A stretch of 64,000 nt of DNA from the IMG/VR virus record IMGVR_UViG_3300046167_000798. The stretch is one strand, 5' to 3'. A program made the position numbers and the translations under genes. Source of the stretch: a virus. Its lineage: Duplodnaviria; Caudoviricetes. Under the pieces are notes generated by a model, which worked only from the letters and a program-made list of their open reading frames with translations, was not told the DNA's origin and did no database searches. Shown one piece after another: positions 1 through 64,000 of the stretch (its first letter is position 1; every line of letters starts with the position of its first letter).

Positions 1-2
1 CT

Positions 3-83
3 TCATATGTACCAAATAGGAATTGGGATAATGGATTCAAGACAGAACTCAATGCGTTCAAGACTACTATCAATAAAAAATAG
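3..83 (+). CDS. 3' end of a plus-strand gene entering from the left (…SYVPNRNWDNGFKTELNAFKTTINKK*)
   Basis: Open frame from window edge to TAG at 81-83, converging on the minus-strand block; hand-translated. Confidence 0.4.
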   Translation, partial: SYVPNRNWDNGFKTELNAFKTTINKK

Positions 84-159
84 GTGAAAAATTTTTTCTT
101 GCGACTCTTCGAACCCCCCACGACAAAAGAACAAAAGGGATTAGTTGAGTTATAAGGGA

Positions 160-312
160 TTAATTATCGTAATCATCATCATTGTAAGGAGTTTCTTTGG
201 GAGTTGATATAAAGTCATCTATTCCATCTTCAAGGAGTTCATCGGTATCCTCATCATCGGATTCATTCCATTCATCGTTGAAATACATCCATGTCCATTC
301 TTTTGGTATCAT
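160..312 (-). CDS. small acidic hypothetical protein (50 aa)
   Basis: Hand-translated MIPKEWTWMYFNDEWNESDDEDTDELLEDG…; below ORF-track cutoff. Confidence 0.5.
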   Translation of the reverse strand: MIPKEWTWMYFNDEWNESDDEDTDELLEDGIDDFISTPKETPYNDDDYDN

Positions 313-338
313 ATCCTATTGCGTTAGTTCCCTATCGT

Positions 339-1163
339 TCAAAGGGGGTTCGATTCGTTTAATTTATTTACTATTGATTTGTATATTGAGTTATTACATT
401 CTAATGAGGGGTGTAAATCATTTGGGGGGTTTGTTCCAAATATAGGGTCTGTTGCAATACAAGTTTCTAAGTAATCCTTCATTAAGGGAGTTATTGATAG
501 AGATGTAGTTTCTTTATGTGTTATATGGATTGTTCTATCCATTATATAGGGGATATTCTTATAAACATCTGTTGCGTGTATAAAATAAACATTAATACCC
601 AAGTTTTCAAATGTTTTTGATGTTTCGATAATTTGGTCTGAAACTAGTTTTATTAATAAAGGATTATCCCATAACATATCATATTTGTAATATTCCAAAC
701 ATTCATCTTTTGAATCAAAATGAGTCTTTCCATCCTTTTTTACCATGTCTCTCCAAACACCCGCCAAGTTTCTATCTATATAAGATGTTTGAAATATAAG
801 AGTATGATAAGATTCTAAAAAAGGGTTTCCTTTTATATTGTAGAAATCTGTGGTGATTGTATATCCTTCTAAAACATCTGGATTATTATGAAATCCTAAA
901 ACTTCTTGTAACCATTCCAAACTTTGTAAATCACAACCAGAGACACCACCATATTGTTTAGAGAACGTATTGTAATGCTTTGTTACTTTAGTTGAAAATC
1001 TATTTTTTCTTCTAAAATCTTGATAAATCTGTCTGTGGGGAAACGATTCCTGTGATTCATAACATCCCTTTGATAATGGATAATCTGCGTGATAATATCC
1101 TAATCCATATCCATATGTAAATGAACATCCTGTGAATAGGAAACCTCCTTCGTTATAATTCAT
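339..1163 (-). CDS. SGNH/GDSL-hydrolase-like protein
   Basis: N-terminal FLFTGCSFTYG (GDS-like block I), C-terminal NDLHPS (block V His). Confidence 0.6.
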   Translation of the reverse strand: MNYNEGGFLFTGCSFTYGYGLGYYHADYPLSKGCYESQESFPHRQIYQDFRRKNRFSTKVTKHYNTFSKQYGGVSGCDLQSLEWLQEVLGFHNNPDVLEGYTITTDFYNIKGNPFLESYHTLIFQTSYIDRNLAGVWRDMVKKDGKTHFDSKDECLEYYKYDMLWDNPLLIKLVSDQIIETSKTFENLGINVYFIHATDVYKNIPYIMDRTIHITHKETTSLSITPLMKDYLETCIATDPIFGTNPPNDLHPSLECNNSIYKSIVNKLNESNPL

Positions 1164-1168
1164 TGAAT

Positions 1169-1300
1169 CTAAGAACCTCTACCAACCTTACGAATACCTT
1201 TATTTCCACCTTTACCTTTACTATTGGTGTTTTTACCTAGTTTAGTATTCTTTGATTGTGTTTTGTTATCGTGTCTATTACCGAAAAATTTACTTCCCAT
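1169..1300 (-). CDS. small basic K/G/N-rich peptide (43 aa)
   Basis: Hand-translated MGSKFFGNRHDNKTQSKNTKLGKNTNSKGKGGNKGIRKVGRGS*; fills gap, overlaps upstream stop. Confidence 0.55.
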   Translation of the reverse strand: MGSKFFGNRHDNKTQSKNTKLGKNTNSKGKGGNKGIRKVGRGS

Positions 1301-1697
1301 TTGATTTCGCCTTATCTAGTTTCTCTTGTAACTTAATCATTAACTCTTTGTTACCTCCACCTATTTTTAATGATTCCTTAAAAAGTGTGTTTTCTAAGTT
1401 TTTGATTACTTCTAATCGTTTCTTTTTACTCATATTATCAATGTTTGTATCTATTTTAAAATAAATTGCATCTATTACCTCTTTGATAATGATACAATCT
1501 TCGTATCTTTCAATTTCTTCTAAATGGTCTAGTAATTTATATAAGTCTTGAAGAGGGATTAGATTTACTATTGTTTGTCTTCTAATCGTACCCTTTTTGA
1601 AACAATCCAACATCCAATCAAGAGATTTAACTCTCATTTCAAATATCTCTTTCTTAGATATCAATTGGTTTCTATGAAAAAATTCTTCAGGACCCAT
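1290..1697 (-). CDS. hypothetical protein with UVR-like motif
   Basis: EEIERYEDCIIIKEVID resembles UvrB/C coiled motif E-x-YE-x-[AC]. Confidence 0.6.
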   Translation of the reverse strand: MGPEEFFHRNQLISKKEIFEMRVKSLDWMLDCFKKGTIRRQTIVNLIPLQDLYKLLDHLEEIERYEDCIIIKEVIDAIYFKIDTNIDNMSKKKRLEVIKNLENTLFKESLKIGGGNKELMIKLQEKLDKAKSNGK

Positions 1698-1698
1698 T

Positions 1699-2022
1699 TT
1701 AAATATTTATCTTTTTTACCTTTTCTTGTAATAACTTTATTTCTGAACACATTTCGTATTTCTCTTCATACAACGCCCATTCCATTAGTTTTTCAAGAGT
1801 ATCTTCAATACCATTCCATTCTACAAAGAAATCAAATGCTTTCTTTTCTTTCCTAATACTACATTCAACTCTTGCGAATTGTAATCTATCTAAATCTTCA
1901 TCATATACTCTTTTACAACATTCAAACATTGCGGGCATAAGTGTTATTTTACCGATACCCTGTGTCCATTCTTGGATATCATCCTCACCAATGTAAATAT
2001 GTAATACCGTATCTTCTGTCAT
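1699..2022 (-). CDS. hypothetical protein with C-terminal UVR-like motif
   Basis: YEEKYEMCSEIKLLQE. Confidence 0.6.
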   Translation of the reverse strand: MTEDTVLHIYIGEDDIQEWTQGIGKITLMPAMFECCKRVYDEDLDRLQFARVECSIRKEKKAFDFFVEWNGIEDTLEKLMEWALYEEKYEMCSEIKLLQEKVKKINI

Positions 2023-2292
2023 TTACATTTTTACCTTTATCTGTACGGAACACAAACCATCGTGTTTTGAAGGTTCTTGTTTAATTTCTAATATAGTCCA
2101 TTGTGTTTTCATGTATCGGATTTTTCCTCCAACATTTAAACAAGGTCCTCCTTCAAAATCAAACATAGTTTCATTACCATCTTCATCTTGTGAACCTCTT
2201 GAAAATTCAGATTCGCCCATAATTCTTAGTTTATCAGGACCTATCTTTTCAATCACTCTATCATTACCATAACGGTTTTTGATAATTTCCAT
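2023..2292 (-). CDS. hypothetical protein
   Basis: 89-aa ORF abutting neighbours. Confidence 0.6.
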   Translation of the reverse strand: MEIIKNRYGNDRVIEKIGPDKLRIMGESEFSRGSQDEDGNETMFDFEGGPCLNVGGKIRYMKTQWTILEIKQEPSKHDGLCSVQIKVKM

Positions 2293-2491
2293 CTTCTTCT
2301 TTCTTTTAATTAATATTTATTTTCAGTTTTGTTCTTTAATATTTTTTTGATAAACCATTCATTTTGTTTACCATATAGTTTGAAATACAATTCTATATAT
2401 CTCTCAACTGCGGGTAATTGAAGGGGAGAATCCATTGATTTTATAACCTTTACTACCTTTCTAAGAGTTGTATCTCTCATAATATAAATAT

Positions 2492-2977
2492 TTATCTCAA
2501 ACCTTTTGTTGTTTTTCTTCCTAATGTAATTGCAATTTCTGATGGGGTTTGACCCATCTTACATTGTTTCTTATACCACCAATACATATCTTCAGTAGTA
2601 CCTTTTCCTCTTTGTTTCTGTAAACACTTATCCCACAAATCTTTACCAAATTCTAATTTTAATTCAGTTCTCAATTCGTGTAATCTACTTTGTTCCTCTT
2701 CTATACCCTTTTCCATCAACTTTTGAGATTTGATTCTCTTCATCTTCGCGTATTCATGTGCCTCTACTCTTCTATCATTGATATCGTTAATGTGTGATTT
2801 TTCCATATATTGTTGGAACATATCATCATAGAGTTTCTCATTATCCTTTGCTTCTAAAAAGAAAGGTGAATATTCAAAATCACCATTTTGTATTTTTAAC
2901 AAAAGTGGTGTTGATTTTTTAAGTGGTTTGGTTCGGTACTTACCTTGTGTGTACCATCTGAATGGATTATATCCCAT
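2492..2977 (-). CDS. hypothetical protein
   Basis: 161-aa ORF directly downstream of the promoter at 2999-3032. Confidence 0.7.
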   Translation of the reverse strand: MGYNPFRWYTQGKYRTKPLKKSTPLLLKIQNGDFEYSPFFLEAKDNEKLYDDMFQQYMEKSHINDINDRRVEAHEYAKMKRIKSQKLMEKGIEEEQSRLHELRTELKLEFGKDLWDKCLQKQRGKGTTEDMYWWYKKQCKMGQTPSEIAITLGRKTTKGLR

Positions 2978-2998
2978 AGTTTTATGTTTTAATATTTA

Positions 2999-3032
2999 TG
3001 TAAATATACGAAAAATATTTGAATTGACCAAA
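2999..3032 (-). promoter_or_regulatory. Bacteroidota sigma70-type (early) promoter
   Basis: Sense strand TTTGG…TTTTTCGTATATTTACA; matches -33 TTTG / -7 TAnnTTTG with terminal variant; motif recurs about 12 times. Confidence 0.7.
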
Positions 3033-3038
3033 TTTATT

Positions 3039-3734
3039 TTAAAATAATTTATTCGAGGGAACTATTGTATCCAAATTTATTTTTAATTGTTTTGCAAAAA
3101 TAGATATTGCTCCACCTTCACCGTAACCACAACCATTTTCTGACCATTTATTACATTCGTGTCCTTTTAATTCATAACCTGAATATCCTTCCCATTTTCT
3201 ACCTTTTGACCAGGTTTCTTCCCAAATAGATTGAACTTTAAAAATACTATCTTTTAGTTGATTAAATTTACTAGGTATATATGGTACTGATGTTATACGT
3301 TCATGTATATAATTACATACAACATTTTTAAATCCTAATTGTTTATATACTTCTATTAGAGCAATATAAGATGGATTCTTTTTTAGATTTTTCAATGGAA
3401 TATCTTCATATTGAAATATTTTATGTGAATATATTGTTTCGCTATCGAATTTTTTATGAGTTCCATTTAACATTGATTGAACTTGTTCCATATGAACCGA
3501 ATCACAATCAAAATATGTAACCCTCTCTTTATAGTTATCTATTATATTAAATAATAAAATCAATTTTTCAAAATAACTAAAATCTTTTCTTTTATATTCA
3601 ATTATATTACAATTTGGAAAGTATTCAGGAAAATCTGTGTAAACGTACATCTTATGATTTTTTGATATCGAATCAATATCATTGGAATATTTTTTACACC
3701 ATTCTTCACCAACACTTAAAGTACAGAAAATCAT
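3039..3734 (-). CDS. GT-A-like nucleotide-diphospho-sugar transferase-like protein
   Basis: YFDCDS DxD-like motif, YTD motif; likely start MIFCTLS at 3734 (ATGA overlap). Confidence 0.5.
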   Translation of the reverse strand: MIFCTLSVGEEWCKKYSNDIDSISKNHKMYVYTDFPEYFPNCNIIEYKRKDFSYFEKLILLFNIIDNYKERVTYFDCDSVHMEQVQSMLNGTHKKFDSETIYSHKIFQYEDIPLKNLKKNPSYIALIEVYKQLGFKNVVCNYIHERITSVPYIPSKFNQLKDSIFKVQSIWEETWSKGRKWEGYSGYELKGHECNKWSENGCGYGEGGAISIFAKQLKINLDTIVPSNKLF

Positions 3735-4315
3735 ATTAAATTTCTTTTTGTAACAATCCAACTATTATCTTCAAATTTATGTGTAGGAATTCCAACTACT
3801 TCATCTACCGCACTACAAACACCTGGCCATGATTCATGATAATCATGTCCACCTATTACACCACCTTTTTTTAATTTAGGTAAGTATAATTCTAAATCTT
3901 TTTTTACTGATTCATATTCATGGTCAGCATCTATGTAAATAAAATCAATACTATTATCTTCAAATTTACTTACTACGTTATAACTAAAATCTTTATGATG
4001 AATTATATTATCAAAGTATCTTGTATTTAATTTAAATTCCCTTTCAACATCAACCCAACCAAATCCATTTTTTTCATTGAAAGATTCAGTTCCTTTATGT
4101 GGTTCTATTGAGTGTATTGTTTTAAATAATCCTATTGATGCAAACATCATTGTAGATTCTCCCATATAAGAACCAATTTCAATCATAGTTTTTGATGATT
4201 TAGTTGAAAATATAGTTGTAAGTTTTCTTAATAAATCGGATATACCTTTGTATTGATTATTGTGATTATAGTTATTTTCCCAATCACCTGACATATTAAA
4301 TCTCTGAGTTATCAT
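3731..4315 (-). CDS. class I SAM-dependent methyltransferase (Methyltransf_24-like)
   Basis: IEIGSYMGEST, DFIYIDADHEYESVKKDL, GGHDY. Confidence 0.85.
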   Translation of the reverse strand: MITQRFNMSGDWENNYNHNNQYKGISDLLRKLTTIFSTKSSKTMIEIGSYMGESTMMFASIGLFKTIHSIEPHKGTESFNEKNGFGWVDVEREFKLNTRYFDNIIHHKDFSYNVVSKFEDNSIDFIYIDADHEYESVKKDLELYLPKLKKGGVIGGHDYHESWPGVCSAVDEVVGIPTHKFEDNSWIVTKRNLI

Positions 4316-5031
4316 ATTGTAGATTTTGGTGTAACTAAAGTTCTATCATATTGAACATGGTCAATATCTTTTACATCTGTATTTTCAGATGAAATATATT
4401 CCCACGCAAGAGAATATCTATTACTATCAGTTGTGTTAGTATAACACCCATGAGCTATATTAATATTAAAAAATACTGCGTACGGACCTTTTTGAATTAA
4501 ATCTATAATTTCATACTGATTTATAATATTATCAGGTATCCATTTGATTCCATCATATAAACTTGAAGATGTATGTGGAAGAAGTTCTGGTAAATTATGT
4601 GTACCTTTTGCAATTCGTAAACAACCATTTTCTTTATTAGTATCTGTAAGATACACCGCACAACTCACTATATCATTTGGAGAACCTCTAAAGTAGTTAT
4701 TATCCTGATGCCATAGTGTTGAAGAACCATTTTTCTCTTGTGGGAAAAACTTACTTATATAACAATCTACACTAGAACCTATATTGGATATGGATTGAGC
4801 AATTTCAATCAATCTTTTATTTTTAGCTAATTTTAAAAATTGAGGTTCAAAGGTAACTGCACCTTGAAGTTTGTTTATCGTTCCATTTAAATTAAATTGC
4901 CATCTACTATCTTTTGTAGTATTGTTTGTTAATTCATCTGAAACCTTTAGTAAACTTTCATGTTCCTCGTTTGAAAGAAATTCTGAACCTGGTACGATTA
5001 TGTACCCATTATTTTTATAAAATTCTTTCAT
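4312..5031 (-). CDS. phytanoyl-CoA dioxygenase (PhyH) family 2OG-Fe(II) oxygenase
   Basis: WHQD HxD motif, ENGCLRI, distal HG, RYSL. Confidence 0.85.
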   Translation of the reverse strand: MKEFYKNNGYIIVPGSEFLSNEEHESLLKVSDELTNNTTKDSRWQFNLNGTINKLQGAVTFEPQFLKLAKNKRLIEIAQSISNIGSSVDCYISKFFPQEKNGSSTLWHQDNNYFRGSPNDIVSCAVYLTDTNKENGCLRIAKGTHNLPELLPHTSSSLYDGIKWIPDNIINQYEIIDLIQKGPYAVFFNINIAHGCYTNTTDSNRYSLAWEYISSENTDVKDIDHVQYDRTLVTPKSTI

Positions 5032-6014
5032 ATTAATGTATCTTTCCTAAACAAACCTTGCCAAGAACCTTTTAAGGGTTTTGTTCTATTAGGGTCTGGT
5101 TCAAAAGAATTAGATTTACTAATCTCTTTTCTAATTTGTATTTTCCTATCATTCAGTTTCAATTCTGAAACATCTAATTTTTCTGTGTTAGTAAGATAAC
5201 CCCATTCTATCATAAGATTATATGTTTTCATTGATATCATTTCTGACCAAGCTAATCCACCATGTCCATCATCCCAAACACCACTTGTTTCAGATTTAAA
5301 TCCATATCCATTTTGTTGAATACTATATTGATGACACATATCATTTTTATCAGTAATAAGTTTATCTTTATAAAGTTTATCATACCAAATTGGATTGAAG
5401 CAAAATGCATTAGGTAATGGTACTAACCAATTTAACTCAAATAGTTCCATAAAGGATGAAAATGTAACTTGATTTTGCTCTATCCTTCGAATAACATCAT
5501 TTTCAGAAAATGTGGTTTTCATATACTCACTCATTATAGGAGATATGCGTTTTAAATAATTTTTATCATCTTCTGAAGGTGTTCTTTGATAATCAAATAC
5601 TGGACCTCCATTCCCATATTCACCTCTATCCAAAAATGTAGAGTCTTTTACATTATAGTTTATTAAAAAATGTTTTTGTTTCTCTACTGACCAAAACTCC
5701 GCTCTTGAAGCTTCTGAAAATTCTATTAGAAATAAATGTTCTTTTGGTTTAAAGTTAGGTTGATTTACTATTTCCATTACTTTACGATAAACTCTCTGAT
5801 TACCCCAACCACATTTTGCATGATTTGAAACTTTTATATCCTTGGGTAACAGTTTTTTCAATTGACCTGGCCAACTAAATGGAAATGTTGTTTCTTCTTT
5901 TGGATATTCATCTATATAAGGTCTGTATGTCTCTTTTACTACCTCATACTTCCACCATTCAAATCCAGCTCCTTCTGTAAAAGATGTACCAAAACAATGT
6001 ATTTCTTTAATCAT
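5028..6014 (-). CDS. SGNH-hydrolase-like protein
   Basis: CFGTSFTEG block I, SWP, N.AKCGWGN block II, DDGH block V. Confidence 0.6.
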   Translation of the reverse strand: MIKEIHCFGTSFTEGAGFEWWKYEVVKETYRPYIDEYPKEETTFPFSWPGQLKKLLPKDIKVSNHAKCGWGNQRVYRKVMEIVNQPNFKPKEHLFLIEFSEASRAEFWSVEKQKHFLINYNVKDSTFLDRGEYGNGGPVFDYQRTPSEDDKNYLKRISPIMSEYMKTTFSENDVIRRIEQNQVTFSSFMELFELNWLVPLPNAFCFNPIWYDKLYKDKLITDKNDMCHQYSIQQNGYGFKSETSGVWDDGHGGLAWSEMISMKTYNLMIEWGYLTNTEKLDVSELKLNDRKIQIRKEISKSNSFEPDPNRTKPLKGSWQGLFRKDTLI

Positions 6015-6637
6015 ATCAAATTATCCCTTAATGGAGGATGATTTTCATCAATCCATGAGTATTCTTTATTTCCTTCACTATTTTCTTTTCGTAATCTATG
6101 TGATGGATTTAAATACTTATCCCATATATTATCAAATTGTTCATCACTTATATCCAATCCCAAAGATTGTATAGTTTTCTTAGATAAATTATATTCATTA
6201 AAAATATCATCATACCATATTAAATTACAAGGTATGGTTCTATAAAAGTTAAATAATATTGAGTAAGAATGAACAACATTTTGCATTACATTTGGTGATG
6301 GTTTTTGAGTTGGAGTATATTCATTTATATATCCAAATTCTCTTGCATTTTCTAAACTTATAAGAGTATCTCTAATATTATCTCTTGCAAGTAATAAAAC
6401 TTTATCATATCTATGTACATTTTCTGTAACCCAAATATCATTCTGTCCACAAATAGTTTTTAGTATTGTATTATCTAATACAGTACCATCAAAATTTAAT
6501 TTTCTATCTTTGTATTCACCATTCCATAAATGTTTGTTAAACGGTTCTATTACCTTTTCAAGATTCAAAACATCAGATATAGCTTGTTGAAGTGATGAAC
6601 TTCCTGTCCTTCCATGTGTTAACAACAATATTTTCAT
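6011..6637 (-). CDS. sulfotransferase-like protein (Stf0-like P-loop)
   Basis: THGRTGSSSL 5'-PAPS-binding loop, EPFN, LARDN…S 3'-binding motif. Confidence 0.65.
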   Translation of the reverse strand: MKILLLTHGRTGSSSLQQAISDVLNLEKVIEPFNKHLWNGEYKDRKLNFDGTVLDNTILKTICGQNDIWVTENVHRYDKVLLLARDNIRDTLISLENAREFGYINEYTPTQKPSPNVMQNVVHSYSILFNFYRTIPCNLIWYDDIFNEYNLSKKTIQSLGLDISDEQFDNIWDKYLNPSHRLRKENSEGNKEYSWIDENHPPLRDNLI

Positions 6638-7482
6638 AATTTCATCAGTTTATTATAAATAACAGTCTCAGAGTCTATTAAATCTATTTTACTTGATTTA
6701 ACCAATTTTTCTATGATGGGTTTGGTGGATTTGTTAGATGGGCCTCTCTTTCCCATGTTTGTATGAAATATATTTGAAATATTTTCTTTATCAATATCTA
6801 CAATCCTAACATTTTTTATATTCTTAGGGTTTATTATATAATCATAGGTTTTTAAGTAAGGAGCATAATGAGTATTATCCCAATTTGAACTAGATTCAGT
6901 TTTTATAAATTTTATTGCCATTTTCGTTAACACATCAACTGCATTAGTTGGAATGATTCTCATTTTAAATACACTATTTACTGGCCAGGTTCCGATATTT
7001 TTTAATACATTAAAACTTTTCTCATTTATCCACATATTTTTATTTGATGTTATATAATCATAATAATCTATGGTATTTTTATCGAATTCATCATCTAGTA
7101 TTGAATTGTAATTTCTTTTTTTAAGTTTTTGCATCATACATACTTTAACATAATTTTCAAAGAAATGATTTATTGAAGCAACGTGTCTTTTTAAAGGATG
7201 TCTACATAGAAATATAAGTTTTTTTCTACATTTTCCATGATATATATTATTTAGTGTTTTATCTATTCTTGCATTAGCATGTTGTGCTACTTCTGAATGT
7301 TTAAAGTAAAGTTCAGAATCTAAAGGGTCTTCGTTATAGTAAAGTTCTTTTACTTTACTCAAATCATCATCATAAAAAAGAGAATCAAGATATCTTGATG
7401 CAACTTTTAATGCAGTAAATACTATGGTATCATCATTTTCATAATAACGTATTCCTGTTGGTCTTATGGTTTGAAGCATCAC
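6634..7482 (-). CDS. sulfotransferase family 2-like protein
   Basis: LKVASR (cf. PKxAST) and CRHPLKRHVAS (cf. RxPxxRxxS), HYAP. Confidence 0.55.
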   Translation of the reverse strand: MMLQTIRPTGIRYYENDDTIVFTALKVASRYLDSLFYDDDLSKVKELYYNEDPLDSELYFKHSEVAQHANARIDKTLNNIYHGKCRKKLIFLCRHPLKRHVASINHFFENYVKVCMMQKLKKRNYNSILDDEFDKNTIDYYDYITSNKNMWINEKSFNVLKNIGTWPVNSVFKMRIIPTNAVDVLTKMAIKFIKTESSSNWDNTHYAPYLKTYDYIINPKNIKNVRIVDIDKENISNIFHTNMGKRGPSNKSTKPIIEKLVKSSKIDLIDSETVIYNKLMKL

Positions 7483-8045
7483 ACAGTTAGTTTATCTATT
7501 AATACTTCTTTGAAATTATCAAATCCTATTGCTGCATTTCGTTCCCAATTTTCTATATCTCCATCATCTGATATCCATTTAAAAGATTTAAAATTAATAC
7601 CTCTTTGTTTGCAAACATATGCAAGTGAATAACATTCCATATCAACAATATCACACGATTTAATCATCTCTAAATATTTGTTTGCATAATCTGTACGAGA
7701 ATTATCGTATATTTGGTCTGTTGTGAAACATTTCACTCCACTATTGGATAGTTTTATTTCACAGTAATTTGTTTCTGGTGTACATCCATATGGTGCAAAT
7801 GGTCTTACATCTATATTATTGTATGTAGTTCCAACTTCAATAATTTCACCAACTTTAAAATCTTTGAGATTACCACAACTACCAAAGTTAATGACAGTAT
7901 CTGGTTCTTCGTTCCATAAGATTTCTGTAAGATTTGATGCAGCATTAGTTTTACCAATCCCTACTTGGAAGATTGGTAAACCATTTATTTGTTTCAACCC
8001 ACCATGTTCTAATGGAGTTGCTGATACTAGTATTATTTTACTCAT
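7479..8045 (-). CDS. 5'-methylthioadenosine/S-adenosylhomocysteine nucleosidase (PNP_UDP_1)
   Basis: GIGKTNAA, INFGSCG, VDMECYSLA, FKWISD. Confidence 0.85.
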   Translation of the reverse strand: MSKIILVSATPLEHGGLKQINGLPIFQVGIGKTNAASNLTEILWNEEPDTVINFGSCGNLKDFKVGEIIEVGTTYNNIDVRPFAPYGCTPETNYCEIKLSNSGVKCFTTDQIYDNSRTDYANKYLEMIKSCDIVDMECYSLAYVCKQRGINFKSFKWISDDGDIENWERNAAIGFDNFKEVLIDKLTV

Positions 8046-8235
8046 TAATAACCTCTACTAATTTTTCTTCACATCCTTTCCAATTTTCCAAAAGTTTCTC
8101 AGATGCTTTTTTGTAATAATCTCTTTCTTTTTTTACTTCGTGATACTTTTGTTCCCACGAGTTTTCTTTTTGAGTAGTACTAATAGTAAATCCCATCAAT
8201 ACCATAATTATTAAAAATAATAGAATTTGTTTCAT
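8038..8235 (-). CDS. small membrane-anchored coiled-coil protein
   Basis: Hydrophobic N-terminus, charged helix. Confidence 0.55.
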   Translation of the reverse strand: MKQILLFLIIMVLMGFTISTTQKENSWEQKYHEVKKERDYYKKASEKLLENWKGCEEKLVEVINE

Positions 8236-8483
8236 AATATAGATTTTATTAACGCAAATAAATATCCAATAAATCCTACTAGATTTAATAAGGATAAGTT
8301 ATATTGCTTTGTTTTCTGTGTCTGAATGGTGATTAAGATTAAACCTATCATCATTCCCATCTTACCATATATTGAATCGATAACAAACGGAGATATCATC
8401 ATCAATAATGTTCCAAAGTAAATTACACCATATTTGTATAAGTTACTTTCTTGCTTTTGTGTGTACTCTTTCCAACGTTTCAT
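8232..8483 (-). CDS. small membrane protein (3 hydrophobic segments)
   Basis: Hydrophobicity pattern. Confidence 0.6.
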   Translation of the reverse strand: MKRWKEYTQKQESNLYKYGVIYFGTLLMMISPFVIDSIYGKMGMMIGLILITIQTQKTKQYNLSLLNLVGFIGYLFALIKSIL

Positions 8484-8484
8484 A

Positions 8485-8982
8485 TTAATAAGTTATCAAA
8501 CATTTAACATCGTGGTCTTTTACAATACCAATATCCATTAAACATAGTTTATCGATAACTTCTAATCCATGACCATTAACTAAACCTTCAGCAGCTTTCA
8601 TAGTACCACCAGTTGCATATACATCATCTACGATTACAACTTTACCCAAATCGAATTGAGGTAGATAAGCCATTTCAAATGAATCTTTACCATATTCCAA
8701 TCCATAATCAACTCTCATCAATCTACTATTTCCTAACTTACCTTTTTTTCTGATTAACCTAACTCCACCACCAAATAACATTGAAAGTGCGGATGCAAAT
8801 AAGAATCCTCGTGATTCTAATCCTATCCAATAATCAGGTTTGGTTTCTAAGAGGTTACCCATATCTTTGATTGCATCCATAAACACAGTATGATTTGCAA
8901 GTAATGGTTGAATATCTCTGTAAGTTATTCCCTTGATAGGAAAGTTATCTATTTTTCCTATGTGTTCTTTATAGTAATTCAT
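8485..8982 (-). CDS. apt: adenine phosphoribosyltransferase
   Basis: NFPIKGITYRDI, GLESRGF, RKKGKL, LEYG, PRPP motif VVIVDDVYATGGT; likely start MNYY at 8982. Confidence 0.92.
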   Translation of the reverse strand: MNYYKEHIGKIDNFPIKGITYRDIQPLLANHTVFMDAIKDMGNLLETKPDYWIGLESRGFLFASALSMLFGGGVRLIRKKGKLGNSRLMRVDYGLEYGKDSFEMAYLPQFDLGKVVIVDDVYATGGTMKAAEGLVNGHGLEVIDKLCLMDIGIVKDHDVKCLITY

Positions 8983-9287
8983 GAATACGATACACAAGTT
9001 AAATATTCTTCTACTTTTTCTGAAAATAACATATCATAAACTTTCTTACCAACTTCACTTGGTTCAATAGTAATATGTTCTGATGCATATCGTGTTGCAC
9101 TCATAATATCATGTTCAGAATATCTTGGTCTTGTTGAATCTAACTCACCATTTACATATTCTACAAATTCTTTTGATTCTAACCATTTTTGGTATTGATA
9201 ATCTTCATCTGCTCTTGAGTATAATTCTTCATTTAACTCTTCTTCATTTAGATTCAAACCATCAAGAAAATTTTTAGTTCTTCCCAT
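8979..9287 (-). CDS. hypothetical acidic protein
   Basis: 102-aa ORF, ATGA overlap with apt. Confidence 0.6.
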   Translation of the reverse strand: MGRTKNFLDGLNLNEEELNEELYSRADEDYQYQKWLESKEFVEYVNGELDSTRPRYSEHDIMSATRYASEHITIEPSEVGKKVYDMLFSEKVEEYLTCVSYS

Positions 9288-9709
9288 CTTTTAAGTTTTT
9301 TAATTGTGTTTCATTTAAGATACCCCTTTTATCTGATTTTTCTTCGGTAGGAATGGAGTATTTTTTTACCAATTCTTCCAACCAATCTTGTTTTGTTTTA
9401 CTCATTTTTAACTATACTTATTGCTTTTTCTACGTTATCTAAAGATGCCTGAATTTCTGAACCATCTGAATAGTTCAAATCCCATGAACCATCTTGTAAC
9501 ATCTCAAAATCTTCTTTGAGTGTTTCTAATATTTTTAATAACTCTTCGTTCATTTTACACCACCATTTTTAATTGTATCAATCATGGTTTTGATTTGACC
9601 ATGCCACTTACCATATGTATCTCTTGAACCTTCATCAGAGTTCTGTTCACATCTTCGTTTCATATCAACCATTGCTGCCTCTAAAACTAATAATAAAACA
9701 TCTTTCATA

Positions 9710-9970
9710 TTATCTTATTATACTAAAAGATTCAACTTCATTACACTTAACACATACATCTGTATCAATTCTACCTCGTACACAAGAATCGTGTTCCCAT
9801 AGGTTTACTAATTTAGGGGATTCACAATCACATTTTCTATCTGTACATTGTTTATTTCTGAATTGTTTTAGATGTGGATGATTCATCCACTCTTCTTTTA
9901 AGAAGGCAATACCTGGTTTCCACCACATTGGTACTCCACTTTTTGCATTCATTATTTCTCTATCACTCAT
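9710..9970 (-). CDS. hypothetical protein, possible Zn-binding
   Basis: CTDRKCDC…CVKC; downstream of promoter 9993-10023. Confidence 0.6.
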   Translation of the reverse strand: MSDREIMNAKSGVPMWWKPGIAFLKEEWMNHPHLKQFRNKQCTDRKCDCESPKLVNLWEHDSCVRGRIDTDVCVKCNEVESFSIIR

Positions 9971-9992
9971 AATTTAACTTTTATATTTACTC

Positions 9993-10023
9993 TAATATAC
10001 GAAATTATTTTGAATTATCCAAA
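9993..10023 (-). promoter_or_regulatory. Bacteroidota sigma70-type (early) promoter
   Basis: Sense TTTGGATAATTC…TTTCGTATATTAG. Confidence 0.55.
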
Positions 10024-10183
10024 TTATTTTCACAATTTTTTTTATGTTTGAACCAACCACCACATTTACATTTGATATAATGTACAGTTGTTGCTATGAT
10101 TGGTAAAGATGCCATTGTATTCCAAATATTTGGATGAAAATGTTCACCACAGATTCCTAGTATATGTCTAAAAAATTCTACCA

Positions 10184-10915
10184 TTATCCAAATATTTCTA
10201 CTCTTATATCTTTCATCATTTCAAATCCTCTATCTGAAAGATGTTTTCTACCTTCTGAAATCATCCTATCCCAACCACAGAAATATACCCAAGGGTTTTT
10301 ATCCATATCATCTATCAACTTAAGATAGTGTTGGTGAACATAACCTTTAGCAAATTCTGGTTTATCTTCTCTTGATAAACATGGAATGAATTCAAAATTT
10401 GGTAATTCTTCTTGTATCTTTTCTAATTCTTTTCTATACAATAAATCAGATTCTCTTCGTGTACCAAAGAATAATTTTATATTTTTAAATGGAATTTTAT
10501 TCTGATGAAGATAATTTATCATTGAACGAAATGGTGATATACCTGAACCTGTTGATACAAAAAAGATATCCCTATCCATTAGATTATCTGGTAAAGTAAA
10601 TACACCCATTGGCCCATTGTAATAAAATTCATCACCTATCTTAGAATCAAAGAATAGTTTCCTACTCATTTGTCCACCTTCTAAATAGGTAACAATAAGT
10701 TCAAATTTATTTGAACCATCAGGAAAAGATGCAACTGAATAGTTTCTTTTTACCATATGCTCTGGTACACCATTTGCTTCATCTGATTCTAAAAATCCCA
10801 ATTGTACCAATTGACCTGGTACAAAGTTTATATTATCATAAAGAGGAGATTCAAATATGAACCTCCAATTTGATTTTGTTTCTTTTATAATTTCAGTTAA
10901 TACTGCTACATTCAT
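10184..10915 (-). CDS. ferredoxin-NADP(+) reductase (FNR) family FAD oxidoreductase
   Basis: RNYSVAS, GPMGVF, STGSGISPFRSM, FCGWDRM, terminal EIFG. Confidence 0.9.
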   Translation of the reverse strand: MNVAVLTEIIKETKSNWRFIFESPLYDNINFVPGQLVQLGFLESDEANGVPEHMVKRNYSVASFPDGSNKFELIVTYLEGGQMSRKLFFDSKIGDEFYYNGPMGVFTLPDNLMDRDIFFVSTGSGISPFRSMINYLHQNKIPFKNIKLFFGTRRESDLLYRKELEKIQEELPNFEFIPCLSREDKPEFAKGYVHQHYLKLIDDMDKNPWVYFCGWDRMISEGRKHLSDRGFEMMKDIRVEIFG

Positions 10916-11100
10916 TTTTTATTTTTTATTCTAACAATTCTATGTATCATTTCTTTACATTCTTCAAGACTATTACAAATGTGTTTATCATGCCAAAATC
11001 CAAATAAACCGAAAAAACATCTATCATTCCATTGAACAACAAATGTTGATTTATTTTTAATTGTAGTTTCTAATATTCTAAATCTTTTATATTGATTCAT
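10912..11100 (-). CDS. hypothetical protein
   Basis: 62-aa ORF with ATGA overlap. Confidence 0.5.
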   Translation of the reverse strand: MNQYKRFRILETTIKNKSTFVVQWNDRCFFGLFGFWHDKHICNSLEECKEMIHRIVRIKNKK

Positions 11101-11111
11101 CTGTTATTTAG

Positions 11112-11138
11112 AATAGGGGGAAATTAATCCCCCTTATT
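11112..11138 (-). terminator. probable intrinsic terminator hairpin
   Basis: AATAGGGGGA-aattaa-TCCCCCTTATT inverted repeat just downstream of the AAA+ stop. Confidence 0.65.
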
Positions 11139-11160
11139 CATTTGTAAATAATTGATAACC

Positions 11161-12387
11161 TTAAAACTGAGGGATATCATCCCCTTCAGTACTTTCGGTG
11201 TCCTCTACTTCTTTGAATAGAGGTTCACCATTTTCATCTTTTTGGTACTTCTGTACCAATTGTTTAATATAAGTTCTTTCAGAATCAACACCACCATCTT
11301 GTGAGAAGAATGGGTAGATTGAAATCTCAGCGGCCTCGTTTAATTCGAAACCATCATAAAGTAACCCAGCCATCTCAACAGATGCTCTGGTAGAAACCAT
11401 CGAAGTTAGTTTACCATTCTCACTCATAGATTGAGTTCTAGTGTGGTGAGATATCTCAGCAATTGCCTTCAAGTCATCTTCGTTAACTTCAGGGAACATG
11501 AACTTTAATAATCCAAATTCTTTAACATCATCAAGAACATCCATTTCGATAGTAACAAATCTATCTAAGATTGCTCTATCCATAACTCTCGTTGAGGTAT
11601 ATTCATTACCAATGTTAGCGGTAGCTACAAAGGTAACACCTTCAGCCACATTCACAATTGGAGAACCATCAGCCTCATCCAATCTCAAGTATCTTTGTCC
11701 TTGGTCAAGAACAGTCATTAAGATGTTCCACGCATCTGGGTGAGCTCTCGATAACTCATCTAACAGAATAACTGCGTTTGGAGTTTTGATTGCCGTAACA
11801 AAAGCGGATTCTGAAAAGTATGTACCTTTTTGTTTATCGAAGTGAGTGTTACCAATTAAGGTAGCTCTCGGGTCTTGAGTTGCCCCAAGGTTGAAGTAGA
11901 AATCTGGTCTATCCAACGCGTTCACTAGAGCTTTGGAAGCCATGGTTTTACCACATCCACTTGGACCGGTCATCATAATATTTTTAGCCCTCACAGCACT
12001 TCTGATAAGATATTTCCATTTCAGTTCTTCCATAACCAATTCAGTTGGTTTAAGAGATACAGAACCTTTGTGGATAAAATCTTTGATTGCGGTGTGGTCA
12101 CCTTTATCTTCGAATTGTACACCACCTTGGTCTGTATTCATAGGAATAACCAAAGAGTTATAAACATCCATATTTACTTTTCTGTAAGATTTCTTACCAT
12201 TCTTATTGATGTAAGCCTGAACCGCCATTCCTTGATTGAAGGCTGATTTTCTTACACCTGTGGTAGCTCCTAGAGTACCAACTTTTACCCCTTGGGTATC
12301 GATTAATTTGAAAGTGTTACCAAACTTTTCAACTTTGTACACTTCTGTGGAAACATATCCAACTTTAAATTCTTTCATTTCACTCAT
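11161..12387 (-). CDS. MoxR/CbbQ/CobS-type AAA+ ATPase (AAA_5)
   Basis: Walker A GPSGCGKT, Walker B ILLDELSR, sensor TAN, MDRAILDRF Arg finger. Confidence 0.9.
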   Translation of the reverse strand: MSEMKEFKVGYVSTEVYKVEKFGNTFKLIDTQGVKVGTLGATTGVRKSAFNQGMAVQAYINKNGKKSYRKVNMDVYNSLVIPMNTDQGGVQFEDKGDHTAIKDFIHKGSVSLKPTELVMEELKWKYLIRSAVRAKNIMMTGPSGCGKTMASKALVNALDRPDFYFNLGATQDPRATLIGNTHFDKQKGTYFSESAFVTAIKTPNAVILLDELSRAHPDAWNILMTVLDQGQRYLRLDEADGSPIVNVAEGVTFVATANIGNEYTSTRVMDRAILDRFVTIEMDVLDDVKEFGLLKFMFPEVNEDDLKAIAEISHHTRTQSMSENGKLTSMVSTRASVEMAGLLYDGFELNEAAEISIYPFFSQDGGVDSERTYIKQLVQKYQKDENGEPLFKEVEDTESTEGDDIPQF

Positions 12388-12420
12388 AATTATTTGTTTT
12401 AAGGTTTATTAATTATTAAC

Positions 12421-12465
12421 TCATTTACTATGTAAATATACGAAAAATATTTCATATATCCAAGC
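12421..12465 (-). promoter_or_regulatory. early promoter plus conserved leader
   Basis: Sense GCTTGGATATATG…TTTTTCGTATATTTACATAGTAAATGA. Confidence 0.75.
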
Positions 12466-12475
12466 CTTTTTTCAT

Positions 12476-14560
12476 TTATTTTTGTAAAAATAATTGGTTC
12501 ATAGTTTTGGTGATTTGGTTAAGATTTGTAACATCTACAAACTTAGCTCCTTTACCATACATTGTTTGAAAACTTCTTTTTTCATATCCACTACAACCAT
12601 AGTCTGATACGAAGTAGGATAAGGTTTTGATTCCCATACTTTCAATCATTTTAACCATCTTACCAGTATGTCTTTCAGCGGAATCACCAGAGTAGTAGAA
12701 ACCAGGTCCACCATAGTAAGGTTGTCCATCTGATAGATTCAAGAAATATGAATCTAAATCATTGTTAATTGGAATAAATGATTTCATAATAGCCTCAAAA
12801 CATAATCCTTCTGGTGTTGTACCATTTGGTCTTAAACCACCGAACATTTGTTTTACTTTAGAAAACTTATCTGTTTTAGAATCGTAAGCCATAACGATAT
12901 ATGGTTTCTCATTTTGAGTACATCTGAAAGTTACTTGAACATTTAGATTAGGAATCATATCAACTGCCTTACACATTGCAACTACGTTAATCATCGTATT
13001 TCTCCACTTCTCACCATTCATAGATGAACTAGCATCTATTGATATATGTAAGTTAGCCTTTTTGTAAGAATCAACTTCTGAGAATTGGAATACATTTTCA
13101 TTACCAAATCCTAAAGATGAAATCATTCTCTTATCAATTCTACCAACTTTCTGTCTGTTGAAAACAGTAGTTCTATCTTCACCTCTCACTTGAAGTTTCT
13201 TACCTAACATTGTACCAAGTTTGATTCCTTTCTGAACCTCTTCTTGATAATCCATTTTGATTCCACCATCCCAATAATCGTTTCTAGTCATTGGAAACAT
13301 TTCTGATTCAAATAATCCCTTAGTCATTTTATTAACCACGATACATTGAACTGTTTGATTACCATAGTAACCTTGGTTGAAATCTTTTCCAACTTCTTTC
13401 ATTTCAGAACCACTTTCTTCAATAGCATTTAGGTTCTTAGAATCTGTTTTAGTAATTGAAGTTTTTTGAATATCACCATCCATAAACTTCTTTTGTTTCT
13501 CAATCTTCTTTTTAAGTAAATCTTTTTGTTTATCTGTTAATTGAACTGAGTTTGTTGAAGGAGAATTATCTTCACTTGGTTCACCTTCCATGTTATCAGG
13601 TAAGTTACCAACACTCATTGAATTACCACCAGTTGGTGTTTCATCTTTATCACCACCCATTGGAGATTCACCAAGTTCTTTTAATAACTCATTGAAATCT
13701 TCATCACTCATTCCTTGAGAAGAACCACCATTACCATCATCAGAACCTTGCTCATCGGAAGAAGAACCATCACCATTACCACCCTTTTGTGGTTCAGTAT
13801 CATCTGAAGTTGGTTGATTGATATTTGATAAAATTACTTTGAACATCTCAATAGCTACTTGAAGTGATTCACTTGAATCTTTCAATCTACTGATTTTGTT
13901 CAAACCAACTAATTTGTAAATCTTTCTCAAACCTTTCAGAGCCGAAAGTTGAGTATTTTTATTATGTAAGTTGATAATTCTGAACATATAAGAATCGATT
14001 GTTTCATCAGTATGTTCATCAGATAAGAGAGCCTTATCGATTAATTTATCATTGAAGTACTTATCGTACATTTTTCTGTAATAATCTCTGTAACCAGGTG
14101 CTGATTTGAATACGAAGTTATCAATTCTTCTATCTTCAACATAGTTCCAAAGGTTTTTAATAGTTTCTTGAGTATTATAAATACCTTTCTTGATAGCCCC
14201 ATCAGTTATGTGAGTAGGTATATGAGAAGATAAATCTAATAACAATTGAAAATTTGAAAGTTTGATGTGAGAACCCTCGTGAAGTGCCAGTCCAACTGCC
14301 ACATCAAAATCTTTTGGTTCTGTTATCCTACTTCCAATAACAACTGATTTACCATCAGTATAAGAATCACCTCTCTCTTTGAACTTAACTGGTATTGATT
14401 CATTTGTTACAATGTTAACGAAGTTAGATATTGCTCTTTTAGAAGAAGCTAATTTGTATAAATCTAGGGATTTCTTTTCCTTATCAGAAAGTTGGTTAAT
14501 GATGATATCATCTGTATCGAAATCATCATACCAAAAGGAAGAATTGTTGTATTTACTCAT
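12476..14560 (-). CDS. vWA-domain protein with N-terminal HExxH region (CobT-like partner of the AAA+)
   Basis: ALHEGSH; EDRRID; acidic G/S/D linker; MIDAS IDASSSM, GTTPEG, LSDGQP. Confidence 0.85.
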   Translation of the reverse strand: MSKYNNSSFWYDDFDTDDIIINQLSDKEKKSLDLYKLASSKRAISNFVNIVTNESIPVKFKERGDSYTDGKSVVIGSRITEPKDFDVAVGLALHEGSHIKLSNFQLLLDLSSHIPTHITDGAIKKGIYNTQETIKNLWNYVEDRRIDNFVFKSAPGYRDYYRKMYDKYFNDKLIDKALLSDEHTDETIDSYMFRIINLHNKNTQLSALKGLRKIYKLVGLNKISRLKDSSESLQVAIEMFKVILSNINQPTSDDTEPQKGGNGDGSSSDEQGSDDGNGGSSQGMSDEDFNELLKELGESPMGGDKDETPTGGNSMSVGNLPDNMEGEPSEDNSPSTNSVQLTDKQKDLLKKKIEKQKKFMDGDIQKTSITKTDSKNLNAIEESGSEMKEVGKDFNQGYYGNQTVQCIVVNKMTKGLFESEMFPMTRNDYWDGGIKMDYQEEVQKGIKLGTMLGKKLQVRGEDRTTVFNRQKVGRIDKRMISSLGFGNENVFQFSEVDSYKKANLHISIDASSSMNGEKWRNTMINVVAMCKAVDMIPNLNVQVTFRCTQNEKPYIVMAYDSKTDKFSKVKQMFGGLRPNGTTPEGLCFEAIMKSFIPINNDLDSYFLNLSDGQPYYGGPGFYYSGDSAERHTGKMVKMIESMGIKTLSYFVSDYGCSGYEKRSFQTMYGKGAKFVDVTNLNQITKTMNQLFLQK

Positions 14561-14565
14561 AGTTT

Positions 14566-14627
14566 TAAGGTTTAATTATCACTCATTTACTTTGTAAATA
14601 TACGAAATATATTTGGAATAAACAAGC
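14566..14627 (-). promoter_or_regulatory. early promoter plus conserved leader
   Basis: Same TATATTTAC box and AGTAAATGAGTGATAATTAAACCTTAA leader as at 12399-12465 and 60099-60155. Confidence 0.75.
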
Positions 14628-14644
14628 TTTTTCTTGTTTATTTT

Positions 14645-14869
14645 TTATCTATACAAAGTTACTACCGAACCGAACTCATCATCAAAAACTTTTACTAAGT
14701 TTTCGTAGTCTCCACTCATCATTTTATCTAACATTTCTTTAATATAGGAATCACCCATACCAAGTTGTTTACCAAATTTCTTAGCAGTACCCAATAGGAA
14801 ATATGCATTTCCTTGAGGACCTGTTAAATCGATTTCAATTCCGTTTGTTTGTTGTTTTTGCTTAATCAT
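14645..14869 (-). CDS. small phage protein (IDLTGPQGNAYFLLG type)
   Basis: Motif GxxGNAFxLLG recalled from small phage ORFs; own early promoter. Confidence 0.65.
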   Translation of the reverse strand: MIKQKQQTNGIEIDLTGPQGNAYFLLGTAKKFGKQLGMGDSYIKEMLDKMMSGDYENLVKVFDDEFGSVVTLYR

Positions 14870-14879
14870 ATATCACTTA

Positions 14880-14939
14880 TTTACATAGTAAATATACGAA
14901 AAAAAATCGAGAAATCCAAGCAAAAAGTGAATTATTTTT
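14880..14939 (-). promoter_or_regulatory. early promoter with long AT-rich upstream element
   Basis: Near-identical to 30431-30491 (ATTTACATAGTAAATATACGAAAAA…TCCAAGCAAAAAGTGAATTATTTTT). Confidence 0.75.
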
Positions 14940-14941
14940 GA

Positions 14942-15949
14942 TTAAATTAATCCCTTATTATTTAGGTTTTTTTTGAAAATAATCTTTCTCCAATGATTAT
15001 TGGGTTCTCCCGATAATGAATCAACTCCACCAAGTGCAGAACAGTTATCAGGATATCCTATTTTTTCATCATAATCAAAATCTTCTACATCTTCTATGAA
15101 TTCATACATATCAGGATTAACTCTCTCTAACTTTGGAATATCTTTTCTCCAAAGATGTATTGGTAATTGTGTCTGAGATTTATACAAATTACTTATATGG
15201 TCATCTGGTAGGTCTTTATCTCCTGTAAATGAATGAATCATAGTTCCCATTTGTCCTATAAGTGATTGATATGTGGCAAGTGAAGTGTGTAATATATCAT
15301 CTTCTTTATCTAATAGTAAATCAGCTGGCATATTTATATCCTTTATACTATCAAAAAGTTCTCTTAAAGAATTAACACTAATCATATATGATTGAGCTCC
15401 TGGTGCTTCGAATCTTCTGATATGTTGTAATCTATTATTTAAGTACCTTCCTCTTATATTAGGTATTGCTCTACCCAACCAAAGTATATCAAATGAGAAT
15501 TTTTTAATATCTTTTATCAATAAAGGATATTCACCATCTTGAATAGAATCAATTAATGCAGTTGTTGGTCTAGCATCATCCTCTAAGAATAAAAAATACC
15601 TTAGTGGATTTCCATTAGAATCAAATCTATTTTCAGAGTTACTAGAATCAAATTCATCCAAAGCCATTTCATACGCCTTCTGATGAGATAATGCAACTGC
15701 GATAATATTTTTGGAAAGATTTCCTGATGGGTCTATAAATGTATCTAATCTACCATCTTGTATCATAGATTTAATATCAAGGTCTTTACCCATTATAGCA
15801 TCTACAAACTCATATTCTAAATCTGACCATTCCCAAGCTTTAATGAATTCTTTTCTTCTATAACTATCCTTTTCAGATATTACATAAATTTTATCTGCTC
15901 CAAAGTTTTGTAAATTGAAATGTATGTTATTTTTAGGAACTAAAGACAT
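14942..15949 (-). CDS. glycosyltransferase family 25-like
   Basis: YVIS…RR..F, VALSHQKAY, LFLEDDA, GAQSYMIS, PADLLL. Confidence 0.8.
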   Translation of the reverse strand: MSLVPKNNIHFNLQNFGADKIYVISEKDSYRRKEFIKAWEWSDLEYEFVDAIMGKDLDIKSMIQDGRLDTFIDPSGNLSKNIIAVALSHQKAYEMALDEFDSSNSENRFDSNGNPLRYFLFLEDDARPTTALIDSIQDGEYPLLIKDIKKFSFDILWLGRAIPNIRGRYLNNRLQHIRRFEAPGAQSYMISVNSLRELFDSIKDINMPADLLLDKEDDILHTSLATYQSLIGQMGTMIHSFTGDKDLPDDHISNLYKSQTQLPIHLWRKDIPKLERVNPDMYEFIEDVEDFDYDEKIGYPDNCSALGGVDSLSGEPNNHWRKIIFKKNLNNKGLI

Positions 15950-16107
15950 TAACTAAGTTTAATATACTCCATAGTATTCGAATATGGGATTACCATTATT
16001 CATTCCTTTATAAGTCCATCCTTGTTCTTGAAGATTTAACCTCATTGCAGGTGAATTGTACTTTGGAGAAAATTCTTTTCTGAATTTTATAGGTTCTTTT
16101 ACTTTAC

Positions 16108-16494
16108 TCATAATAAATCATCTGGTGTGTTTCTGTATATTCTATATGAATCCTCATCAAAATGTTGAGTAGATACCTCAAAAACGATTGAGTTCTCTTC
16201 TAACGATATTAATTGATGTGGTTGTCCTCTTTCTATTAAAACAGAATCTCCCTCCTTAATGATTCTACTATCGTGTAATCCATCTTCAACATCAATCCAA
16301 TTGAATTGAAAACTTCCTTGTTGAATATACCAAGTTTCTTTCTTTTTAAGATGATAATGCATTGAAAAGTTTGCCATCTTCTTTTCAAAAACTAATAGTT
16401 TTCCACAATATTCTTCATCATTGTGAATCCATAGTTCATACCCCCAAATTTTTTCTACTCTTTTAGGTGGTTTTACATCAATTGGTATAATCAT
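16108..16494 (-). CDS. cupin-domain protein (sugar isomerase-like)
   Basis: EKIWGYE, SMHYHLKKKETW, PHQL, EVSTQH. Confidence 0.8.
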   Translation of the reverse strand: MIIPIDVKPPKRVEKIWGYELWIHNDEEYCGKLLVFEKKMANFSMHYHLKKKETWYIQQGSFQFNWIDVEDGLHDSRIIKEGDSVLIERGQPHQLISLEENSIVFEVSTQHFDEDSYRIYRNTPDDLL

Positions 16495-16805
16495 AACTTA
16501 TTGTTTAAATTGGAGCTCCCCATGGTTTAATCCAATACTCCCAAAATATTCTTTTTAATTTACTCATACTCGTAATCAAATCCATTTTCTTGTCTATCTA
16601 ATTCATCGTAAACATTTTCCAATTCTTCAATACAATTATCAACAGATTCCCAATCTTGTTCATCTCTAGCATCTTCAAGTGTAGACAAGATTCTTTGTAT
16701 TTTTTCCGATAAGTTTTCCATATTATAGTAATCTAATATAATTAAGTGTTATATGTGATTAAATATAGACTTATTGAAAAAACCGAAATTATATGTTAAA
16801 AGATA

Positions 16806-16940
16806 TTATCTTCTTCCCTGTCCTCTGTACTTCTTCTTGTAATTTTTTGCCTGTTTACTATTGGAAGTTTTAGACTTAGAATGAACTCCTGGTCTCTTTT
16901 TCTTTTGAGATTTTAGGAGGTTACCTAATGTTAATGCCAT
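16806..16940 (-). CDS. small very basic peptide (44 aa) ending KKKYRGQGRR
   Basis: Hand-translated MALTLGNLLKSQKKKRPGVHSKSKTSNSKQAKNYKKKYRGQGRR*; TAATG overlap. Confidence 0.65.
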   Translation of the reverse strand: MALTLGNLLKSQKKKRPGVHSKSKTSNSKQAKNYKKKYRGQGRR

Positions 16941-17761
16941 TATTTTTTAATAAGTTTGTTTCTTTTTAACGCTCTTGCAGTTTCAATCCACTTTTTACCA
17001 ATCGGATTGTAAACTTTTTTTCGAATGAATGAGTTAACCGCTTTTTGAACTTGACCAGAAATAGGTTTATAAACTGTATTATCTACAATTCTAAAATTAC
17101 CACCAAATAAATTTTGGAATTTACCTAAGTTGTTCTGAACATCACTCCATGATTTTTCTAGTAAATCATCTGGTAGAACTCTTTCTCTTTGTTTGTTTCT
17201 TTCTTGAGCTACTTCAAGTGAAGTATTTACAAATACCATGTAAGTATCGTAACCTAGTGATTCAGCGTATTTCTTATTCTTCTGAATCTTACTGTAAACA
17301 TGACCAGTACCATCGATAATCATACCCAACCTACCAGCTTCATAAAATGATTTCTGTTTCTTAGTAAGTTGTTTTGCTTTATCTCTAATACCACCTGGTG
17401 TTGCAGTAATCTTATCCCATAGTTCTGGCTCTTCTCTTTCGATTCTTGCCAAATCTTTTGGGTCAATACCATTATCCTTCAATCCTTTTTCAAATGCTGA
17501 ATCCGAATTTACTGATTTAAGACCAGTTGAGGAAAATGATGATTTGAGTCTTTTATCTATACCGAAAATTTCCATGGCGGTGAATGATTTACCTGAACCA
17601 GGTCCACCTGCCATGAAAACACATTTTAAGATACCGGGGTCATCAACACCCTCGATAATCATTTGTTCTAATAAAGCTTCTTTTATATTCAGTAATTCAG
17701 ATTCTATGTCATACATTGAATCAATTAATACTGTTTCGGTAATCAATGATTTTAAACTCAT
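16940..17761 (-). CDS. P-loop kinase, zeta-toxin/AAA_33-like
   Basis: MAGGPGSGKS, VNSD, IIDGTG, VNTSLEVAQERNKQRER. Confidence 0.75.
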   Translation of the reverse strand: MSLKSLITETVLIDSMYDIESELLNIKEALLEQMIIEGVDDPGILKCVFMAGGPGSGKSFTAMEIFGIDKRLKSSFSSTGLKSVNSDSAFEKGLKDNGIDPKDLARIEREEPELWDKITATPGGIRDKAKQLTKKQKSFYEAGRLGMIIDGTGHVYSKIQKNKKYAESLGYDTYMVFVNTSLEVAQERNKQRERVLPDDLLEKSWSDVQNNLGKFQNLFGGNFRIVDNTVYKPISGQVQKAVNSFIRKKVYNPIGKKWIETARALKRNKLIKK

Positions 17762-17773
17762 TTATAATACTCC

Positions 17774-18178
17774 TTATTTCTTATTGTAAAGTGAGTAAAC
17801 TTTATTTACCAAAGTTGATTTTTTGATTGAAATATCCAAATCAGTACTATGGTCTTGTTTAGCTGCATCTACTAACTGTTTTTTAGTTAGTGAATTCAAC
17901 TTAGATTTAGTTGGTTTACCTTTTATTGCCTGAACAACATCTTGTAACTCATCAACTACATCTTCAATCTCTGCTTTTACTTTTTTAGCACGAGTCTTAA
18001 CAGTTTTAACTGTTTTCTTTACCTTATCGGCAACTTCTTTAACATCTTCGATTGCATCTTCGATGTCATCAGCGATTAAATCGCCGTCTTTGTCCTCAAT
18101 CTTACCAGTCTTGATAAGAAAGAAGTAAACTGCGGCACCTATTGCAAGGATACCTAAAATAATTAGAAATGTTTGCAT
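17774..18178 (-). CDS. membrane-anchored protein with C-terminal Rho-N/HeH-like helix pair
   Basis: N-terminal TM; LNSLTKKQLVDAAK…KKSTLV. Confidence 0.55.
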   Translation of the reverse strand: MQTFLIILGILAIGAAVYFFLIKTGKIEDKDGDLIADDIEDAIEDVKEVADKVKKTVKTVKTRAKKVKAEIEDVVDELQDVVQAIKGKPTKSKLNSLTKKQLVDAAKQDHSTDLDISIKKSTLVNKVYSLYNKK

Positions 18179-18211
18179 GTTTGCTTTCTTTATTAATTGT
18201 TATTGATTGTA

Positions 18212-18220
18212 TATAAATAT
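18212..18220 (-). promoter_or_regulatory. putative late-promoter box ATATTTATA
   Basis: 9-mer ATAYTTATA recurring upstream of about 11 genes lacking the early motif. Confidence 0.5.
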
Positions 18221-18375
18221 AACGATATCAGATAAACATTTGAATATCATCATTACTATCGTAATCATAATCCTCACTACAATCTTTTATGAGGCCTGAT
18301 TTTGGGAATAATGATGCGTACATAAACAATATTGTTAATACTGTTCCTCTGATTCCTTTTGTTAATTTTTGTATT

Positions 18376-18642
18376 CTACTCTTCACCGTATAAACTCCAT
18401 CTTTTTGTTGGTTCTGGTTCTATTATTATTTCTTCGGTATCCACAAGATAAACGAATCCTTCTCTAGCATCCATATAAAATTGTGTTTTACCTGTATCTT
18501 GATAAATAAATTCAAGTGCATCGGTTAAAGAATCTAATGTAACTGTTGAGTTAGAAAGAGGAGTCCACCTATCTCCAGGTGGTACTCTCTTTGCAACCTT
18601 AGTTTTTACTTCGTTCTCTTGTATTTGAGGTTCTTTACTCAT
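18376..18642 (-). CDS. hypothetical protein
   Basis: 88-aa ORF, coupled to upstream gene. Confidence 0.65.
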   Translation of the reverse strand: MSKEPQIQENEVKTKVAKRVPPGDRWTPLSNSTVTLDSLTDALEFIYQDTGKTQFYMDAREGFVYLVDTEEIIIEPEPTKRWSLYGEE

Positions 18643-18854
18643 TACTCAATTACTCTTAGTACTCTACTTTCTTTTGCTCCACTTACTTTGTAGTCAATCT
18701 GAACTCCACTATCTTCAAAATCTTTTACAACTCTTGATTCAGCTTCTGTTACTGATTGTGCATCTACTAAGTAGATTTCTTTTGCTTTTTTGTCTTTACC
18801 ATTTTTAAGTGTGGCAACAACCACTTCTACTGTAACTTCGAAAAATTTACTCAT
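18642..18854 (-). CDS. DUF4494-like protein (Bacteroidota family)
   Basis: FFEV…NGKDKK..E.YLVDAQSVTEAESRV. Confidence 0.75.
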   Translation of the reverse strand: MSKFFEVTVEVVVATLKNGKDKKAKEIYLVDAQSVTEAESRVVKDFEDSGVQIDYKVSGAKESRVLRVIE

Positions 18855-18890
18855 AATTATTTATTTATATTAATATATATGTATTTGTTA

Positions 18891-18924
18891 CACAAAGATA
18901 CGAAAAATTTATTTAATTTCCAAA
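18891..18924 (-). promoter_or_regulatory. Bacteroidota sigma70-type promoter (canonical)
   Basis: Sense TTTG-N20-TATCTTTG. Confidence 0.8.
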
Positions 18925-19224
18925 TTTTTGTCCAAAAAATTCATAATTTTTATTTACTGACTCCAATTCACCATTTTCTATAGCAGAATCTTCATCATCA
19001 TAAAACGCATCAACAGGACATTCTGGTAAACAAGCTCCACAATCGATACACTCTGCAGGATTAACATAAAGTTGTTTTCCTTTAAGTTCTTCTTTACTCA
19101 TTCCTTCAACTTCTCTCCCTGCACCTTCAATATCAATCGGTCCATGGATACAATCAACAGGACAAACTGTAACACATATTGTATCACATACTCCATCACA
19201 AGCTTTTCCTATTATATAACTCAT
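18913..19224 (-). CDS. dicluster (7Fe/8Fe) ferredoxin
   Basis: CDGVCDTICVTVCPVDCIH and CIDCGACLPECPV. Confidence 0.9.
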   Translation of the reverse strand: MSYIIGKACDGVCDTICVTVCPVDCIHGPIDIEGAGREVEGMSKEELKGKQLYVNPAECIDCGACLPECPVDAFYDDEDSAIENGELESVNKNYEFFGQKFGN

Positions 19225-19238
19225 AGTTTTTTATTTGA

Positions 19239-19272
19239 TACAAATATACGAAAAATATTTGATATATCCAAA
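19239..19272 (-). promoter_or_regulatory. Bacteroidota sigma70-type promoter (canonical)
   Basis: Sense TTTG-GATATATCAAATATTTTTCG(20 nt)-TATATTTG. Confidence 0.8.
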
Positions 19273-19837
19273 TTAATATTCGTATTCTTTTTTAGGTCCT
19301 GATAAATTACCATTAATTAGAAAAGAGCAATTGAAACATAGCATTCTAAGATTTTCATATTTGTGATTTTTTCTATCACCATCGAGAAAATCTAAAACTA
19401 GAGGTACTTTATGGTCTGTGATTCTTCTTTCTTCGAATCCACATTCGTTACATTTTTCTAACATATAACCATTGTTTCAGTAATCTTTGTTTGAGTTTCC
19501 AAATTGGGTATTCAGGATACTTTCCTTTTAATATGTCATCTAATGAATATTTTCCTCTTTTTAGATTGTACCCTTTACGAATACCAGTACCATCAGGATT
19601 CTTTAAATTTTCAAAGATACCATATTTTCTAGCATATTTTTTGTAAGTGTTGTAAGATACTCCTAGTAACCTAGCAGCTTCCATTGCAGAACGAGCTTTT
19701 GATTGTACATCCTTAATTTCGGATTCCAATAAGGGTTTAGAGCCCAGTCCTCTTTTCATTCTCCTATTTTTACCAGCTAAAGAAAGGTCTTTTGTTGGGT
19801 CAAAATTAGGAAATATCTTTTCATCTTTATTTTCCAT
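19273..19837 (-). CDS. HTH + degenerate HNH/Zn-finger protein, split by a 1-nt frameshift at ~19476
   Basis: SAMEAARLLGVSYNTYKKY HTH; removing one A gives …RLLNNGYMLEKCNECG…LDFLDGD..N…NLRMLCFNC. Confidence 0.7.
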
Positions 19838-19982
19838 ACTAATGTTCTTTTATATAAGTATAGTATATTAAAACTTTTTGACAGTCTATCCTAACTATTT
19901 TAAAACATAGTTTTTTTATTTAGATTGGTGAATAATGGATTTCCACTAATCTCTTCGTACTTTTTTTTCACCAATAGATAAT

Positions 19983-21036
19983 TCAGCCACTTCTTATTAT
20001 CTCTTTGAAAAATTTATGAACTTTAATTGCATATGATTCTCCAAATTCTTTTATTATATGTGATATTGTTAGAGCAGTTACAAACGGTATTGATTTATTA
20101 GCTCCACCAATGTGATTGTAATTAGAGAAACTGAAATCAAATCTTTTAGATAAATCTTTTTCTGATTTAAATTCAGTATCATAAGTATGTTCTTGTTTAC
20201 ACATTGTACAATATTGATTATTTTCAATTACTAAAGGATAATTTTCGGTATCATGTGGAAGAGTAACAGGTGGTCTTGTAAATAAAAATGGAGAATCCTC
20301 TACTTTAATTTGTTCATTGGTATATAATTCAATTATTTCTTTATATTTTTTATTATTTTGTTTTAAAAATAAATTTACAGTAAATTGTTCTAAGAAAATA
20401 GAGGAACTATAATCTTTATCAAATTCTTTCTTTAATAATTTATAATATACTAATGCATCATCTATTGATTTTTTAAATATATCCACATCATCTCTTACAC
20501 AAATCATATTAAAGTTGGGTATCTCAGAAATTTTGATTTCTTCGTGTGGAAAATCTTCCGATTCATTGAATGTATCCTTATTTCTAATATAGAAAGAAAC
20601 ATAATTATTTAACAATGAATGTAGTGGATTTGAATTTAGAATATCTTCAGGTTCTAGTATCTCCAATGTATCAGTTAAGTGATTCATATCAGGATGTGAG
20701 AAAAATATATGGAGATTTTCTATCTATATTTGGTTTGTTAAATATAAGTGTATCTAAATCAAAGTGTATAAATGGTTCATCTAAAGTTTTCATTGCAATA
20801 AGTTTAGGCATTGCAAACATTTCGGCTGATTCATTTTTTAGTACATCTATGTTATAATCATATTCAAATCCTATTTTTTCAAACCAATATTGTTGAACTT
20901 TGTTTGTATATAATGTTACATTACCATAGTGTTTTTTCAATAACAAGGAACTTAACATAATAATGTAGGCTTCTTCCTTAGATAAATTAAATTTACCTGG
21001 AGCCTTATGTGGTATCCAACTTTGTATTACTTTCAT
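19983..21036 (-). CDS. DUF6734-like / GT-A-like protein, split by a 1-nt frameshift at ~20703
   Basis: LYT, FAMPKLIAM..LDEPFIHFDLD; removing one T joins …PYIFSHPDMNHL…. Confidence 0.55.
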
Positions 21037-21248
21037 TATTTTTTATCTTTTAAACCATATTTAGAAAATTTGTACCAAGCTCTTTCGTGAAAATAATAAA
21101 GAACCATTTTTGTTAATAGTTCTACACCACCAATAGCAACTCCAAATTTCCAATTACCTGTAATAATCCATGAAAGAAGCATAGTATCTAATGTACCTAT
21201 AATTCTCCAACTTATTGTTTTTAATATGTGTCTCTTTCTACTTACCAT
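21036..21248 (-). CDS. DUF2061 membrane protein
   Basis: KTISWRIIGT.DT, KMVLYYFHERAW. Confidence 0.85.
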   Translation of the reverse strand: MVSRKRHILKTISWRIIGTLDTMLLSWIITGNWKFGVAIGGVELLTKMVLYYFHERAWYKFSKYGLKDKK

Positions 21249-21604
21249 TATAATTTACCCTCTTTTCTCATTTGTTCTCGTATCTTGGTAGCTGATATCT
21301 CTTCGATTTCTTTTGGTGGTATATGTTCAATAACTTCATAACCAACACCCCTACCATAGTTAATTGATTCTATATCAGGTATTATTGTTGTAATAACTCT
21401 ACCATCTTGTATCAATTCTTTTAACTCACCCTCATGAACCATCTTTTCTATTTCTTTTGCAGTCCAAGGTTGATTTTCGTTTGGTTCAACATCTCTAATT
21501 GCTAAACATACATTCTTTCCTTCTTGTAATCTTTGATTGATTAACCAAAGATGACCTTGATGTAGAGGTTGCCATCTACCTATAAACATTGAATATTGTT
21601 TCAT
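21248..21604 (-). CDS. small HxGH nucleotidyltransferase (cytidylyltransferase-like)
   Basis: FIGRWQPLHQGH and ISATKIR motifs. Confidence 0.8.
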   Translation of the reverse strand: MKQYSMFIGRWQPLHQGHLWLINQRLQEGKNVCLAIRDVEPNENQPWTAKEIEKMVHEGELKELIQDGRVITTIIPDIESINYGRGVGYEVIEHIPPKEIEEISATKIREQMRKEGKL

Positions 21605-22089
21605 TATATTAAACTTTTTGTTTCTTTACTTATATTATTACTTGTTGCCCAAATTGCAATTGAGTATCTAATTCCTTCTGTTACTTTTTTTACTTCATGA
21701 ATTGTTGATGAATCAAACACAAAAGCATCTCCTTGATTACCACTTGCCCTCTTTCTATTAATATATAAATCACCACCTGAGAAAGTGTTATTTTTTGATA
21801 AATTTATAATAATTGTTTTTAATCTCAATCTACTTGGGTCATTGACACCACCTCTATCAGCATGAGGTAGAAAGAAAAAACCCTTTTCATATTTGTTAAT
21901 GTTAAAAACAGGTTTATTAATAATACCAATAGTGTTTAATTTTTTTTCTAAAAATTTAAAATTACTATAATCTTTAATATGAAGAAATTCTAACTTTGAA
22001 ACACCATATGATTTTATAGAATCATATTTTTTTGTAAAATCTATAATATATTTACACTCGGATTCTGTTAAAAAATTTTCTAATTTCAT
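21604..22089 (-). CDS. 2OG-Fe(II) oxygenase (prolyl-4-hydroxylase-like)
   Basis: PHAD, FSGGDL, HEVKKVTEGIRYS. Confidence 0.85.
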   Translation of the reverse strand: MKLENFLTESECKYIIDFTKKYDSIKSYGVSKLEFLHIKDYSNFKFLEKKLNTIGIINKPVFNINKYEKGFFFLPHADRGGVNDPSRLRLKTIIINLSKNNTFSGGDLYINRKRASGNQGDAFVFDSSTIHEVKKVTEGIRYSIAIWATSNNISKETKSLI

Positions 22090-23132
22090 TATATTAAACT
22101 TGTTGTTTTTTCATATAAGTGATTAAAATTATTTGTAAAGTATGGTAAATCTTTCATTGTTTCCAATACTTCTAAAAATTCTTTATGGTATTTATGGTTT
22201 GAATTTGTAACATTTTTTTCATTATATTCTTCTTCACTATAAGTTCCCCAATTTGTTATTGCATTATAAAATACATCAAAGTAAGATTTACTTCCTTTCA
22301 TATAATTAGTTATCATATCATAAAATAATTTCATTTCTCTGAAATTACTATCTTGTACTACAAATGAAAAACTAAATCTATTAATTGTTGATATCTTACT
22401 AATAAATTTTAAATTATCTAAAAGAACATCCCACTTACCACCAATTCTTGTTTTTGTTTCATATGTTTCTTTAGTTCCAGCATCTATTGATATTTCACAA
22501 GTTTTTACATAAGGATGTATTGCACTTAATCTATTCCACATTTTTTCATTCCATAAACTTCCATTAGTATGTAAATGAATTGATTTTAACTTTTTAAATT
22601 TAGTAGAATCTAATTTTTCTAAAAACTCTCTAAACGATTTAGAATAAAATGGGTCTGCTGTACCTGTAAGATATAATATTTTTACAGTTGATGATATCTC
22701 ATCTGTAATTTCTTTAAGTTTTACTTCTACTTGGTCTCTATCTTTACCATAGTAGTTTATCAATTCACTTCTACAAGATGGACATTGGAAATTACAACTT
22801 CTATCAAAACAGAAATTTACTGTTTTTATTTTTTTATGTGTTCCAAATGATTGTAGAGATTTAGTATCTTTTTTAACAAACTTTGAAGATAATTTATTAT
22901 TTTTTAAACCAGATAGATATGGACATTGTTTTTCATCACAATATTTATACGAACCATCTAATATAGATTCTCTAACTTCTTTTGATTTATCACTATTGAA
23001 ACTAGATTGTATTGTATCACCATCCCATACATCTACTGGTAACCAAGATGGACAACACAAATACTGTTTATCGTCATATACCTCTGTATATTGAAAAGGC
23101 ATAGAACAGATGTATTCTTTTTTATGAATCAT
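22089..23132 (-). CDS. radical SAM protein with N-terminal SPASM/twitch-like Cys cluster
   Basis: CNFQCPSC (CxxxCxxC); N-terminal CSMPF…LCC…CDEKQCP; TNGS, ISIDA. Confidence 0.85.
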   Translation of the reverse strand: MIHKKEYICSMPFQYTEVYDDKQYLCCPSWLPVDVWDGDTIQSSFNSDKSKEVRESILDGSYKYCDEKQCPYLSGLKNNKLSSKFVKKDTKSLQSFGTHKKIKTVNFCFDRSCNFQCPSCRSELINYYGKDRDQVEVKLKEITDEISSTVKILYLTGTADPFYSKSFREFLEKLDSTKFKKLKSIHLHTNGSLWNEKMWNRLSAIHPYVKTCEISIDAGTKETYETKTRIGGKWDVLLDNLKFISKISTINRFSFSFVVQDSNFREMKLFYDMITNYMKGSKSYFDVFYNAITNWGTYSEEEYNEKNVTNSNHKYHKEFLEVLETMKDLPYFTNNFNHLYEKTTSLI

Positions 23133-23604
23133 TACAACTTATTTAATTTCGTAAGTTGATTTATTATTTTAGAAAATGATTTTTCAGGTGAATCTTTTGT
23201 AGTATCTACATCAATGAAGTTGGTTTCAGGTGCTTCATAGTTTTTTGAATGAAAGTGGTCTCTTTCACGAGGTTCTGAACAATGTACATAAAATTCTTGG
23301 AAGTTTTCTAAACCTATTCTTTTTTTGAACTCTTCTCGTAACCATCTTGGAGGTGCTACGAGAGAAACAACTACATCACACCCATTCTTATGATGAATTC
23401 TGTAATCATCTGAGCATTACGAATATTTCTTTCTCTACCTTCTGGTGTGTAATCTTTATTAACAGTTAGTTCTCTTAAATCATCACCATCGAGATGAAAA
23501 ACATCCTTTCTCCAATTACGTTTTTCTGATTTTAGAAACTCATGTAATTTAGAACCCAATACAGTCTTTCCAGCTCCTGGTTGACCTGTAAACCAATATA
23601 CCAT
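23132..23604 (-). CDS. cysC: adenylyl-sulfate (APS) kinase, split by a 1-nt frameshift at ~23393
   Basis: WFTGQPGAGKT, LDGDDLR, GRERNI; other frame continues HKNGCDVVVSLVAP…YEAP…VDTT to stop at 23132. Confidence 0.85.
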
Positions 23605-23620
23605 AACTTTTATTTAAAAT

Positions 23621-23953
23621 TTAACTTTTGTTAGAATAAGCTTGTGTACCAAAGAATGCCGCAACTATTGCTGCAACTGAAACGAAATATGTTGCTGCCA
23701 TATCACCAAGTATTGTAGATGCTTGTTCAACACCTGTTACTGAAGCGATTACAACCGCAAATGGATACAACAACATCCCAAACAACGCAAACCACGCCAT
23801 TTTTCTTTGTGCATCTCTCATTGCATCTTGGTCATCAAGTTCTTTTCTTTTGAACTCAAGATACATATCGTGTTCTTCTTTAGATACTCTACCATCACCA
23901 TTTGTATCCGCAGGATGAGTGGTGTTAGTTCTAATTATTTCTTTTTCTTCCAT
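23621..23953 (-). CDS. holin-like membrane protein with N-terminal EF-hand-like loop
   Basis: DTNGDGRVSKEE; 2-3 TM segments; downstream of putative endolysin. Confidence 0.5.
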   Translation of the reverse strand: MEEKEIIRTNTTHPADTNGDGRVSKEEHDMYLEFKRKELDDQDAMRDAQRKMAWFALFGMLLYPFAVVIASVTGVEQASTILGDMAATYFVSVAAIVAAFFGTQAYSNKS

Positions 23954-24009
23954 TATTACTCCTCGTTAAAATTTGAGTTGTAACCTTTATTGACTATATA
24001 TATTAAAAT

Positions 24010-24621
24010 TTATGAAATATCTTTAGATTCAATTAAAGTATAAGTGAATGAGTTACCCCATACATCTTTTGCTTTTCTACATACATCCATAAATTCGTTG
24101 AAATCTGATTCCTTAGAGAATACTTGACAACCAGCAGACCATTTATCAATCTGAGTTGAACCATTTACAAACTTACCTGCCTTATGAATGTTGATTCCAA
24201 ATATACCTTCATGTACATTTTCCTCAATCATATCATATTGACCATCTTTGTTATTATCTCTATAAACTTTAACAGGTGATTTTTGTCTTAGTGCCTCATA
24301 TTTACCTTGGTGTAATCCAAGTTTATGAGAACCTCTGTATTGACCTGGTTTAAGAATTGCAACACCATCTTTGTTCAATAAGTTTTTTTCCCAATGTGAA
24401 CCAGGGTCTGTTGTTGCTTTATACTCATTATAAATCCAATTACCATTTAAATCTTTGTAAGATAATGTAAGTGTATCATCAAATTTATTTGTTACTTCAC
24501 CATGTGTATCTGAATTTCTGATACCGATAATATTCACATCATATCCCTTCTCACTCGTAAAGTACTTATATCCTTTAGATTTTAATACTTCTTCAATTTG
24601 TTCTCGTGTGTACTTTGCCAT
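24010..24621 (-). CDS. putative endolysin, YkuD/L,D-transpeptidase-like fold
   Basis: GINIH-x16-WSAGCQVF His/Cys motif, TTDPG; flanked by small membrane genes. Confidence 0.55.
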   Translation of the reverse strand: MAKYTREQIEEVLKSKGYKYFTSEKGYDVNIIGIRNSDTHGEVTNKFDDTLTLSYKDLNGNWIYNEYKATTDPGSHWEKNLLNKDGVAILKPGQYRGSHKLGLHQGKYEALRQKSPVKVYRDNNKDGQYDMIEENVHEGIFGINIHKAGKFVNGSTQIDKWSAGCQVFSKESDFNEFMDVCRKAKDVWGNSFTYTLIESKDIS

Positions 24622-24632
24622 AATTTAACTTT

Positions 24633-24881
24633 CTATTTTTTCTTTCCTTCTAAGTACCCTTTTTCGTACTGAAGTTCTTTTTCTATATCAACTATTCTAT
24701 CTTCTAGTTCGTTGATGACTTTAATTTTCTTATCCAATCTTTCATGAACAGTAGTTAATTCTGACTGAAGAGATGTGAACTGAGTAAATATACTACCAGC
24801 AGTAAATATAGCAAATAGTAAACCAACTATTATTGACCAATTATCCGCAATAAGTTTATTTATGTTCATTTCTTGTTTCAT
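24633..24881 (-). CDS. single-TM coiled-coil protein (holin/antiholin-like)
   Basis: N-terminal TM followed by heptad coil; in lysis-like cassette. Confidence 0.5.
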   Translation of the reverse strand: MKQEMNINKLIADNWSIIVGLLFAIFTAGSIFTQFTSLQSELTTVHERLDKKIKVINELEDRIVDIEKELQYEKGYLEGKKK

Positions 24882-26944
24882 TTTTTCTTCAACCTACTCT
24901 TTTCTTTTCTACCTCTATTCTTAGATGCAGATTCGAAACCTACTATCTTCCCACCTTTATGTGAAGCATCTTTACCATCACCATTACCATAAGTACCTTT
25001 TTGTCTGTTGTACTTATTTAGTTCTGCTCTGTATTTCTTTGATTTCTTTGATGATTGAAATTTCTTGTACTCATCTTTATAATCTCTCTTTGCAGTTTCA
25101 TCAATATCTCTATTGATTGCATCTTTTGATGATGGAGTTCCTTTTAATCTTGCTTCTTCATCTTCTAGGAATGATAAATCTAATCTTTGACCATACTCAA
25201 CAATACTTAATTCTTTAAGTGGTCTCATACCACCAGCTTTTCTAACCTTGTTGAGTTTTCTTATAATATCTTTTTGTTTTGGTGAACCAGGTATTGCTCT
25301 TAGAGCTTTGTTAAGTAATGATAAGTGTTCTATTTTATCGAATCCTTCGTTGGTACTTTTCCAATCTTTGTAGTTCTTATCAGATTTTTTTTTTCCACTC
25401 TCAGATACTTTTAATTTATCTGATTTAACATGAGTTTGTTTATTGCTAAGATGATTGGTTTCTTGGTCCTCATCATCGTTTTCGATATCAGGTTGACCAT
25501 GATTTTTTTTCTTAAAGTTAGTTCCACCACTATAATCTCTATTCTTTCCTCTTAGTGCAGTATGATAATCTGATGTTCTACCACTCATCCAATTTGAAAT
25601 ACCACTATTTTCACTTACGCCCTCATAAATAGATTTAAGATACTTAATGAAATCTTTATCATTACTCATCTTTTTAAATTCTTTATCCTTAAATACGTTC
25701 TTTACGAAATCTCTTACATCTTTGGAGTCTTGTCTGATTTGGTCTATTGTAGAGAACATACCTTCATATACTTTTTTATTGTTTTGAAGGTTTTTAAATA
25801 ATATATTTTGTTTATCATCAATTGTTTTATACTTCTTTGGATTTTCATTAAAATCCTCAAGAGCATAATTTAACATCTTTATCCATGCAGTATCACTATG
25901 TTTTTTACGAAAATCAGATAACATATTAAAAAACTTATTCTTATTTTTGTTAGCTTTTTTGTAAATATACCAAACATTTACTCCAACTTCGTTTATTGAT
26001 TCAAATAGTTCATCTCTTGTAAGTTTTCTACCGAATGCTTTTTCAAATGCTTTAATCATTTTTACTTCAGTACTAGCATTTCTTCCAAGTAGTTTTAAAA
26101 CTCTTTTTAATTCATCTGCAGAAAAATTATAGTTTACTTTTGCTTCGTTTACTGATTCATCAATTGCTTTTGGATATTTAGTTTTCTTTGCTAGTTGTAA
26201 AAGTTTTTTAACATCAGCTGGATTGTTTCTGTTAAACTTATCAGCGTTCTTTTTATCTTTGAATATTGCAGATATCATTTTGTTTCCATCACGAATCATA
26301 ATGATGATACCTTTTTTACCAAAGTATCTTTCTGTTTCTACTTTTGCTTCGTTTACTGATTCTTTGAATGGGGATTGTTTGATAAGTTTACCTTTGATTG
26401 CCAACTTATGAACTTCTTTTTTCTGTTTAGTAGAAAGTTTATGGTAATCAGGTCCAAATTCTTTGTGTGAGATTACATCTAACATATCCATTACAGTTGT
26501 ACGATTAGTTAGTTTTTTACTGCCTTGTGGGTGTGAACTTTCTGGTGAATCTTCGTTTACTGATTCACTAAATAATCGTTTACCTGTTCTATCTTCTATA
26601 TGAACAGTTGCACCTTTGTGTTTGTGATAATTTTTTACTACGTTAAATGCTGCAGGAACTTCTGCTGGTGTTTTGATATTTAATACTTGGTTTATTACCT
26701 TACCATCTTTAACAACAACTAAAGATACAGGATAACTTCCTTTCTTAGCTGCCTTATGAATTGTTCCTCTTGAAGCTTCATCCATTGGCATATCTTTATT
26801 ATAATCTACGTTATCGTATCCATCAAAATCTCTTAATCCACCTTTTTTCTTAGAAGTGTAGTCATCACCACCTAAGTGGTCTCTTCCCATTTTACCGGCA
26901 TACTCTTTAAGTTTATTTAGGATTTCTTTTTTGATTCGTGACAT
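24878..26944 (-). CDS. modular polyprotein-like protein with ES(V/I)NE junctions and C-terminal degenerate HNH-like domain
   Basis: Four ES(V/I)NE motifs; C-terminal RDYKDEY…GDGKDASHKGG…SKNRGR; ATATTTATA box at 26964-26972. Confidence 0.65.
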   Translation of the reverse strand: MSRIKKEILNKLKEYAGKMGRDHLGGDDYTSKKKGGLRDFDGYDNVDYNKDMPMDEASRGTIHKAAKKGSYPVSLVVVKDGKVINQVLNIKTPAEVPAAFNVVKNYHKHKGATVHIEDRTGKRLFSESVNEDSPESSHPQGSKKLTNRTTVMDMLDVISHKEFGPDYHKLSTKQKKEVHKLAIKGKLIKQSPFKESVNEAKVETERYFGKKGIIIMIRDGNKMISAIFKDKKNADKFNRNNPADVKKLLQLAKKTKYPKAIDESVNEAKVNYNFSADELKRVLKLLGRNASTEVKMIKAFEKAFGRKLTRDELFESINEVGVNVWYIYKKANKNKNKFFNMLSDFRKKHSDTAWIKMLNYALEDFNENPKKYKTIDDKQNILFKNLQNNKKVYEGMFSTIDQIRQDSKDVRDFVKNVFKDKEFKKMSNDKDFIKYLKSIYEGVSENSGISNWMSGRTSDYHTALRGKNRDYSGGTNFKKKNHGQPDIENDDEDQETNHLSNKQTHVKSDKLKVSESGKKKSDKNYKDWKSTNEGFDKIEHLSLLNKALRAIPGSPKQKDIIRKLNKVRKAGGMRPLKELSIVEYGQRLDLSFLEDEEARLKGTPSSKDAINRDIDETAKRDYKDEYKKFQSSKKSKKYRAELNKYNRQKGTYGNGDGKDASHKGGKIVGFESASKNRGRKEKSRLKKK
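25988..26566. repeat. dispersed direct repeats TTCGTTTA(C/T)TGATTC
   Basis: Copies at 25988-26002, 26135-26158, 26339-26362, 26552-26566; the middle two share 24 identical nt. Confidence 0.85.
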
Positions 26945-26985
26945 ATGGTATTTCCTTTATTTATATAAATATAAAGAAATTAATA

Positions 26986-27993
26986 TTAGTTATTAATTTT
27001 ACCACTTGAACCTCTACTAATAACTGCTCCACCACTACTTCTGCCACTTGATGAACCTCTATTGATTACAGGTGGATTAGAACTTCTTGAAGGTGGTGTA
27101 TAACTTCTTGAAGGACGATTATTGTTTACTGGTGGTCTATTATAATTTCTTATATTGTTGTTATTATTTCTATTAACATTATTATTACCATTTTCAACTC
27201 TATTATAGTTTCTGATTCTATTATTATTGTTAGGAACATTGTTTGGGTTTTCATATGTTCTAATTCTAATACCAGATGAGTTTTCAATCTTTCTAACAAA
27301 TCTATCAATTAGATTTGGTCTATCTTTTATTACTAAATCTTCATTATCTAGTGTAAGAGGAACGTTTGTTCTACCTCTGTTGATTCGTATGTTAGGATTA
27401 GAGATGATATTATTTGTTCCACCTCTACTACTACCATTTGGAGTTACAACGATGTTAGAACCTCTCCTACCATTTACATAAGCAACATTTCTTCTATTTC
27501 TGTTTTCCCATGCATAATCGTTCATCTGATTTCTCCAACCATTATTATAGAATGGATGTCCATATCCCCATCTCCAACTATCGTATCTATTCCAATGATT
27601 GAATCCATAAAATCCAAATCTATTCCAATGATTAAATCCATAATTGAAAGAATAGTTAGATGACCAATTCCACCAATATTGATGTGAATTCCAATAGAAA
27701 TCAAATGGTGATGCAAATGGACTTCTATACATTCTATTATTCCAATAGAAATCATAGTGCCATCTTAAATCTTGGTTCATTGCGTATTGAGCAAAATCCC
27801 ATCTGAATTTATCATCAAATCTAAATTTTCTATCTAGTTGGAATTCGTTATCGATAACATCTATTTTTAATGTATCGCCTGTTGATTCTACAATACCATA
27901 GATTGGGTCATTGTTATTAAGTGTAGATAATTGGTATGTTGTACCACAAGATGTAAGTAACAACACCCACAATATGTATATTAGGTGTCTCAT
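26986..27993 (-). CDS. lipoprotein with aromatic/Asn-rich core and N/R/S/G low-complexity tail
   Basis: Lipobox LLTS-C; W/Y/F/N-rich segment; NNNN/RSS tail; ATATTTATA at 27997-28005. Confidence 0.7.
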   Translation of the reverse strand: MRHLIYILWVLLLTSCGTTYQLSTLNNNDPIYGIVESTGDTLKIDVIDNEFQLDRKFRFDDKFRWDFAQYAMNQDLRWHYDFYWNNRMYRSPFASPFDFYWNSHQYWWNWSSNYSFNYGFNHWNRFGFYGFNHWNRYDSWRWGYGHPFYNNGWRNQMNDYAWENRNRRNVAYVNGRRGSNIVVTPNGSSRGGTNNIISNPNIRINRGRTNVPLTLDNEDLVIKDRPNLIDRFVRKIENSSGIRIRTYENPNNVPNNNNRIRNYNRVENGNNNVNRNNNNNIRNYNRPPVNNNRPSRSYTPPSRSSNPPVINRGSSSGRSSGGAVISRGSSGKINN

Positions 27994-28011
27994 ATGTATA
28001 AATATGGAATT

Positions 28012-28557
28012 TTAATGTTTTATATGTTGAACTCTCCAACGAACATCTTTACCTCTTAACATTTTCTTCGTTGCATCTACGTTCTTTTTGGAATCATCAG
28101 CAAAATATATATCATCGTATCCTTCATTATCAATCTTATCTTCAATCCAATCTGCTTTATCTTTTGGATTGTTAGATGCTAATGCGGTTACATATATTTT
28201 ACTCATATTAATACCGATATCTTTTAGATATTGTCTTATCGGTTTGAATGCTGCTCTGGCAGTTAGGATGTGAACTCCATCACCACCACTACTACTAACG
28301 ATTCTTCTTAGAACCTTAGTTATTTTTTTAATTTCGTTTGGGTCTTGTACTTTGGAAAAATCTGAGAAATCAAATTCATCACCAGGTTTTTCATTATAAA
28401 CTGCATATTCACCAGGTGTTAATTTTTTCTTTTTACCATTATTGGTAATATAGATAAACGAAGTGGTTTTAACCAAAGTATCATCAAAGTCAAAAACTCT
28501 GAGTTTTTTTGATTCTGTGAATAAACTTCTACTTATCATATCTTTTAATTTTATCAT
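28012..28557 (-). CDS. HAD-superfamily phosphatase
   Basis: VFDFDDTL, LTAR, K, FADDS; ATATTTATA at 28581-28589. Confidence 0.8.
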   Translation of the reverse strand: MIKLKDMISRSLFTESKKLRVFDFDDTLVKTTSFIYITNNGKKKKLTPGEYAVYNEKPGDEFDFSDFSKVQDPNEIKKITKVLRRIVSSSGGDGVHILTARAAFKPIRQYLKDIGINMSKIYVTALASNNPKDKADWIEDKIDNEGYDDIYFADDSKKNVDATKKMLRGKDVRWRVQHIKH

Positions 28558-28588
28558 TAGTTAACATTTCCTTATTAGTATATAAATA

Positions 28589-28825
28589 TTAAAAAGGTAA
28601 AGGTTTATCTTTTATTTTAGGGATTGGTTTACTATGGTCATCTAATTTTCTGTAACTCATAGTTCCAAATGGTTGTTCACCCAATTCTGTAACTGATGGT
28701 CTAGCATTTGGATACTTTTCATTAATCTTATCTAACATCTTATGTACATTTTTACGAGCCGTATAATCATCCTCACCATAAACATACATATCTACTGTTA
28801 CTACATATCTTTTTTCTTCTTTCAT
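28589..28825 (-). CDS. hypothetical protein
   Basis: 78-aa ORF. Confidence 0.55.
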   Translation of the reverse strand: MKEEKRYVVTVDMYVYGEDDYTARKNVHKMLDKINEKYPNARPSVTELGEQPFGTMSYRKLDDHSKPIPKIKDKPLPF

Positions 28826-28832
28826 AATTTAA

Positions 28833-29051
28833 TTAATTTGAAACAATTATTTCACCAGTATTCCAACTTGGTATATACCATCTGAAATTATGTTCTTTTA
28901 ACATATCGATTATTTTAACTTGCATCTTCATTGAATTACCTGTAATTACTCTACATTCAAATAATTCATTGTGTGATTCCATCAATACAAAATCTTCAGC
29001 TCTATCAACTGCCACATCGTGTGTTAATCCATGTAAATCTAATTCGTTCAT
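28833..29051 (-). CDS. stand-alone Smr/MutS2-like domain protein
   Basis: ELDLHGL and VITGNS motifs. Confidence 0.65.
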   Translation of the reverse strand: MNELDLHGLTHDVAVDRAEDFVLMESHNELFECRVITGNSMKMQVKIIDMLKEHNFRWYIPSWNTGEIIVSN

Positions 29052-29239
29052 ATGCTTAAATGTGTTAATTTTTCGTGTAATCTTTTCATATGTTTACAAG
29101 GTGAATAAGAACGAAATTGTCTTGCTGGACATTCACAATCATCAATCTTGTAATCGGTTACCCTTACTTGGTAGTAAGATAACTTACCTGTCTTTTTATT
29201 TCGAGAACCCATTTCTCTATAATACCAACTATTTGTCAT
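29048..29239 (-). CDS. SWIM zinc-finger protein
   Basis: CECP-x8-CKH. Confidence 0.75.
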   Translation of the reverse strand: MTNSWYYREMGSRNKKTGKLSYYQVRVTDYKIDDCECPARQFRSYSPCKHMKRLHEKLTHLSI

Positions 29240-29251
29240 AATCTATTATTT

Positions 29252-29506
29252 TTAATATATTCTTGAATCTGTAATATTATAATTGTATAAAGTTCCACAA
29301 TCATCATCTTCATCAACAATGTTTTCAGTAACCTTACAATAATGTGGTAGTATTTCTTGTAATCCTTCGAAATCTACTTTTTGCCAATACCCAAATCTAA
29401 GTGTTATTCCCTTACCTTGAGTAAAATAAGAATCATATCCAATTTCAAAATTAGATGAACCATACCACTTTTTAATTTCTTTAAATTTTTTGTATCCTAT
29501 TCTCAT
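29252..29506 (-). CDS. hypothetical protein
   Basis: 84-aa ORF in early-promoter operon. Confidence 0.6.
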   Translation of the reverse strand: MRIGYKKFKEIKKWYGSSNFEIGYDSYFTQGKGITLRFGYWQKVDFEGLQEILPHYCKVTENIVDEDDDCGTLYNYNITDSRIY

Positions 29507-29790
29507 GCTGCAAATTCTTTTTGAATTAAACCTTCTAATATTTCACTATCTAACACTATTGGTTTTTTAAACTCAACATCATGTTCAATGTACTCATACT
29601 TATTATGTTCATCGGATTGATTAGATATCATCTCCTTAAGATGATTCTTTAACTCATCAGAATACAATATAGTATCTGAATCAATTACAATTTGAAATTC
29701 CTGTCCACCTTTTGGTTTCCAATAAGGTGTTTTAGTATCTGAATAATTTTCGAAATACTGAGCCATTACTTTTACTGTACAATTCATCAT
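29503..29790 (-). CDS. hypothetical protein
   Basis: 95-aa ORF (AQYFENY…YWKPKGG). Confidence 0.6.
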   Translation of the reverse strand: MMNCTVKVMAQYFENYSDTKTPYWKPKGGQEFQIVIDSDTILYSDELKNHLKEMISNQSDEHNKYEYIEHDVEFKKPIVLDSEILEGLIQKEFAA

Positions 29791-29808
29791 AATTTATAGT
29801 TTTAAGTT

Positions 29809-30405
29809 TTAAGATAATACTAAAGAACATCTTTCATATTCTTTTTTAGTCATATAAGTTTTATTCATTTCTAAGAACGAACCATTGTATTTTTCATTCA
29901 TAATTTCTCTTTGTTTAGAGTAATTAGGATTGTTGATATTATCTTTGTATTCTTGATACTGATTTAACCAATATTCAACAGAACCCCATTTTGGTTTGTT
30001 ATCAATAAAGATGTAAGAAGGAAAGTATTTCAACTCCATACCTTTATCAGTACACAACGTATCTTCTCTATATTCGTAGATATCTTCCATACCATTGAAA
30101 GAACCGCCTTGTAAGATATGTTTCCATTTAGATATTTCTTTGAAAGTTTCATAATCTACTTCCGAACCATCTTGGTTACAAACTTCAACTCTTACAGAAG
30201 AACCTCCACTATATACATCAGAACCAGCCCATACCTTAAGTTCAGGATAATTCTTTTTAACAAATTGTTTGATTATCGAAGCACAATTCTTAGCACTCAT
30301 GTGGATATATTTCTCAAGGTTACCACCCCAAGTTTGTTCTCTATAAGAGTTAAGGGGTAATTGAAACTCTTGACCGTTTAATGAAAATTTTAATTTTTTA
30401 CTCAT
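29809..30405 (-). CDS. LPD29-like (polyvalent-protein-associated domain) early protein
   Basis: YSGGSSVRV…GSFNGMEDIYEY signature; first gene after strong early promoter. Confidence 0.55.
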   Translation of the reverse strand: MSKKLKFSLNGQEFQLPLNSYREQTWGGNLEKYIHMSAKNCASIIKQFVKKNYPELKVWAGSDVYSGGSSVRVEVCNQDGSEVDYETFKEISKWKHILQGGSFNGMEDIYEYREDTLCTDKGMELKYFPSYIFIDNKPKWGSVEYWLNQYQEYKDNINNPNYSKQREIMNEKYNGSFLEMNKTYMTKKEYERCSLVLS

Positions 30406-30430
30406 GTTTTATCTTTTAGTGTTATTAATT

Positions 30431-30491
30431 ATTTACATAGTAAATATACGAAAAATAAACCATATATCCAAGCAAAAAGTGAATTATTTTT
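30431..30491 (-). promoter_or_regulatory. early promoter with long AT-rich upstream element
   Basis: Near-identical to 14880-14939. Confidence 0.75.
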
Positions 30492-30495
30492 TAAT

Positions 30496-30903
30496 TTATA
30501 CTGATTCTAAATAGAGTTTTTTTGAGTAGGTGTGGAGTGATTGATTTTGGAGTTTAACCCAATCTTTAATGTTTACATTAATACCCAATTCATTAGCAAA
30601 TAGTAATCCTTTGTTCCAGGCATTTAGTTCATTAAGATATTGATAGAATTTAAATTTTCTTGGATACATATCTTCATCAATAGTTTTAAAGTAGTTATCT
30701 TTATCAGTTTGAAGAACATGACCTACTTCATGTAAAAGAGCATATAAACCATTTTTTTCTAAATTATGATTATGGTGTATAAAAATCTTTTTGTTTTTAC
30801 TTCCCATAAAAGCAGTCATTTGTCCAAGTAATACATTTATTCCAAATTTCTCTTTGAGGTAATTTGAAACTTTATTGAATTGTTTAGGGTATTTTTTAAT
30901 CAT
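30496..30903 (-). CDS. HExxH zincin-like / ImmA-IrrE-like protein
   Basis: LLHEVGH, E..AW..G; likely start MIKKYP at 30903. Confidence 0.55.
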   Translation of the reverse strand: MIKKYPKQFNKVSNYLKEKFGINVLLGQMTAFMGSKNKKIFIHHNHNLEKNGLYALLHEVGHVLQTDKDNYFKTIDEDMYPRKFKFYQYLNELNAWNKGLLFANELGINVNIKDWVKLQNQSLHTYSKKLYLESV

Positions 30904-30955
30904 ACCTAAATATAAACAATTTTTATGATAAATCCAAATAAAAATTGAATTATTT

Positions 30956-31594
30956 TCAGCTACTAGATAGGTGGTTTGAGATGTACCCTGCGATTCTACC
31001 AGCTTTGATTTGGAAGTGTTCCCAATCATCTTTGGTCATTTTCTTTCTCTTACCAACATAGTCAATTCCTATGTTTCCAATGTATTTATCATCTAAAGTA
31101 AACATTGGTACTAAGAATGAAGATTTTGTACCAACTGATTCTGCTGCTCCCTTTAATCCATAGGTTGCAACTTTAGGGTCTTGGAAGTTTGGTATGAAGA
31201 TTCCCTTTCCTTCCATCATATGTTCAAATGCTTTTGGATAAAGTGAACAAGGAATATTATTAAAGGTGTGGGATACTGAAGAAACTCCTGCTTTGGTTAC
31301 TTCATAAAATATTGAGAATTTTTGGATTGATTTACCTGTGGGGTAGAAGTTACCACCATTATGAAATTGAGCAATCCAAACTCTATCTCCTTTAAACTCT
31401 TCTCTAATCTCTTCAAGTTCATCTGAAATTAAGGAAACACTTGAGATGTTTTCTTTTACAATATCTCTTTTCTTATCTTTTTCTTTTTGTAAATGTTTAC
31501 TTACAATTAAGTAAAAAATTGGGCCTACTACACCGGTTAAAAATGCTCCTAATAATTCCATTATGTGATTATGATTAGTTAGTATCTGTTCCAT
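30956..31594 (-). CDS. single-TM protein with GAF-like domain (possible T4-T-like holin)
   Basis: N-terminal TM; DRVWIAQFHNG…LVPMFTLD..YIGNIGIDY GAF-like strands. Confidence 0.45.
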   Translation of the reverse strand: MEQILTNHNHIMELLGAFLTGVVGPIFYLIVSKHLQKEKDKKRDIVKENISSVSLISDELEEIREEFKGDRVWIAQFHNGGNFYPTGKSIQKFSIFYEVTKAGVSSVSHTFNNIPCSLYPKAFEHMMEGKGIFIPNFQDPKVATYGLKGAAESVGTKSSFLVPMFTLDDKYIGNIGIDYVGKRKKMTKDDWEHFQIKAGRIAGYISNHLSSS

Positions 31595-31955
31595 CTTTAT
31601 CGTATTCGTCTAAATCTTCCATGTAATCGGCAACATTTTTAAGATAATCAGCGGCTAAGGTCATTTTTTCTTGAACCCAACCATCTAAATCTTCAATATT
31701 ACGTTTTTTGATATTAGTATATATGATTTTAGCGGAACGAACAGATGATTTTAACGATGATAACCCCATACCTACTTCATGGTCATCTTCTTTAATTTGA
31801 TTTTTAACAGAAGTTACAGATTTAAAAAATTCATTTACTGTATCTTGTTGTGGTTTAAATGCAGTTGCATATGGATTAGAATAAACCTTTCCTAACTCTA
31901 CTGGCTTACCTTCCCAATTAACTTCTGATAATATATCTTTTAATTTTGTACTCAT
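31575..31955 (-). CDS. putative virion-internal protein
   Basis: MSTKLKDILSE leader; DHEVGM, GWVQEKMTLAADYL. Confidence 0.5.
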   Translation of the reverse strand: MSTKLKDILSEVNWEGKPVELGKVYSNPYATAFKPQQDTVNEFFKSVTSVKNQIKEDDHEVGMGLSSLKSSVRSAKIIYTNIKKRNIEDLDGWVQEKMTLAADYLKNVADYMEDLDEYDKDGTDTN

Positions 31956-31959
31956 TTAG

Positions 31960-32565
31960 TTAAAAATCCTTATCTGATGCTAGTTTAGCACTATTCTTTT
32001 TATAGAAATCAACTAATGTTTTTAAATTCTTAGGGTCAATTGTTACTTCATGTCTACCAACTTTATCTTTTACTATAAGTGAAGGAGTATATTCAAATTG
32101 ATTAACTGCACTTTTAGCTTTGGATTTCATGAAAAACTGTAATACTTCTTTTACTCTTTCTCTTGTAAAGGGAACACCTTTAACGTAAAATAAACCAGTC
32201 ATAGAATCATATCCCATTGCCATTTCATTTACTTCTGAAGCTTCGTTTACCTTTTCATATCCACTACCATAAGGTGCTGATTTTCCATCATGATTCATAA
32301 CAACATTCTCACCTTTGTATTCAGCGTTTTTGTACATACCACTTACTTTTAAATCAAGTTCTTTTGCTAGAGCAATTTTCTCTTTACCAAGTTTTTTAAG
32401 TAATTTTATAAAAGGTTCTTTTTTATCAGTATGTTTGTTCTTTTTGTAGAATTCTAATGCCTTTTCTATGTTTTCAATATTTTTTTGTTGAAGTTTAGAA
32501 ATAGCATTAATACTTCTTTCTCTAAGTACATTTTTAACTGCTTCTTTAAATTCTGATAGTTTCAT
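31960..32565 (-). CDS. putative virion-internal protein
   Basis: MKLSEFKEAVKNVLRE leader; KVNEASEVNEM; ATACTTATA at 32593-32601. Confidence 0.5.
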   Translation of the reverse strand: MKLSEFKEAVKNVLRERSINAISKLQQKNIENIEKALEFYKKNKHTDKKEPFIKLLKKLGKEKIALAKELDLKVSGMYKNAEYKGENVVMNHDGKSAPYGSGYEKVNEASEVNEMAMGYDSMTGLFYVKGVPFTRERVKEVLQFFMKSKAKSAVNQFEYTPSLIVKDKVGRHEVTIDPKNLKTLVDFYKKNSAKLASDKDF

Positions 32566-32623
32566 ATTAATTCCTTGTGTGTTCTATACTAATATAAGTA
32601 TAAAAATATTTGTAAATAATTAT

Positions 32624-33271
32624 TTAAATCTTGTGCTTTATATGGTTAAACATAACATCACCAATAATCTCACCCATTCTTGAATCAGATGGATAGTGTG
32701 CTCTTCCTATATTTCTACTGTATGATATTCGTTTTCCTGCTTCTATGAAGGCATCTGTATTAATTGGTAATTTAGTTTGTAGTACCTTCCCTATCAAAAT
32801 ACCTTGTGCGGAATGTCCTGATGGGTAAGATGGGGTTTTCATTGATTCCATTACCTTTGCACCTAATTTCATATTGTAATGAGATGACAATTGAAATGGT
32901 CTTGGTCTGTTATGTATGTATTTTAAATCTAATATAATTCCTGCAGCTGATTTGAGTAATTTTTCTACTAATTCTTTTGGATATTCTACATTATTTTCTT
33001 TACAAAGTTGTTCAAATACTTTTTCAATATCATCATGTTCTTCAACATATTCATCATCTTCTGGTAAATCTTTTAGATATTGTAGTTCATTATAAACTAT
33101 CATGGAAGTATTTTTTGGAGGATTTTTTACTTTATATTTAGAATAATTGAAATCTTTAAACAAACCATCTTTGATTCCTTCAATTTTTTTAGCGTGTTTA
33201 TCTGGTATACCATCTGTTGTATAAACGGCATTCTTAATATCTCCTATATTTTCTTCTGTGAATATGAACAT
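32624..33271 (-). CDS. PAP2-superfamily acid phosphatase
   Basis: KYIHNRPRP, PSYPSGH, SRNIGRAHYPSD. Confidence 0.9.
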   Translation of the reverse strand: MFIFTEENIGDIKNAVYTTDGIPDKHAKKIEGIKDGLFKDFNYSKYKVKNPPKNTSMIVYNELQYLKDLPEDDEYVEEHDDIEKVFEQLCKENNVEYPKELVEKLLKSAAGIILDLKYIHNRPRPFQLSSHYNMKLGAKVMESMKTPSYPSGHSAQGILIGKVLQTKLPINTDAFIEAGKRISYSRNIGRAHYPSDSRMGEIIGDVMFNHIKHKI

Positions 33272-33295
33272 ACTACTATAAATATATAGTTATGT

Positions 33296-33481
33296 TTATT
33301 TACTAAATTTATTCCACAAATCAATCGCTTTAGATGTAATTGATTCTACTCCTTTACCAACTTTTTTTGAGATTTGTTTGGCCAAAGGCTTTGGTAATAC
33401 TTTTTCTAATTGTTTTTTTGTTTTTGATTTAGCAACTAAACCACTTCCCTTTTCAATTATTTTTTCTTTAAGTTTTCCCAT
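33296..33481 (-). CDS. small basic hypothetical protein
   Basis: 61-aa ORF. Confidence 0.5.
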   Translation of the reverse strand: MGKLKEKIIEKGSGLVAKSKTKKQLEKVLPKPLAKQISKKVGKGVESITSKAIDLWNKFSK

Positions 33482-33669
33482 GCTCCTCGTTTCACTAATT
33501 CTTTTCTGATTAGTTCTTTTTTTCTTTTATATGAAGGTGAATCATATAACTTTATTAATTCTTCAGTTGATGTACTTGCAACTGTATAATGTTTTATAAA
33601 GAATTTATTAGTCATCTTATTGTTGACTTTGATATATTCTTTTGTACTTGGTTTTAATTTCGCAGGCAT
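33457..33669 (-). CDS. small hypothetical phage protein
   Basis: MPAKLKPS…KELVKRG. Confidence 0.6.
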   Translation of the reverse strand: MPAKLKPSTKEYIKVNNKMTNKFFIKHYTVASTSTEELIKLYDSPSYKRKKELIRKELVKRGAWENLKKK

Positions 33670-33775
33670 CTTATTTATCTAACCACTTAAAAAATCTATT
33701 CATTATGAACCAGAATGCAATAAAGATTCCGATTACTTTTAATAGAAGTATGAGGTTTTCCATTTCCTATAAATA

Positions 33776-34114
33776 TTAATATATTTGTATAAAGGTACTT
33801 TTTATAACACCATTGGAATTAATTAGTTCCAATTGTAACAAATCAGTAGGAAGTGATTTAGTATAAATCTTTCTTGTATTTAATTCAAGTGTAGGTAAAA
33901 ATGATTCTTTTGCAATAACAGAACCATCTTTTGATATCACTAATTGATGTTCTTCTTCTGATATTATTTCAAAAGAAAATTCTTGTCCATCTGTTACTGA
34001 TGATTCAGTTTCTTCAAATATCATTTCGTATTGCGGTAGTGGTTCTACAATCATCAACTCTTCTGGTTGACAAGATAGTATAACGAACAATATTAATACT
34101 ATATACTTTCTCAT
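33776..34114 (-). CDS. lipoprotein with T9SS-CTD/Ig-like domain (paralog of 40295..40672)
   Basis: Lipobox ILS-C; VTD…NTRKIYTKSLP..LLQLEL aligns with paralog. Confidence 0.55.
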   Translation of the reverse strand: MRKYIVLILFVILSCQPEELMIVEPLPQYEMIFEETESSVTDGQEFSFEIISEEEHQLVISKDGSVIAKESFLPTLELNTRKIYTKSLPTDLLQLELINSNGVIKSTFIQIY

Positions 34115-36202
34115 TTTATTTTATGGTCTATTCCACCCCCATTTTGTTTTACTAATTCTGATTTTGTAACTGATAGTAATCCTAATATAGATTCAAAAGT
34201 TTGTTGTGGTGAAAAGTAAATCTTATATTGTACACCACCATTTAAATTTTGAGAACCATCAGTAGATATAGAACCTAACTTTATGTAGTTTGTTCTTTCA
34301 GCTGAAAATGACTGTAAGTTAGAAGTAGTTTCTATTCTATCAAACTCCACTCTAGTGTTATCATATCCTATTCTAAATTCAGAACCTACAATGTTATGAT
34401 TGTTTTGTGGTACATCTAATGTTACCACAAATTTATCTTCTTCCTTACTGATATCTAATAACACCTCAAATTCATTTGATTTTTGAGAAGATGAATTTCT
34501 AATTGACATTGATTGAGTACCAGGTGAACTTGTTGATTGTGGTGCAGAATGTGAAAGATTTACATCACCTATAAATGAAACTTTATATTCTAAGGTTTGT
34601 ATCGTATCTATAATACTAAAGGTAAAATTTGTTGATGGTGATTTATTTGTTTGTGTTTTCCAATTAGAGGTTGTAGTATTATCGTATTCTGATTTAGGAA
34701 CTATTCTCATTATCTCTTGTAGGTAACCATTGAAAGGAGTATCACCACCATTTAAGAAAGCCAATCCTATTTGACTATCTTGAAAATTAAACTCACCATC
34801 TTGATTAACATCTGAGTTTTGTAATTGAACTCCACTCAAATCTCCTTTATATCCACCGAATATTCCACCACCTGCTAATTCATTAAATCCTGCAACCACA
34901 TCTGCAACTGTAATGTAATCATCCATAAATTCTTCAGCTGTCCACCCTTCTATATTATCAGATGGATTATTAACAACTATTTTATGTCCTTTATATATTT
35001 CAACATCTTCAAATGAGAACTCTGCTCTAATACCAAAATAACTACCAGCATTTCTAATCACACCACTTCCATATGAACTATTAGATATAGCAGTTGTTAG
35101 ATTACCTGGTATGTAATATTGTTGCCAACCATCCGAACCCTCACTTACACTATGAACAGTAATTGTTCCATCATACAAATCAAGTAATTGTAATGATTTT
35201 AAATCATTTGGGTCTGTATCAGGATTAGTAGCAGTGAATTCTCTACCATCAATCAGTATTCTATGTCTATCGTTTGTAGAATCATATGGATATAAAACTA
35301 CCCACTCTACACTTCCACTTTCTGTGGTTGCTTTCAAACCATCAGTCATCTTAACCAAATTTAGATAATCAGTTATATCTTTACTTCCATCATCATCTAA
35401 ATAATATTTTGAATTCATTGTAGAAGTATTGAAATATGTTGAACCATCTTGTTCATTTGATGCATCATAATATACACCAAATCTATATTGTTCTGGTGAT
35501 AATTGAGAATGGAATTCTAAATCTAAATCAACTTCAGGTTCTGTTGTAGTAGTTCCACCACCTGGGTCTACATTTGTCCAAGTTCCAAATTGATGATTGG
35601 AACTTATCCAATTGTAATTTGGTGAACTTGAATTTGCTGGTATTGAATAACCAAAATAGTAATAATCCCCTCCACCATATTCTTGGTATCTAAATTCAAA
35701 TTCATACCATTTAGTATTATCTAAATTTGCAGTACCATATCGATTAGAACAACAACCCCATTGAAATGTAATTGTTTGCCAAGTAGTAGTTCCTACTTCT
35801 CTATATCTAGTTTCTGATGAATCATCTGCATAAGTTTTGAAATTATAAGTTCCATTTTTATTTGGTTTGAACCAACCCTGAATAAACTATTGCAAAATAC
35901 GAATTACCCCATCTCGGTGGGTGTCCTCCATTTAAACCACCTGAACTCCATGGTGTTGCTTCACCAACATGAGTTAATGTTGTACCTGGTTGGTTTGTAT
36001 CAACCATTGCATCAAACTCAGCAGTTGAACCTGCTCCACCACTATATGATACACCATTATAAGATGATGCTGCACCATTACCAGAGTGAGTTTTGTAGGA
36101 TTTATAATTTATTTTTCCTTCACCACTTGGAGTATAACCAGCACCGGTCTGACCAAATACTAAAGTTGGTAACAGTAATAATATGAAGAGAAGTTTCTTC
36201 AT
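34111..36202 (-). CDS. secreted PA14-like + dockerin-like + cohesin-like protein (~696 aa), 1-nt frameshift at ~35877
   Basis: Signal peptide; SYFAIVYSGWFKP..NGTYNFKTYADDS PA14-like after removing one G; SDVNQDGEFNFQD; GDVNLSHS; VGSEFRIGYD..RVEF. Confidence 0.65.
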
Positions 36203-36732
36203 TAAAAATTATCCTTTGGCTTATCTAATCTAAAATATATTGTTCCTCCTACATAAGGTCTTAGTTTTCCAAGATTATTTTCTCTATCTACTAAATCGTT
36301 TCTAAATCCAACATCTATACTAAACATTTTATCATTTTTGAATTTATGTAGAACTTGAACATTTGCTCCACTAAAGTAATTTTCCATATCCCATTGATAT
36401 GCAAATCCAGCATACCACTTTGATTCTGGTAATTCATACTTCGGTACGATTACTTCATATGGTTTATCTATATAAACCTTTTTGATTTTAGTTTTAATTT
36501 TTTCTACAATTACTTCTTTGATTATAGTATCTCTTTTTATTTCTGTAATATACTTTGGTACAAAAACTTTCTTCTCTACTAGTTTTTCAACATAGATACT
36601 ATCAATTACAGTCTGAAGAACTTCTATTTCTTTAATCTTCTCTACTTCTTGTATTGTTGGGTTTAAATACATCCATGCTGATAATCCTATTAATACTCCT
36701 ATTACTCCTAATTTCCAATCTATTTTTTTCAT
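36202..36732 (-). CDS. membrane-anchored protein with EKIV/VEK-type repeats and C-terminal beta strands
   Basis: N-terminal TM; VEKLVEKK, IIKEVIVEKIK; amphipathic strands at the end. Confidence 0.55.
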   Translation of the reverse strand: MKKIDWKLGVIGVLIGLSAWMYLNPTIQEVEKIKEIEVLQTVIDSIYVEKLVEKKVFVPKYITEIKRDTIIKEVIVEKIKTKIKKVYIDKPYEVIVPKYELPESKWYAGFAYQWDMENYFSGANVQVLHKFKNDKMFSIDVGFRNDLVDRENNLGKLRPYVGGTIYFRLDKPKDNF

Positions 36733-36741
36733 ATTTTCTCC

Positions 36742-38547
36742 TTAAAATGGTAACTTAGCACCTATCATAAACGAATTCATTATTGGTACAAACTCATTAC
36801 TACTATAAATTATCGTCCACCCTGCATTGAACGAAAAACTTTTTGTTAATTGTATTGTGAAGGAATTTGCAAGAATCCCTATAAAATCTTTTGATGTTGA
36901 TGAAAAGGCATCGAATCCCTCAACTTTTTCTGTATAAGATAATGGGTTTTGTGCACCAATCAATGCTGGTGTGTACATTATTCTATCGTTTATTTTTACC
37001 ATATTTGTGTAAAGAACATTATATCCCATAGTACCCATTTTTGGCATTGTATTTCCAAGTGCATCTTTACCAAACATAAACGAATAACTAATACCCAATC
37101 CAACAGTTCCATACTTACCCATAGGTTTCATTCTACTCAAAGATAATGTAGTTGAGTTCATCTGATAATTTCTCATATAAGATAGATTTGCTGCATCTAC
37201 CCAAGTTACTTGATAATTTTCATTCAAACTTACTTTACTTCTACCCAATGATAATCCAACTTGTTTCATATTATCATATATTTGTAAGTTTGCTGTATTT
37301 GTTATATCACCATAGATTGATGCTTGTGATGCTCCTATTGCAAGTACTTGGTTGTATTCTCTTGTTAGAGCTTGCATTGACATTATATCTGCTTTCAATA
37401 CTATTGGCATAAATTTCTTTTTCTTTTCTTCTTCCTCTTCCTCATCTTCTTCCTCATCTTTTTCTTCTTCCTCTTCTTCCTCTTCCTCATCTTCTTCTTC
37501 CTCTTCCTCTTCCTCATCTTCTTCCTCTTCTTCTTCTTTTTCTTCCTCTTCCTCTTCTTCATCCTTTTCTTCTTCCTCTTCCTTTTCTTCTTCCTCAGAT
37601 TCTTCTTCTTTATCTTCTTCACTATCTTCATCCGATTCATCAGAATCATCATCAGAATCATCATCACCATCAGAATCATCATCAGAGTCATCATCTCCAT
37701 CTCCATCTGAATCATCATCGGAATCTCCATCAGAGTCATCATCACCATCACCATCTCCATCTCCATCACCATCGGAATCAGAATCACTATCTCCATCGGA
37801 ATCAGAATCCCCATCCCCATCTCCATCTCCATCTCCATCACCACCATCAGAACCATCTCCATCACCATCTCCATCTCCTCCTCCATCACCATCGGAATCA
37901 CCAGAGCCACCATCTCCATCACCATCACCTCCATCAGAACCATCGCCTCCACCATCAGAGCCATCGCCACCACCATCGGAATCACCTCCTCCATCAGAAC
38001 CATCTCCTCCAGAATCACCACTTCCTCCACCATCAGAATCAGAACCTCCACCATCTCCACCGGAATCTCCTCCACCATCAGAGCCACTTCCTCCACTGTC
38101 TCCACCAGAGTCTCCACTTCCACCACCATCAGAACCTCCACCGCCAGAATCTCCACTACCACCTGATGAACCACTACCACTTGAATCAGAACCACTACCA
38201 CTTGAACCACTTGAACCTGAGTTAGTGTTATTGGTATTATTGGTTGCGTTGTTTGCGGTGTTATTAGCGTTATTGGTTGCGTTACTTGCAGATGAACAAG
38301 GTGAAAGTGCAGCCCACCATGCATATTTCTGAACTAACCATTGTTGGAGTTCACCATTAGTATATTGTGCGTATGTGAATAATTTAGCTTCGTTATAGAA
38401 TGCAACGATAGCTGAACCACTTGTGAAATCAGCGGTTACCACTTGTACTTCACCAGTACATCTGTCTACAAATGTCTGTGTGAAGGTTTGCCCATAACTA
38501 AGATTAGTGATGAACCAAAACGCAAGTATCGATAGTAGTTTTTTCAT
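36742..38547 (-). CDS. secreted protein: small N-domain + ~290-aa G/S/D/E linker + outer-membrane beta-barrel
   Basis: Signal peptide; alternating hydrophobic strands after residue ~385; terminal Phe (GAKLPF). Confidence 0.7.
   Translation of the reverse strand: MKKLLSILAFWFITNLSYGQTFTQTFVDRCTGEVQVVTADFTSGSAIVAFYNEAKLFTYAQYTNGELQQWLVQKYAWWAALSPCSSASNATNNANNTANNATNNTNNTNSGSSGSSGSGSDSSGSGSSGGSGDSGGGGSDGGGSGDSGGDSGGSGSDGGGDSGGDGGGSDSDGGGSGDSGGDGSDGGGDSDGGGDGSDGGGDGSDGGDGDGDGGSGDSDGDGGGDGDGDGDGSDGGDGDGDGDGDGDSDSDGDSDSDSDGDGDGDGDGDDDSDGDSDDDSDGDGDDDSDDDSDGDDDSDDDSDESDEDSEEDKEEESEEEEKEEEEEKDEEEEEEEKEEEEEEDEEEEEEEEDEEEEEEEEEKDEEEDEEEEEEKKKKFMPIVLKADIMSMQALTREYNQVLAIGASQASIYGDITNTANLQIYDNMKQVGLSLGRSKVSLNENYQVTWVDAANLSYMRNYQMNSTTLSLSRMKPMGKYGTVGLGISYSFMFGKDALGNTMPKMGTMGYNVLYTNMVKINDRIMYTPALIGAQNPLSYTEKVEGFDAFSSTSKDFIGILANSFTIQLTKSFSFNAGWTIIYSSNEFVPIMNSFMIGAKLPF
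37410..38290. repeat. low-complexity coding repeat (trinucleotide-like GAT/GGT/GAA tracts)
   Basis: Encodes NT -> SG -> GD -> DS -> E/K tracts of 36742..38547. Confidence 0.9.
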
Positions 38548-38550
38548 TCA

Positions 38551-39270
38551 TTAGTTTGGAAATATTTTTTTTCTAATCATTCTTGCTACTATTCTTGCTG
38601 AAGCCGTTTCTAATGCTTTTCTGGTAGTTACTCCAATTGCTGATTGTCTGAAGTTTATTTCCTCCAAATCTAATCCCAGCAAACCTTCTTGAGTTTTTAC
38701 CGTATTTGCCTCACCGAGGCCAGAACCTACAAAGTAAGTACCATTCTCTGCATTAGTGAAACGAACTTGTAAACCCAAACGAGTTGTTTGAGTTTGTTTT
38801 GAACCATCTTTTAAAGATAGAACTTCATCTTCTGAAACTGAGAAATCATAAATCTCTATTGTAACGAAATATTCCGCCAACATTATTTTACCCATTCCAT
38901 AAACTTCATTTTGAGAAACACCTTTTCTTGATGCAACCCATTGTGATTTCATTCTATTTTTAATCTCTGATTTTTCTTCTACGAACTCAAATCGGTTTGT
39001 CCAATCTAAGTACTCTATTACCATATTGGTAACACCTAATCCTATTCTTGCATCTTTTAAATCTGGCCACATTTCGTAAACCACATCAGATGCAGAGATA
39101 TTGATTAAAGCAATTGGAATCGTTTCACCCCAATAATCAGATACATCATCAATAGATTTCTTTTTTTCGAATTCTGCTTGATATGTTTCTGCTTTTATCT
39201 TACCAACAGTTTGTGCAATAGTATTTTGTGTGAATAATACACATAAAATTAAAATAAATATATTTTTCAT
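38551..39270 (-). CDS. CsgG/HfaB-family protein
   Basis: Signal peptide; GLGVTNMVIEYL..TNRFEFVEE; AEYFVTIEIYDFS; LGLQVRFTNAENG.YF..SG.G. Confidence 0.7.
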   Translation of the reverse strand: MKNIFILILCVLFTQNTIAQTVGKIKAETYQAEFEKKKSIDDVSDYWGETIPIALINISASDVVYEMWPDLKDARIGLGVTNMVIEYLDWTNRFEFVEEKSEIKNRMKSQWVASRKGVSQNEVYGMGKIMLAEYFVTIEIYDFSVSEDEVLSLKDGSKQTQTTRLGLQVRFTNAENGTYFVGSGLGEANTVKTQEGLLGLDLEEINFRQSAIGVTTRKALETASARIVARMIRKKIFPN

Positions 39271-39373
39271 TTTTTATCCTTCATATGATTGGTTAAGTTT
39301 GGGTACATATCTAAAAATGCCTTTGTTAACCAATCATCGATTTTGATTATTATTTCTATAAGTTTTTTCATAT

Positions 39374-39571
39374 TTAACTTCCTAGTGTATCAAATATGCC
39401 GAAAGTTGCGTTATCAACTGCTGATGGGTTCATAATGATATGGGTTATAATAGTACCCAAACCAAGAACAAACATCACCAATAATACTGCCAACCATACC
39501 TTTACAATAACGTCTACTACTTTGTAGTCTGACATTCTATCTCTAAAGATTTCTGTAAGTGTTGTAATCAT
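39374..39571 (-). CDS. small membrane protein
   Basis: One long hydrophobic segment. Confidence 0.5.
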   Translation of the reverse strand: MITTLTEIFRDRMSDYKVVDVIVKVWLAVLLVMFVLGLGTIITHIIMNPSAVDNATFGIFDTLGS

Positions 39572-39607
39572 TGTTTTTTTTAATTCTCCAATTTTTAATG
39601 TTATACG

Positions 39608-39847
39608 TTAGTGGGTATCCTTAATATGTTTAGGTAATCTCCATCCATGTACTCTCATTTGCCAAGCATACCACCCAGCAAATCCAAAGAACTGTACTAT
39701 CCATCCACCTGCCAATAAATCTGCAGTTAAATCTCCAGCTTGGATTCTATCACCTAATAATAAAAAGTAAGCATTTAAATAAACTATACCGATTATAAAT
39801 CCGATACCTTGTCCATTTAGTTTCCACCATTTTTTGAAACTACTCAT
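39608..39847 (-). CDS. small 2-TM membrane protein
   Basis: Two hydrophobic W/G-rich segments. Confidence 0.55.
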   Translation of the reverse strand: MSSFKKWWKLNGQGIGFIIGIVYLNAYFLLLGDRIQAGDLTADLLAGGWIVQFFGFAGWYAWQMRVHGWRLPKHIKDTH

Positions 39848-39865
39848 TTTTCTCCTTTGTTTAAT

Positions 39866-40162
39866 TTACCAATCAATTTCTTCTTCTTTTTCTTTTTTCT
39901 TTTCAACAGGAACTTCTTTTATTATAGTTTTTGTTTCTGTCTTTTGTTCTGGTATGTTTACTACGATTGTAGGCCCTTCTACATTTACTGATTGATTGTT
40001 TTCTTGTACAACCTCAGTTTGTGGTTCTGAATCATCTTCTATTCCTACAAATGATTTAACCTCATCTATAAAAACACCACCCAATGTAGTTAGTATTATA
40101 CCAACTCCAGCTATTATTTGATTCTTTATCTGTGAAAAGAATCCTTCTTTTTTTTCACTCAT
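39866..40162 (-). CDS. single-TM protein with E/K/V-rich tail
   Basis: IIAGVGIILTTLGGVF; tail KTIIKEVPVEKK. Confidence 0.6.
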   Translation of the reverse strand: MSEKKEGFFSQIKNQIIAGVGIILTTLGGVFIDEVKSFVGIEDDSEPQTEVVQENNQSVNVEGPTIVVNIPEQKTETKTIIKEVPVEKKKEKEEEIDW

Positions 40163-40293
40163 AATTTTGCTCTCCTTTTTTGTCTACATTCTTTACAATC
40201 ACATGGTTTGTGTTTACATACTGTTATATCTGTTGTAAGGATACACCATGTACAAAACACACCAAACCCAATTAAACATGCAGTGCTTAACAT
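40159..40293 (-). CDS. small Cys-rich membrane peptide (44 aa)
   Basis: Hand-translated MLSTACLIGFGVFCTWCILTTDITVCKHKPCDCKECRQKRRAKL*; ATGA overlap. Confidence 0.45.
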   Translation of the reverse strand: MLSTACLIGFGVFCTWCILTTDITVCKHKPCDCKECRQKRRAKL

Positions 40294-40294
40294 T

Positions 40295-40672
40295 TTAATT
40301 TACTACAAAAGACTGGTTTCCTAATATATTATGAAACTCATCTGTTAATTGAATTAGATAACCACTTTTCTCTAAAGATGCAACATATACTTTAAGAAGG
40401 TTATCACCCTCACCAGCTGTTATCATCTCTTGAGAGATTAGTTCATTGTTCATACCATGTCTAATCTTTATTCTGTATTTACCATCTAATGGTAATTTTA
40501 CATTCATTGCAACTCTATCAGTTACGATAGTGTTTTCTAATTTAATACCAATCAATTCTTTAATCTGTAAAGATTGTGGTACTTCTTGGTCTGGATAAAG
40601 TGTTACTAAATCATCATCTTGGTAACAACCCATCATTAAAACCAAACTAAGTAATGTTAATATTTTTTTCAT
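40295..40672 (-). CDS. lipoprotein with T9SS-CTD/Ig-like domain
   Basis: Lipobox LMMG-C; GKYRIKI…GEGDNLLKVYVASLEKSGYLIQL resembles type A T9SS CTD. Confidence 0.6.
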   Translation of the reverse strand: MKKILTLLSLVLMMGCYQDDDLVTLYPDQEVPQSLQIKELIGIKLENTIVTDRVAMNVKLPLDGKYRIKIRHGMNNELISQEMITAGEGDNLLKVYVASLEKSGYLIQLTDEFHNILGNQSFVVN

Positions 40673-40689
40673 TTTTTGTTTCCTTTTTA

Positions 40690-42336
40690 TTATTGTATTA
40701 TAAAATTAATTTGTGTTCCATCTGCTTTCACACCTTCTTTTACTCTAAACGAAATTAAACCCGATGTATTTTCGATTGTTTCTAATGGTGTAAATACTAA
40801 TTTGTATGGTGTTCCTTGTTTAACAGTTGCACTAACGTTTTGGTCAAATGAACCAACTCTTACTAATCCATCTTGAACTATATTAGAGAAGTTTGTCATG
40901 TCATTACCAGTATCGAATATTACATTCTCTAATGAAAGTACGTTAGGGTCATATACTATATTGAACTGAGAACCAACCATTCCTTCAATATCTGAATTGA
41001 TAGAAAAGATTACTTGTCCATCTTTTATTTCAGATATTAAATCTATATTTGCTGTTTCTGTTGAACTAAATTTACTACCAGCTGCCATACTCATTCTAGC
41101 TTGTGATGATTGTGATGATGTTGCCTTTTCACCACTATTAACTGTTGGCTCCCATGAGTGAGAGAAGTTTACATCACCAACTAAACCATGTGCTAAATCA
41201 ATTGTTTTTGTTGAAACATCTGAATCAAGTGGTGTGAATGATTTAGCGAATGTTACTGTATTGTTAGTAACTGCACCATAAGTAGATTCAATACCACTAT
41301 AATCTTCTGTTTTTCCATCTTGTGTGATTCGGTTTGTATTACCACTTGTTACACCTTGTAGGTAAGCAAGTATCTCATATGAATCTTGGAAATCAACAAC
41401 ACCACCATCACCAACAACATCACCCATTATATCTTGAATGAAATAATCAAATGTAGTTGAACCACCACTTGGACCAGAACTTGCTCCAATTGCTTCAGCG
41501 AATACTAATGCTAAATCAGCTACGGTTACAACCTCATCTAAATAAGTTGCATCTTCGGCTAAGTTTGCTTCAGCAGTATAAGTTACGTTGTTTTCTAAAC
41601 CACTTACAGATGCTTGTCCACTTTCATCAAAAGTACCAGTTGCAACTGATTCACCTGCACCATTCTTAATAGTATAAGAGTAATCTGTTTTAGCTGAATT
41701 TGCTGTTTTAAGGTTAATAGTAAATGTACCAGCATTACCACCCTCGATACCACTTAGTGATTGTGTAGATGGTGATTTAATAGTTTGAATTTTTGTTCCA
41801 TCTGCTTTTTGGTAGTTTGCCCAATTCACTTTAATGATATTGTTGTAGTTATCATACCCACTACCAAACTTATCCTTTACTTTGAAGCTATACTTTACAA
41901 ATTCTCCACCATCTTCGTATGCAGCTGAGGTTTGGATTGTAGTTCTCTCTACACTCCAATCAGCAGAAGTAGAATAGGAAGCATTTCCTGCTTCATCTTT
42001 CCACCAAGTGTATTGTACATCCATATCATCTTCTGATGTATTTGCTTTTGGATTAAACTTATATCCAGTCCAATTGTTTCTGGCATAAGATGCACCTGTT
42101 GGTGCTTGTGAGGTACTTGAGATGTAAGATAACAATTTGTTGTTATATTCGAAATCAAACTGAGCCAATGTCAAATCTCCTCCATCTTGTTTGTTGTATT
42201 GGAACTTCATAATTAAAGTATCCCCTACTTTTGTTACTGTATTTACTGGACTATAATTTATCTCAGCGGGGTCATTCTGACCAGATACAGATAGTGTAAA
42301 AAATACACTAATTAATAATAATAAAATTTTTTTCAT
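40690..42336 (-). CDS. secreted cohesin-like + Ig + dockerin-like + cohesin-like protein
   Basis: VGDTL…AQFDFEYNNKLLSY; VTVADL; GDVVGDGGVVDFQDS; GDVNFSHS; VGSQFNIVYDPNVLSL. Confidence 0.7.
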   Translation of the reverse strand: MKKILLLLISVFFTLSVSGQNDPAEINYSPVNTVTKVGDTLIMKFQYNKQDGGDLTLAQFDFEYNNKLLSYISSTSQAPTGASYARNNWTGYKFNPKANTSEDDMDVQYTWWKDEAGNASYSTSADWSVERTTIQTSAAYEDGGEFVKYSFKVKDKFGSGYDNYNNIIKVNWANYQKADGTKIQTIKSPSTQSLSGIEGGNAGTFTINLKTANSAKTDYSYTIKNGAGESVATGTFDESGQASVSGLENNVTYTAEANLAEDATYLDEVVTVADLALVFAEAIGASSGPSGGSTTFDYFIQDIMGDVVGDGGVVDFQDSYEILAYLQGVTSGNTNRITQDGKTEDYSGIESTYGAVTNNTVTFAKSFTPLDSDVSTKTIDLAHGLVGDVNFSHSWEPTVNSGEKATSSQSSQARMSMAAGSKFSSTETANIDLISEIKDGQVIFSINSDIEGMVGSQFNIVYDPNVLSLENVIFDTGNDMTNFSNIVQDGLVRVGSFDQNVSATVKQGTPYKLVFTPLETIENTSGLISFRVKEGVKADGTQINFIIQ

Positions 42337-42844
42337 AATAAGTCCTTAATAATTTGCCTCACATACCTTTTTTAAAGCTATACTAGCAGTTTGTTGATTA
42401 AATGTTCCGTCTTGTGCAACTACAAGAGTACTAGTAGAAATCGTTTTACTCGTTCCTTTTTGAGTAGTACGTTTTTTAACCTTTTCCCTTGACTTCTAAT
42501 TCACCAATTGCTATAATCTGCGTTAGTGAAACATCTTTGTGAAACACCGCAACTGATGTTCCAATATTTTTTATATCAAAAAAGACCAATCTTACATTTA
42601 TTTGCGTAGATGCTTGGTCTGATAAATCATAATCTAAATCCATTAATAATTCTTCGAGGATATTCTTTACACCAACTGCAAGGTTTCGGTTACCTGCAAA
42701 CTTACCCATACGGATTTCGTTGGTTACTGAACCGACCTTTATGAGGTTGTTATCACTTGTGTGAATCTCGTTTGAACCAGTCGGTAATAAAACAAAGATA
42801 CACAAAATGAATATTTTAAATACATTTAATGTAGCGTACTTCAA
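42333..42844 (-). CDS. secreted CsgG/LptE/TolB-N-like alpha-beta protein, apparently two 1-nt frameshifts (~42484, ~42357)
   Basis: GVKNILEELL; corrected end …FNQQTASIALKKVCEQIIKDLL* parallels the 38551 C-terminal helix and restores ATGA overlap. Confidence 0.5.
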
Positions 42845-42985
42845 AGTAATCTCCTATATTAATAGATTACTGTAACTAATTAAAGAAACGATTGAATGTA
42901 AACGTTTTGAATAAAACGATATTGGTATAACTGTGAGTATTTGGTTATTCGTATAACGAATTCTATTACTCTTTACACAAATAAA

Positions 42986-42994
42986 TATAAGTAT
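42986..42994 (-). promoter_or_regulatory. putative late-promoter box ATACTTATA heading the surface-module operon
   Basis: Matches recurring ATAYTTATA; ~140-nt leader to TTG start. Confidence 0.45.
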
Positions 42995-43013
42995 TAGATA
43001 CTAAAGGGTAGGT

Positions 43014-43907
43014 TTATTGAATTTTTTTTAATTCTGGTAGAAAATTATCGTGGGATATTTTTTTAAATTCCTCTCTTCTATCGTAAACTGAGAGAGAATT
43101 TAGGTAATGATAATGTCCTCTATATTTGTAGTTTTCACAAACTACTAGGTTTTTTATTTTGAATTGATGAATTTCTTCATTTTGTTCTCTAACGAGTTTT
43201 TCACTACCCACCATTAAAAAGGTATCTTCATAACCATAGTGAGCAAATGAATCTGGTATTCCAATTCTATTTAGAAGTTTTCCACTTATACAAGTGAACC
43301 ATCCTCCTGCAAATTTAAATCTTGATTGAGGGGAGTTTGAATTATTTACAGGTACAATACTAATATCTCCTTTGATACCACTATCTTTATAAGGGTCATT
43401 TGTTTTTTGATATTCAAGTGGTTTATCTAAGAATTGTTCATTTACAATACAATCCCAAGTATTATCCCAAACTCTAACGATTTCAGGTGTGATTACTGAT
43501 AATGGATAATCTTTATTTATACCTTGAATAGAAGATACAATATAAGATAGGGTTCTTTCTTCAAATATAATATCAGTATCTAACCAAATAAAGTAATCAG
43601 CATCATTATGCTTATTGAGTGAAAATCTTCTCTGAGATACACATCCTAATATTTCTTCAGATACTTGAAATGTTTTTACACACCAATCAGTATGATATGA
43701 TAACTTTAAAAATTTATCTACAAAGTATTTTTTATTTATAGATGATTTATTCCAATCAACCATTTCACCTGAAGTACATAATGTTACATCAAGATTCCAA
43801 TCAATTCCTTTTGGAGAATAATATTGTGCCCTACGAAGTTGATTTAGAGTATTTTCTAATTCATCAATCTCGTAAGGCAAACAAAATATGGATATTACTA
43901 TTTTCAA
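43014..43907 (-). CDS. GT-A fold glycosyltransferase-like protein
   Basis: IWLDTDIIF DxD; FAGGWFT; YGYED. Confidence 0.65.
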   Translation of the reverse strand: MKIVISIFCLPYEIDELENTLNQLRRAQYYSPKGIDWNLDVTLCTSGEMVDWNKSSINKKYFVDKFLKLSYHTDWCVKTFQVSEEILGCVSQRRFSLNKHNDADYFIWLDTDIIFEERTLSYIVSSIQGINKDYPLSVITPEIVRVWDNTWDCIVNEQFLDKPLEYQKTNDPYKDSGIKGDISIVPVNNSNSPQSRFKFAGGWFTCISGKLLNRIGIPDSFAHYGYEDTFLMVGSEKLVREQNEEIHQFKIKNLVVCENYKYRGHYHYLNSLSVYDRREEFKKISHDNFLPELKKIQ

Positions 43908-43908
43908 T

Positions 43909-44889
43909 TTATGATAAATCTACTTGTGATAATACTGAATCCCAATTATCAAACTTGATTCCTTTATCATCAATATATGCAACTGCTCTCGGTTTTTGTG
44001 AAGTTACTTTAGAAACGTATTGATTTAAATCATGTTCTTTTAACCATTCCCAAATTAATTGAGTACCACTTTGTCCATTTACTAAACCTCTATCTTTTCT
44101 CGCTTTTGCAGAATATACAATTACAACATATTTCTCAGATAGTTTTTGTAATGCTTCTCTTGCACCTTCTACTGGTTCATCATAAACAGTTCCATCGTGG
44201 TATCCTTTTGAGTTCTTGTGAATAACACCATCGAAATCTACACCGATGTTTACTAATTCATCAGGATAAGAATGTTCTCTTGTTGCAGATGCACCACCTT
44301 GTCTATTTAGTAATTCTAAATCTTCTGGTTTGTTTTGGAAAATAGGAGGACAAACTTTACCACTACCATGTGTAAGTTGATAAGTAAGTAATAATGTAAG
44401 TACTTCTGATGTGTGATAATACTCAGCACCTAATACAACTTCTGATAAGTTGTTAATCTTTTCTGGTATTGGAGCTGATGTAATCATTGCTATTTGCATT
44501 CCTCTTGATTCACCATCTTCTAATGCTCTCATGATATCAATTGATTTACCACTTGATGAGATACCAAGAATTAATGTTTTCTTTAATTGTTCTGGTGTTT
44601 GAGATACTGTTCTCTGTCTTACCCAATGAACCATCCAATCATCAAACGAAGAATCGTTGATTAGAGAGGTTGCTACAATGGCACTACCAGGTGCCTGTGC
44701 ATTCTTTGTTCCATTTGATAACCTTGAGATATCAGTTGCTGCATGGTCTGCAACTCCTAAGTTTCCACCATGTCCTAATACAAATATATCAACACAATCG
44801 TTGAATTTTTCTTGTATATCATTCCACTCTTTTGTATTGATGACTTCTAAGAATTTATCACCAATGTTTTCGAAATTTAATCCTGCCAT
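43909..44889 (-). CDS. SIS-domain sugar-phosphate isomerase (GmhA-like) fused to HAD domain
   Basis: GHGGN, ISSSGKS; C-terminal GVDFDGVIH…YIDDK. Confidence 0.75.
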   Translation of the reverse strand: MAGLNFENIGDKFLEVINTKEWNDIQEKFNDCVDIFVLGHGGNLGVADHAATDISRLSNGTKNAQAPGSAIVATSLINDSSFDDWMVHWVRQRTVSQTPEQLKKTLILGISSSGKSIDIMRALEDGESRGMQIAMITSAPIPEKINNLSEVVLGAEYYHTSEVLTLLLTYQLTHGSGKVCPPIFQNKPEDLELLNRQGGASATREHSYPDELVNIGVDFDGVIHKNSKGYHDGTVYDEPVEGAREALQKLSEKYVVIVYSAKARKDRGLVNGQSGTQLIWEWLKEHDLNQYVSKVTSQKPRAVAYIDDKGIKFDNWDSVLSQVDLS

Positions 44890-44891
44890 AA

Positions 44892-45554
44892 TTATTTATT
44901 TTGTTTTAATTTATATATTATTTCTGCTGTTTGGAATTCAAAAGGAGTGTTGATATCTACTCCCTCGTATTCATTAAGTATAATAAAATTTGGTTTATCA
45001 CCAATAACTCGTGATTTATTTTTCATTATATTCTTATCTACAATTGTTATACCATAATTTATCATTTCAATATCAGGTAAATCCTGTGAATTTGGTACAT
45101 TATTTAAATCATAGTTAATAGGTTTACCATCTAACCACAAATGTCCTTTTACCAAAGAAGTTGAAGTTAAACTATCACATTCTGAATTCATGAATTGGTC
45201 TATAGCCTCTTCATGTTTTTCAGAACTAATGAAAGGAGAACATACAGGTGCCAGAAATATATAATCAGTATCAGTTGTTTTACCAATATGACCATGAAAC
45301 TCAGAATTAGAAGCTTCACTACTTGCAAAGTACTCTTCTCTTTTCTTTGTTTTTACACCATATGATTTTCCTATTTCAATCATTTTATCACAATCACTAT
45401 TGACTATGATTTCATCTATATTACTAACCTTTAATAAAGTTTGTAATTTTAAATCCAATAAGGTTGTATCACCAAATGGTTTAATATTTTTATTAGGTAC
45501 TCTCTGAGAACCTTTACGAACCGCAACTACTGCTGTAACTTTTCCTTGTTTCAT
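44892..45554 (-). CDS. neuA: CMP-ulosonic acid (acylneuraminate-type) cytidylyltransferase
   Basis: VAVRKGSQRVPNKN, VNSD, DINTPFEF. Confidence 0.8.
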   Translation of the reverse strand: MKQGKVTAVVAVRKGSQRVPNKNIKPFGDTTLLDLKLQTLLKVSNIDEIIVNSDCDKMIEIGKSYGVKTKKREEYFASSEASNSEFHGHIGKTTDTDYIFLAPVCSPFISSEKHEEAIDQFMNSECDSLTSTSLVKGHLWLDGKPINYDLNNVPNSQDLPDIEMINYGITIVDKNIMKNKSRVIGDKPNFIILNEYEGVDINTPFEFQTAEIIYKLKQNK

Positions 45555-46246
45555 AACTGTCCTCCATTTACATCAATTACAGAACCATTAAGATAGTTTG
45601 AAAGTTCTGAACATAAGAATACAATTGGCCCTACTTGGTCATCAACTGTACCTAATCTTCTCAATGGAATATTTTCACATAGTTTATCTTGTTCTTCTTT
45701 TGTCATCGATTGTTCTAACATTGGAGTAAGTGTTTGAGATGGACAAGTACAATTTACATGAATACCTCTTGGTCCTAATTCATGAGCAAGTTGTCTTGTT
45801 AATCCAATAATACCTGCCTTACTAGAAGTATAATGAACTCCACTTACAATACTTTTATTTCTACCAGCAATTGAAGAAACATTTACTACCCTACTTCCAC
45901 TTTTCATTAATGGTATGGATTTTTTAATTATGTAATAAAAGGAACGAAGATTTGTATCAATTACAGAATCCCATTCATCCATTTCTATTTCTTCTATTTT
46001 TTTACAAAAGTTTATACCAGCAACATTTATTAAGAAATCAATACCATTATGTTGAAGGCCTAAAATATCAGTTATTGCATCAAAGAATGTATCTATACTT
46101 TCCTTACTTGAAATATCTACTCCATCTTTTCTTGAAACTCTGATTACTTTTGCACCAAGTTCTTCAAACTTATTTGCTACTCCTAATCCAATTCCTTTAG
46201 ATGAACCAACAACTAAAGCTATTTTATTTTGAAAATTAATCTTCAT
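45551..46246 (-). CDS. SDR-family oxidoreductase
   Basis: GSSKGIG, NVAG, YTSSKAG, NCTCP. Confidence 0.9.
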   Translation of the reverse strand: MKINFQNKIALVVGSSKGIGLGVANKFEELGAKVIRVSRKDGVDISSKESIDTFFDAITDILGLQHNGIDFLINVAGINFCKKIEEIEMDEWDSVIDTNLRSFYYIIKKSIPLMKSGSRVVNVSSIAGRNKSIVSGVHYTSSKAGIIGLTRQLAHELGPRGIHVNCTCPSQTLTPMLEQSMTKEEQDKLCENIPLRRLGTVDDQVGPIVFLCSELSNYLNGSVIDVNGGQL

Positions 46247-46682
46247 ATATGTGTTCTACATCTGGTTTTGTAATTGCTAATCTTGCCGCTGGTTTATCAC
46301 CAACTGCTGTAATCTTATGCCATGTGTTAGCCTTTACAACAATTATATCTCCTTGTTTAACTCTACTAACTTCTTCTTCAATTTGCCATTCATATTCTCC
46401 TTCAAGAACAACCCAACACTCATCAGCATCAGGATGATAATGTAATCTGTTTCCTTCACCAGGATTCTGTTTGATTATAACTCCACCAAATCTATCATTA
46501 TAAACTACTCGAACTGCCCAAGAATCTTTATAACCTAATTCTTTTTCTAGTGTTGGAATGTTTATTGTTTTTGGATTTTCAAATTCATGACCAGCAACTA
46601 ATAAGGAATTAGTTACTCCATCATCTTTTAATACTCGTTTTACATTACTATCTTGTTTCATATTAAGGTATTTGTTATACAA
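46236..46682 (-). CDS. cupin-domain protein
   Basis: HYHPDADECWVVLEGE, NTWH. Confidence 0.8.
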   Translation of the reverse strand: MYNKYLNMKQDSNVKRVLKDDGVTNSLLVAGHEFENPKTINIPTLEKELGYKDSWAVRVVYNDRFGGVIIKQNPGEGNRLHYHPDADECWVVLEGEYEWQIEEEVSRVKQGDIIVVKANTWHKITAVGDKPAARLAITKPDVEHIYED

Positions 46683-46711
46683 ATATACGAAATTTATTTG
46701 AATTATACAAA
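46677..46711 (-). promoter_or_regulatory. Bacteroidota sigma70-type promoter, internal to the sugar cluster
   Basis: Sense TTTG…TTTCGTATATTTG. Confidence 0.7.
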
Positions 46712-47461
46712 TAAATCATCAAATATTTTTCGTTCATATGCCGTTATTGCTGAGTTATATCCCGCATTATATATTTTTTTACCTGCTTCTGTAAAGTATT
46801 TTACTGCAGTTTTATGTGTTGCATTCATTCTATTAAACTCAACTTCACCATTTCCAATGGATGCATGGTAATCAGGATGGAAATGATTTATATCACCTTC
46901 TGATGTATTTGTTGTGTTAGTTGCTGTTATCCAATTAGAATCACAACCTATTACATACACTTCATCAAAGTTCATATAATATGCCAATTGTAGTGCAACA
47001 TTCATAGTAGTTCCACTTTTATCCAATCTTTCTACGGCATTAGTTGAAAACTGTCTATCATCACCACATGGATATTCTGTAATAGAATCTAAATAAATTG
47101 TTTTTTGAGGAAGTTTTCCTTCACCTCTTGTTTCAATAGCATCTTTAAATTTTCTCCAAATTATAGGAGTTGTTTTTTCTTCATTTGATGCATTCAATAT
47201 GCTCTTAGACCACTTATGACCCCACTTAGAATCTTGACAATTAGAGGAAGTGAATACATAGTGAGTAGGTCTCCATTTAGTTGTTGGATATAATAACTCA
47301 ATACGATTCATTCCAATAGAGTATTCATTTTCCAACAAATCTAAGTTCATATTATTTAAAGAGGGTCCGTTACCTACTAAAAATATTCTTTTTCCTATTC
47401 CGATATCTTTTAAATCAAATATTACATTCATAACTTTAAAAATTCTATATAATCTGAACAA
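46703..47461 (-). CDS. DUF115/MptE-like (Maf-type) protein
   Basis: IFLVGNGPSL, IGMNRI, SGTT..VALQLAYYMNF.EVY.IGCD, HFHPDY. Confidence 0.75.
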   Translation of the reverse strand: MFRLYRIFKVMNVIFDLKDIGIGKRIFLVGNGPSLNNMNLDLLENEYSIGMNRIELLYPTTKWRPTHYVFTSSNCQDSKWGHKWSKSILNASNEEKTTPIIWRKFKDAIETRGEGKLPQKTIYLDSITEYPCGDDRQFSTNAVERLDKSGTTMNVALQLAYYMNFDEVYVIGCDSNWITATNTTNTSEGDINHFHPDYHASIGNGEVEFNRMNATHKTAVKYFTEAGKKIYNAGYNSAITAYERKIFDDLFV

Positions 47462-47886
47462 ACTCCATAAACATCAGTTGGTTTCCAATTCTCAATATCA
47501 TATCGACTAAGTAAAGGTATGATACATTTTTCGTTTGCCGTTAATATATTATGAGCCCAAATATGATTATCACTTATTATTGTGTACTCCTCTTTTTGAT
47601 GATAGAATATCTTTAACTGCATAGGGTTTGAGTCAACTTGTATTAGTTCAGTTAAAGAATCAAAATCTTTACAATGAATCCATAAGTGGTTTCTTCTTTC
47701 AACTAACCACTCTAATTCAATTGGATAAATAGGTTCATCATGTCCTAAATAAAAACCATCTTCATCCTTCCATATATCAATTTCAACATCATAACCTAAT
47801 GATATAGCCTTATCTATATAATCAGGAGTATTTTCAAGTTGTGGATTTTCTCCATTTATATTTCCTCTATGTGATATTAATTTCAT
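47428..47886 (-). CDS. glycerophosphodiester phosphodiesterase-like protein
   Basis: ISHRGN, DVEID, LGHD, WIHCK, GVCSDY. Confidence 0.75.
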   Translation of the reverse strand: MKLISHRGNINGENPQLENTPDYIDKAISLGYDVEIDIWKDEDGFYLGHDEPIYPIELEWLVERRNHLWIHCKDFDSLTELIQVDSNPMQLKIFYHQKEEYTIISDNHIWAHNILTANEKCIIPLLSRYDIENWKPTDVYGVCSDYIEFLKL

Positions 47887-48209
47887 AGTTCTTCTATCCT
47901 TTTTGCTCTATCATCTATTAATAAATCAAATAAAGGCTTTTCACCACAACTTAAGTGGTGGTACTTACATTCCCAAGAATCTAACTGTTCTTTTGTTAAA
48001 TCAAAATAATTAGCACCTGATAAAGAACCTCTTGCGGTATAGTAAGTAACTTCCCAACCTTCATCATATAGTTTATTTATCTTATCTATGTTTTCTTTAC
48101 TAGGAATTGCCAATTCATAGATTCTATCATTTTCATAAAAACAAATAGTTTCATCTATATCAACGAATACTTTTTGTTTTCCTGGATTATTTTTTCTGTG
48201 TACTTTCAT
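47883..48209 (-). CDS. small HAD phosphatase (capsule-biosynthesis type)
   Basis: FVDIDETI, YTARG, KP, IDDRA. Confidence 0.8.
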   Translation of the reverse strand: MKVHRKNNPGKQKVFVDIDETICFYENDRIYELAIPSKENIDKINKLYDEGWEVTYYTARGSLSGANYFDLTKEQLDSWECKYHHLSCGEKPLFDLLIDDRAKRIEEL

Positions 48210-49017
48210 GATATCGTTTCCAATAGTTATAACATTCTACTGCATCTTGTTCTGATTTTACTTGACCAGAGTTAAGTATTGTTACCCATGCTTCAAAACT
48301 TTCTAATTCACTTGGTGTTCCAAATACTGTTACAAATTCTGTATCATAATAACCTACTCTAAGTTTCTTTTCAACTAATAAATTATAAGCAAGTGTTACA
48401 TAATATTCACCAGCATAATTTATATCTCTATCTATACTTTCCTTGAAACATTCTTTCATAACTCCACCATTTTTAAAATAGTAAACACCAGTTGAAGCAT
48501 GCTCATCCATAGGATTATCAGTATAACATTCTTTTTCTTTAATCTCTTCCATTAAAATTCCATCTGTTTTTAGGAAAGCCATCTTAGTTGAGTTTAAAGT
48601 ATGTGGATGTAATCCTGAATGAGTAAGGATACAACCATCTAAGTTATTATCCTTAACATATTTTTCAAAATTAGATTTATTCCATATCAATGGGTTATCA
48701 CAATAGCACACAATAACTTCTTCATTATCATCTACTAAATCTAAGAAAGGCATTACAGTAAATATAGGGCCTTTTTTATGATTTGGTAATGAAACTACTT
48801 TAGATTTTGGTGATAACTGATTTAGAATATTTTTCATATCAGTATTTTCTATATGTTGGTCATTACATATAAAAACAATTTCATCATTTTCATCAAACAT
48901 ATCTAGGATATATTCTATGATTCTTTTACCATTTACTTTTATGAGTGGTTTTGGGTCTTCGTATCCTTTTTGTACAAATCTATTACCTGTACCTGCCATC
49001 GGAATAATTACTTTCAT
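48187..49017 (-). CDS. sugar-phosphate nucleotidyltransferase (NTP_transferase)
   Basis: IIPMAGTGNRF…PKPLI, GVYYF, FGTPSEL. Confidence 0.85.
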   Translation of the reverse strand: MKVIIPMAGTGNRFVQKGYEDPKPLIKVNGKRIIEYILDMFDENDEIVFICNDQHIENTDMKNILNQLSPKSKVVSLPNHKKGPIFTVMPFLDLVDDNEEVIVCYCDNPLIWNKSNFEKYVKDNNLDGCILTHSGLHPHTLNSTKMAFLKTDGILMEEIKEKECYTDNPMDEHASTGVYYFKNGGVMKECFKESIDRDINYAGEYYVTLAYNLLVEKKLRVGYYDTEFVTVFGTPSELESFEAWVTILNSGQVKSEQDAVECYNYWKRYHESTQKK

Positions 49018-50375
49018 TTGTTTATTTTAATTCTATATTTTTCAGATTCCATATTCTTTAATTTATTTATTTCATCTGATGTTAAACAATTAGCGGTTAA
49101 ACCCACTTCTTCTTGTATATGTAACATATAATCATTTATTTGAGAATTATCATCTGGTAATATTGCTGCATCAGGATACAATATACAATTTTTATCAGTT
49201 TTATTAATATTATCTCTAAATGTTTTAAATGTTTTTGAATTCCGTATCAACCATTCTTTACATAGTTGATTTATTTTTAAACTATTATTAAATACTTCTG
49301 TAAAGGAATTACCACAACAAATTAATCCATGATTTTGTAAGAATATAATTTTTTCATTCACATTCATCGCTTCTGCCAATTCATCTCCAGGTGTTACATA
49401 ATCCACATAATCAAAATCATAATCCTCACATATCTCACTAATAACTTCTTTAGATTCCTTTGAACATAATATAGTGTTTACATATATAGGATGAGTGTGA
49501 TATACAATTCGTTGGTTTATCTTTTTATGAAAGTTTAATTCCATCGAAGGTCTTTCGTTATTATAAACTTTATCATTACCTGTTACAGAATATCCTCCCA
49601 ATATATGTACATCTGACATTGTTTTACCCGATGAGGTTATAATTACTTTATCTTTGAATTTATAAGATAGATTTCCACCAGCACCTTGTATAAGTTCATA
49701 TTCAAAAGATGATTTTCTACAACAGAGTAAAAAGTTTCTATGAAGATTGTAAAGTTTTTTAAGGGTTACCATCACTTCACATCCATATTCAGTTTTACAT
49801 TCGTATTCTAAATCTACTGATTTATCTTTTTTCTCTGTGAAGGTTACAATCACATCTGCATTTTCTTCTTGAGGGTGAATATATTTTATCTCATCCCCTT
49901 TTCTCATATCTATTGCAGATAATACCTGTTCTTTCGTGTATCCTCTTTTTTCAATATCTCTGTTTAACTTCCATTGATATTTTAAATTTTCTTCGGTTTT
50001 GATGTAGATGTTTAAATCAGCTCTATCACATAAATAAGAGTCATAAAGAGAATGCAATCCTTCATTTATGAATACATTATAATCAGGTTTAACTTGTACA
50101 TTATTTACAAACTTACCAGTATCGTGGTCATAGTGATTTCTATATACTGTTTTGTTTTCTAATAAATTAAATATTTGTTGTTTACCTAATTCTAAATTAT
50201 TAGCATCAGGATTTAAATGAGTTATATTTTTCCAATTGGAATCATTTCTTTCCCATTTATGTAAATCATCTCCTGATAGATGACATACATCATCAAACAG
50301 AAAAGATAAGAAAGTAGTAAGTGTAGTTTTTCCAACACCAGAACTACCTCCCACATTTATTAGTTTACTTACCAT
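49014..50375 (-). CDS. phosphoribulokinase/uridine kinase-like domain fused to class II aldolase/adducin domain
   Basis: GGSSGVGKTT, DDLHK, EGLH; GAGGNLS, SSG, RPSME..FH, HTHP, LQNHG. Confidence 0.8.
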   Translation of the reverse strand: MVSKLINVGGSSGVGKTTLTTFLSFLFDDVCHLSGDDLHKWERNDSNWKNITHLNPDANNLELGKQQIFNLLENKTVYRNHYDHDTGKFVNNVQVKPDYNVFINEGLHSLYDSYLCDRADLNIYIKTEENLKYQWKLNRDIEKRGYTKEQVLSAIDMRKGDEIKYIHPQEENADVIVTFTEKKDKSVDLEYECKTEYGCEVMVTLKKLYNLHRNFLLCCRKSSFEYELIQGAGGNLSYKFKDKVIITSSGKTMSDVHILGGYSVTGNDKVYNNERPSMELNFHKKINQRIVYHTHPIYVNTILCSKESKEVISEICEDYDFDYVDYVTPGDELAEAMNVNEKIIFLQNHGLICCGNSFTEVFNNSLKINQLCKEWLIRNSKTFKTFRDNINKTDKNCILYPDAAILPDDNSQINDYMLHIQEEVGLTANCLTSDEINKLKNMESEKYRIKINK

Positions 50376-51229
50376 CCTATTTCGTATATTTTTTTATTAA
50401 TATCTTTTTCAAAATATGGGTATCTAACAAATTCTTTCTTTTGACCTGTTGGAATATTTTGTTTGAAATCTTCAGTCCAATTCTGTGTCCAAGTTTCTCT
50501 TGATAATCCTTTAGAATGAGTACCACCCCACTTCCATGTAAAGTAGTTCCAAGCATGTCTAGGATAGATACCAACTCTTGAAGCTTGCCAAATACCAGTT
50601 TGTTCCCCATCATCAGGTCTTCTTTTTAAATCTTCAGTAATATTTCTATTTCCTGGTACATCTAGTGTAAGGCTGGGATTATTATTGTAAGTTATTCTAT
50701 GCATAATATCATCTACATAGGTTCTTTCTTTATTGTTTTGTATTGAACGAATAAGGTAATCAGCAAAATGATACTGAATTCCACAGAATCTTTCATCATA
50801 TATTCCAACCTTCTTTATATGTTCTGGTGAAAAACTGATAATATTATCACCATATCTACCTTGAACATAATCAAATTTTTCATGTAACTTTAATAAATTA
50901 GAACACCAATTTTTATCACATATTGCATCATTTTGGAATCCCACTACATAATCACAATTTGGTTTTGATAAATCTTTAAATCCATGTATTACTGCTTGAT
51001 TCCAACTTTCACTTAAATTACCATTTGACCAATCGGGTCTTCCTTCATTTCTTATGATTGTAACTTTATCAATATGTTCTTCTTTTAATTTTGTTGAAGT
51101 GTGATTACTGATAACAAATATCTCACCATTACATACAGTCATAAAATCAGATTGTAAAATGTAATCAATAGTTTCTGCAAGAATATCGTTTCTCTTATAT
51201 GTTATAATATACAGTTTTATTTTTTTCAT
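50369..51229 (-). CDS. GT-A-like glycosyltransferase
   Basis: IITYKR, FQNDA, VGIYDERF. Confidence 0.6.
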   Translation of the reverse strand: MKKIKLYIITYKRNDILAETIDYILQSDFMTVCNGEIFVISNHTSTKLKEEHIDKVTIIRNEGRPDWSNGNLSESWNQAVIHGFKDLSKPNCDYVVGFQNDAICDKNWCSNLLKLHEKFDYVQGRYGDNIISFSPEHIKKVGIYDERFCGIQYHFADYLIRSIQNNKERTYVDDIMHRITYNNNPSLTLDVPGNRNITEDLKRRPDDGEQTGIWQASRVGIYPRHAWNYFTWKWGGTHSKGLSRETWTQNWTEDFKQNIPTGQKKEFVRYPYFEKDINKKIYEIGW

Positions 51230-52797
51230 TCTACTTCCAATATTTCTTTCATTATATTGTCAATTGATACTCTATTATCATTTAAGTAAATTTCTCTTAC
51301 TAAATCTTCTTGTGGTTTTTGTTTATGATTACCATTAAATTCACTTTTAACTTCATCACTTACTTTTTTAAATTTATCATCACTTAATTTCTTATAAGAT
51401 TTTCTCCAACCATCTCTAAACCAAGTGAAACCTGTAATATGTAATTCTTTTAAATCATAACAAAGTAAATCCATTATTGTCATTGTACCTGAATTAGGTC
51501 TTGTACCTAACATTCTTGCCACCCCAATATAATAATCAGTATCAGCACAATGAAATGATAGATTCCATTTTTTGTTTTCTTTTTCAAATGAAGTTACATC
51601 ACTATAAAACGAATTAATATATTTTGGATACGGACAAGAAACAAACACATTATCATCTTTCATTTCTTTGTAAAAAATATCACCACAACATTCTGGTGAT
51701 GTATGTAAACAATGATAATGAATATCAGTTCTTGAACCTAGGTCGGATTCTAATCCCTCTTCAATTGGAAATCCTTTATTAACCCTAACTACAATATCAT
51801 AATCATCTATTTCTTTTCCTTTACCACTTCCTACAAGTGAAGGTGATGGGCCTACAATTATAACTTTTTTATCTTTAAGTAAATCATTATATTGAGTATC
51901 ATATTTTCCCTTACTTCTTATTGATAACCAATTTTCATAAGTAAAACCCAATGGATTATCATTTGAAGGTTCTGAATAAATTTTATCTTTATACATATTA
52001 TGAATTGATTGTTTTAGTTGTGGGTTTCTATCATATTGATGAACGATTACAAATGGTTCTCCTTTTTGATTTCTAATTAAATCATCTACGATTGGAGTAG
52101 GTTCTAATAATTTATCACCAAAGTGGTCTTTCTTAATTAGAACAGTTCCAAGTTGTGTTGCAAATCCATCTTCTTGTGGTGTGAATTGTACAATATCTTT
52201 ATATTGAGTTTGGTTAATTAAAACATTATATGCTGCTTGGTCTGATAACTGGTCTGGATTCGAACTTGTTAAACTCCATCGATAAATGTTTATAAACAAA
52301 TCTCTGATGTATTCTTTATCACCAGCAATAGTTCCTGCACAATGTGATGTTTTATTTTGTAACCATTCCCATTCCATAGGGAAAGATGTTCCTGCATTTG
52401 TAACTGCCCATTCATCATCTTTAAATGTAATACATTCTGAACAAGCTATAATTGGTTTAGTTTTGTTCTTATTTAACCAATGAGATGGATTTGTTTGAAA
52501 TATAACATCTTTAACATCAGTCCAAATAATTCTATCACAATCAATATCTTTTAGAAGATGGTGTAAATCTAAAAATCTCTGTAAAATAATATGTTGATTT
52601 AACTGAGATTGATAAACATCGAAATGATTTGATTTTAAATAATTGATTACATCTTGTGATACATCATATACTAACATCATTTTACCACCAGTATAACCAC
52701 TTCTTTGAATTGATTCTACCCAAGGTTCGATATCTGATTTGGAGTATTTAGTAATACATCCTACTAGTAAATCTTTTTTAGAATATGGTTTATTCAC
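51226..52797 (-). CDS. GT-A-like domain fused to GT29 sialyltransferase-like domain
   Basis: N: WTDVKDV, DQAAYN, HQYDR; C: IIVGPSPSL..G..IDDYDIVVRVN…GSRT (L-motif-like), PNSG (S-motif-like). Confidence 0.7.
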   Translation of the reverse strand: MNKPYSKKDLLVGCITKYSKSDIEPWVESIQRSGYTGGKMMLVYDVSQDVINYLKSNHFDVYQSQLNQHIILQRFLDLHHLLKDIDCDRIIWTDVKDVIFQTNPSHWLNKNKTKPIIACSECITFKDDEWAVTNAGTSFPMEWEWLQNKTSHCAGTIAGDKEYIRDLFINIYRWSLTSSNPDQLSDQAAYNVLINQTQYKDIVQFTPQEDGFATQLGTVLIKKDHFGDKLLEPTPIVDDLIRNQKGEPFVIVHQYDRNPQLKQSIHNMYKDKIYSEPSNDNPLGFTYENWLSIRSKGKYDTQYNDLLKDKKVIIVGPSPSLVGSGKGKEIDDYDIVVRVNKGFPIEEGLESDLGSRTDIHYHCLHTSPECCGDIFYKEMKDDNVFVSCPYPKYINSFYSDVTSFEKENKKWNLSFHCADTDYYIGVARMLGTRPNSGTMTIMDLLCYDLKELHITGFTWFRDGWRKSYKKLSDDKFKKVSDEVKSEFNGNHKQKPQEDLVREIYLNDNRVSIDNIMKEILEVE

Positions 52798-52813
52798 TAT
52801 GTGTATGATTTTA

Positions 52814-53662
52814 TTATAAACTTTTTATATAATCTTCCAATCTATCTTTTGGTTTCCATCCCAAAATCTTTCGTGCATCTTGGCAGGTACTACGAGTTTC
52901 TCTGTAATTACCTTTTTGGTCGGGTATATGAACTGATTCTATTTTAGGATATCTTTCTTTAAAAAACTGAAACAATTCTAATATAGAATAACTCTTCCCT
53001 ACACCAAGTTCCCATCCATCATTATGAACCACATCTTGATTCCAAACTTTAATTAATGCATCTACAATATCATCAACATGAATAAAATCTCTTCTCTGAT
53101 GTCCATCTCCTACAATAGTAATTGGTTTACCTTCTTCAATCAATTTTCTCCATATACCAATTACGTTACCATTTTTTATATCTAATGATTCATTAGGCCC
53201 ATACGCATTGTAAAATCTACATATTTGATTATGACCATCGAAAGAATTTCTATATAATCTTAAAATTTCTTCACCAAGAAACTTGTACATAGCATATGGT
53301 GAATCTGTTGGGTCATTATGTTTTGATGATGAACCTGCATAAATAACTTGACAATCATTTGCTTTAGACCATTCCATAACCGCAGATGTTCCAACTACAT
53401 TTGCCCTAAGTGTTTCAGTAGGGTCATCAAATGATGGTTGTACTCTTGATTGTGCAGCTAAATGAAAACATATTTCATAATCTCCTTTGATATATTCAAT
53501 TGTCTCAATATCACCCTCAATATACTTTACACCTTCAACATGATTTCTTTTATCACCAGTTGAGTAATTATCCAAAGATACAACTTGACATCCTTCTTTT
53601 ACTAATCTTTTTATAAGATTAGAACCTATAAATCCTGCTCCACCTGTTACTAATGCTTTCAT
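52814..53662 (-). CDS. NAD-dependent epimerase/dehydratase
   Basis: VTGGAGFIGS, HLAA, YAMYK, RDFIHVDD. Confidence 0.9.
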   Translation of the reverse strand: MKALVTGGAGFIGSNLIKRLVKEGCQVVSLDNYSTGDKRNHVEGVKYIEGDIETIEYIKGDYEICFHLAAQSRVQPSFDDPTETLRANVVGTSAVMEWSKANDCQVIYAGSSSKHNDPTDSPYAMYKFLGEEILRLYRNSFDGHNQICRFYNAYGPNESLDIKNGNVIGIWRKLIEEGKPITIVGDGHQRRDFIHVDDIVDALIKVWNQDVVHNDGWELGVGKSYSILELFQFFKERYPKIESVHIPDQKGNYRETRSTCQDARKILGWKPKDRLEDYIKSL

Positions 53663-53961
53663 TATTCTACTATACCTATTAACTGATGTTCATTAAAAAT
53701 TATATACTTATTTCCATCAATCTCAATAGTATTATTTGCATGAGATTGTTCATATATAACACTATCTCCAACTTTCACAGTCATAGGTATTCTTTCTCCA
53801 CTCTGAGAAAATATTCCTGTTCCTATTTCTACAACTTCACCATAAACTTTTTTACTATTTGTAGTTGAGTTGGATAAAATAAGTCCTGATTTTGATTTTT
53901 CTTCCTTGATTTCGCTTGGTTTTACCAAAACTCTATCACCTAATGGTTTAAATTGTTTCAT
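53662..53961 (-). CDS. groS: co-chaperonin GroES
   Basis: KPLGDRVLV, SGLIL, GEVVEIG.G, VKVGD. Confidence 0.9.
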   Translation of the reverse strand: MKQFKPLGDRVLVKPSEIKEEKSKSGLILSNSTTNSKKVYGEVVEIGTGIFSQSGERIPMTVKVGDSVIYEQSHANNTIEIDGNKYIIFNEHQLIGIVE

Positions 53962-54571
53962 AAAATTCGTTTTGTTTTTCTTGTTTATCTATTTGTTTAT
54001 AATGGTACAATGACCAAACTTCTTCAGCTGGGAAGTTTGAAAAAGTATCATATCCTGTTAAGGTTTCGTGAACTTTATTTCCCCACTCTATATCATCTGT
54101 TTTTTTATATATTCTTAATTGATAATCTGGCCAATTAACCCATCCTTTATCATTAACATTCCATCTCCATTTATCAATATGTTCTTGAGTAATATCTTGA
54201 ACAATATTAACTCTTGGTACAAATATAACATCAACAGGATTTTGTTCTATCAAAGTAGGTAAGTGTTCTATTAAAGCAGCATTTGGAATCTCATCCGCAT
54301 CAATTTGGAAAATATAATCTCCACTACAATTTGATTTTAAATTATTTTTAAATGTTGCAAAATCTTTGTTAAGAGGAAATCCAATTACTTTATGATTTTT
54401 ATGCATAGAATCCATTAATGTAATATAATCTTTTACTTCATCTGTTACAGATAATTCATCATATTGAATTAGTATTTCATCATCTGGTCTTATATTTAGT
54501 TGTAAGAAATTAAGAAGATTTGTTATTTCTTCTAACTCATTACAAACTGTTATAGCGTAACTAATCTTCAT
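53948..54571 (-). CDS. glycosyltransferase family 2
   Basis: ISYAITVCNE, IFQIDADE, WPDYQ.R, VHE. Confidence 0.85.
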   Translation of the reverse strand: MKISYAITVCNELEEITNLLNFLQLNIRPDDEILIQYDELSVTDEVKDYITLMDSMHKNHKVIGFPLNKDFATFKNNLKSNCSGDYIFQIDADEIPNAALIEHLPTLIEQNPVDVIFVPRVNIVQDITQEHIDKWRWNVNDKGWVNWPDYQLRIYKKTDDIEWGNKVHETLTGYDTFSNFPAEEVWSLYHYKQIDKQEKQNEFYETI

Positions 54572-55094
54572 TTGGTGTATCTATTTCTGATTGTTCTTCT
54601 CTTAGAATTTCTCTCTTTTCAGGTGGAGTTGTTTTTTCTCCGAAAAGATTTTCTAATATATCTTGTTCAAATCTTATTTCATATACATTTGTAATTTTAT
54701 TTAAGATATAAGTTCTATAATTATTAAAATCTCTACGATATAAGTTTTGATTATTTTTTATATGTGCATCAAAAAGATTATTACCTGTTCTATCAAATTT
54801 TTTCAACATTAATTCTAATCTTAAATCAGAACTCAATGGTAATCTTTTATCTCTCAATTTACCAATCAGTTGAGTAAAGTGTAATGGATTTATTGGATTT
54901 AACTTTATACAATGTATCTTATCTCCAACAATACCAATTACAAAAACATATCTTGATTCTTCTGCCTGTTTAGTAGGTGGATTACCTCCTTTATATGTAG
55001 TAATACGATAAATATTTCTTGGTCTGATTTGAGCTCTTGGTACTCTTTTTTCTGGTTTTAAAAATTTAGTATATTGTCTTGTAAAATTTGCCAT
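54561..55094 (-). CDS. hypothetical protein
   Basis: 177-aa basic ORF. Confidence 0.65.
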   Translation of the reverse strand: MANFTRQYTKFLKPEKRVPRAQIRPRNIYRITTYKGGNPPTKQAEESRYVFVIGIVGDKIHCIKLNPINPLHFTQLIGKLRDKRLPLSSDLRLELMLKKFDRTGNNLFDAHIKNNQNLYRRDFNNYRTYILNKITNVYEIRFEQDILENLFGEKTTPPEKREILREEQSEIDTPNED

Positions 55095-56362
55095 TATAAT
55101 TTATTAATAGTTGGTAATTTCATTTGAATGTGTTTAGGTTTTTGTTTAACTTTAACATACTTCTCAAGTATTTCACCTAACTTACTTGTCATTTTATCTA
55201 ATGTAAAATTGTTATTAATATTACTTTTTAGTCCTTCTGATTGTTTCAAGTATTTGTTATAGTTTTTATGTACATCATAAATCTTACCTGCTGCTTTTGA
55301 ATAATCTACATAGAACCATTTTGATTCTTTAAGTAGAAATTTATTTTGTGCCGTTTGATGTACATCTTTCAATTCTCCTTCTAAGTAAACTGTATTTTCT
55401 TCTGGTAAGAAATCTTTATATCCGCTCCAATTAGAAACTAATATTGGTTTACCTGTTGTTGCAAACTCTGCAAGTGGTCTACCATAACCTTCACCTTTAG
55501 TGAACATTAACATTGCTTTTACTTTTTTATCATTATAAAGTGAGTTTAGTTCTTCTTCAGATAAATCTCCAAATACTAAATGAATAGGAGGACATGAATC
55601 ACCATATTCTTTTGTAACATTATTTAATGTATCTGAGATTTTTTCTCTCTCACCTACCGAAAATCCAGCATGAGATGTTTTAAGAATAAGACCAGGTTGT
55701 TGTTTCTTCGGTACATCTCTAAAAACTGTACAGAATGTTTTAATCATCATTCCTACATCTTTTCTATCATGTCCTAAATCACCACTTAACCAATGTCCTA
55801 CAAATAAGAAATTAAAATCAGTATCAACTGAATCTAAAATGGATTTAGATGATTTACCATTAAATATTGTAGTATCAACACCTTCAAATAAAACAGCACA
55901 AGGTTTTTCTAACTTTAATTCTCCTGTTTTTTGTTTTGTGTTTTTATCAATCTGAGTATAAACTGTCTTTACAAGAGTGTCTTTTGTAAATTGTGATGGA
56001 GTTATAATTAAATCCATTTGATTAGAACCTTGTAAAAAGTCTTGAGGAGATACTGTTGTTTCTACACCAGCAGTAATACCTATATTGTACTCTCCTACTT
56101 TCTTAAATTCATTTGCAACAGATATCTGTATAAAAATATCTGGTGTTCTATCCAAGTTAGTTACGAGACTTGATAGAACTTTTTTACCAAACTCAGTTTG
56201 TGGATTGATTTGGTCTTGTGGAGTATTTCCCCATCGTGTTGGTACAATTTTAACATCGTACTTATCTAATTCAAATAATGATTTCAAGATATCTCTTGAA
56301 TGGTCACCATAACCACTTCTTGTAGCAATAGGTGCTTGTAATACTAATATTGGTTTATTCAT
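55094..56362 (-). CDS. GT-B (GT4-like) glycosyltransferase
   Basis: SGYG, FLFVGHW, RKDVG, KGEGYGRPLAEF. Confidence 0.8.
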   Translation of the reverse strand: MNKPILVLQAPIATRSGYGDHSRDILKSLFELDKYDVKIVPTRWGNTPQDQINPQTEFGKKVLSSLVTNLDRTPDIFIQISVANEFKKVGEYNIGITAGVETTVSPQDFLQGSNQMDLIITPSQFTKDTLVKTVYTQIDKNTKQKTGELKLEKPCAVLFEGVDTTIFNGKSSKSILDSVDTDFNFLFVGHWLSGDLGHDRKDVGMMIKTFCTVFRDVPKKQQPGLILKTSHAGFSVGEREKISDTLNNVTKEYGDSCPPIHLVFGDLSEEELNSLYNDKKVKAMLMFTKGEGYGRPLAEFATTGKPILVSNWSGYKDFLPEENTVYLEGELKDVHQTAQNKFLLKESKWFYVDYSKAAGKIYDVHKNYNKYLKQSEGLKSNINNNFTLDKMTSKLGEILEKYVKVKQKPKHIQMKLPTINKL

Positions 56363-56633
56363 TGTCTAATTCTCTTAATCTATTTTCTTCTTCGTTTCTC
56401 AAACATCTTTCAATTGATATTTGAGTTAGTTTTGTTACTTCTTCTAACTTTTCTGGTTCATGAGGTGAATTATAACATTCAAATCTTATAGTTTCAACTT
56501 CATTATCAGATAATACCAATACATGATAATCAATTGATAGTTCTTTTCTATCATAAATTGCTTTTCTTGATACATCAAATTGTCTAGGATTCCAATAACC
56601 TGGTAATCTAACTATAAAAATTGGTTTACCCAT
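56355..56633 (-). CDS. hypothetical protein
   Basis: 92-aa ORF coupled both sides. Confidence 0.6.
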   Translation of the reverse strand: MGKPIFIVRLPGYWNPRQFDVSRKAIYDRKELSIDYHVLVLSDNEVETIRFECYNSPHEPEKLEEVTKLTQISIERCLRNEEENRLRELDNE

Positions 56634-58021
56634 TACCTAATTTTATAAACGTTAAACTTTTTCTTTGGTTTGAAATTCTTAAATGTGGTTTCAATTCCAT
56701 CAACAAGTGTTTTACACATATTTTTAGAATTCAATCCCATTTCACCTAAAAATTCTTTTCTACCTTTCTTACCAGCTTCTTTTCTTTCTTGAGGTGTTTT
56801 ATCATACCAATATCTGATTGCACTTGTTACATCGTATATATCTACCTTATCATCTATGATATATGGAGTAGGAATAGAACCAACTAATGTTTGAACTCTT
56901 GGCCATACTGGTTTTACCCACTCACCATGAGTTACTTTATCTTCCCATTCTCTCCAATCATGAAGTGAACCAATTTGTTTATAATCATCGGCTGTAAGAT
57001 ATTTTTTAGTTGATTTCTTTTTGAATCCACATTGGTCTTGTAATCCACCTGTAACATTTACAATGATAGGAGTTTCTGTCATTACCGATTCTGCAGTTAC
57101 CAATCCAAATCCTTCGTTACCTGCAATATTAATTGTACAATCTGATAAGTTATAAATCCAATTTAATTCATTTTGGTTTACCCTATCTGTTGAAAATTTA
57201 ATTTCACAACCAGGTGCTATTCTATTAGCAACTTCTATTAGATTTGTTCCATTTTGGTCAACAGGATTTGTATGCATTATTAAACAAGTTTTATCTCTAT
57301 CTTCCTCTGGTAATCCATCTACAAAGTTTTTATATGCCCATATTACATCAGATGGTTGTTTTCTTTTAATGTTTCTATTCATCCAAAATAAAACAAACTT
57401 GTAATCTTTATCACCTAATAACTGTTTTTTAAACTCAGCTGGTACTTCTGTTGGTTTATATGTATCAGGATTAATACCATGTGGTACATAAGATACTTGC
57501 CAATCTTCTAAGGGTTTGATTGTTTCTGAATCTATATTACCAACTCTACTTACTATACCATAGGTTTGTCTTGAGATACATCCCAACCAATCACATGATT
57601 CATAATAGTTTCTATTGTAATGAGGGTCTGGTAAATCATCCCATATATGATAAAATAGAATTGGAATATTTTGTCTTAGTTCCGCTTCCATCTCATATAA
57701 CCATCTCCAATATCTTGGGTCTGTAAAGTGTAGAATTGCATCAGGTTGGTGTCTCATGATTAATTCTCTAAGAATATTAGCATCACCATAACCAGTCCAA
57801 GGAATGATTTTTAGTGAAGCATCTTCTACTCCACTAATTTTTCGTGCATCTGCACCTAAATCAATTTCTTTACCTTGGTCAGGATGTTTAACCGCTGCTC
57901 CTAATTGAACCCAATCATATTTATCAAAAGTACCAAAAACTAATTCTTTAGATACAGTTGCAATACCAGATGACATTCGTAAATCATCAGATAGTAATAA
58001 AATTTTCTTCTTTTTACTCAT
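56633..58021 (-). CDS. GT-B (GT4-like) glycosyltransferase
   Basis: SDDLRMSSG, VPHGI, NRNIKRK, NEGFGL..AE. Confidence 0.8.
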   Translation of the reverse strand: MSKKKKILLLSDDLRMSSGIATVSKELVFGTFDKYDWVQLGAAVKHPDQGKEIDLGADARKISGVEDASLKIIPWTGYGDANILRELIMRHQPDAILHFTDPRYWRWLYEMEAELRQNIPILFYHIWDDLPDPHYNRNYYESCDWLGCISRQTYGIVSRVGNIDSETIKPLEDWQVSYVPHGINPDTYKPTEVPAEFKKQLLGDKDYKFVLFWMNRNIKRKQPSDVIWAYKNFVDGLPEEDRDKTCLIMHTNPVDQNGTNLIEVANRIAPGCEIKFSTDRVNQNELNWIYNLSDCTINIAGNEGFGLVTAESVMTETPIIVNVTGGLQDQCGFKKKSTKKYLTADDYKQIGSLHDWREWEDKVTHGEWVKPVWPRVQTLVGSIPTPYIIDDKVDIYDVTSAIRYWYDKTPQERKEAGKKGRKEFLGEMGLNSKNMCKTLVDGIETTFKNFKPKKKFNVYKIR

Positions 58022-58199
58022 ATAACCTTAATTAATAATTTTTTTAAATGTTTCCGAATCTTCTCTTAGATTTCCAAATCACTCTTTTCGTACTACCTAC
58101 CATTCTTTTCTTAGAAACTAATTCATTAAAATTATCTCTAAGTTGATTTAACTGAGGTCCACTTGCTTTTTCTGTACTCATTTGTTTTTTTACTTTTTT

Positions 58200-58394
58200 T
58201 TAAAATTGAGAACCACTTTCATGTAGGTTCTGGTAACTATTTATTTCACTTCTAAATGTTTCATCTTCAATATACTTATCAACTGAACGATTTACTAGTT
58301 TTTGTAATGTGATGTTTGAATCAAATGAAATCCTTTTGAATGATGAGTAAATATCTTTTATGATTTTTACTGTTGTTAATTTTGTTTCTGCCAT
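58200..58394 (-). CDS. ribbon-helix-helix-like small DNA-binding protein
   Basis: KLTTVKI…Y..FK…TLQKLVNRSV; ATATTTATA at 58422-58430; likely start MAETK. Confidence 0.55.
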   Translation of the reverse strand: MAETKLTTVKIIKDIYSSFKRISFDSNITLQKLVNRSVDKYIEDETFRSEINSYQNLHESGSQF

Positions 58395-58448
58395 AACTCT
58401 CCGTTTTTTAATGTTATTATGTATAAATATATACAAATATATAAAACA

Positions 58449-59012
58449 TTAAATTAAATCGTGTTTTTTTAAAGCATCTTTTTCTAAAAATATAGTACAA
58501 CTCCATCTTTCACCTGATTCTATTGGAGTAACCCAATGTACTTGAGCATTTCCAAAGATACATACATTACCAATTTCTTGATTTATAAGTATATCTTTAT
58601 TATCATTAACCCACAATTCTCCACCACTATATTCATCAAGTGAACCAAGTTGCATCAAAATTGTGTAATATCGTTTTCTACCAAGTTTAGTCTTTCCTTC
58701 TGAAACATCATCTATGTGTGGTTTAAATTCAAATCCTTTTGGATATTTTTGAACAATCATTTCCCATCCTAAATTTACAATTGGTAGATTTAACTCACCA
58801 ACCCAATTTAGTATTCTTTCATTTATCCAATTATATTTATTCGAAGAGCTCCAAGGTAGATGTTCTGCTAAATTATGGCCTCCTTTAGGGTCATGTTTTC
58901 CATCATTCATATCAGGATGATATGTACCAATAACTCTATCTTCTAGTTTAGTAACATATCCACGAATTTTGTGAATCTCTTCTTTAGTAAATAAAACCTT
59001 TTGATGTAACAT
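58449..59012 (-). CDS. 2OG-Fe(II) oxygenase
   Basis: PHID, YSGGEL, HWVTPIESGERWS. Confidence 0.85.
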   Translation of the reverse strand: MLHQKVLFTKEEIHKIRGYVTKLEDRVIGTYHPDMNDGKHDPKGGHNLAEHLPWSSSNKYNWINERILNWVGELNLPIVNLGWEMIVQKYPKGFEFKPHIDDVSEGKTKLGRKRYYTILMQLGSLDEYSGGELWVNDNKDILINQEIGNVCIFGNAQVHWVTPIESGERWSCTIFLEKDALKKHDLI

Positions 59013-59022
59013 CTATTTTATT

Positions 59023-59880
59023 TTAAGTCCATGCAGAACACAAACCTCTTTCTTTAAACTCACACCAATCACAAGGTTTACCTTTGTTGGTAGGAAATTC
59101 TGTTTGTATTATCTCACCATTCTCACCGAATACCGAATCAACAAATCCCATAAAGTTTTTCCAAGCCATATTCATTGAAGGTTTACCATTTGCTGGAACG
59201 AACTTAGATATTCTTGGTATAGGGAAATCTGCTCCTTCCCATAACTTTCTTTTGAGTATTTGATATTCTACTTTTATTTTATCCAAAGGTATATCATACT
59301 TTTCAGAATAGAATTTTTTGTATAATAACATCTGAGAGGTTTTTACTTTATCATTCTTTTGGTATTTGTTCCAACCTCTTGTTGAAGTTTTTAAGTCAAT
59401 GATAATATAATCTTGTGTAGTTTTATCTTTTAGAAGTACATCAATAAAACCAATGAAATGAACACCTGGTTTAATCTCAGCGTTCAATCTTTGTTCTATT
59501 GCTACGAGTTCAAATCCACTCTTAGTGTATAACTTATCTAATTTACTTGTAAAGTACTTAAGTATTTTCTTTCCATCATCAAAGAATTCTACTAATTCTT
59601 CTTGGGTACATGGGTCATCTTCACCCATCTTATCTTTGTACTTCATGAAATGTTCTACAAGTTTAGAATGTAACATCTCTTCTAGGTTTAGTTGTAATGC
59701 CTGTTTTTTAGTTACATTATACATCACATCTAAGAAATGTTGAATCACTTCGTGCATAGCAGAACCAAAGATAAGATGAATATTAGCGTTACTAATACCT
59801 AACTTATCAATATAATTTAATTTGTATTGTTGTTGGCATGAACTATACATACCATACTGAGAATAACTTACTCTTGCCAT
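59023..59880 (-). CDS. PD-(D/E)XK nuclease (RecB/Cas4-like exonuclease)
   Basis: VSYSQ, GSAMH, GFIDV, IIDLKT, Q.LLY, C-terminal CDWCEF..C. Confidence 0.85.
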   Translation of the reverse strand: MARVSYSQYGMYSSCQQQYKLNYIDKLGISNANIHLIFGSAMHEVIQHFLDVMYNVTKKQALQLNLEEMLHSKLVEHFMKYKDKMGEDDPCTQEELVEFFDDGKKILKYFTSKLDKLYTKSGFELVAIEQRLNAEIKPGVHFIGFIDVLLKDKTTQDYIIIDLKTSTRGWNKYQKNDKVKTSQMLLYKKFYSEKYDIPLDKIKVEYQILKRKLWEGADFPIPRISKFVPANGKPSMNMAWKNFMGFVDSVFGENGEIIQTEFPTNKGKPCDWCEFKERGLCSAWT

Positions 59881-59885
59881 ACTTT

Positions 59886-60089
59886 TTATTTATGTGATTC
59901 AGTTGATACTCCATACTTCACTATATTGAAGTCTTCTAAACTTAGAGATTCCCACCAATCTAGTGATACCTCTTCATCATCTATGGATATAGAGAATTCT
60001 TTATCATAACCACCATCTTCTGTTTGAGGGTAAATTATTCCTTCTTTTGTGTCAAATACACTTCCTACTGATTCTAATACTATTAACAT
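59886..60089 (-). CDS. small acidic hypothetical protein
   Basis: Downstream of early promoter 60099-60155. Confidence 0.55.
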   Translation of the reverse strand: MLIVLESVGSVFDTKEGIIYPQTEDGGYDKEFSISIDDEEVSLDWWESLSLEDFNIVKYGVSTESHK

Positions 60090-60098
60090 ACTTTTATA

Positions 60099-60155
60099 TT
60101 TTAATTATCACTCATTTACTATGTAAATATACGAAAAAAAATCGAGACTGCCAAA
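60099..60155 (-). promoter_or_regulatory. early promoter plus conserved leader
   Basis: TTTGG…TTTTCGTATATTTACATAGTAAATGAGTGATAATTAA. Confidence 0.75.
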
Positions 60156-60158
60156 TAT

Positions 60159-60608
60159 TTAAACCTTTAATTTTAACTTAGTTATTTGTTTTTTATCAAT
60201 ACCATATTTCTCACAAATGTACTTTATATTTTCCCTACCTTCTTTCGTTGAGTAAAGTATTTCACAATAATCTTCTGCCTCTCTAATTGAAGAATTAAAA
60301 TCTTCTTTTAATAAATCAATTAACCAAGATTCATATTTATTAGATTTTTTTCCTTTTGTATATTTTAAAAAATATCTACCTTTTGGAATTAATCCTATTA
60401 AAGCAAGATAAAGTTGTTTGGGTTCTAATACTTGTGTATAGGGTTGTATCTCTGAAAGAACCTCAATCCAATCAGGATTCATAGAAAGAAAACGATGAAC
60501 CATATAGTTACTCCATGTTTTCTTATCATCATCTTCAAGTTTATCCCAATACTTAGGGTCTTGAAATTGTGTTACTGCTTTTATATGGTCAAATAAAGAT
60601 TTAGCCAT
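60159..60608 (-). CDS. T4 gp62-like clamp-loader small subunit
   Basis: NYMVHRFLSM…L.K.R.FLKY.K; near gp44-like gene. Confidence 0.6.
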   Translation of the reverse strand: MAKSLFDHIKAVTQFQDPKYWDKLEDDDKKTWSNYMVHRFLSMNPDWIEVLSEIQPYTQVLEPKQLYLALIGLIPKGRYFLKYTKGKKSNKYESWLIDLLKEDFNSSIREAEDYCEILYSTKEGRENIKYICEKYGIDKKQITKLKLKV

Positions 60609-60861
60609 TTTGTTTTAGTTCGTTTGGTAATAATTCTTGATTGATTTCACCACAATCACCACAAAGATATAATTCTACTGGTATGATTGCATCATTTTTT
60701 GTACCTGTAACTATCTTAGAAATCTTTAAGAACTTAGTACCTGGTATAAACACAGTACCACCACATTCTTGACATTTCATTTCTGTTGCCTTGGATAAAT
60801 CTATCTTTGGTTGTTGTGGAGGAAGTCCACCACCATCATTCATTCCTATAATTTTTGCCAT
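60601..60861 (-). CDS. small zinc-ribbon protein
   Basis: CQECG…CGDCG. Confidence 0.7.
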   Translation of the reverse strand: MAKIIGMNDGGGLPPQQPKIDLSKATEMKCQECGGTVFIPGTKFLKISKIVTGTKNDAIIPVELYLCGDCGEINQELLPNELKQNG

Positions 60862-60864
60862 AGT

Positions 60865-61146
60865 TTATTTATTTTTAATTTTATTAATAACTTTCTTTTC
60901 ATTATCCTTACCAATCTTTTCTGCTTTTTTTAATTCATCATCTGTAATTTCTTTACCTTGTTGTTTTAATGATAAAGAAGCAAATCTTTTAGTATGATAT
61001 GAACTGAGAGGTTTAGTGAATTGTTTTAAATACTCTGTTTTAGAATCTAAGTACTCTAAGAATCCTTCGAAATCTACTTTACCTAATTCATCTAATTCCT
61101 CATCACTAAGAGGATTATTTGGGTCGTATTTATAAGGTTGATACAT
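60865..61146 (-). CDS. hypothetical protein
   Basis: 93-aa ORF after early promoter. Confidence 0.6.
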   Translation of the reverse strand: MYQPYKYDPNNPLSDEELDELGKVDFEGFLEYLDSKTEYLKQFTKPLSSYHTKRFASLSLKQQGKEITDDELKKAEKIGKDNEKKVINKIKNK

Positions 61147-61160
61147 AATATATTTTATTT

Positions 61161-61199
61161 ACTATGTAAATATACGAAAAAAATACCAATTATACAAGC
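61161..61199 (-). promoter_or_regulatory. early promoter
   Basis: Sense GCTTG…TTTTTCGTATATTTACATAGT. Confidence 0.7.
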
Positions 61200-61498
61200 A
61201 ATTTTGATAAAACTTTTGTTACTATTTCTTTGGTATTTCCAAATTCATATGCAATTGATTTACCATTTTTGAAAGCAACTAACATTGGTATATCTGTTAA
61301 ATCAACCAACTTTCTACTTTTTGGTGCATTATCAGGATTAATATACACAAATGGTATTTCTTTATGTTCATTCGAAACTCTTTCAAACTCTGGTTTAAGA
61401 ACATCACAATATCCACACCAATCAGTACCAAACATTACCATAAGTTTAGGCTGTGTTCTTAATAGTACATCAAGTGAATCTGTTTCTACTTTTATCAT
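61190..61498 (-). CDS. thioredoxin
   Basis: WCGYC active site, cis-Pro IP, FKNG. Confidence 0.85.
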   Translation of the reverse strand: MIKVETDSLDVLLRTQPKLMVMFGTDWCGYCDVLKPEFERVSNEHKEIPFVYINPDNAPKSRKLVDLTDIPMLVAFKNGKSIAYEFGNTKEIVTKVLSKLLV

Positions 61499-61592
61499 AA
61501 TAAAGGGCCTGCACTACCACATTTGATTGCGGCTTTCATTCGTTGTTCTTCTAACCAAGTTAGATAGTTCCAAAGTTTCTTTAATTTCTTTA

Positions 61593-62543
61593 TCATAATA
61601 TACCAACTATTTGAATTATACAACTCATAAAGGTAATTTCTTTATCTACTACCAATGCATCTTTGTGTTGTGATTCAGAAAGAATGAGTATAATATTTGA
61701 TGTATTTCCACTACCATAATCATCTACCTTTTCATATAAGAATGTGTAAAGTTCTGTAAAATCTTGTGTACGAGAATCAGCAACTGCTTGTCTAATGTTT
61801 TTCCACTTGTTAGGTTTTGAATCTTTACCCTTAAGAATCTCAACTACCTTTGATTTTAAATCAGAATCAATTACAGAGGTTGTATCGAGTTTTAATTGTC
61901 CTTTAGATGAATTTAACTGACAAGTATTAATAATCTTTCTAATATCAGGATATGAACTATCAATGATAGGTACAAGGTCTTTTGGTTGAAAACCTACACC
62001 TTCTTTACCTAAAATCTGTGAGATTTGTACTGCAACATCTTTTTTAGTTGGAGGTACAATCTGAAACTCTTGTGTTCTACTTCTAATTGGTGAGATTACT
62101 TTCTCAACATAATTACAAGTTAGGATAAATCTACAATGTCTTGAAAACGTTTCCATCAAGTTTCTTAAGATTGCCTGTGCATTTGGTGTCATATAATCAA
62201 ACTCATCAAGTATGATTATTTTCATATCTTTGAAACCAACAGTTGAAGCAAATCCTTTTACTTTATTACGAACTGTATCTACATTGTTTTCATCAGATGC
62301 ATTTATAATGATATGGTCACAATCAATTGAATTTACAATTAACTTTGCCAAGGTTGTTTTACCTGTACCTGCTTTACCGAAGAATAAAAGATGAGGGATT
62401 TCTCCACTTTCAAGATAATCCTTTACCTTATCCTTTAAATGTTCATTACCAACATATTCTGTTAGTTTGGAAGGTCTGTACTTCTCTACCCATAGAGAGT
62501 TGTTTACCTTCTTAGTTGTGTTATTATCCTCGAAAAATGCCAT
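61593..62543 (-). CDS. clamp-loader ATPase (T4 gp44 / RFC small subunit-like)
   Basis: LWVEKYRP, GKAGTGKTT, NASD, ILDEFD, SRT (SRC-like) motif. Confidence 0.9.
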   Translation of the reverse strand: MAFFEDNNTTKKVNNSLWVEKYRPSKLTEYVGNEHLKDKVKDYLESGEIPHLLFFGKAGTGKTTLAKLIVNSIDCDHIIINASDENNVDTVRNKVKGFASTVGFKDMKIIILDEFDYMTPNAQAILRNLMETFSRHCRFILTCNYVEKVISPIRSRTQEFQIVPPTKKDVAVQISQILGKEGVGFQPKDLVPIIDSSYPDIRKIINTCQLNSSKGQLKLDTTSVIDSDLKSKVVEILKGKDSKPNKWKNIRQAVADSRTQDFTELYTFLYEKVDDYGSGNTSNIILILSESQHKDALVVDKEITFMSCIIQIVGIL

Positions 62544-62546
62544 TTA

Positions 62547-62771
62547 TTAAAATGTAGAGTTTTTTACTTCTTTACAAAAAGAACTTAATTTTTCTAATTT
62601 AGTAATGATAGATTGTTTTCTGTTTTCATCAATACCTCTTTTTGATTCTTCATTTAATTCATTAATGATATCACCTAATGATGAAGCCACCACATTCAAT
62701 CCATCCTCTTTTGAGTTAAGATAATGTTCAGCTATTCTGAACTTATTTGCTATTTCTTGTAAGTTTGCCAT
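62547..62771 (-). CDS. hypothetical coiled-coil protein
   Basis: 74-aa ORF. Confidence 0.55.
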   Translation of the reverse strand: MANLQEIANKFRIAEHYLNSKEDGLNVVASSLGDIINELNEESKRGIDENRKQSIITKLEKLSSFCKEVKNSTF

Positions 62772-62789
62772 TATAATTTATTTTTGTTT

Positions 62790-62824
62790 ATACAAATATA
62801 CGAAATTTATTTGGACTTTCCTAA
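62790..62824 (-). promoter_or_regulatory. early promoter
   Basis: Sense …TTTCGTATATTTGTA. Confidence 0.65.
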
Positions 62825-63352
62825 TAATTTCATAATTTTTTTTACTGTTTTCGGCCCAACCTCTATTTCATGATAGGGAACGTTGTTTTCTTCTAATACT
62901 TTTTTACACAATTTATCTATTTCAATTGATTGTTCTAACTTCTGAAATCTTTCATCATCATTGTGTATTGTTTCACCTCGTTTTAATAAGATATTGATAC
63001 TATCATATTTTTTATGTAAATCAATAACTAAATTATGGAAAGGTTCTCCATAAAATTCAGCAGGATATCCTTCTGTGTAATATCTGTGGTAAATGGTAGA
63101 AAATAAAATTGGTGAATCAATTATTATATAATCTACTTTACCATAACATTCTGCTATTCCTCTATGTTGGTTTGCAAATACATAAAGTTGGTCTGATATC
63201 GCTGGTATATTGTGGTCCCAAGCTAATCTTTTTGGGAACTCATAAGGATTATTACAACTTATGTGTTTCTTTTTGAGTTTGTAAGTGATACCATTTGCTA
63301 TTGAAGATTTACCAATACCTGGTCCACCGAATAAATTAATTAGTTTGCTCAT
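62807..63352 (-). CDS. NadR/AAA_28-type P-loop ATPase/kinase
   Basis: INLFGGPGIGKS, YEF, IIDSPI, R.Q..E.S..ID. Confidence 0.75.
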   Translation of the reverse strand: MSKLINLFGGPGIGKSSIANGITYKLKKKHISCNNPYEFPKRLAWDHNIPAISDQLYVFANQHRGIAECYGKVDYIIIDSPILFSTIYHRYYTEGYPAEFYGEPFHNLVIDLHKKYDSINILLKRGETIHNDDERFQKLEQSIEIDKLCKKVLEENNVPYHEIEVGPKTVKKIMKLLGKSK

Positions 63353-64000
63353 TTTTAAATATAGGGATTTCTACCATTTTGTGTTTGTTCTGATGGTGAA
63401 ACTTTTGGTAAATATTTATTACTTCTTTTTGTCTTTCTGTTATAGGCCCTCCTTTATATTCCATAGCCCATTCTAATTCATCATATGTTGCACCAATTTG
63501 ATTTTCATCTGTTCTTCCATCATCCCATAAACCATCTGTTGGTGGTGCATCAATTATTTCTTGGATTATGTTTAAAGATTTTGCAAGTTCTCTAACTTCT
63601 GATTTCATTAAATCAGCTATTGGTGAAATATCTACTCCACCATCTCCATACTTTGTATAAAATCCGATTCCGAAGTCTTCTACTTTATTACCAGTACCAA
63701 CAACTAATCCTTTGTTCATAGTTGCTACATGATATAAGGTTGTCATTCTCAATCTTGAACGAGTATTTGCAAGTGCTAAATTATCATCTTCGTTTAACCA
63801 CATCAATTTAAATGTTTCATATGTTTGAGTTAAATCGAATTCTAAGTTAATAACATTATCAAGTTGCCCTAACCACCACATATGACTGTTAGCTCTTTTT
63901 AGTTCTTTTTCATTTTGGTGAATTGGCATTGAAACAAGAATAGTGGGTTTCCCTGTCATCGCACATAGTGTTGAAGTTACTGCCGAATCTATTCCACCAC
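63336..64000 (-). CDS. nadE: NH3-dependent NAD+ synthetase (5' end beyond window)
   Basis: GGIDSAVTS (63961-64000), N..SRLRM..LY, VVGTGNKVE, FYTKYGDG, PPTDGLW..TDE.QIG.TY..L. Confidence 0.92.
   Translation of the reverse strand, partial: GGIDSAVTSTLCAMTGKPTILVSMPIHQNEKELKRANSHMWWLGQLDNVINLEFDLTQTYETFKLMWLNEDDNLALANTRSRLRMTTLYHVATMNKGLVVGTGNKVEDFGIGFYTKYGDGGVDISPIADLMKSEVRELAKSLNIIQEIIDAPPTDGLWDDGRTDENQIGATYDELEWAMEYKGGPITERQKEVINIYQKFHHQNKHKMVEIPIFKNEQTN

Follow-up and report, generated by a model that had tools for sequence, protein, structure and literature searches.

A 118-residue protein encoded by a marine phage belongs to a large unnamed family that, as judged from sequence, descends from NadM, and it probably represents a third type of ATP sulfurylase. 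To our knowledge microbes make activated sulfate by just two recognised routes, Sat and CysDN. The family occurs where activated sulfate is used and where both of these enzymes are missing or decaying, which suggested the candidate function. We also consider it likely that this candidate class arose independently from an enzyme of NAD synthesis by deletion of the NMN pocket, has about one third of the size of Sat, works without a GTPase and in the form of a strand-swapped dimer, and has taken the place of CysDN and Sat in several phyla, where it serves PAPS-dependent sulfation as well as assimilatory reduction. On this reading aquatic jumbo phages are equipped with an autonomous PAPS supply of two genes. 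The literature searched, which largely leaves out subscription journals, contained no description of the family.

Gene organization of the phage locus

The protein is encoded in a 64-kb stretch of phage DNA (the window). Its gene lies in an operon whose genes, including those for DUF2061, the small enzyme and the APS kinase (cysC), are linked by TAATG stop/start overlaps (Table 1).

Table 1. Features of the phage window discussed in the text
Feature	Position	Strand	Remarks
Divergent sulfotransferase-like protein, candidate PAPS consumer	6011..6637	-	ESM-Atlas; lead only
Divergent sulfotransferase-like protein, PF03567-like	6634..7482	-	ESM-Atlas; lead only
DUF6734 gene	19983..21036	-	Coupled, downstream of DUF2061
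DUF2061 small membrane protein	21036..21248	-	PF09834, E 3.5e-24; conserved third gene of module
118-aa NadM-derived HxGH adenylyltransferase	21248..21604	-	PF01467, E 4e-7; candidate minimal ATP sulfurylase
2OG-Fe(II) oxygenase	21604..22089	-	Operon insert; C-terminus -SLI; missing from some strains
Radical SAM protein	22089..23132	-	Operon insert, varies among relatives; C-terminus -SLI
Lid-trimmed CysC-like APS kinase, 157 aa	23132..23604	-	PF01583

A preliminary description of this DNA had reported DUF2061, the HxGH enzyme and cysC as a co-oriented cluster. All three genes are real and lie on the same strand, but cysC is not adjacent to the small gene: two genes overlooked at that time, for a radical SAM protein and for a 2OG-Fe(II) oxygenase, separate them. 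These inserts differ between relatives; one contig in runs X1 and X15 omits positions 21623-22144. Also overlooked was a one-base deletion in the cysC of the window near position 23394. Because the missing base is present in all four sequencing runs, the deletion is a sequencing error, cysC is intact, and its interpretation as a pseudogene was ruled out. Similarly, the DUF6734 gene of the window is interrupted by an extra base near position 20700 that neither DNA run contains. In the RNA runs, contigs of X15 cover cysC and those of X16 a close relative of the small-enzyme gene; contigs cannot show transcription, and these were not counted as evidence.

No Sat, CysD, CysN or CysH was found in the window, where CysD/CysN homology gave no tblastn match, nor was Sat or CysD found in the genomes of three related phages, each rated 100% complete. 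The earlier claim that CysD/CysN is missing was upheld for the window, the absence of sat and cysD from the phage referring to the 64-kb window and the related phage genomes. We infer a role in the module for DUF2061, which adjoins cysC-cysDN also in Flavobacteriales.

The phage kinase has kept the core motifs GQPGAGKT (Walker A), LDGDDLR and RERN, with VAP in place of VSP. It carries a 14-residue lid deletion, has no RDxKGLY or FTG motif, and scores below all CysC cut-offs (intact relatives reach 57-60 bits, the TIGR00455 cut-off being 138.7). The two open reading frames at 6011-7482, previously described as sulfotransferase-like, gave no sulfotransferase match in Pfam, NCBIfam or PHROGs. The ESM-Atlas neighbours of the first included clusters with PF13469/PF09037 (0.97), and those of the second a cluster with 59% PF03567 (0.94). 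With such neighbours and no HMM match, both are plausible leads only. Many glycan genes are also present in the window.

Ancestry and predicted structure of the small enzyme

The profile of the 118-residue protein matched NadM along its whole length with an hhalign probability of 98.8, as opposed to 10 for Sat. The whole-length match to NadM and the lack of a match to Sat indicate that the resemblance to NadM reflects ancestry: by profile comparison, the enzyme is derived from a NadM-type NMN adenylyltransferase whose NMN-binding part was deleted. An origin as a truncated Sat was rejected on the same two probabilities. The protein had first been interpreted as a stripped-down, Sat-type ATP sulfurylase, with a NadM-type enzyme as the alternative. 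Fusion, gene neighbourhood, mutual exclusion with CysD/Sat and in-place replacement (see below) lend strong support to the function so proposed, the supply of APS to CysC and hence of PAPS for sulfotransferases. Sat-type ancestry is not supported, whereas the alternative proved correct as to descent, although not as to the part that binds NMN.

Relative to NadM there are two deletions comprising about 25 residues and including a Trp-bearing helix (profile positions 76-83 correspond to NadM 77-109), and the GS following beta-2 is replaced by an RD that is invariant in the family. The Trp-bearing helix after beta-3 and the GS motif presumably constitute the NMN pocket of NadM. The ATP-binding motifs of the NadM type, GRFQP-HxGH and SxT-xxR, are present, in the phage protein as GRWQPLHQGH and ISATKIR. 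Invariant residues of the family are R10, H15, H18, R37, G84, R85, G88, S104, T106 and R109, and also G9; the histidines of the HxxH motif, H15 and H18, are 99% conserved.

Of the motifs whose roles in Sat were taken from PMC3779200 and PMC6607087 (QxRN, HxxH and GRD), the sulfate-binding QxRN is absent from the small enzyme, its position being occupied by GRWQ. The window protein did not match PF01747 (Sat) at E<=0.1, and its relative L048 reached 18.4 bits (cut-off 24.3). The N-terminal PUA-like domain is missing from the 118-residue protein, and the long homologues carry CysC, not PUA. Foldseek returned no match against the PDB at E<=0.001.

A homodimer model of the enzyme scored 0.89, the best control 0.00; of 30 solved homodimers 20 attained this mark, as did one of 23 single chains. 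The model runs agreed in at least 98% of the contacts with pLDDT of at least 92, and residues 77-83 pair with residues 3-7 and 90-94 of the partner. The modelling supports, but does not show, a strand-swapped homodimer. In the model YGRGVG (YGRDVG in Salvo and DLP6) follows beta-4; hhalign does not align this loop with the VGRDHAG of Sat.

Association with APS kinase

PF01583 was detected on about 60 of the 76 longer homologues and on 53 of the 62 long representatives of 50% clusters. Fusions between the small enzyme and CysC occur in both domain orders, and many of the partners are canonical CysC proteins with RDxKGLY and FTG motifs, P0178 exceeding the TIGR00455 cut-off. In viral genomes cysC is fused, adjacent or at most 2 kb away in 73 of the 74 informative loci, L069 being the sole locus without cysC nearby. 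This clustering is far above chance. The most frequent other viral neighbour is a true sulfotransferase (PF13469), found at 22 loci.

Probable displacement of CysD and Sat in cellular genomes

APS kinase was found in 49 and Sat in one of the 50 cellular genomes carrying the small-enzyme gene. For Flavobacteriales 251 genomes were surveyed and the comparison was limited to those with cysC: CysD is encoded by none of the ten genomes with the small-enzyme gene as against 94 of the 99 without it, and Sat was found in neither group. The ten genomes are related, thus the Fisher P of 7e-11 overstates independence. The operon order is DUF2061-cysC-cysD-cysN-cysQ in the one case and cysC-[small-enzyme gene]-...-cysQ-sulfotransferase-like genes in the other, the small gene occupying the position of cysDN.

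In five genomes of one Nitrospiria family the gene follows that of APS reductase in a sir-cysH operon. No CysD was found in the five genomes; relatives have cysD nearby. In four of the five, the only Sat domain shows damage to its QxRN/HxxH/GRD motifs, while the fused CysC and the small enzyme are intact. Eight single-chromosome Dadabacteria encode a canonical CysC (8/8) and, where tested, APS reductase (5/5), and neither Sat nor CysD was found in any of the eight. The clean cases of displacement appear to represent about three events in three phyla, all involving one gene clade, which shares only some 45% identity with the protein of the window. Many of the surveyed genomes are incomplete MAGs. 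The tree, built on 117 columns, is too short to root the family or to count fusion events, and only its well-supported clades were used.

Alternative functions

Several of these observations would suit an accessory of the APS/PAPS pathway, a protein binding or turning over APS or PAP, working solely in the reverse direction and so serving as an APS sink, or adenylylating another small oxyanion (phosphate, selenate or phosphonate), which the trimmed kinase would then phosphorylate. The small enzyme coexists with CysD in eight of the 50 cellular genomes (four above the cut-off, four CysD-like), and in L094 cysN-cysD lies immediately beside the small enzyme-CysC fusion; the two sulfate ligands of Sat, Gln and Arg in QxRN, have no conserved counterpart; the phage kinase has diverged and its lid is incomplete; and APS synthesis is thermodynamically unfavourable. 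The coexistence, the missing ligands and the trimmed lid also count against an ATP sulfurylase, as does a fold closer to NadM/PPAT (Z 10.5 and 10.3) than to Sat (Z 8.0). However, an accessory would be expected alongside CysD or Sat, with which exclusion was seen instead, and it would leave unexplained the decay of Sat in genomes carrying the gene and the genomes that have APS-consuming enzymes and no other source of APS. We therefore regard an accessory role as unlikely.

A compact NMN adenylyltransferase, forming with the kinase a NadR-like pair for phage NAD salvage (nicotinamide riboside to NMN to NAD), is highly improbable. NadM is the best match in sequence, profile and fold, and in Salvovirus Bacata the fusion adjoins a gene of COG3236, which we take to be NADAR. 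Yet the protein scores far below the NadM cut-offs (27.8 versus 181.2 bits for TIGR01527, 41.7 versus 127 for NF002243), neither the Trp-bearing helix nor the GS motif has been retained, partner kinases are often canonical CysC, and the recurrent neighbours are sulfur genes. Moreover, hosts retain NadD, found in all five genomes tested (four of Dadabacteria, one of Flavobacteriales), and archaeon G039 retains a full-length NadM. A cytidylyltransferase supplying a CDP-alcohol or CMP-phosphonate donor to the glycan genes has hardly any likelihood. In its favour are the PF01467/TIGR00125 match and the many glycan genes of the window, but the database label "cytidyltransferase-like" stems from a generic HxGH domain model, TagD-/Fom1-type folds score lower (Z 6.4-7.7) than NadM/PPAT (10.5 and 10.3), and the CysC fusion and the CysD exclusion would be left unexplained.

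Proposed reaction and implications

As an ATP sulfurylase the small enzyme would convert ATP and sulfate to APS and PPi, sulfate being the presumed acceptor. It would retain the NadM machinery for ATP binding and PPi release (GRxQP-HxGH, SxTxxR), and the loss of the NMN-holding helices together with the gain of the invariant Arg37 and GRGVG loop would suit a small anionic acceptor. In the predicted homodimer, beta-4 and the GRGVG loop of the partner would complete each active site, topologically at the place of the GRD loop of Sat. The translationally coupled trimmed kinase, if active, would pull the reaction towards PAPS, which phage-encoded sulfotransferases would use, probably for glycan or surface tailoring.

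If this is true, genomes at present scored as negative for sulfate activation, for example those of Dadabacteria, some Flavobacteriales, Marinimicrobia, Patescibacteria and small archaea, need re-annotation, and the many "orphan" cysC genes of phages are each half of a complete PAPS synthase for sulfotransferases, not a fragment of sulfate assimilation. The family would also offer a clean example of substrate change through deletion in the HxGH superfamily, and a PAPS synthase of 250 residues might find use in enzymatic sulfation.

Comparison with known systems

NadM (TIGR01527, NF002243; PDB 1f9a, 1ej2, 2qjt, 2qjo) resembles the small enzyme in fold (Z 10.5, with an rmsd of 3.0 across 110 residues) and shares the GRxQPxHxGH, NP-x-T and SxTxxR motifs. 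Besides the changes in the NMN pocket, the small enzyme differs from it by the new invariant GRGVG loop, the lack of C-terminal helices, the predicted strand swap and the sulfur-gene context. With Sat (PF01747; PDB 1v47, 4dnx, 1j70; Z 5.5-8.0) it shares the superfamily, the HxxH chemistry, the proposed reaction and, in the dimer model, a Gly-Arg loop after beta-4. It differs by its length (about 118 versus about 390 residues) and by having no QxRN, no clear VGRDHAG and no PUA domain, so that its candidate sulfurylase activity would have originated separately from Sat within the superfamily. The CysD/CysN system (TIGR02039, GTP-driven) is encoded at the same place, downstream of cysC or within the sir-cysH operon, and has the same partners, cysQ and DUF2061, whereas the small enzyme is of unrelated fold, has no GTPase subunit and is nearly mutually exclusive with it.

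PAPS synthases (human PAPSS1, 1x6v; Aquifex, 2gks; bacterial Sat-CysC) likewise join a sulfurylase-type domain to APS kinase in both orders. In the present family the fusions have 240-360 residues (243-248 in the cultured phages Salvo, gp32, and DLP6, gp227), and in the phage the two functions are assigned to separate, coupled genes with a trimmed kinase lid. Phages are known to carry cysC, which is transcribed and often met with in aquatic viromes (PMC10914622; bioRxiv 2021.01.05.425418). The accessible portions of these reports place cysC under assimilatory sulfate reduction and name no sulfurylase partner; here, in contrast to such an auxiliary metabolic gene, the context points to the supply of PAPS for sulfotransferases.

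Operon structure and the cysC kinase

The window is a portion of a large marine phage. It has a GC content of 30%, carries essentially all genes on the minus strand, and its DNA is contained in seawater metagenomes. Besides numerous tailoring enzymes, it has genes for a clamp loader and GroES and an endolysin-like gene. The operon is real, all its genes being coupled by TAATG overlaps. The preliminary description had reported cysC, the gene of a 118-aa HxGH protein (here the small enzyme) and DUF2061 as clustered and co-oriented; they do share an operon, but the radical SAM and 2OG-Fe(II) oxygenase genes between the first two had been overlooked. These are variable inserts: cysC abuts the small gene in 38 viral loci and is fused to it in 19, and one contig from the population lacks the oxygenase.

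Features of the window (operon genes in order of transcription, then other genes)
Feature	Coordinates	Strand	Remark
cysC	23604-23132	-	first in operon
radical SAM	23132-22089	-	second; ends in -Leu-Ile
2OG-Fe(II) oxygenase	22089-21604	-	third; ends in -Leu-Ile
small enzyme (118-aa HxGH)	21604-21248	-	fourth
DUF2061	21248-21036	-	fifth
DUF6734	after DUF2061	-	last
sulfotransferase-like ORFs	6011-7482
tailoring enzyme	3731-4315		ends in -Leu-Ile
tailoring enzyme	5028-6014		ends in -Leu-Ile
tailoring enzyme	6011-6637		ends in -Leu-Ile
tailoring enzyme	14942-15949		ends in -Leu-Ile
tailoring enzyme	58449-59012		ends in -Leu-Ile
sugar-nucleotide and glycosyltransferase cluster	43014-53662		by eye
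ferredoxin	18913-19224		by eye
ferredoxin-NADP reductase-like	10184-10915		by eye
adenine phosphoribosyltransferase	8485-8997		by eye
CobS/CobT-like pair	11161-14560		by eye

Single-base indel errors at 23393-23395 and 20700 split cysC and the DUF6734 gene, and further split ORFs may likewise be errors. The base missing from cysC near 23394 was present in all four sequencing runs, and read-through yields a kinase of 157 aa that has the Walker A, DGDxxR and RxxN motifs. This kinase has a 14-residue lid deletion, common to it, the other phage copies and one SAR406 copy, and scores under every CysC cut-off, which counts against a sulfurylase function of its partner. As an auxiliary gene, phage cysC has already been described in print, where it is interpreted as serving assimilatory sulfate reduction (PMC10914622; bioRxiv 2021.01.05.425418).

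Across the window, seven unrelated enzymes ending in -Leu-Ile (methyltransferase-, hydrolase-, sulfotransferase- and glycosyltransferase-like, two oxygenases and the radical SAM protein) possibly share a C-terminal tag. The large sugar-nucleotide cluster comprises isomerase-, CMP-sugar synthetase-, SDR-, cupin-, HAD-, nucleotidyltransferase- and epimerase-like genes and is a possible source of a sulfotransferase acceptor. The last four entries of the table are auxiliary genes.

Association with APS kinase

Clustering with cysC was borne out by gene neighbourhoods: cysC lies within 2 kb of the small gene in 73 of 74 informative viral loci. DUF2061 was present in about 50 of 80 viral loci and a PF13469 sulfotransferase in 22. 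An APS-kinase domain was found on about 60 of 76 longer homologues and, in a separate count, on 53 of 62 long representatives. Both domain orders occur, and the kinase is often fully canonical; DUF2061 and a sulfotransferase were also seen as fusion partners. Neither Sat nor CysD was found in three related phage genomes rated complete. The window ORFs at 6011-7482 gave no HMM match; their neighbours in the ESM Atlas include sulfotransferase clusters.

With clustering at 90%, the small enzyme has 7,159 relatives, and a profile search (E<=1e-10) gave 1,251 clusters at 50% identity. Members occur in viruses, including the cultured phages Xylella Salvo and Bacata and Stenotrophomonas DLP6 (243-248-aa kinase fusions), and at no fewer than 474 places in GTDB genomes of many phyla and archaea. 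No annotated sulfotransferase was found in the stretches examined around the fusions of cultured Xylella, Xanthomonas and Stenotrophomonas phages (L081:8578-9324, L083:8578-9318, L082:6590-7321); the Bacata fusion follows a COG3236 gene. Some phage copies of the small enzyme form the rear part of a fusion whose front domains are Cys-rich and HNH-like and resemble homing endonucleases (proteins P0222, P0259, P0321, P0296; loci L048:5383-6345, L049), and L031:5738-6345 holds two tandem copies, the first truncated. In archaeal loci L137 and L152, cysQ is followed by a fusion whose kinase domain scores more weakly, and then by a second, stand-alone cysC. The closest cellular kin are Marinimicrobia (83-84% identity). 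Since these copies (L084, L085) nest within the viral clade beside the window's gene, recent phage-host exchange is suggested, with Marinimicrobia as candidate host group. A literature search, with subscription journals largely outside its coverage, found no paper naming the small enzyme as a cysC partner.

Probable displacement of CysD and Sat in cellular genomes

Fifty genomes with the small gene contained APS kinase in 49 cases, Sat in one, CysD above cut-off in four and a shorter CysD-like protein in four. Among 251 Flavobacteriales, all ten carriers had cysC and none cysD, whereas cysD was present in 94 of 99 non-carriers with cysC and cut by a contig end in two more (Fisher P = 7e-11, a value inflated by kinship); none had Sat. 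In carriers, sulfotransferase-like genes come after a cysC-[gene]-...-cysQ array; in non-carriers the order is DUF2061-cysC-cysD-cysN-cysQ. The two genes flanking the carriers' locus are the same in one cysDN genome.

In five Nitrospiria genomes, in which CysD was not found, the small gene directly follows that of APS reductase, another enzyme that consumes APS, within an rrf2-sir-cysH operon; relatives of the Nitrospira type carry sir-cysH-trpD-like-cysD there instead. The single Sat domain of these carriers is damaged in four of five (QTRHP, QTRSP, QTQSL, or Tyr replacing the first His; GRD replaced by GWD, GQD or EPN) in motifs required for Sat activity (PMC6607087), while the fused CysC is intact (84-90% identical) and the small enzyme keeps every motif. 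Judged by these motifs, the 'sat' annotated in the fusions L164, L185, L186 and L187 is probably dead, and such decay is what a takeover would leave. Eight single-chromosome Dadabacteria had canonical CysC, with neither Sat nor CysD found; APS reductase was present in 5/5 tested.

Because the genes of these carriers form one supported clade (99/98) across three phyla, we infer about three independent displacements in three contexts. A limit on the case is that the strongest cellular evidence comes from this clade, which has some 45% identity with the window's protein, though all invariant residues are common to both. A SAR406 copy, 83% identical to the window's protein, follows canonical cysC in a partial genome in which Sat and CysD were not found.

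Coexistence with CysD in 8 of the 50 genomes, and cysN-cysD adjoining a fusion at locus L094, count against a sulfurylase and leave some room for a pathway accessory or an enzyme of another oxyanion, which we regard as unlikely given the displacements.

Predicted dimer and proposed reaction

Twelve residues are near-invariant in 228 members: G9, R10, H15, H18, R37, G84, R85, V87, G88, S104, T106 and R109 (window numbering). The AlphaFold monomer (pLDDT 91.6) had no strands across residues 77-97. A two-copy model with ATP scored 0.89 (best control 0.00). Twenty of 30 solved homodimers attain this mark, as does 1 of 23 single chains; runs agreed in at least 98% of contacts with pLDDT of at least 92. 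In the model, residues 77-83 of one chain lie between residues 3-7 and 90-94 of the partner. This strand swap would complete a 3-2-1-4-5 sheet and place the GRGVG loop, in trans, where Sat has its GRD loop; Sat binds ribose and sulfate through the backbone of that loop (PMC3779200).

ATP would be bound at HxGH/SxTxxR, and sulfate would attack the alpha-phosphate from a site formed by R10, R37 and the GRGVG backbone of the partner chain. The coupled kinase would drain APS as PAPS, for use by the phage sulfotransferases on an acceptor probably belonging to the glycan/tailoring pathway that fills the window. This scheme as a whole is the most likely one, and we hold it with considerable confidence. 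DUF2061, which accompanies sulfate activation in CysDN and small-enzyme systems alike, may, speculatively, deliver sulfate or anchor the enzymes.

Comparison with NadM, Sat and CysDN

Sequence, profile and fold comparisons all pointed to NadM. The preliminary view of a stripped-down Sat-type sulfurylase was not upheld, as hhalign put the match to a NadM at probability 98.8 and that to Sat at 10; its alternative, resemblance to NadM, holds for ancestry. Profile positions 5-75 match 4-76 of the NadM reference MJ0541, and 84-113 match 110-138, so that eight residues stand in place of thirty-three. The lost segment includes the helix with a conserved Trp that presumably stacks on nicotinamide. R37 replaces the Gly-Ser of NadM and would put extra positive charge close to the expected position of the NMN phosphate. 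NMN adenylyltransferase, one of the family's two database labels, is thus suggested by descent, but given the lost helix we consider this activity improbable; NadD was present in 5/5 carriers tested, four of them Dadabacteria. The other label, 'cytidyltransferase-like', describes an activity that is less probable still for a gene so regularly joined to APS kinase.

Sat's sulfate ligands are missing from the small enzyme, which counts against a sulfurylase. The protein descends from NadM yet failed the membership test for NadM, and it failed those for Sat and CysDN, whose role it is proposed to share; it is probably a third type of ATP sulfurylase.
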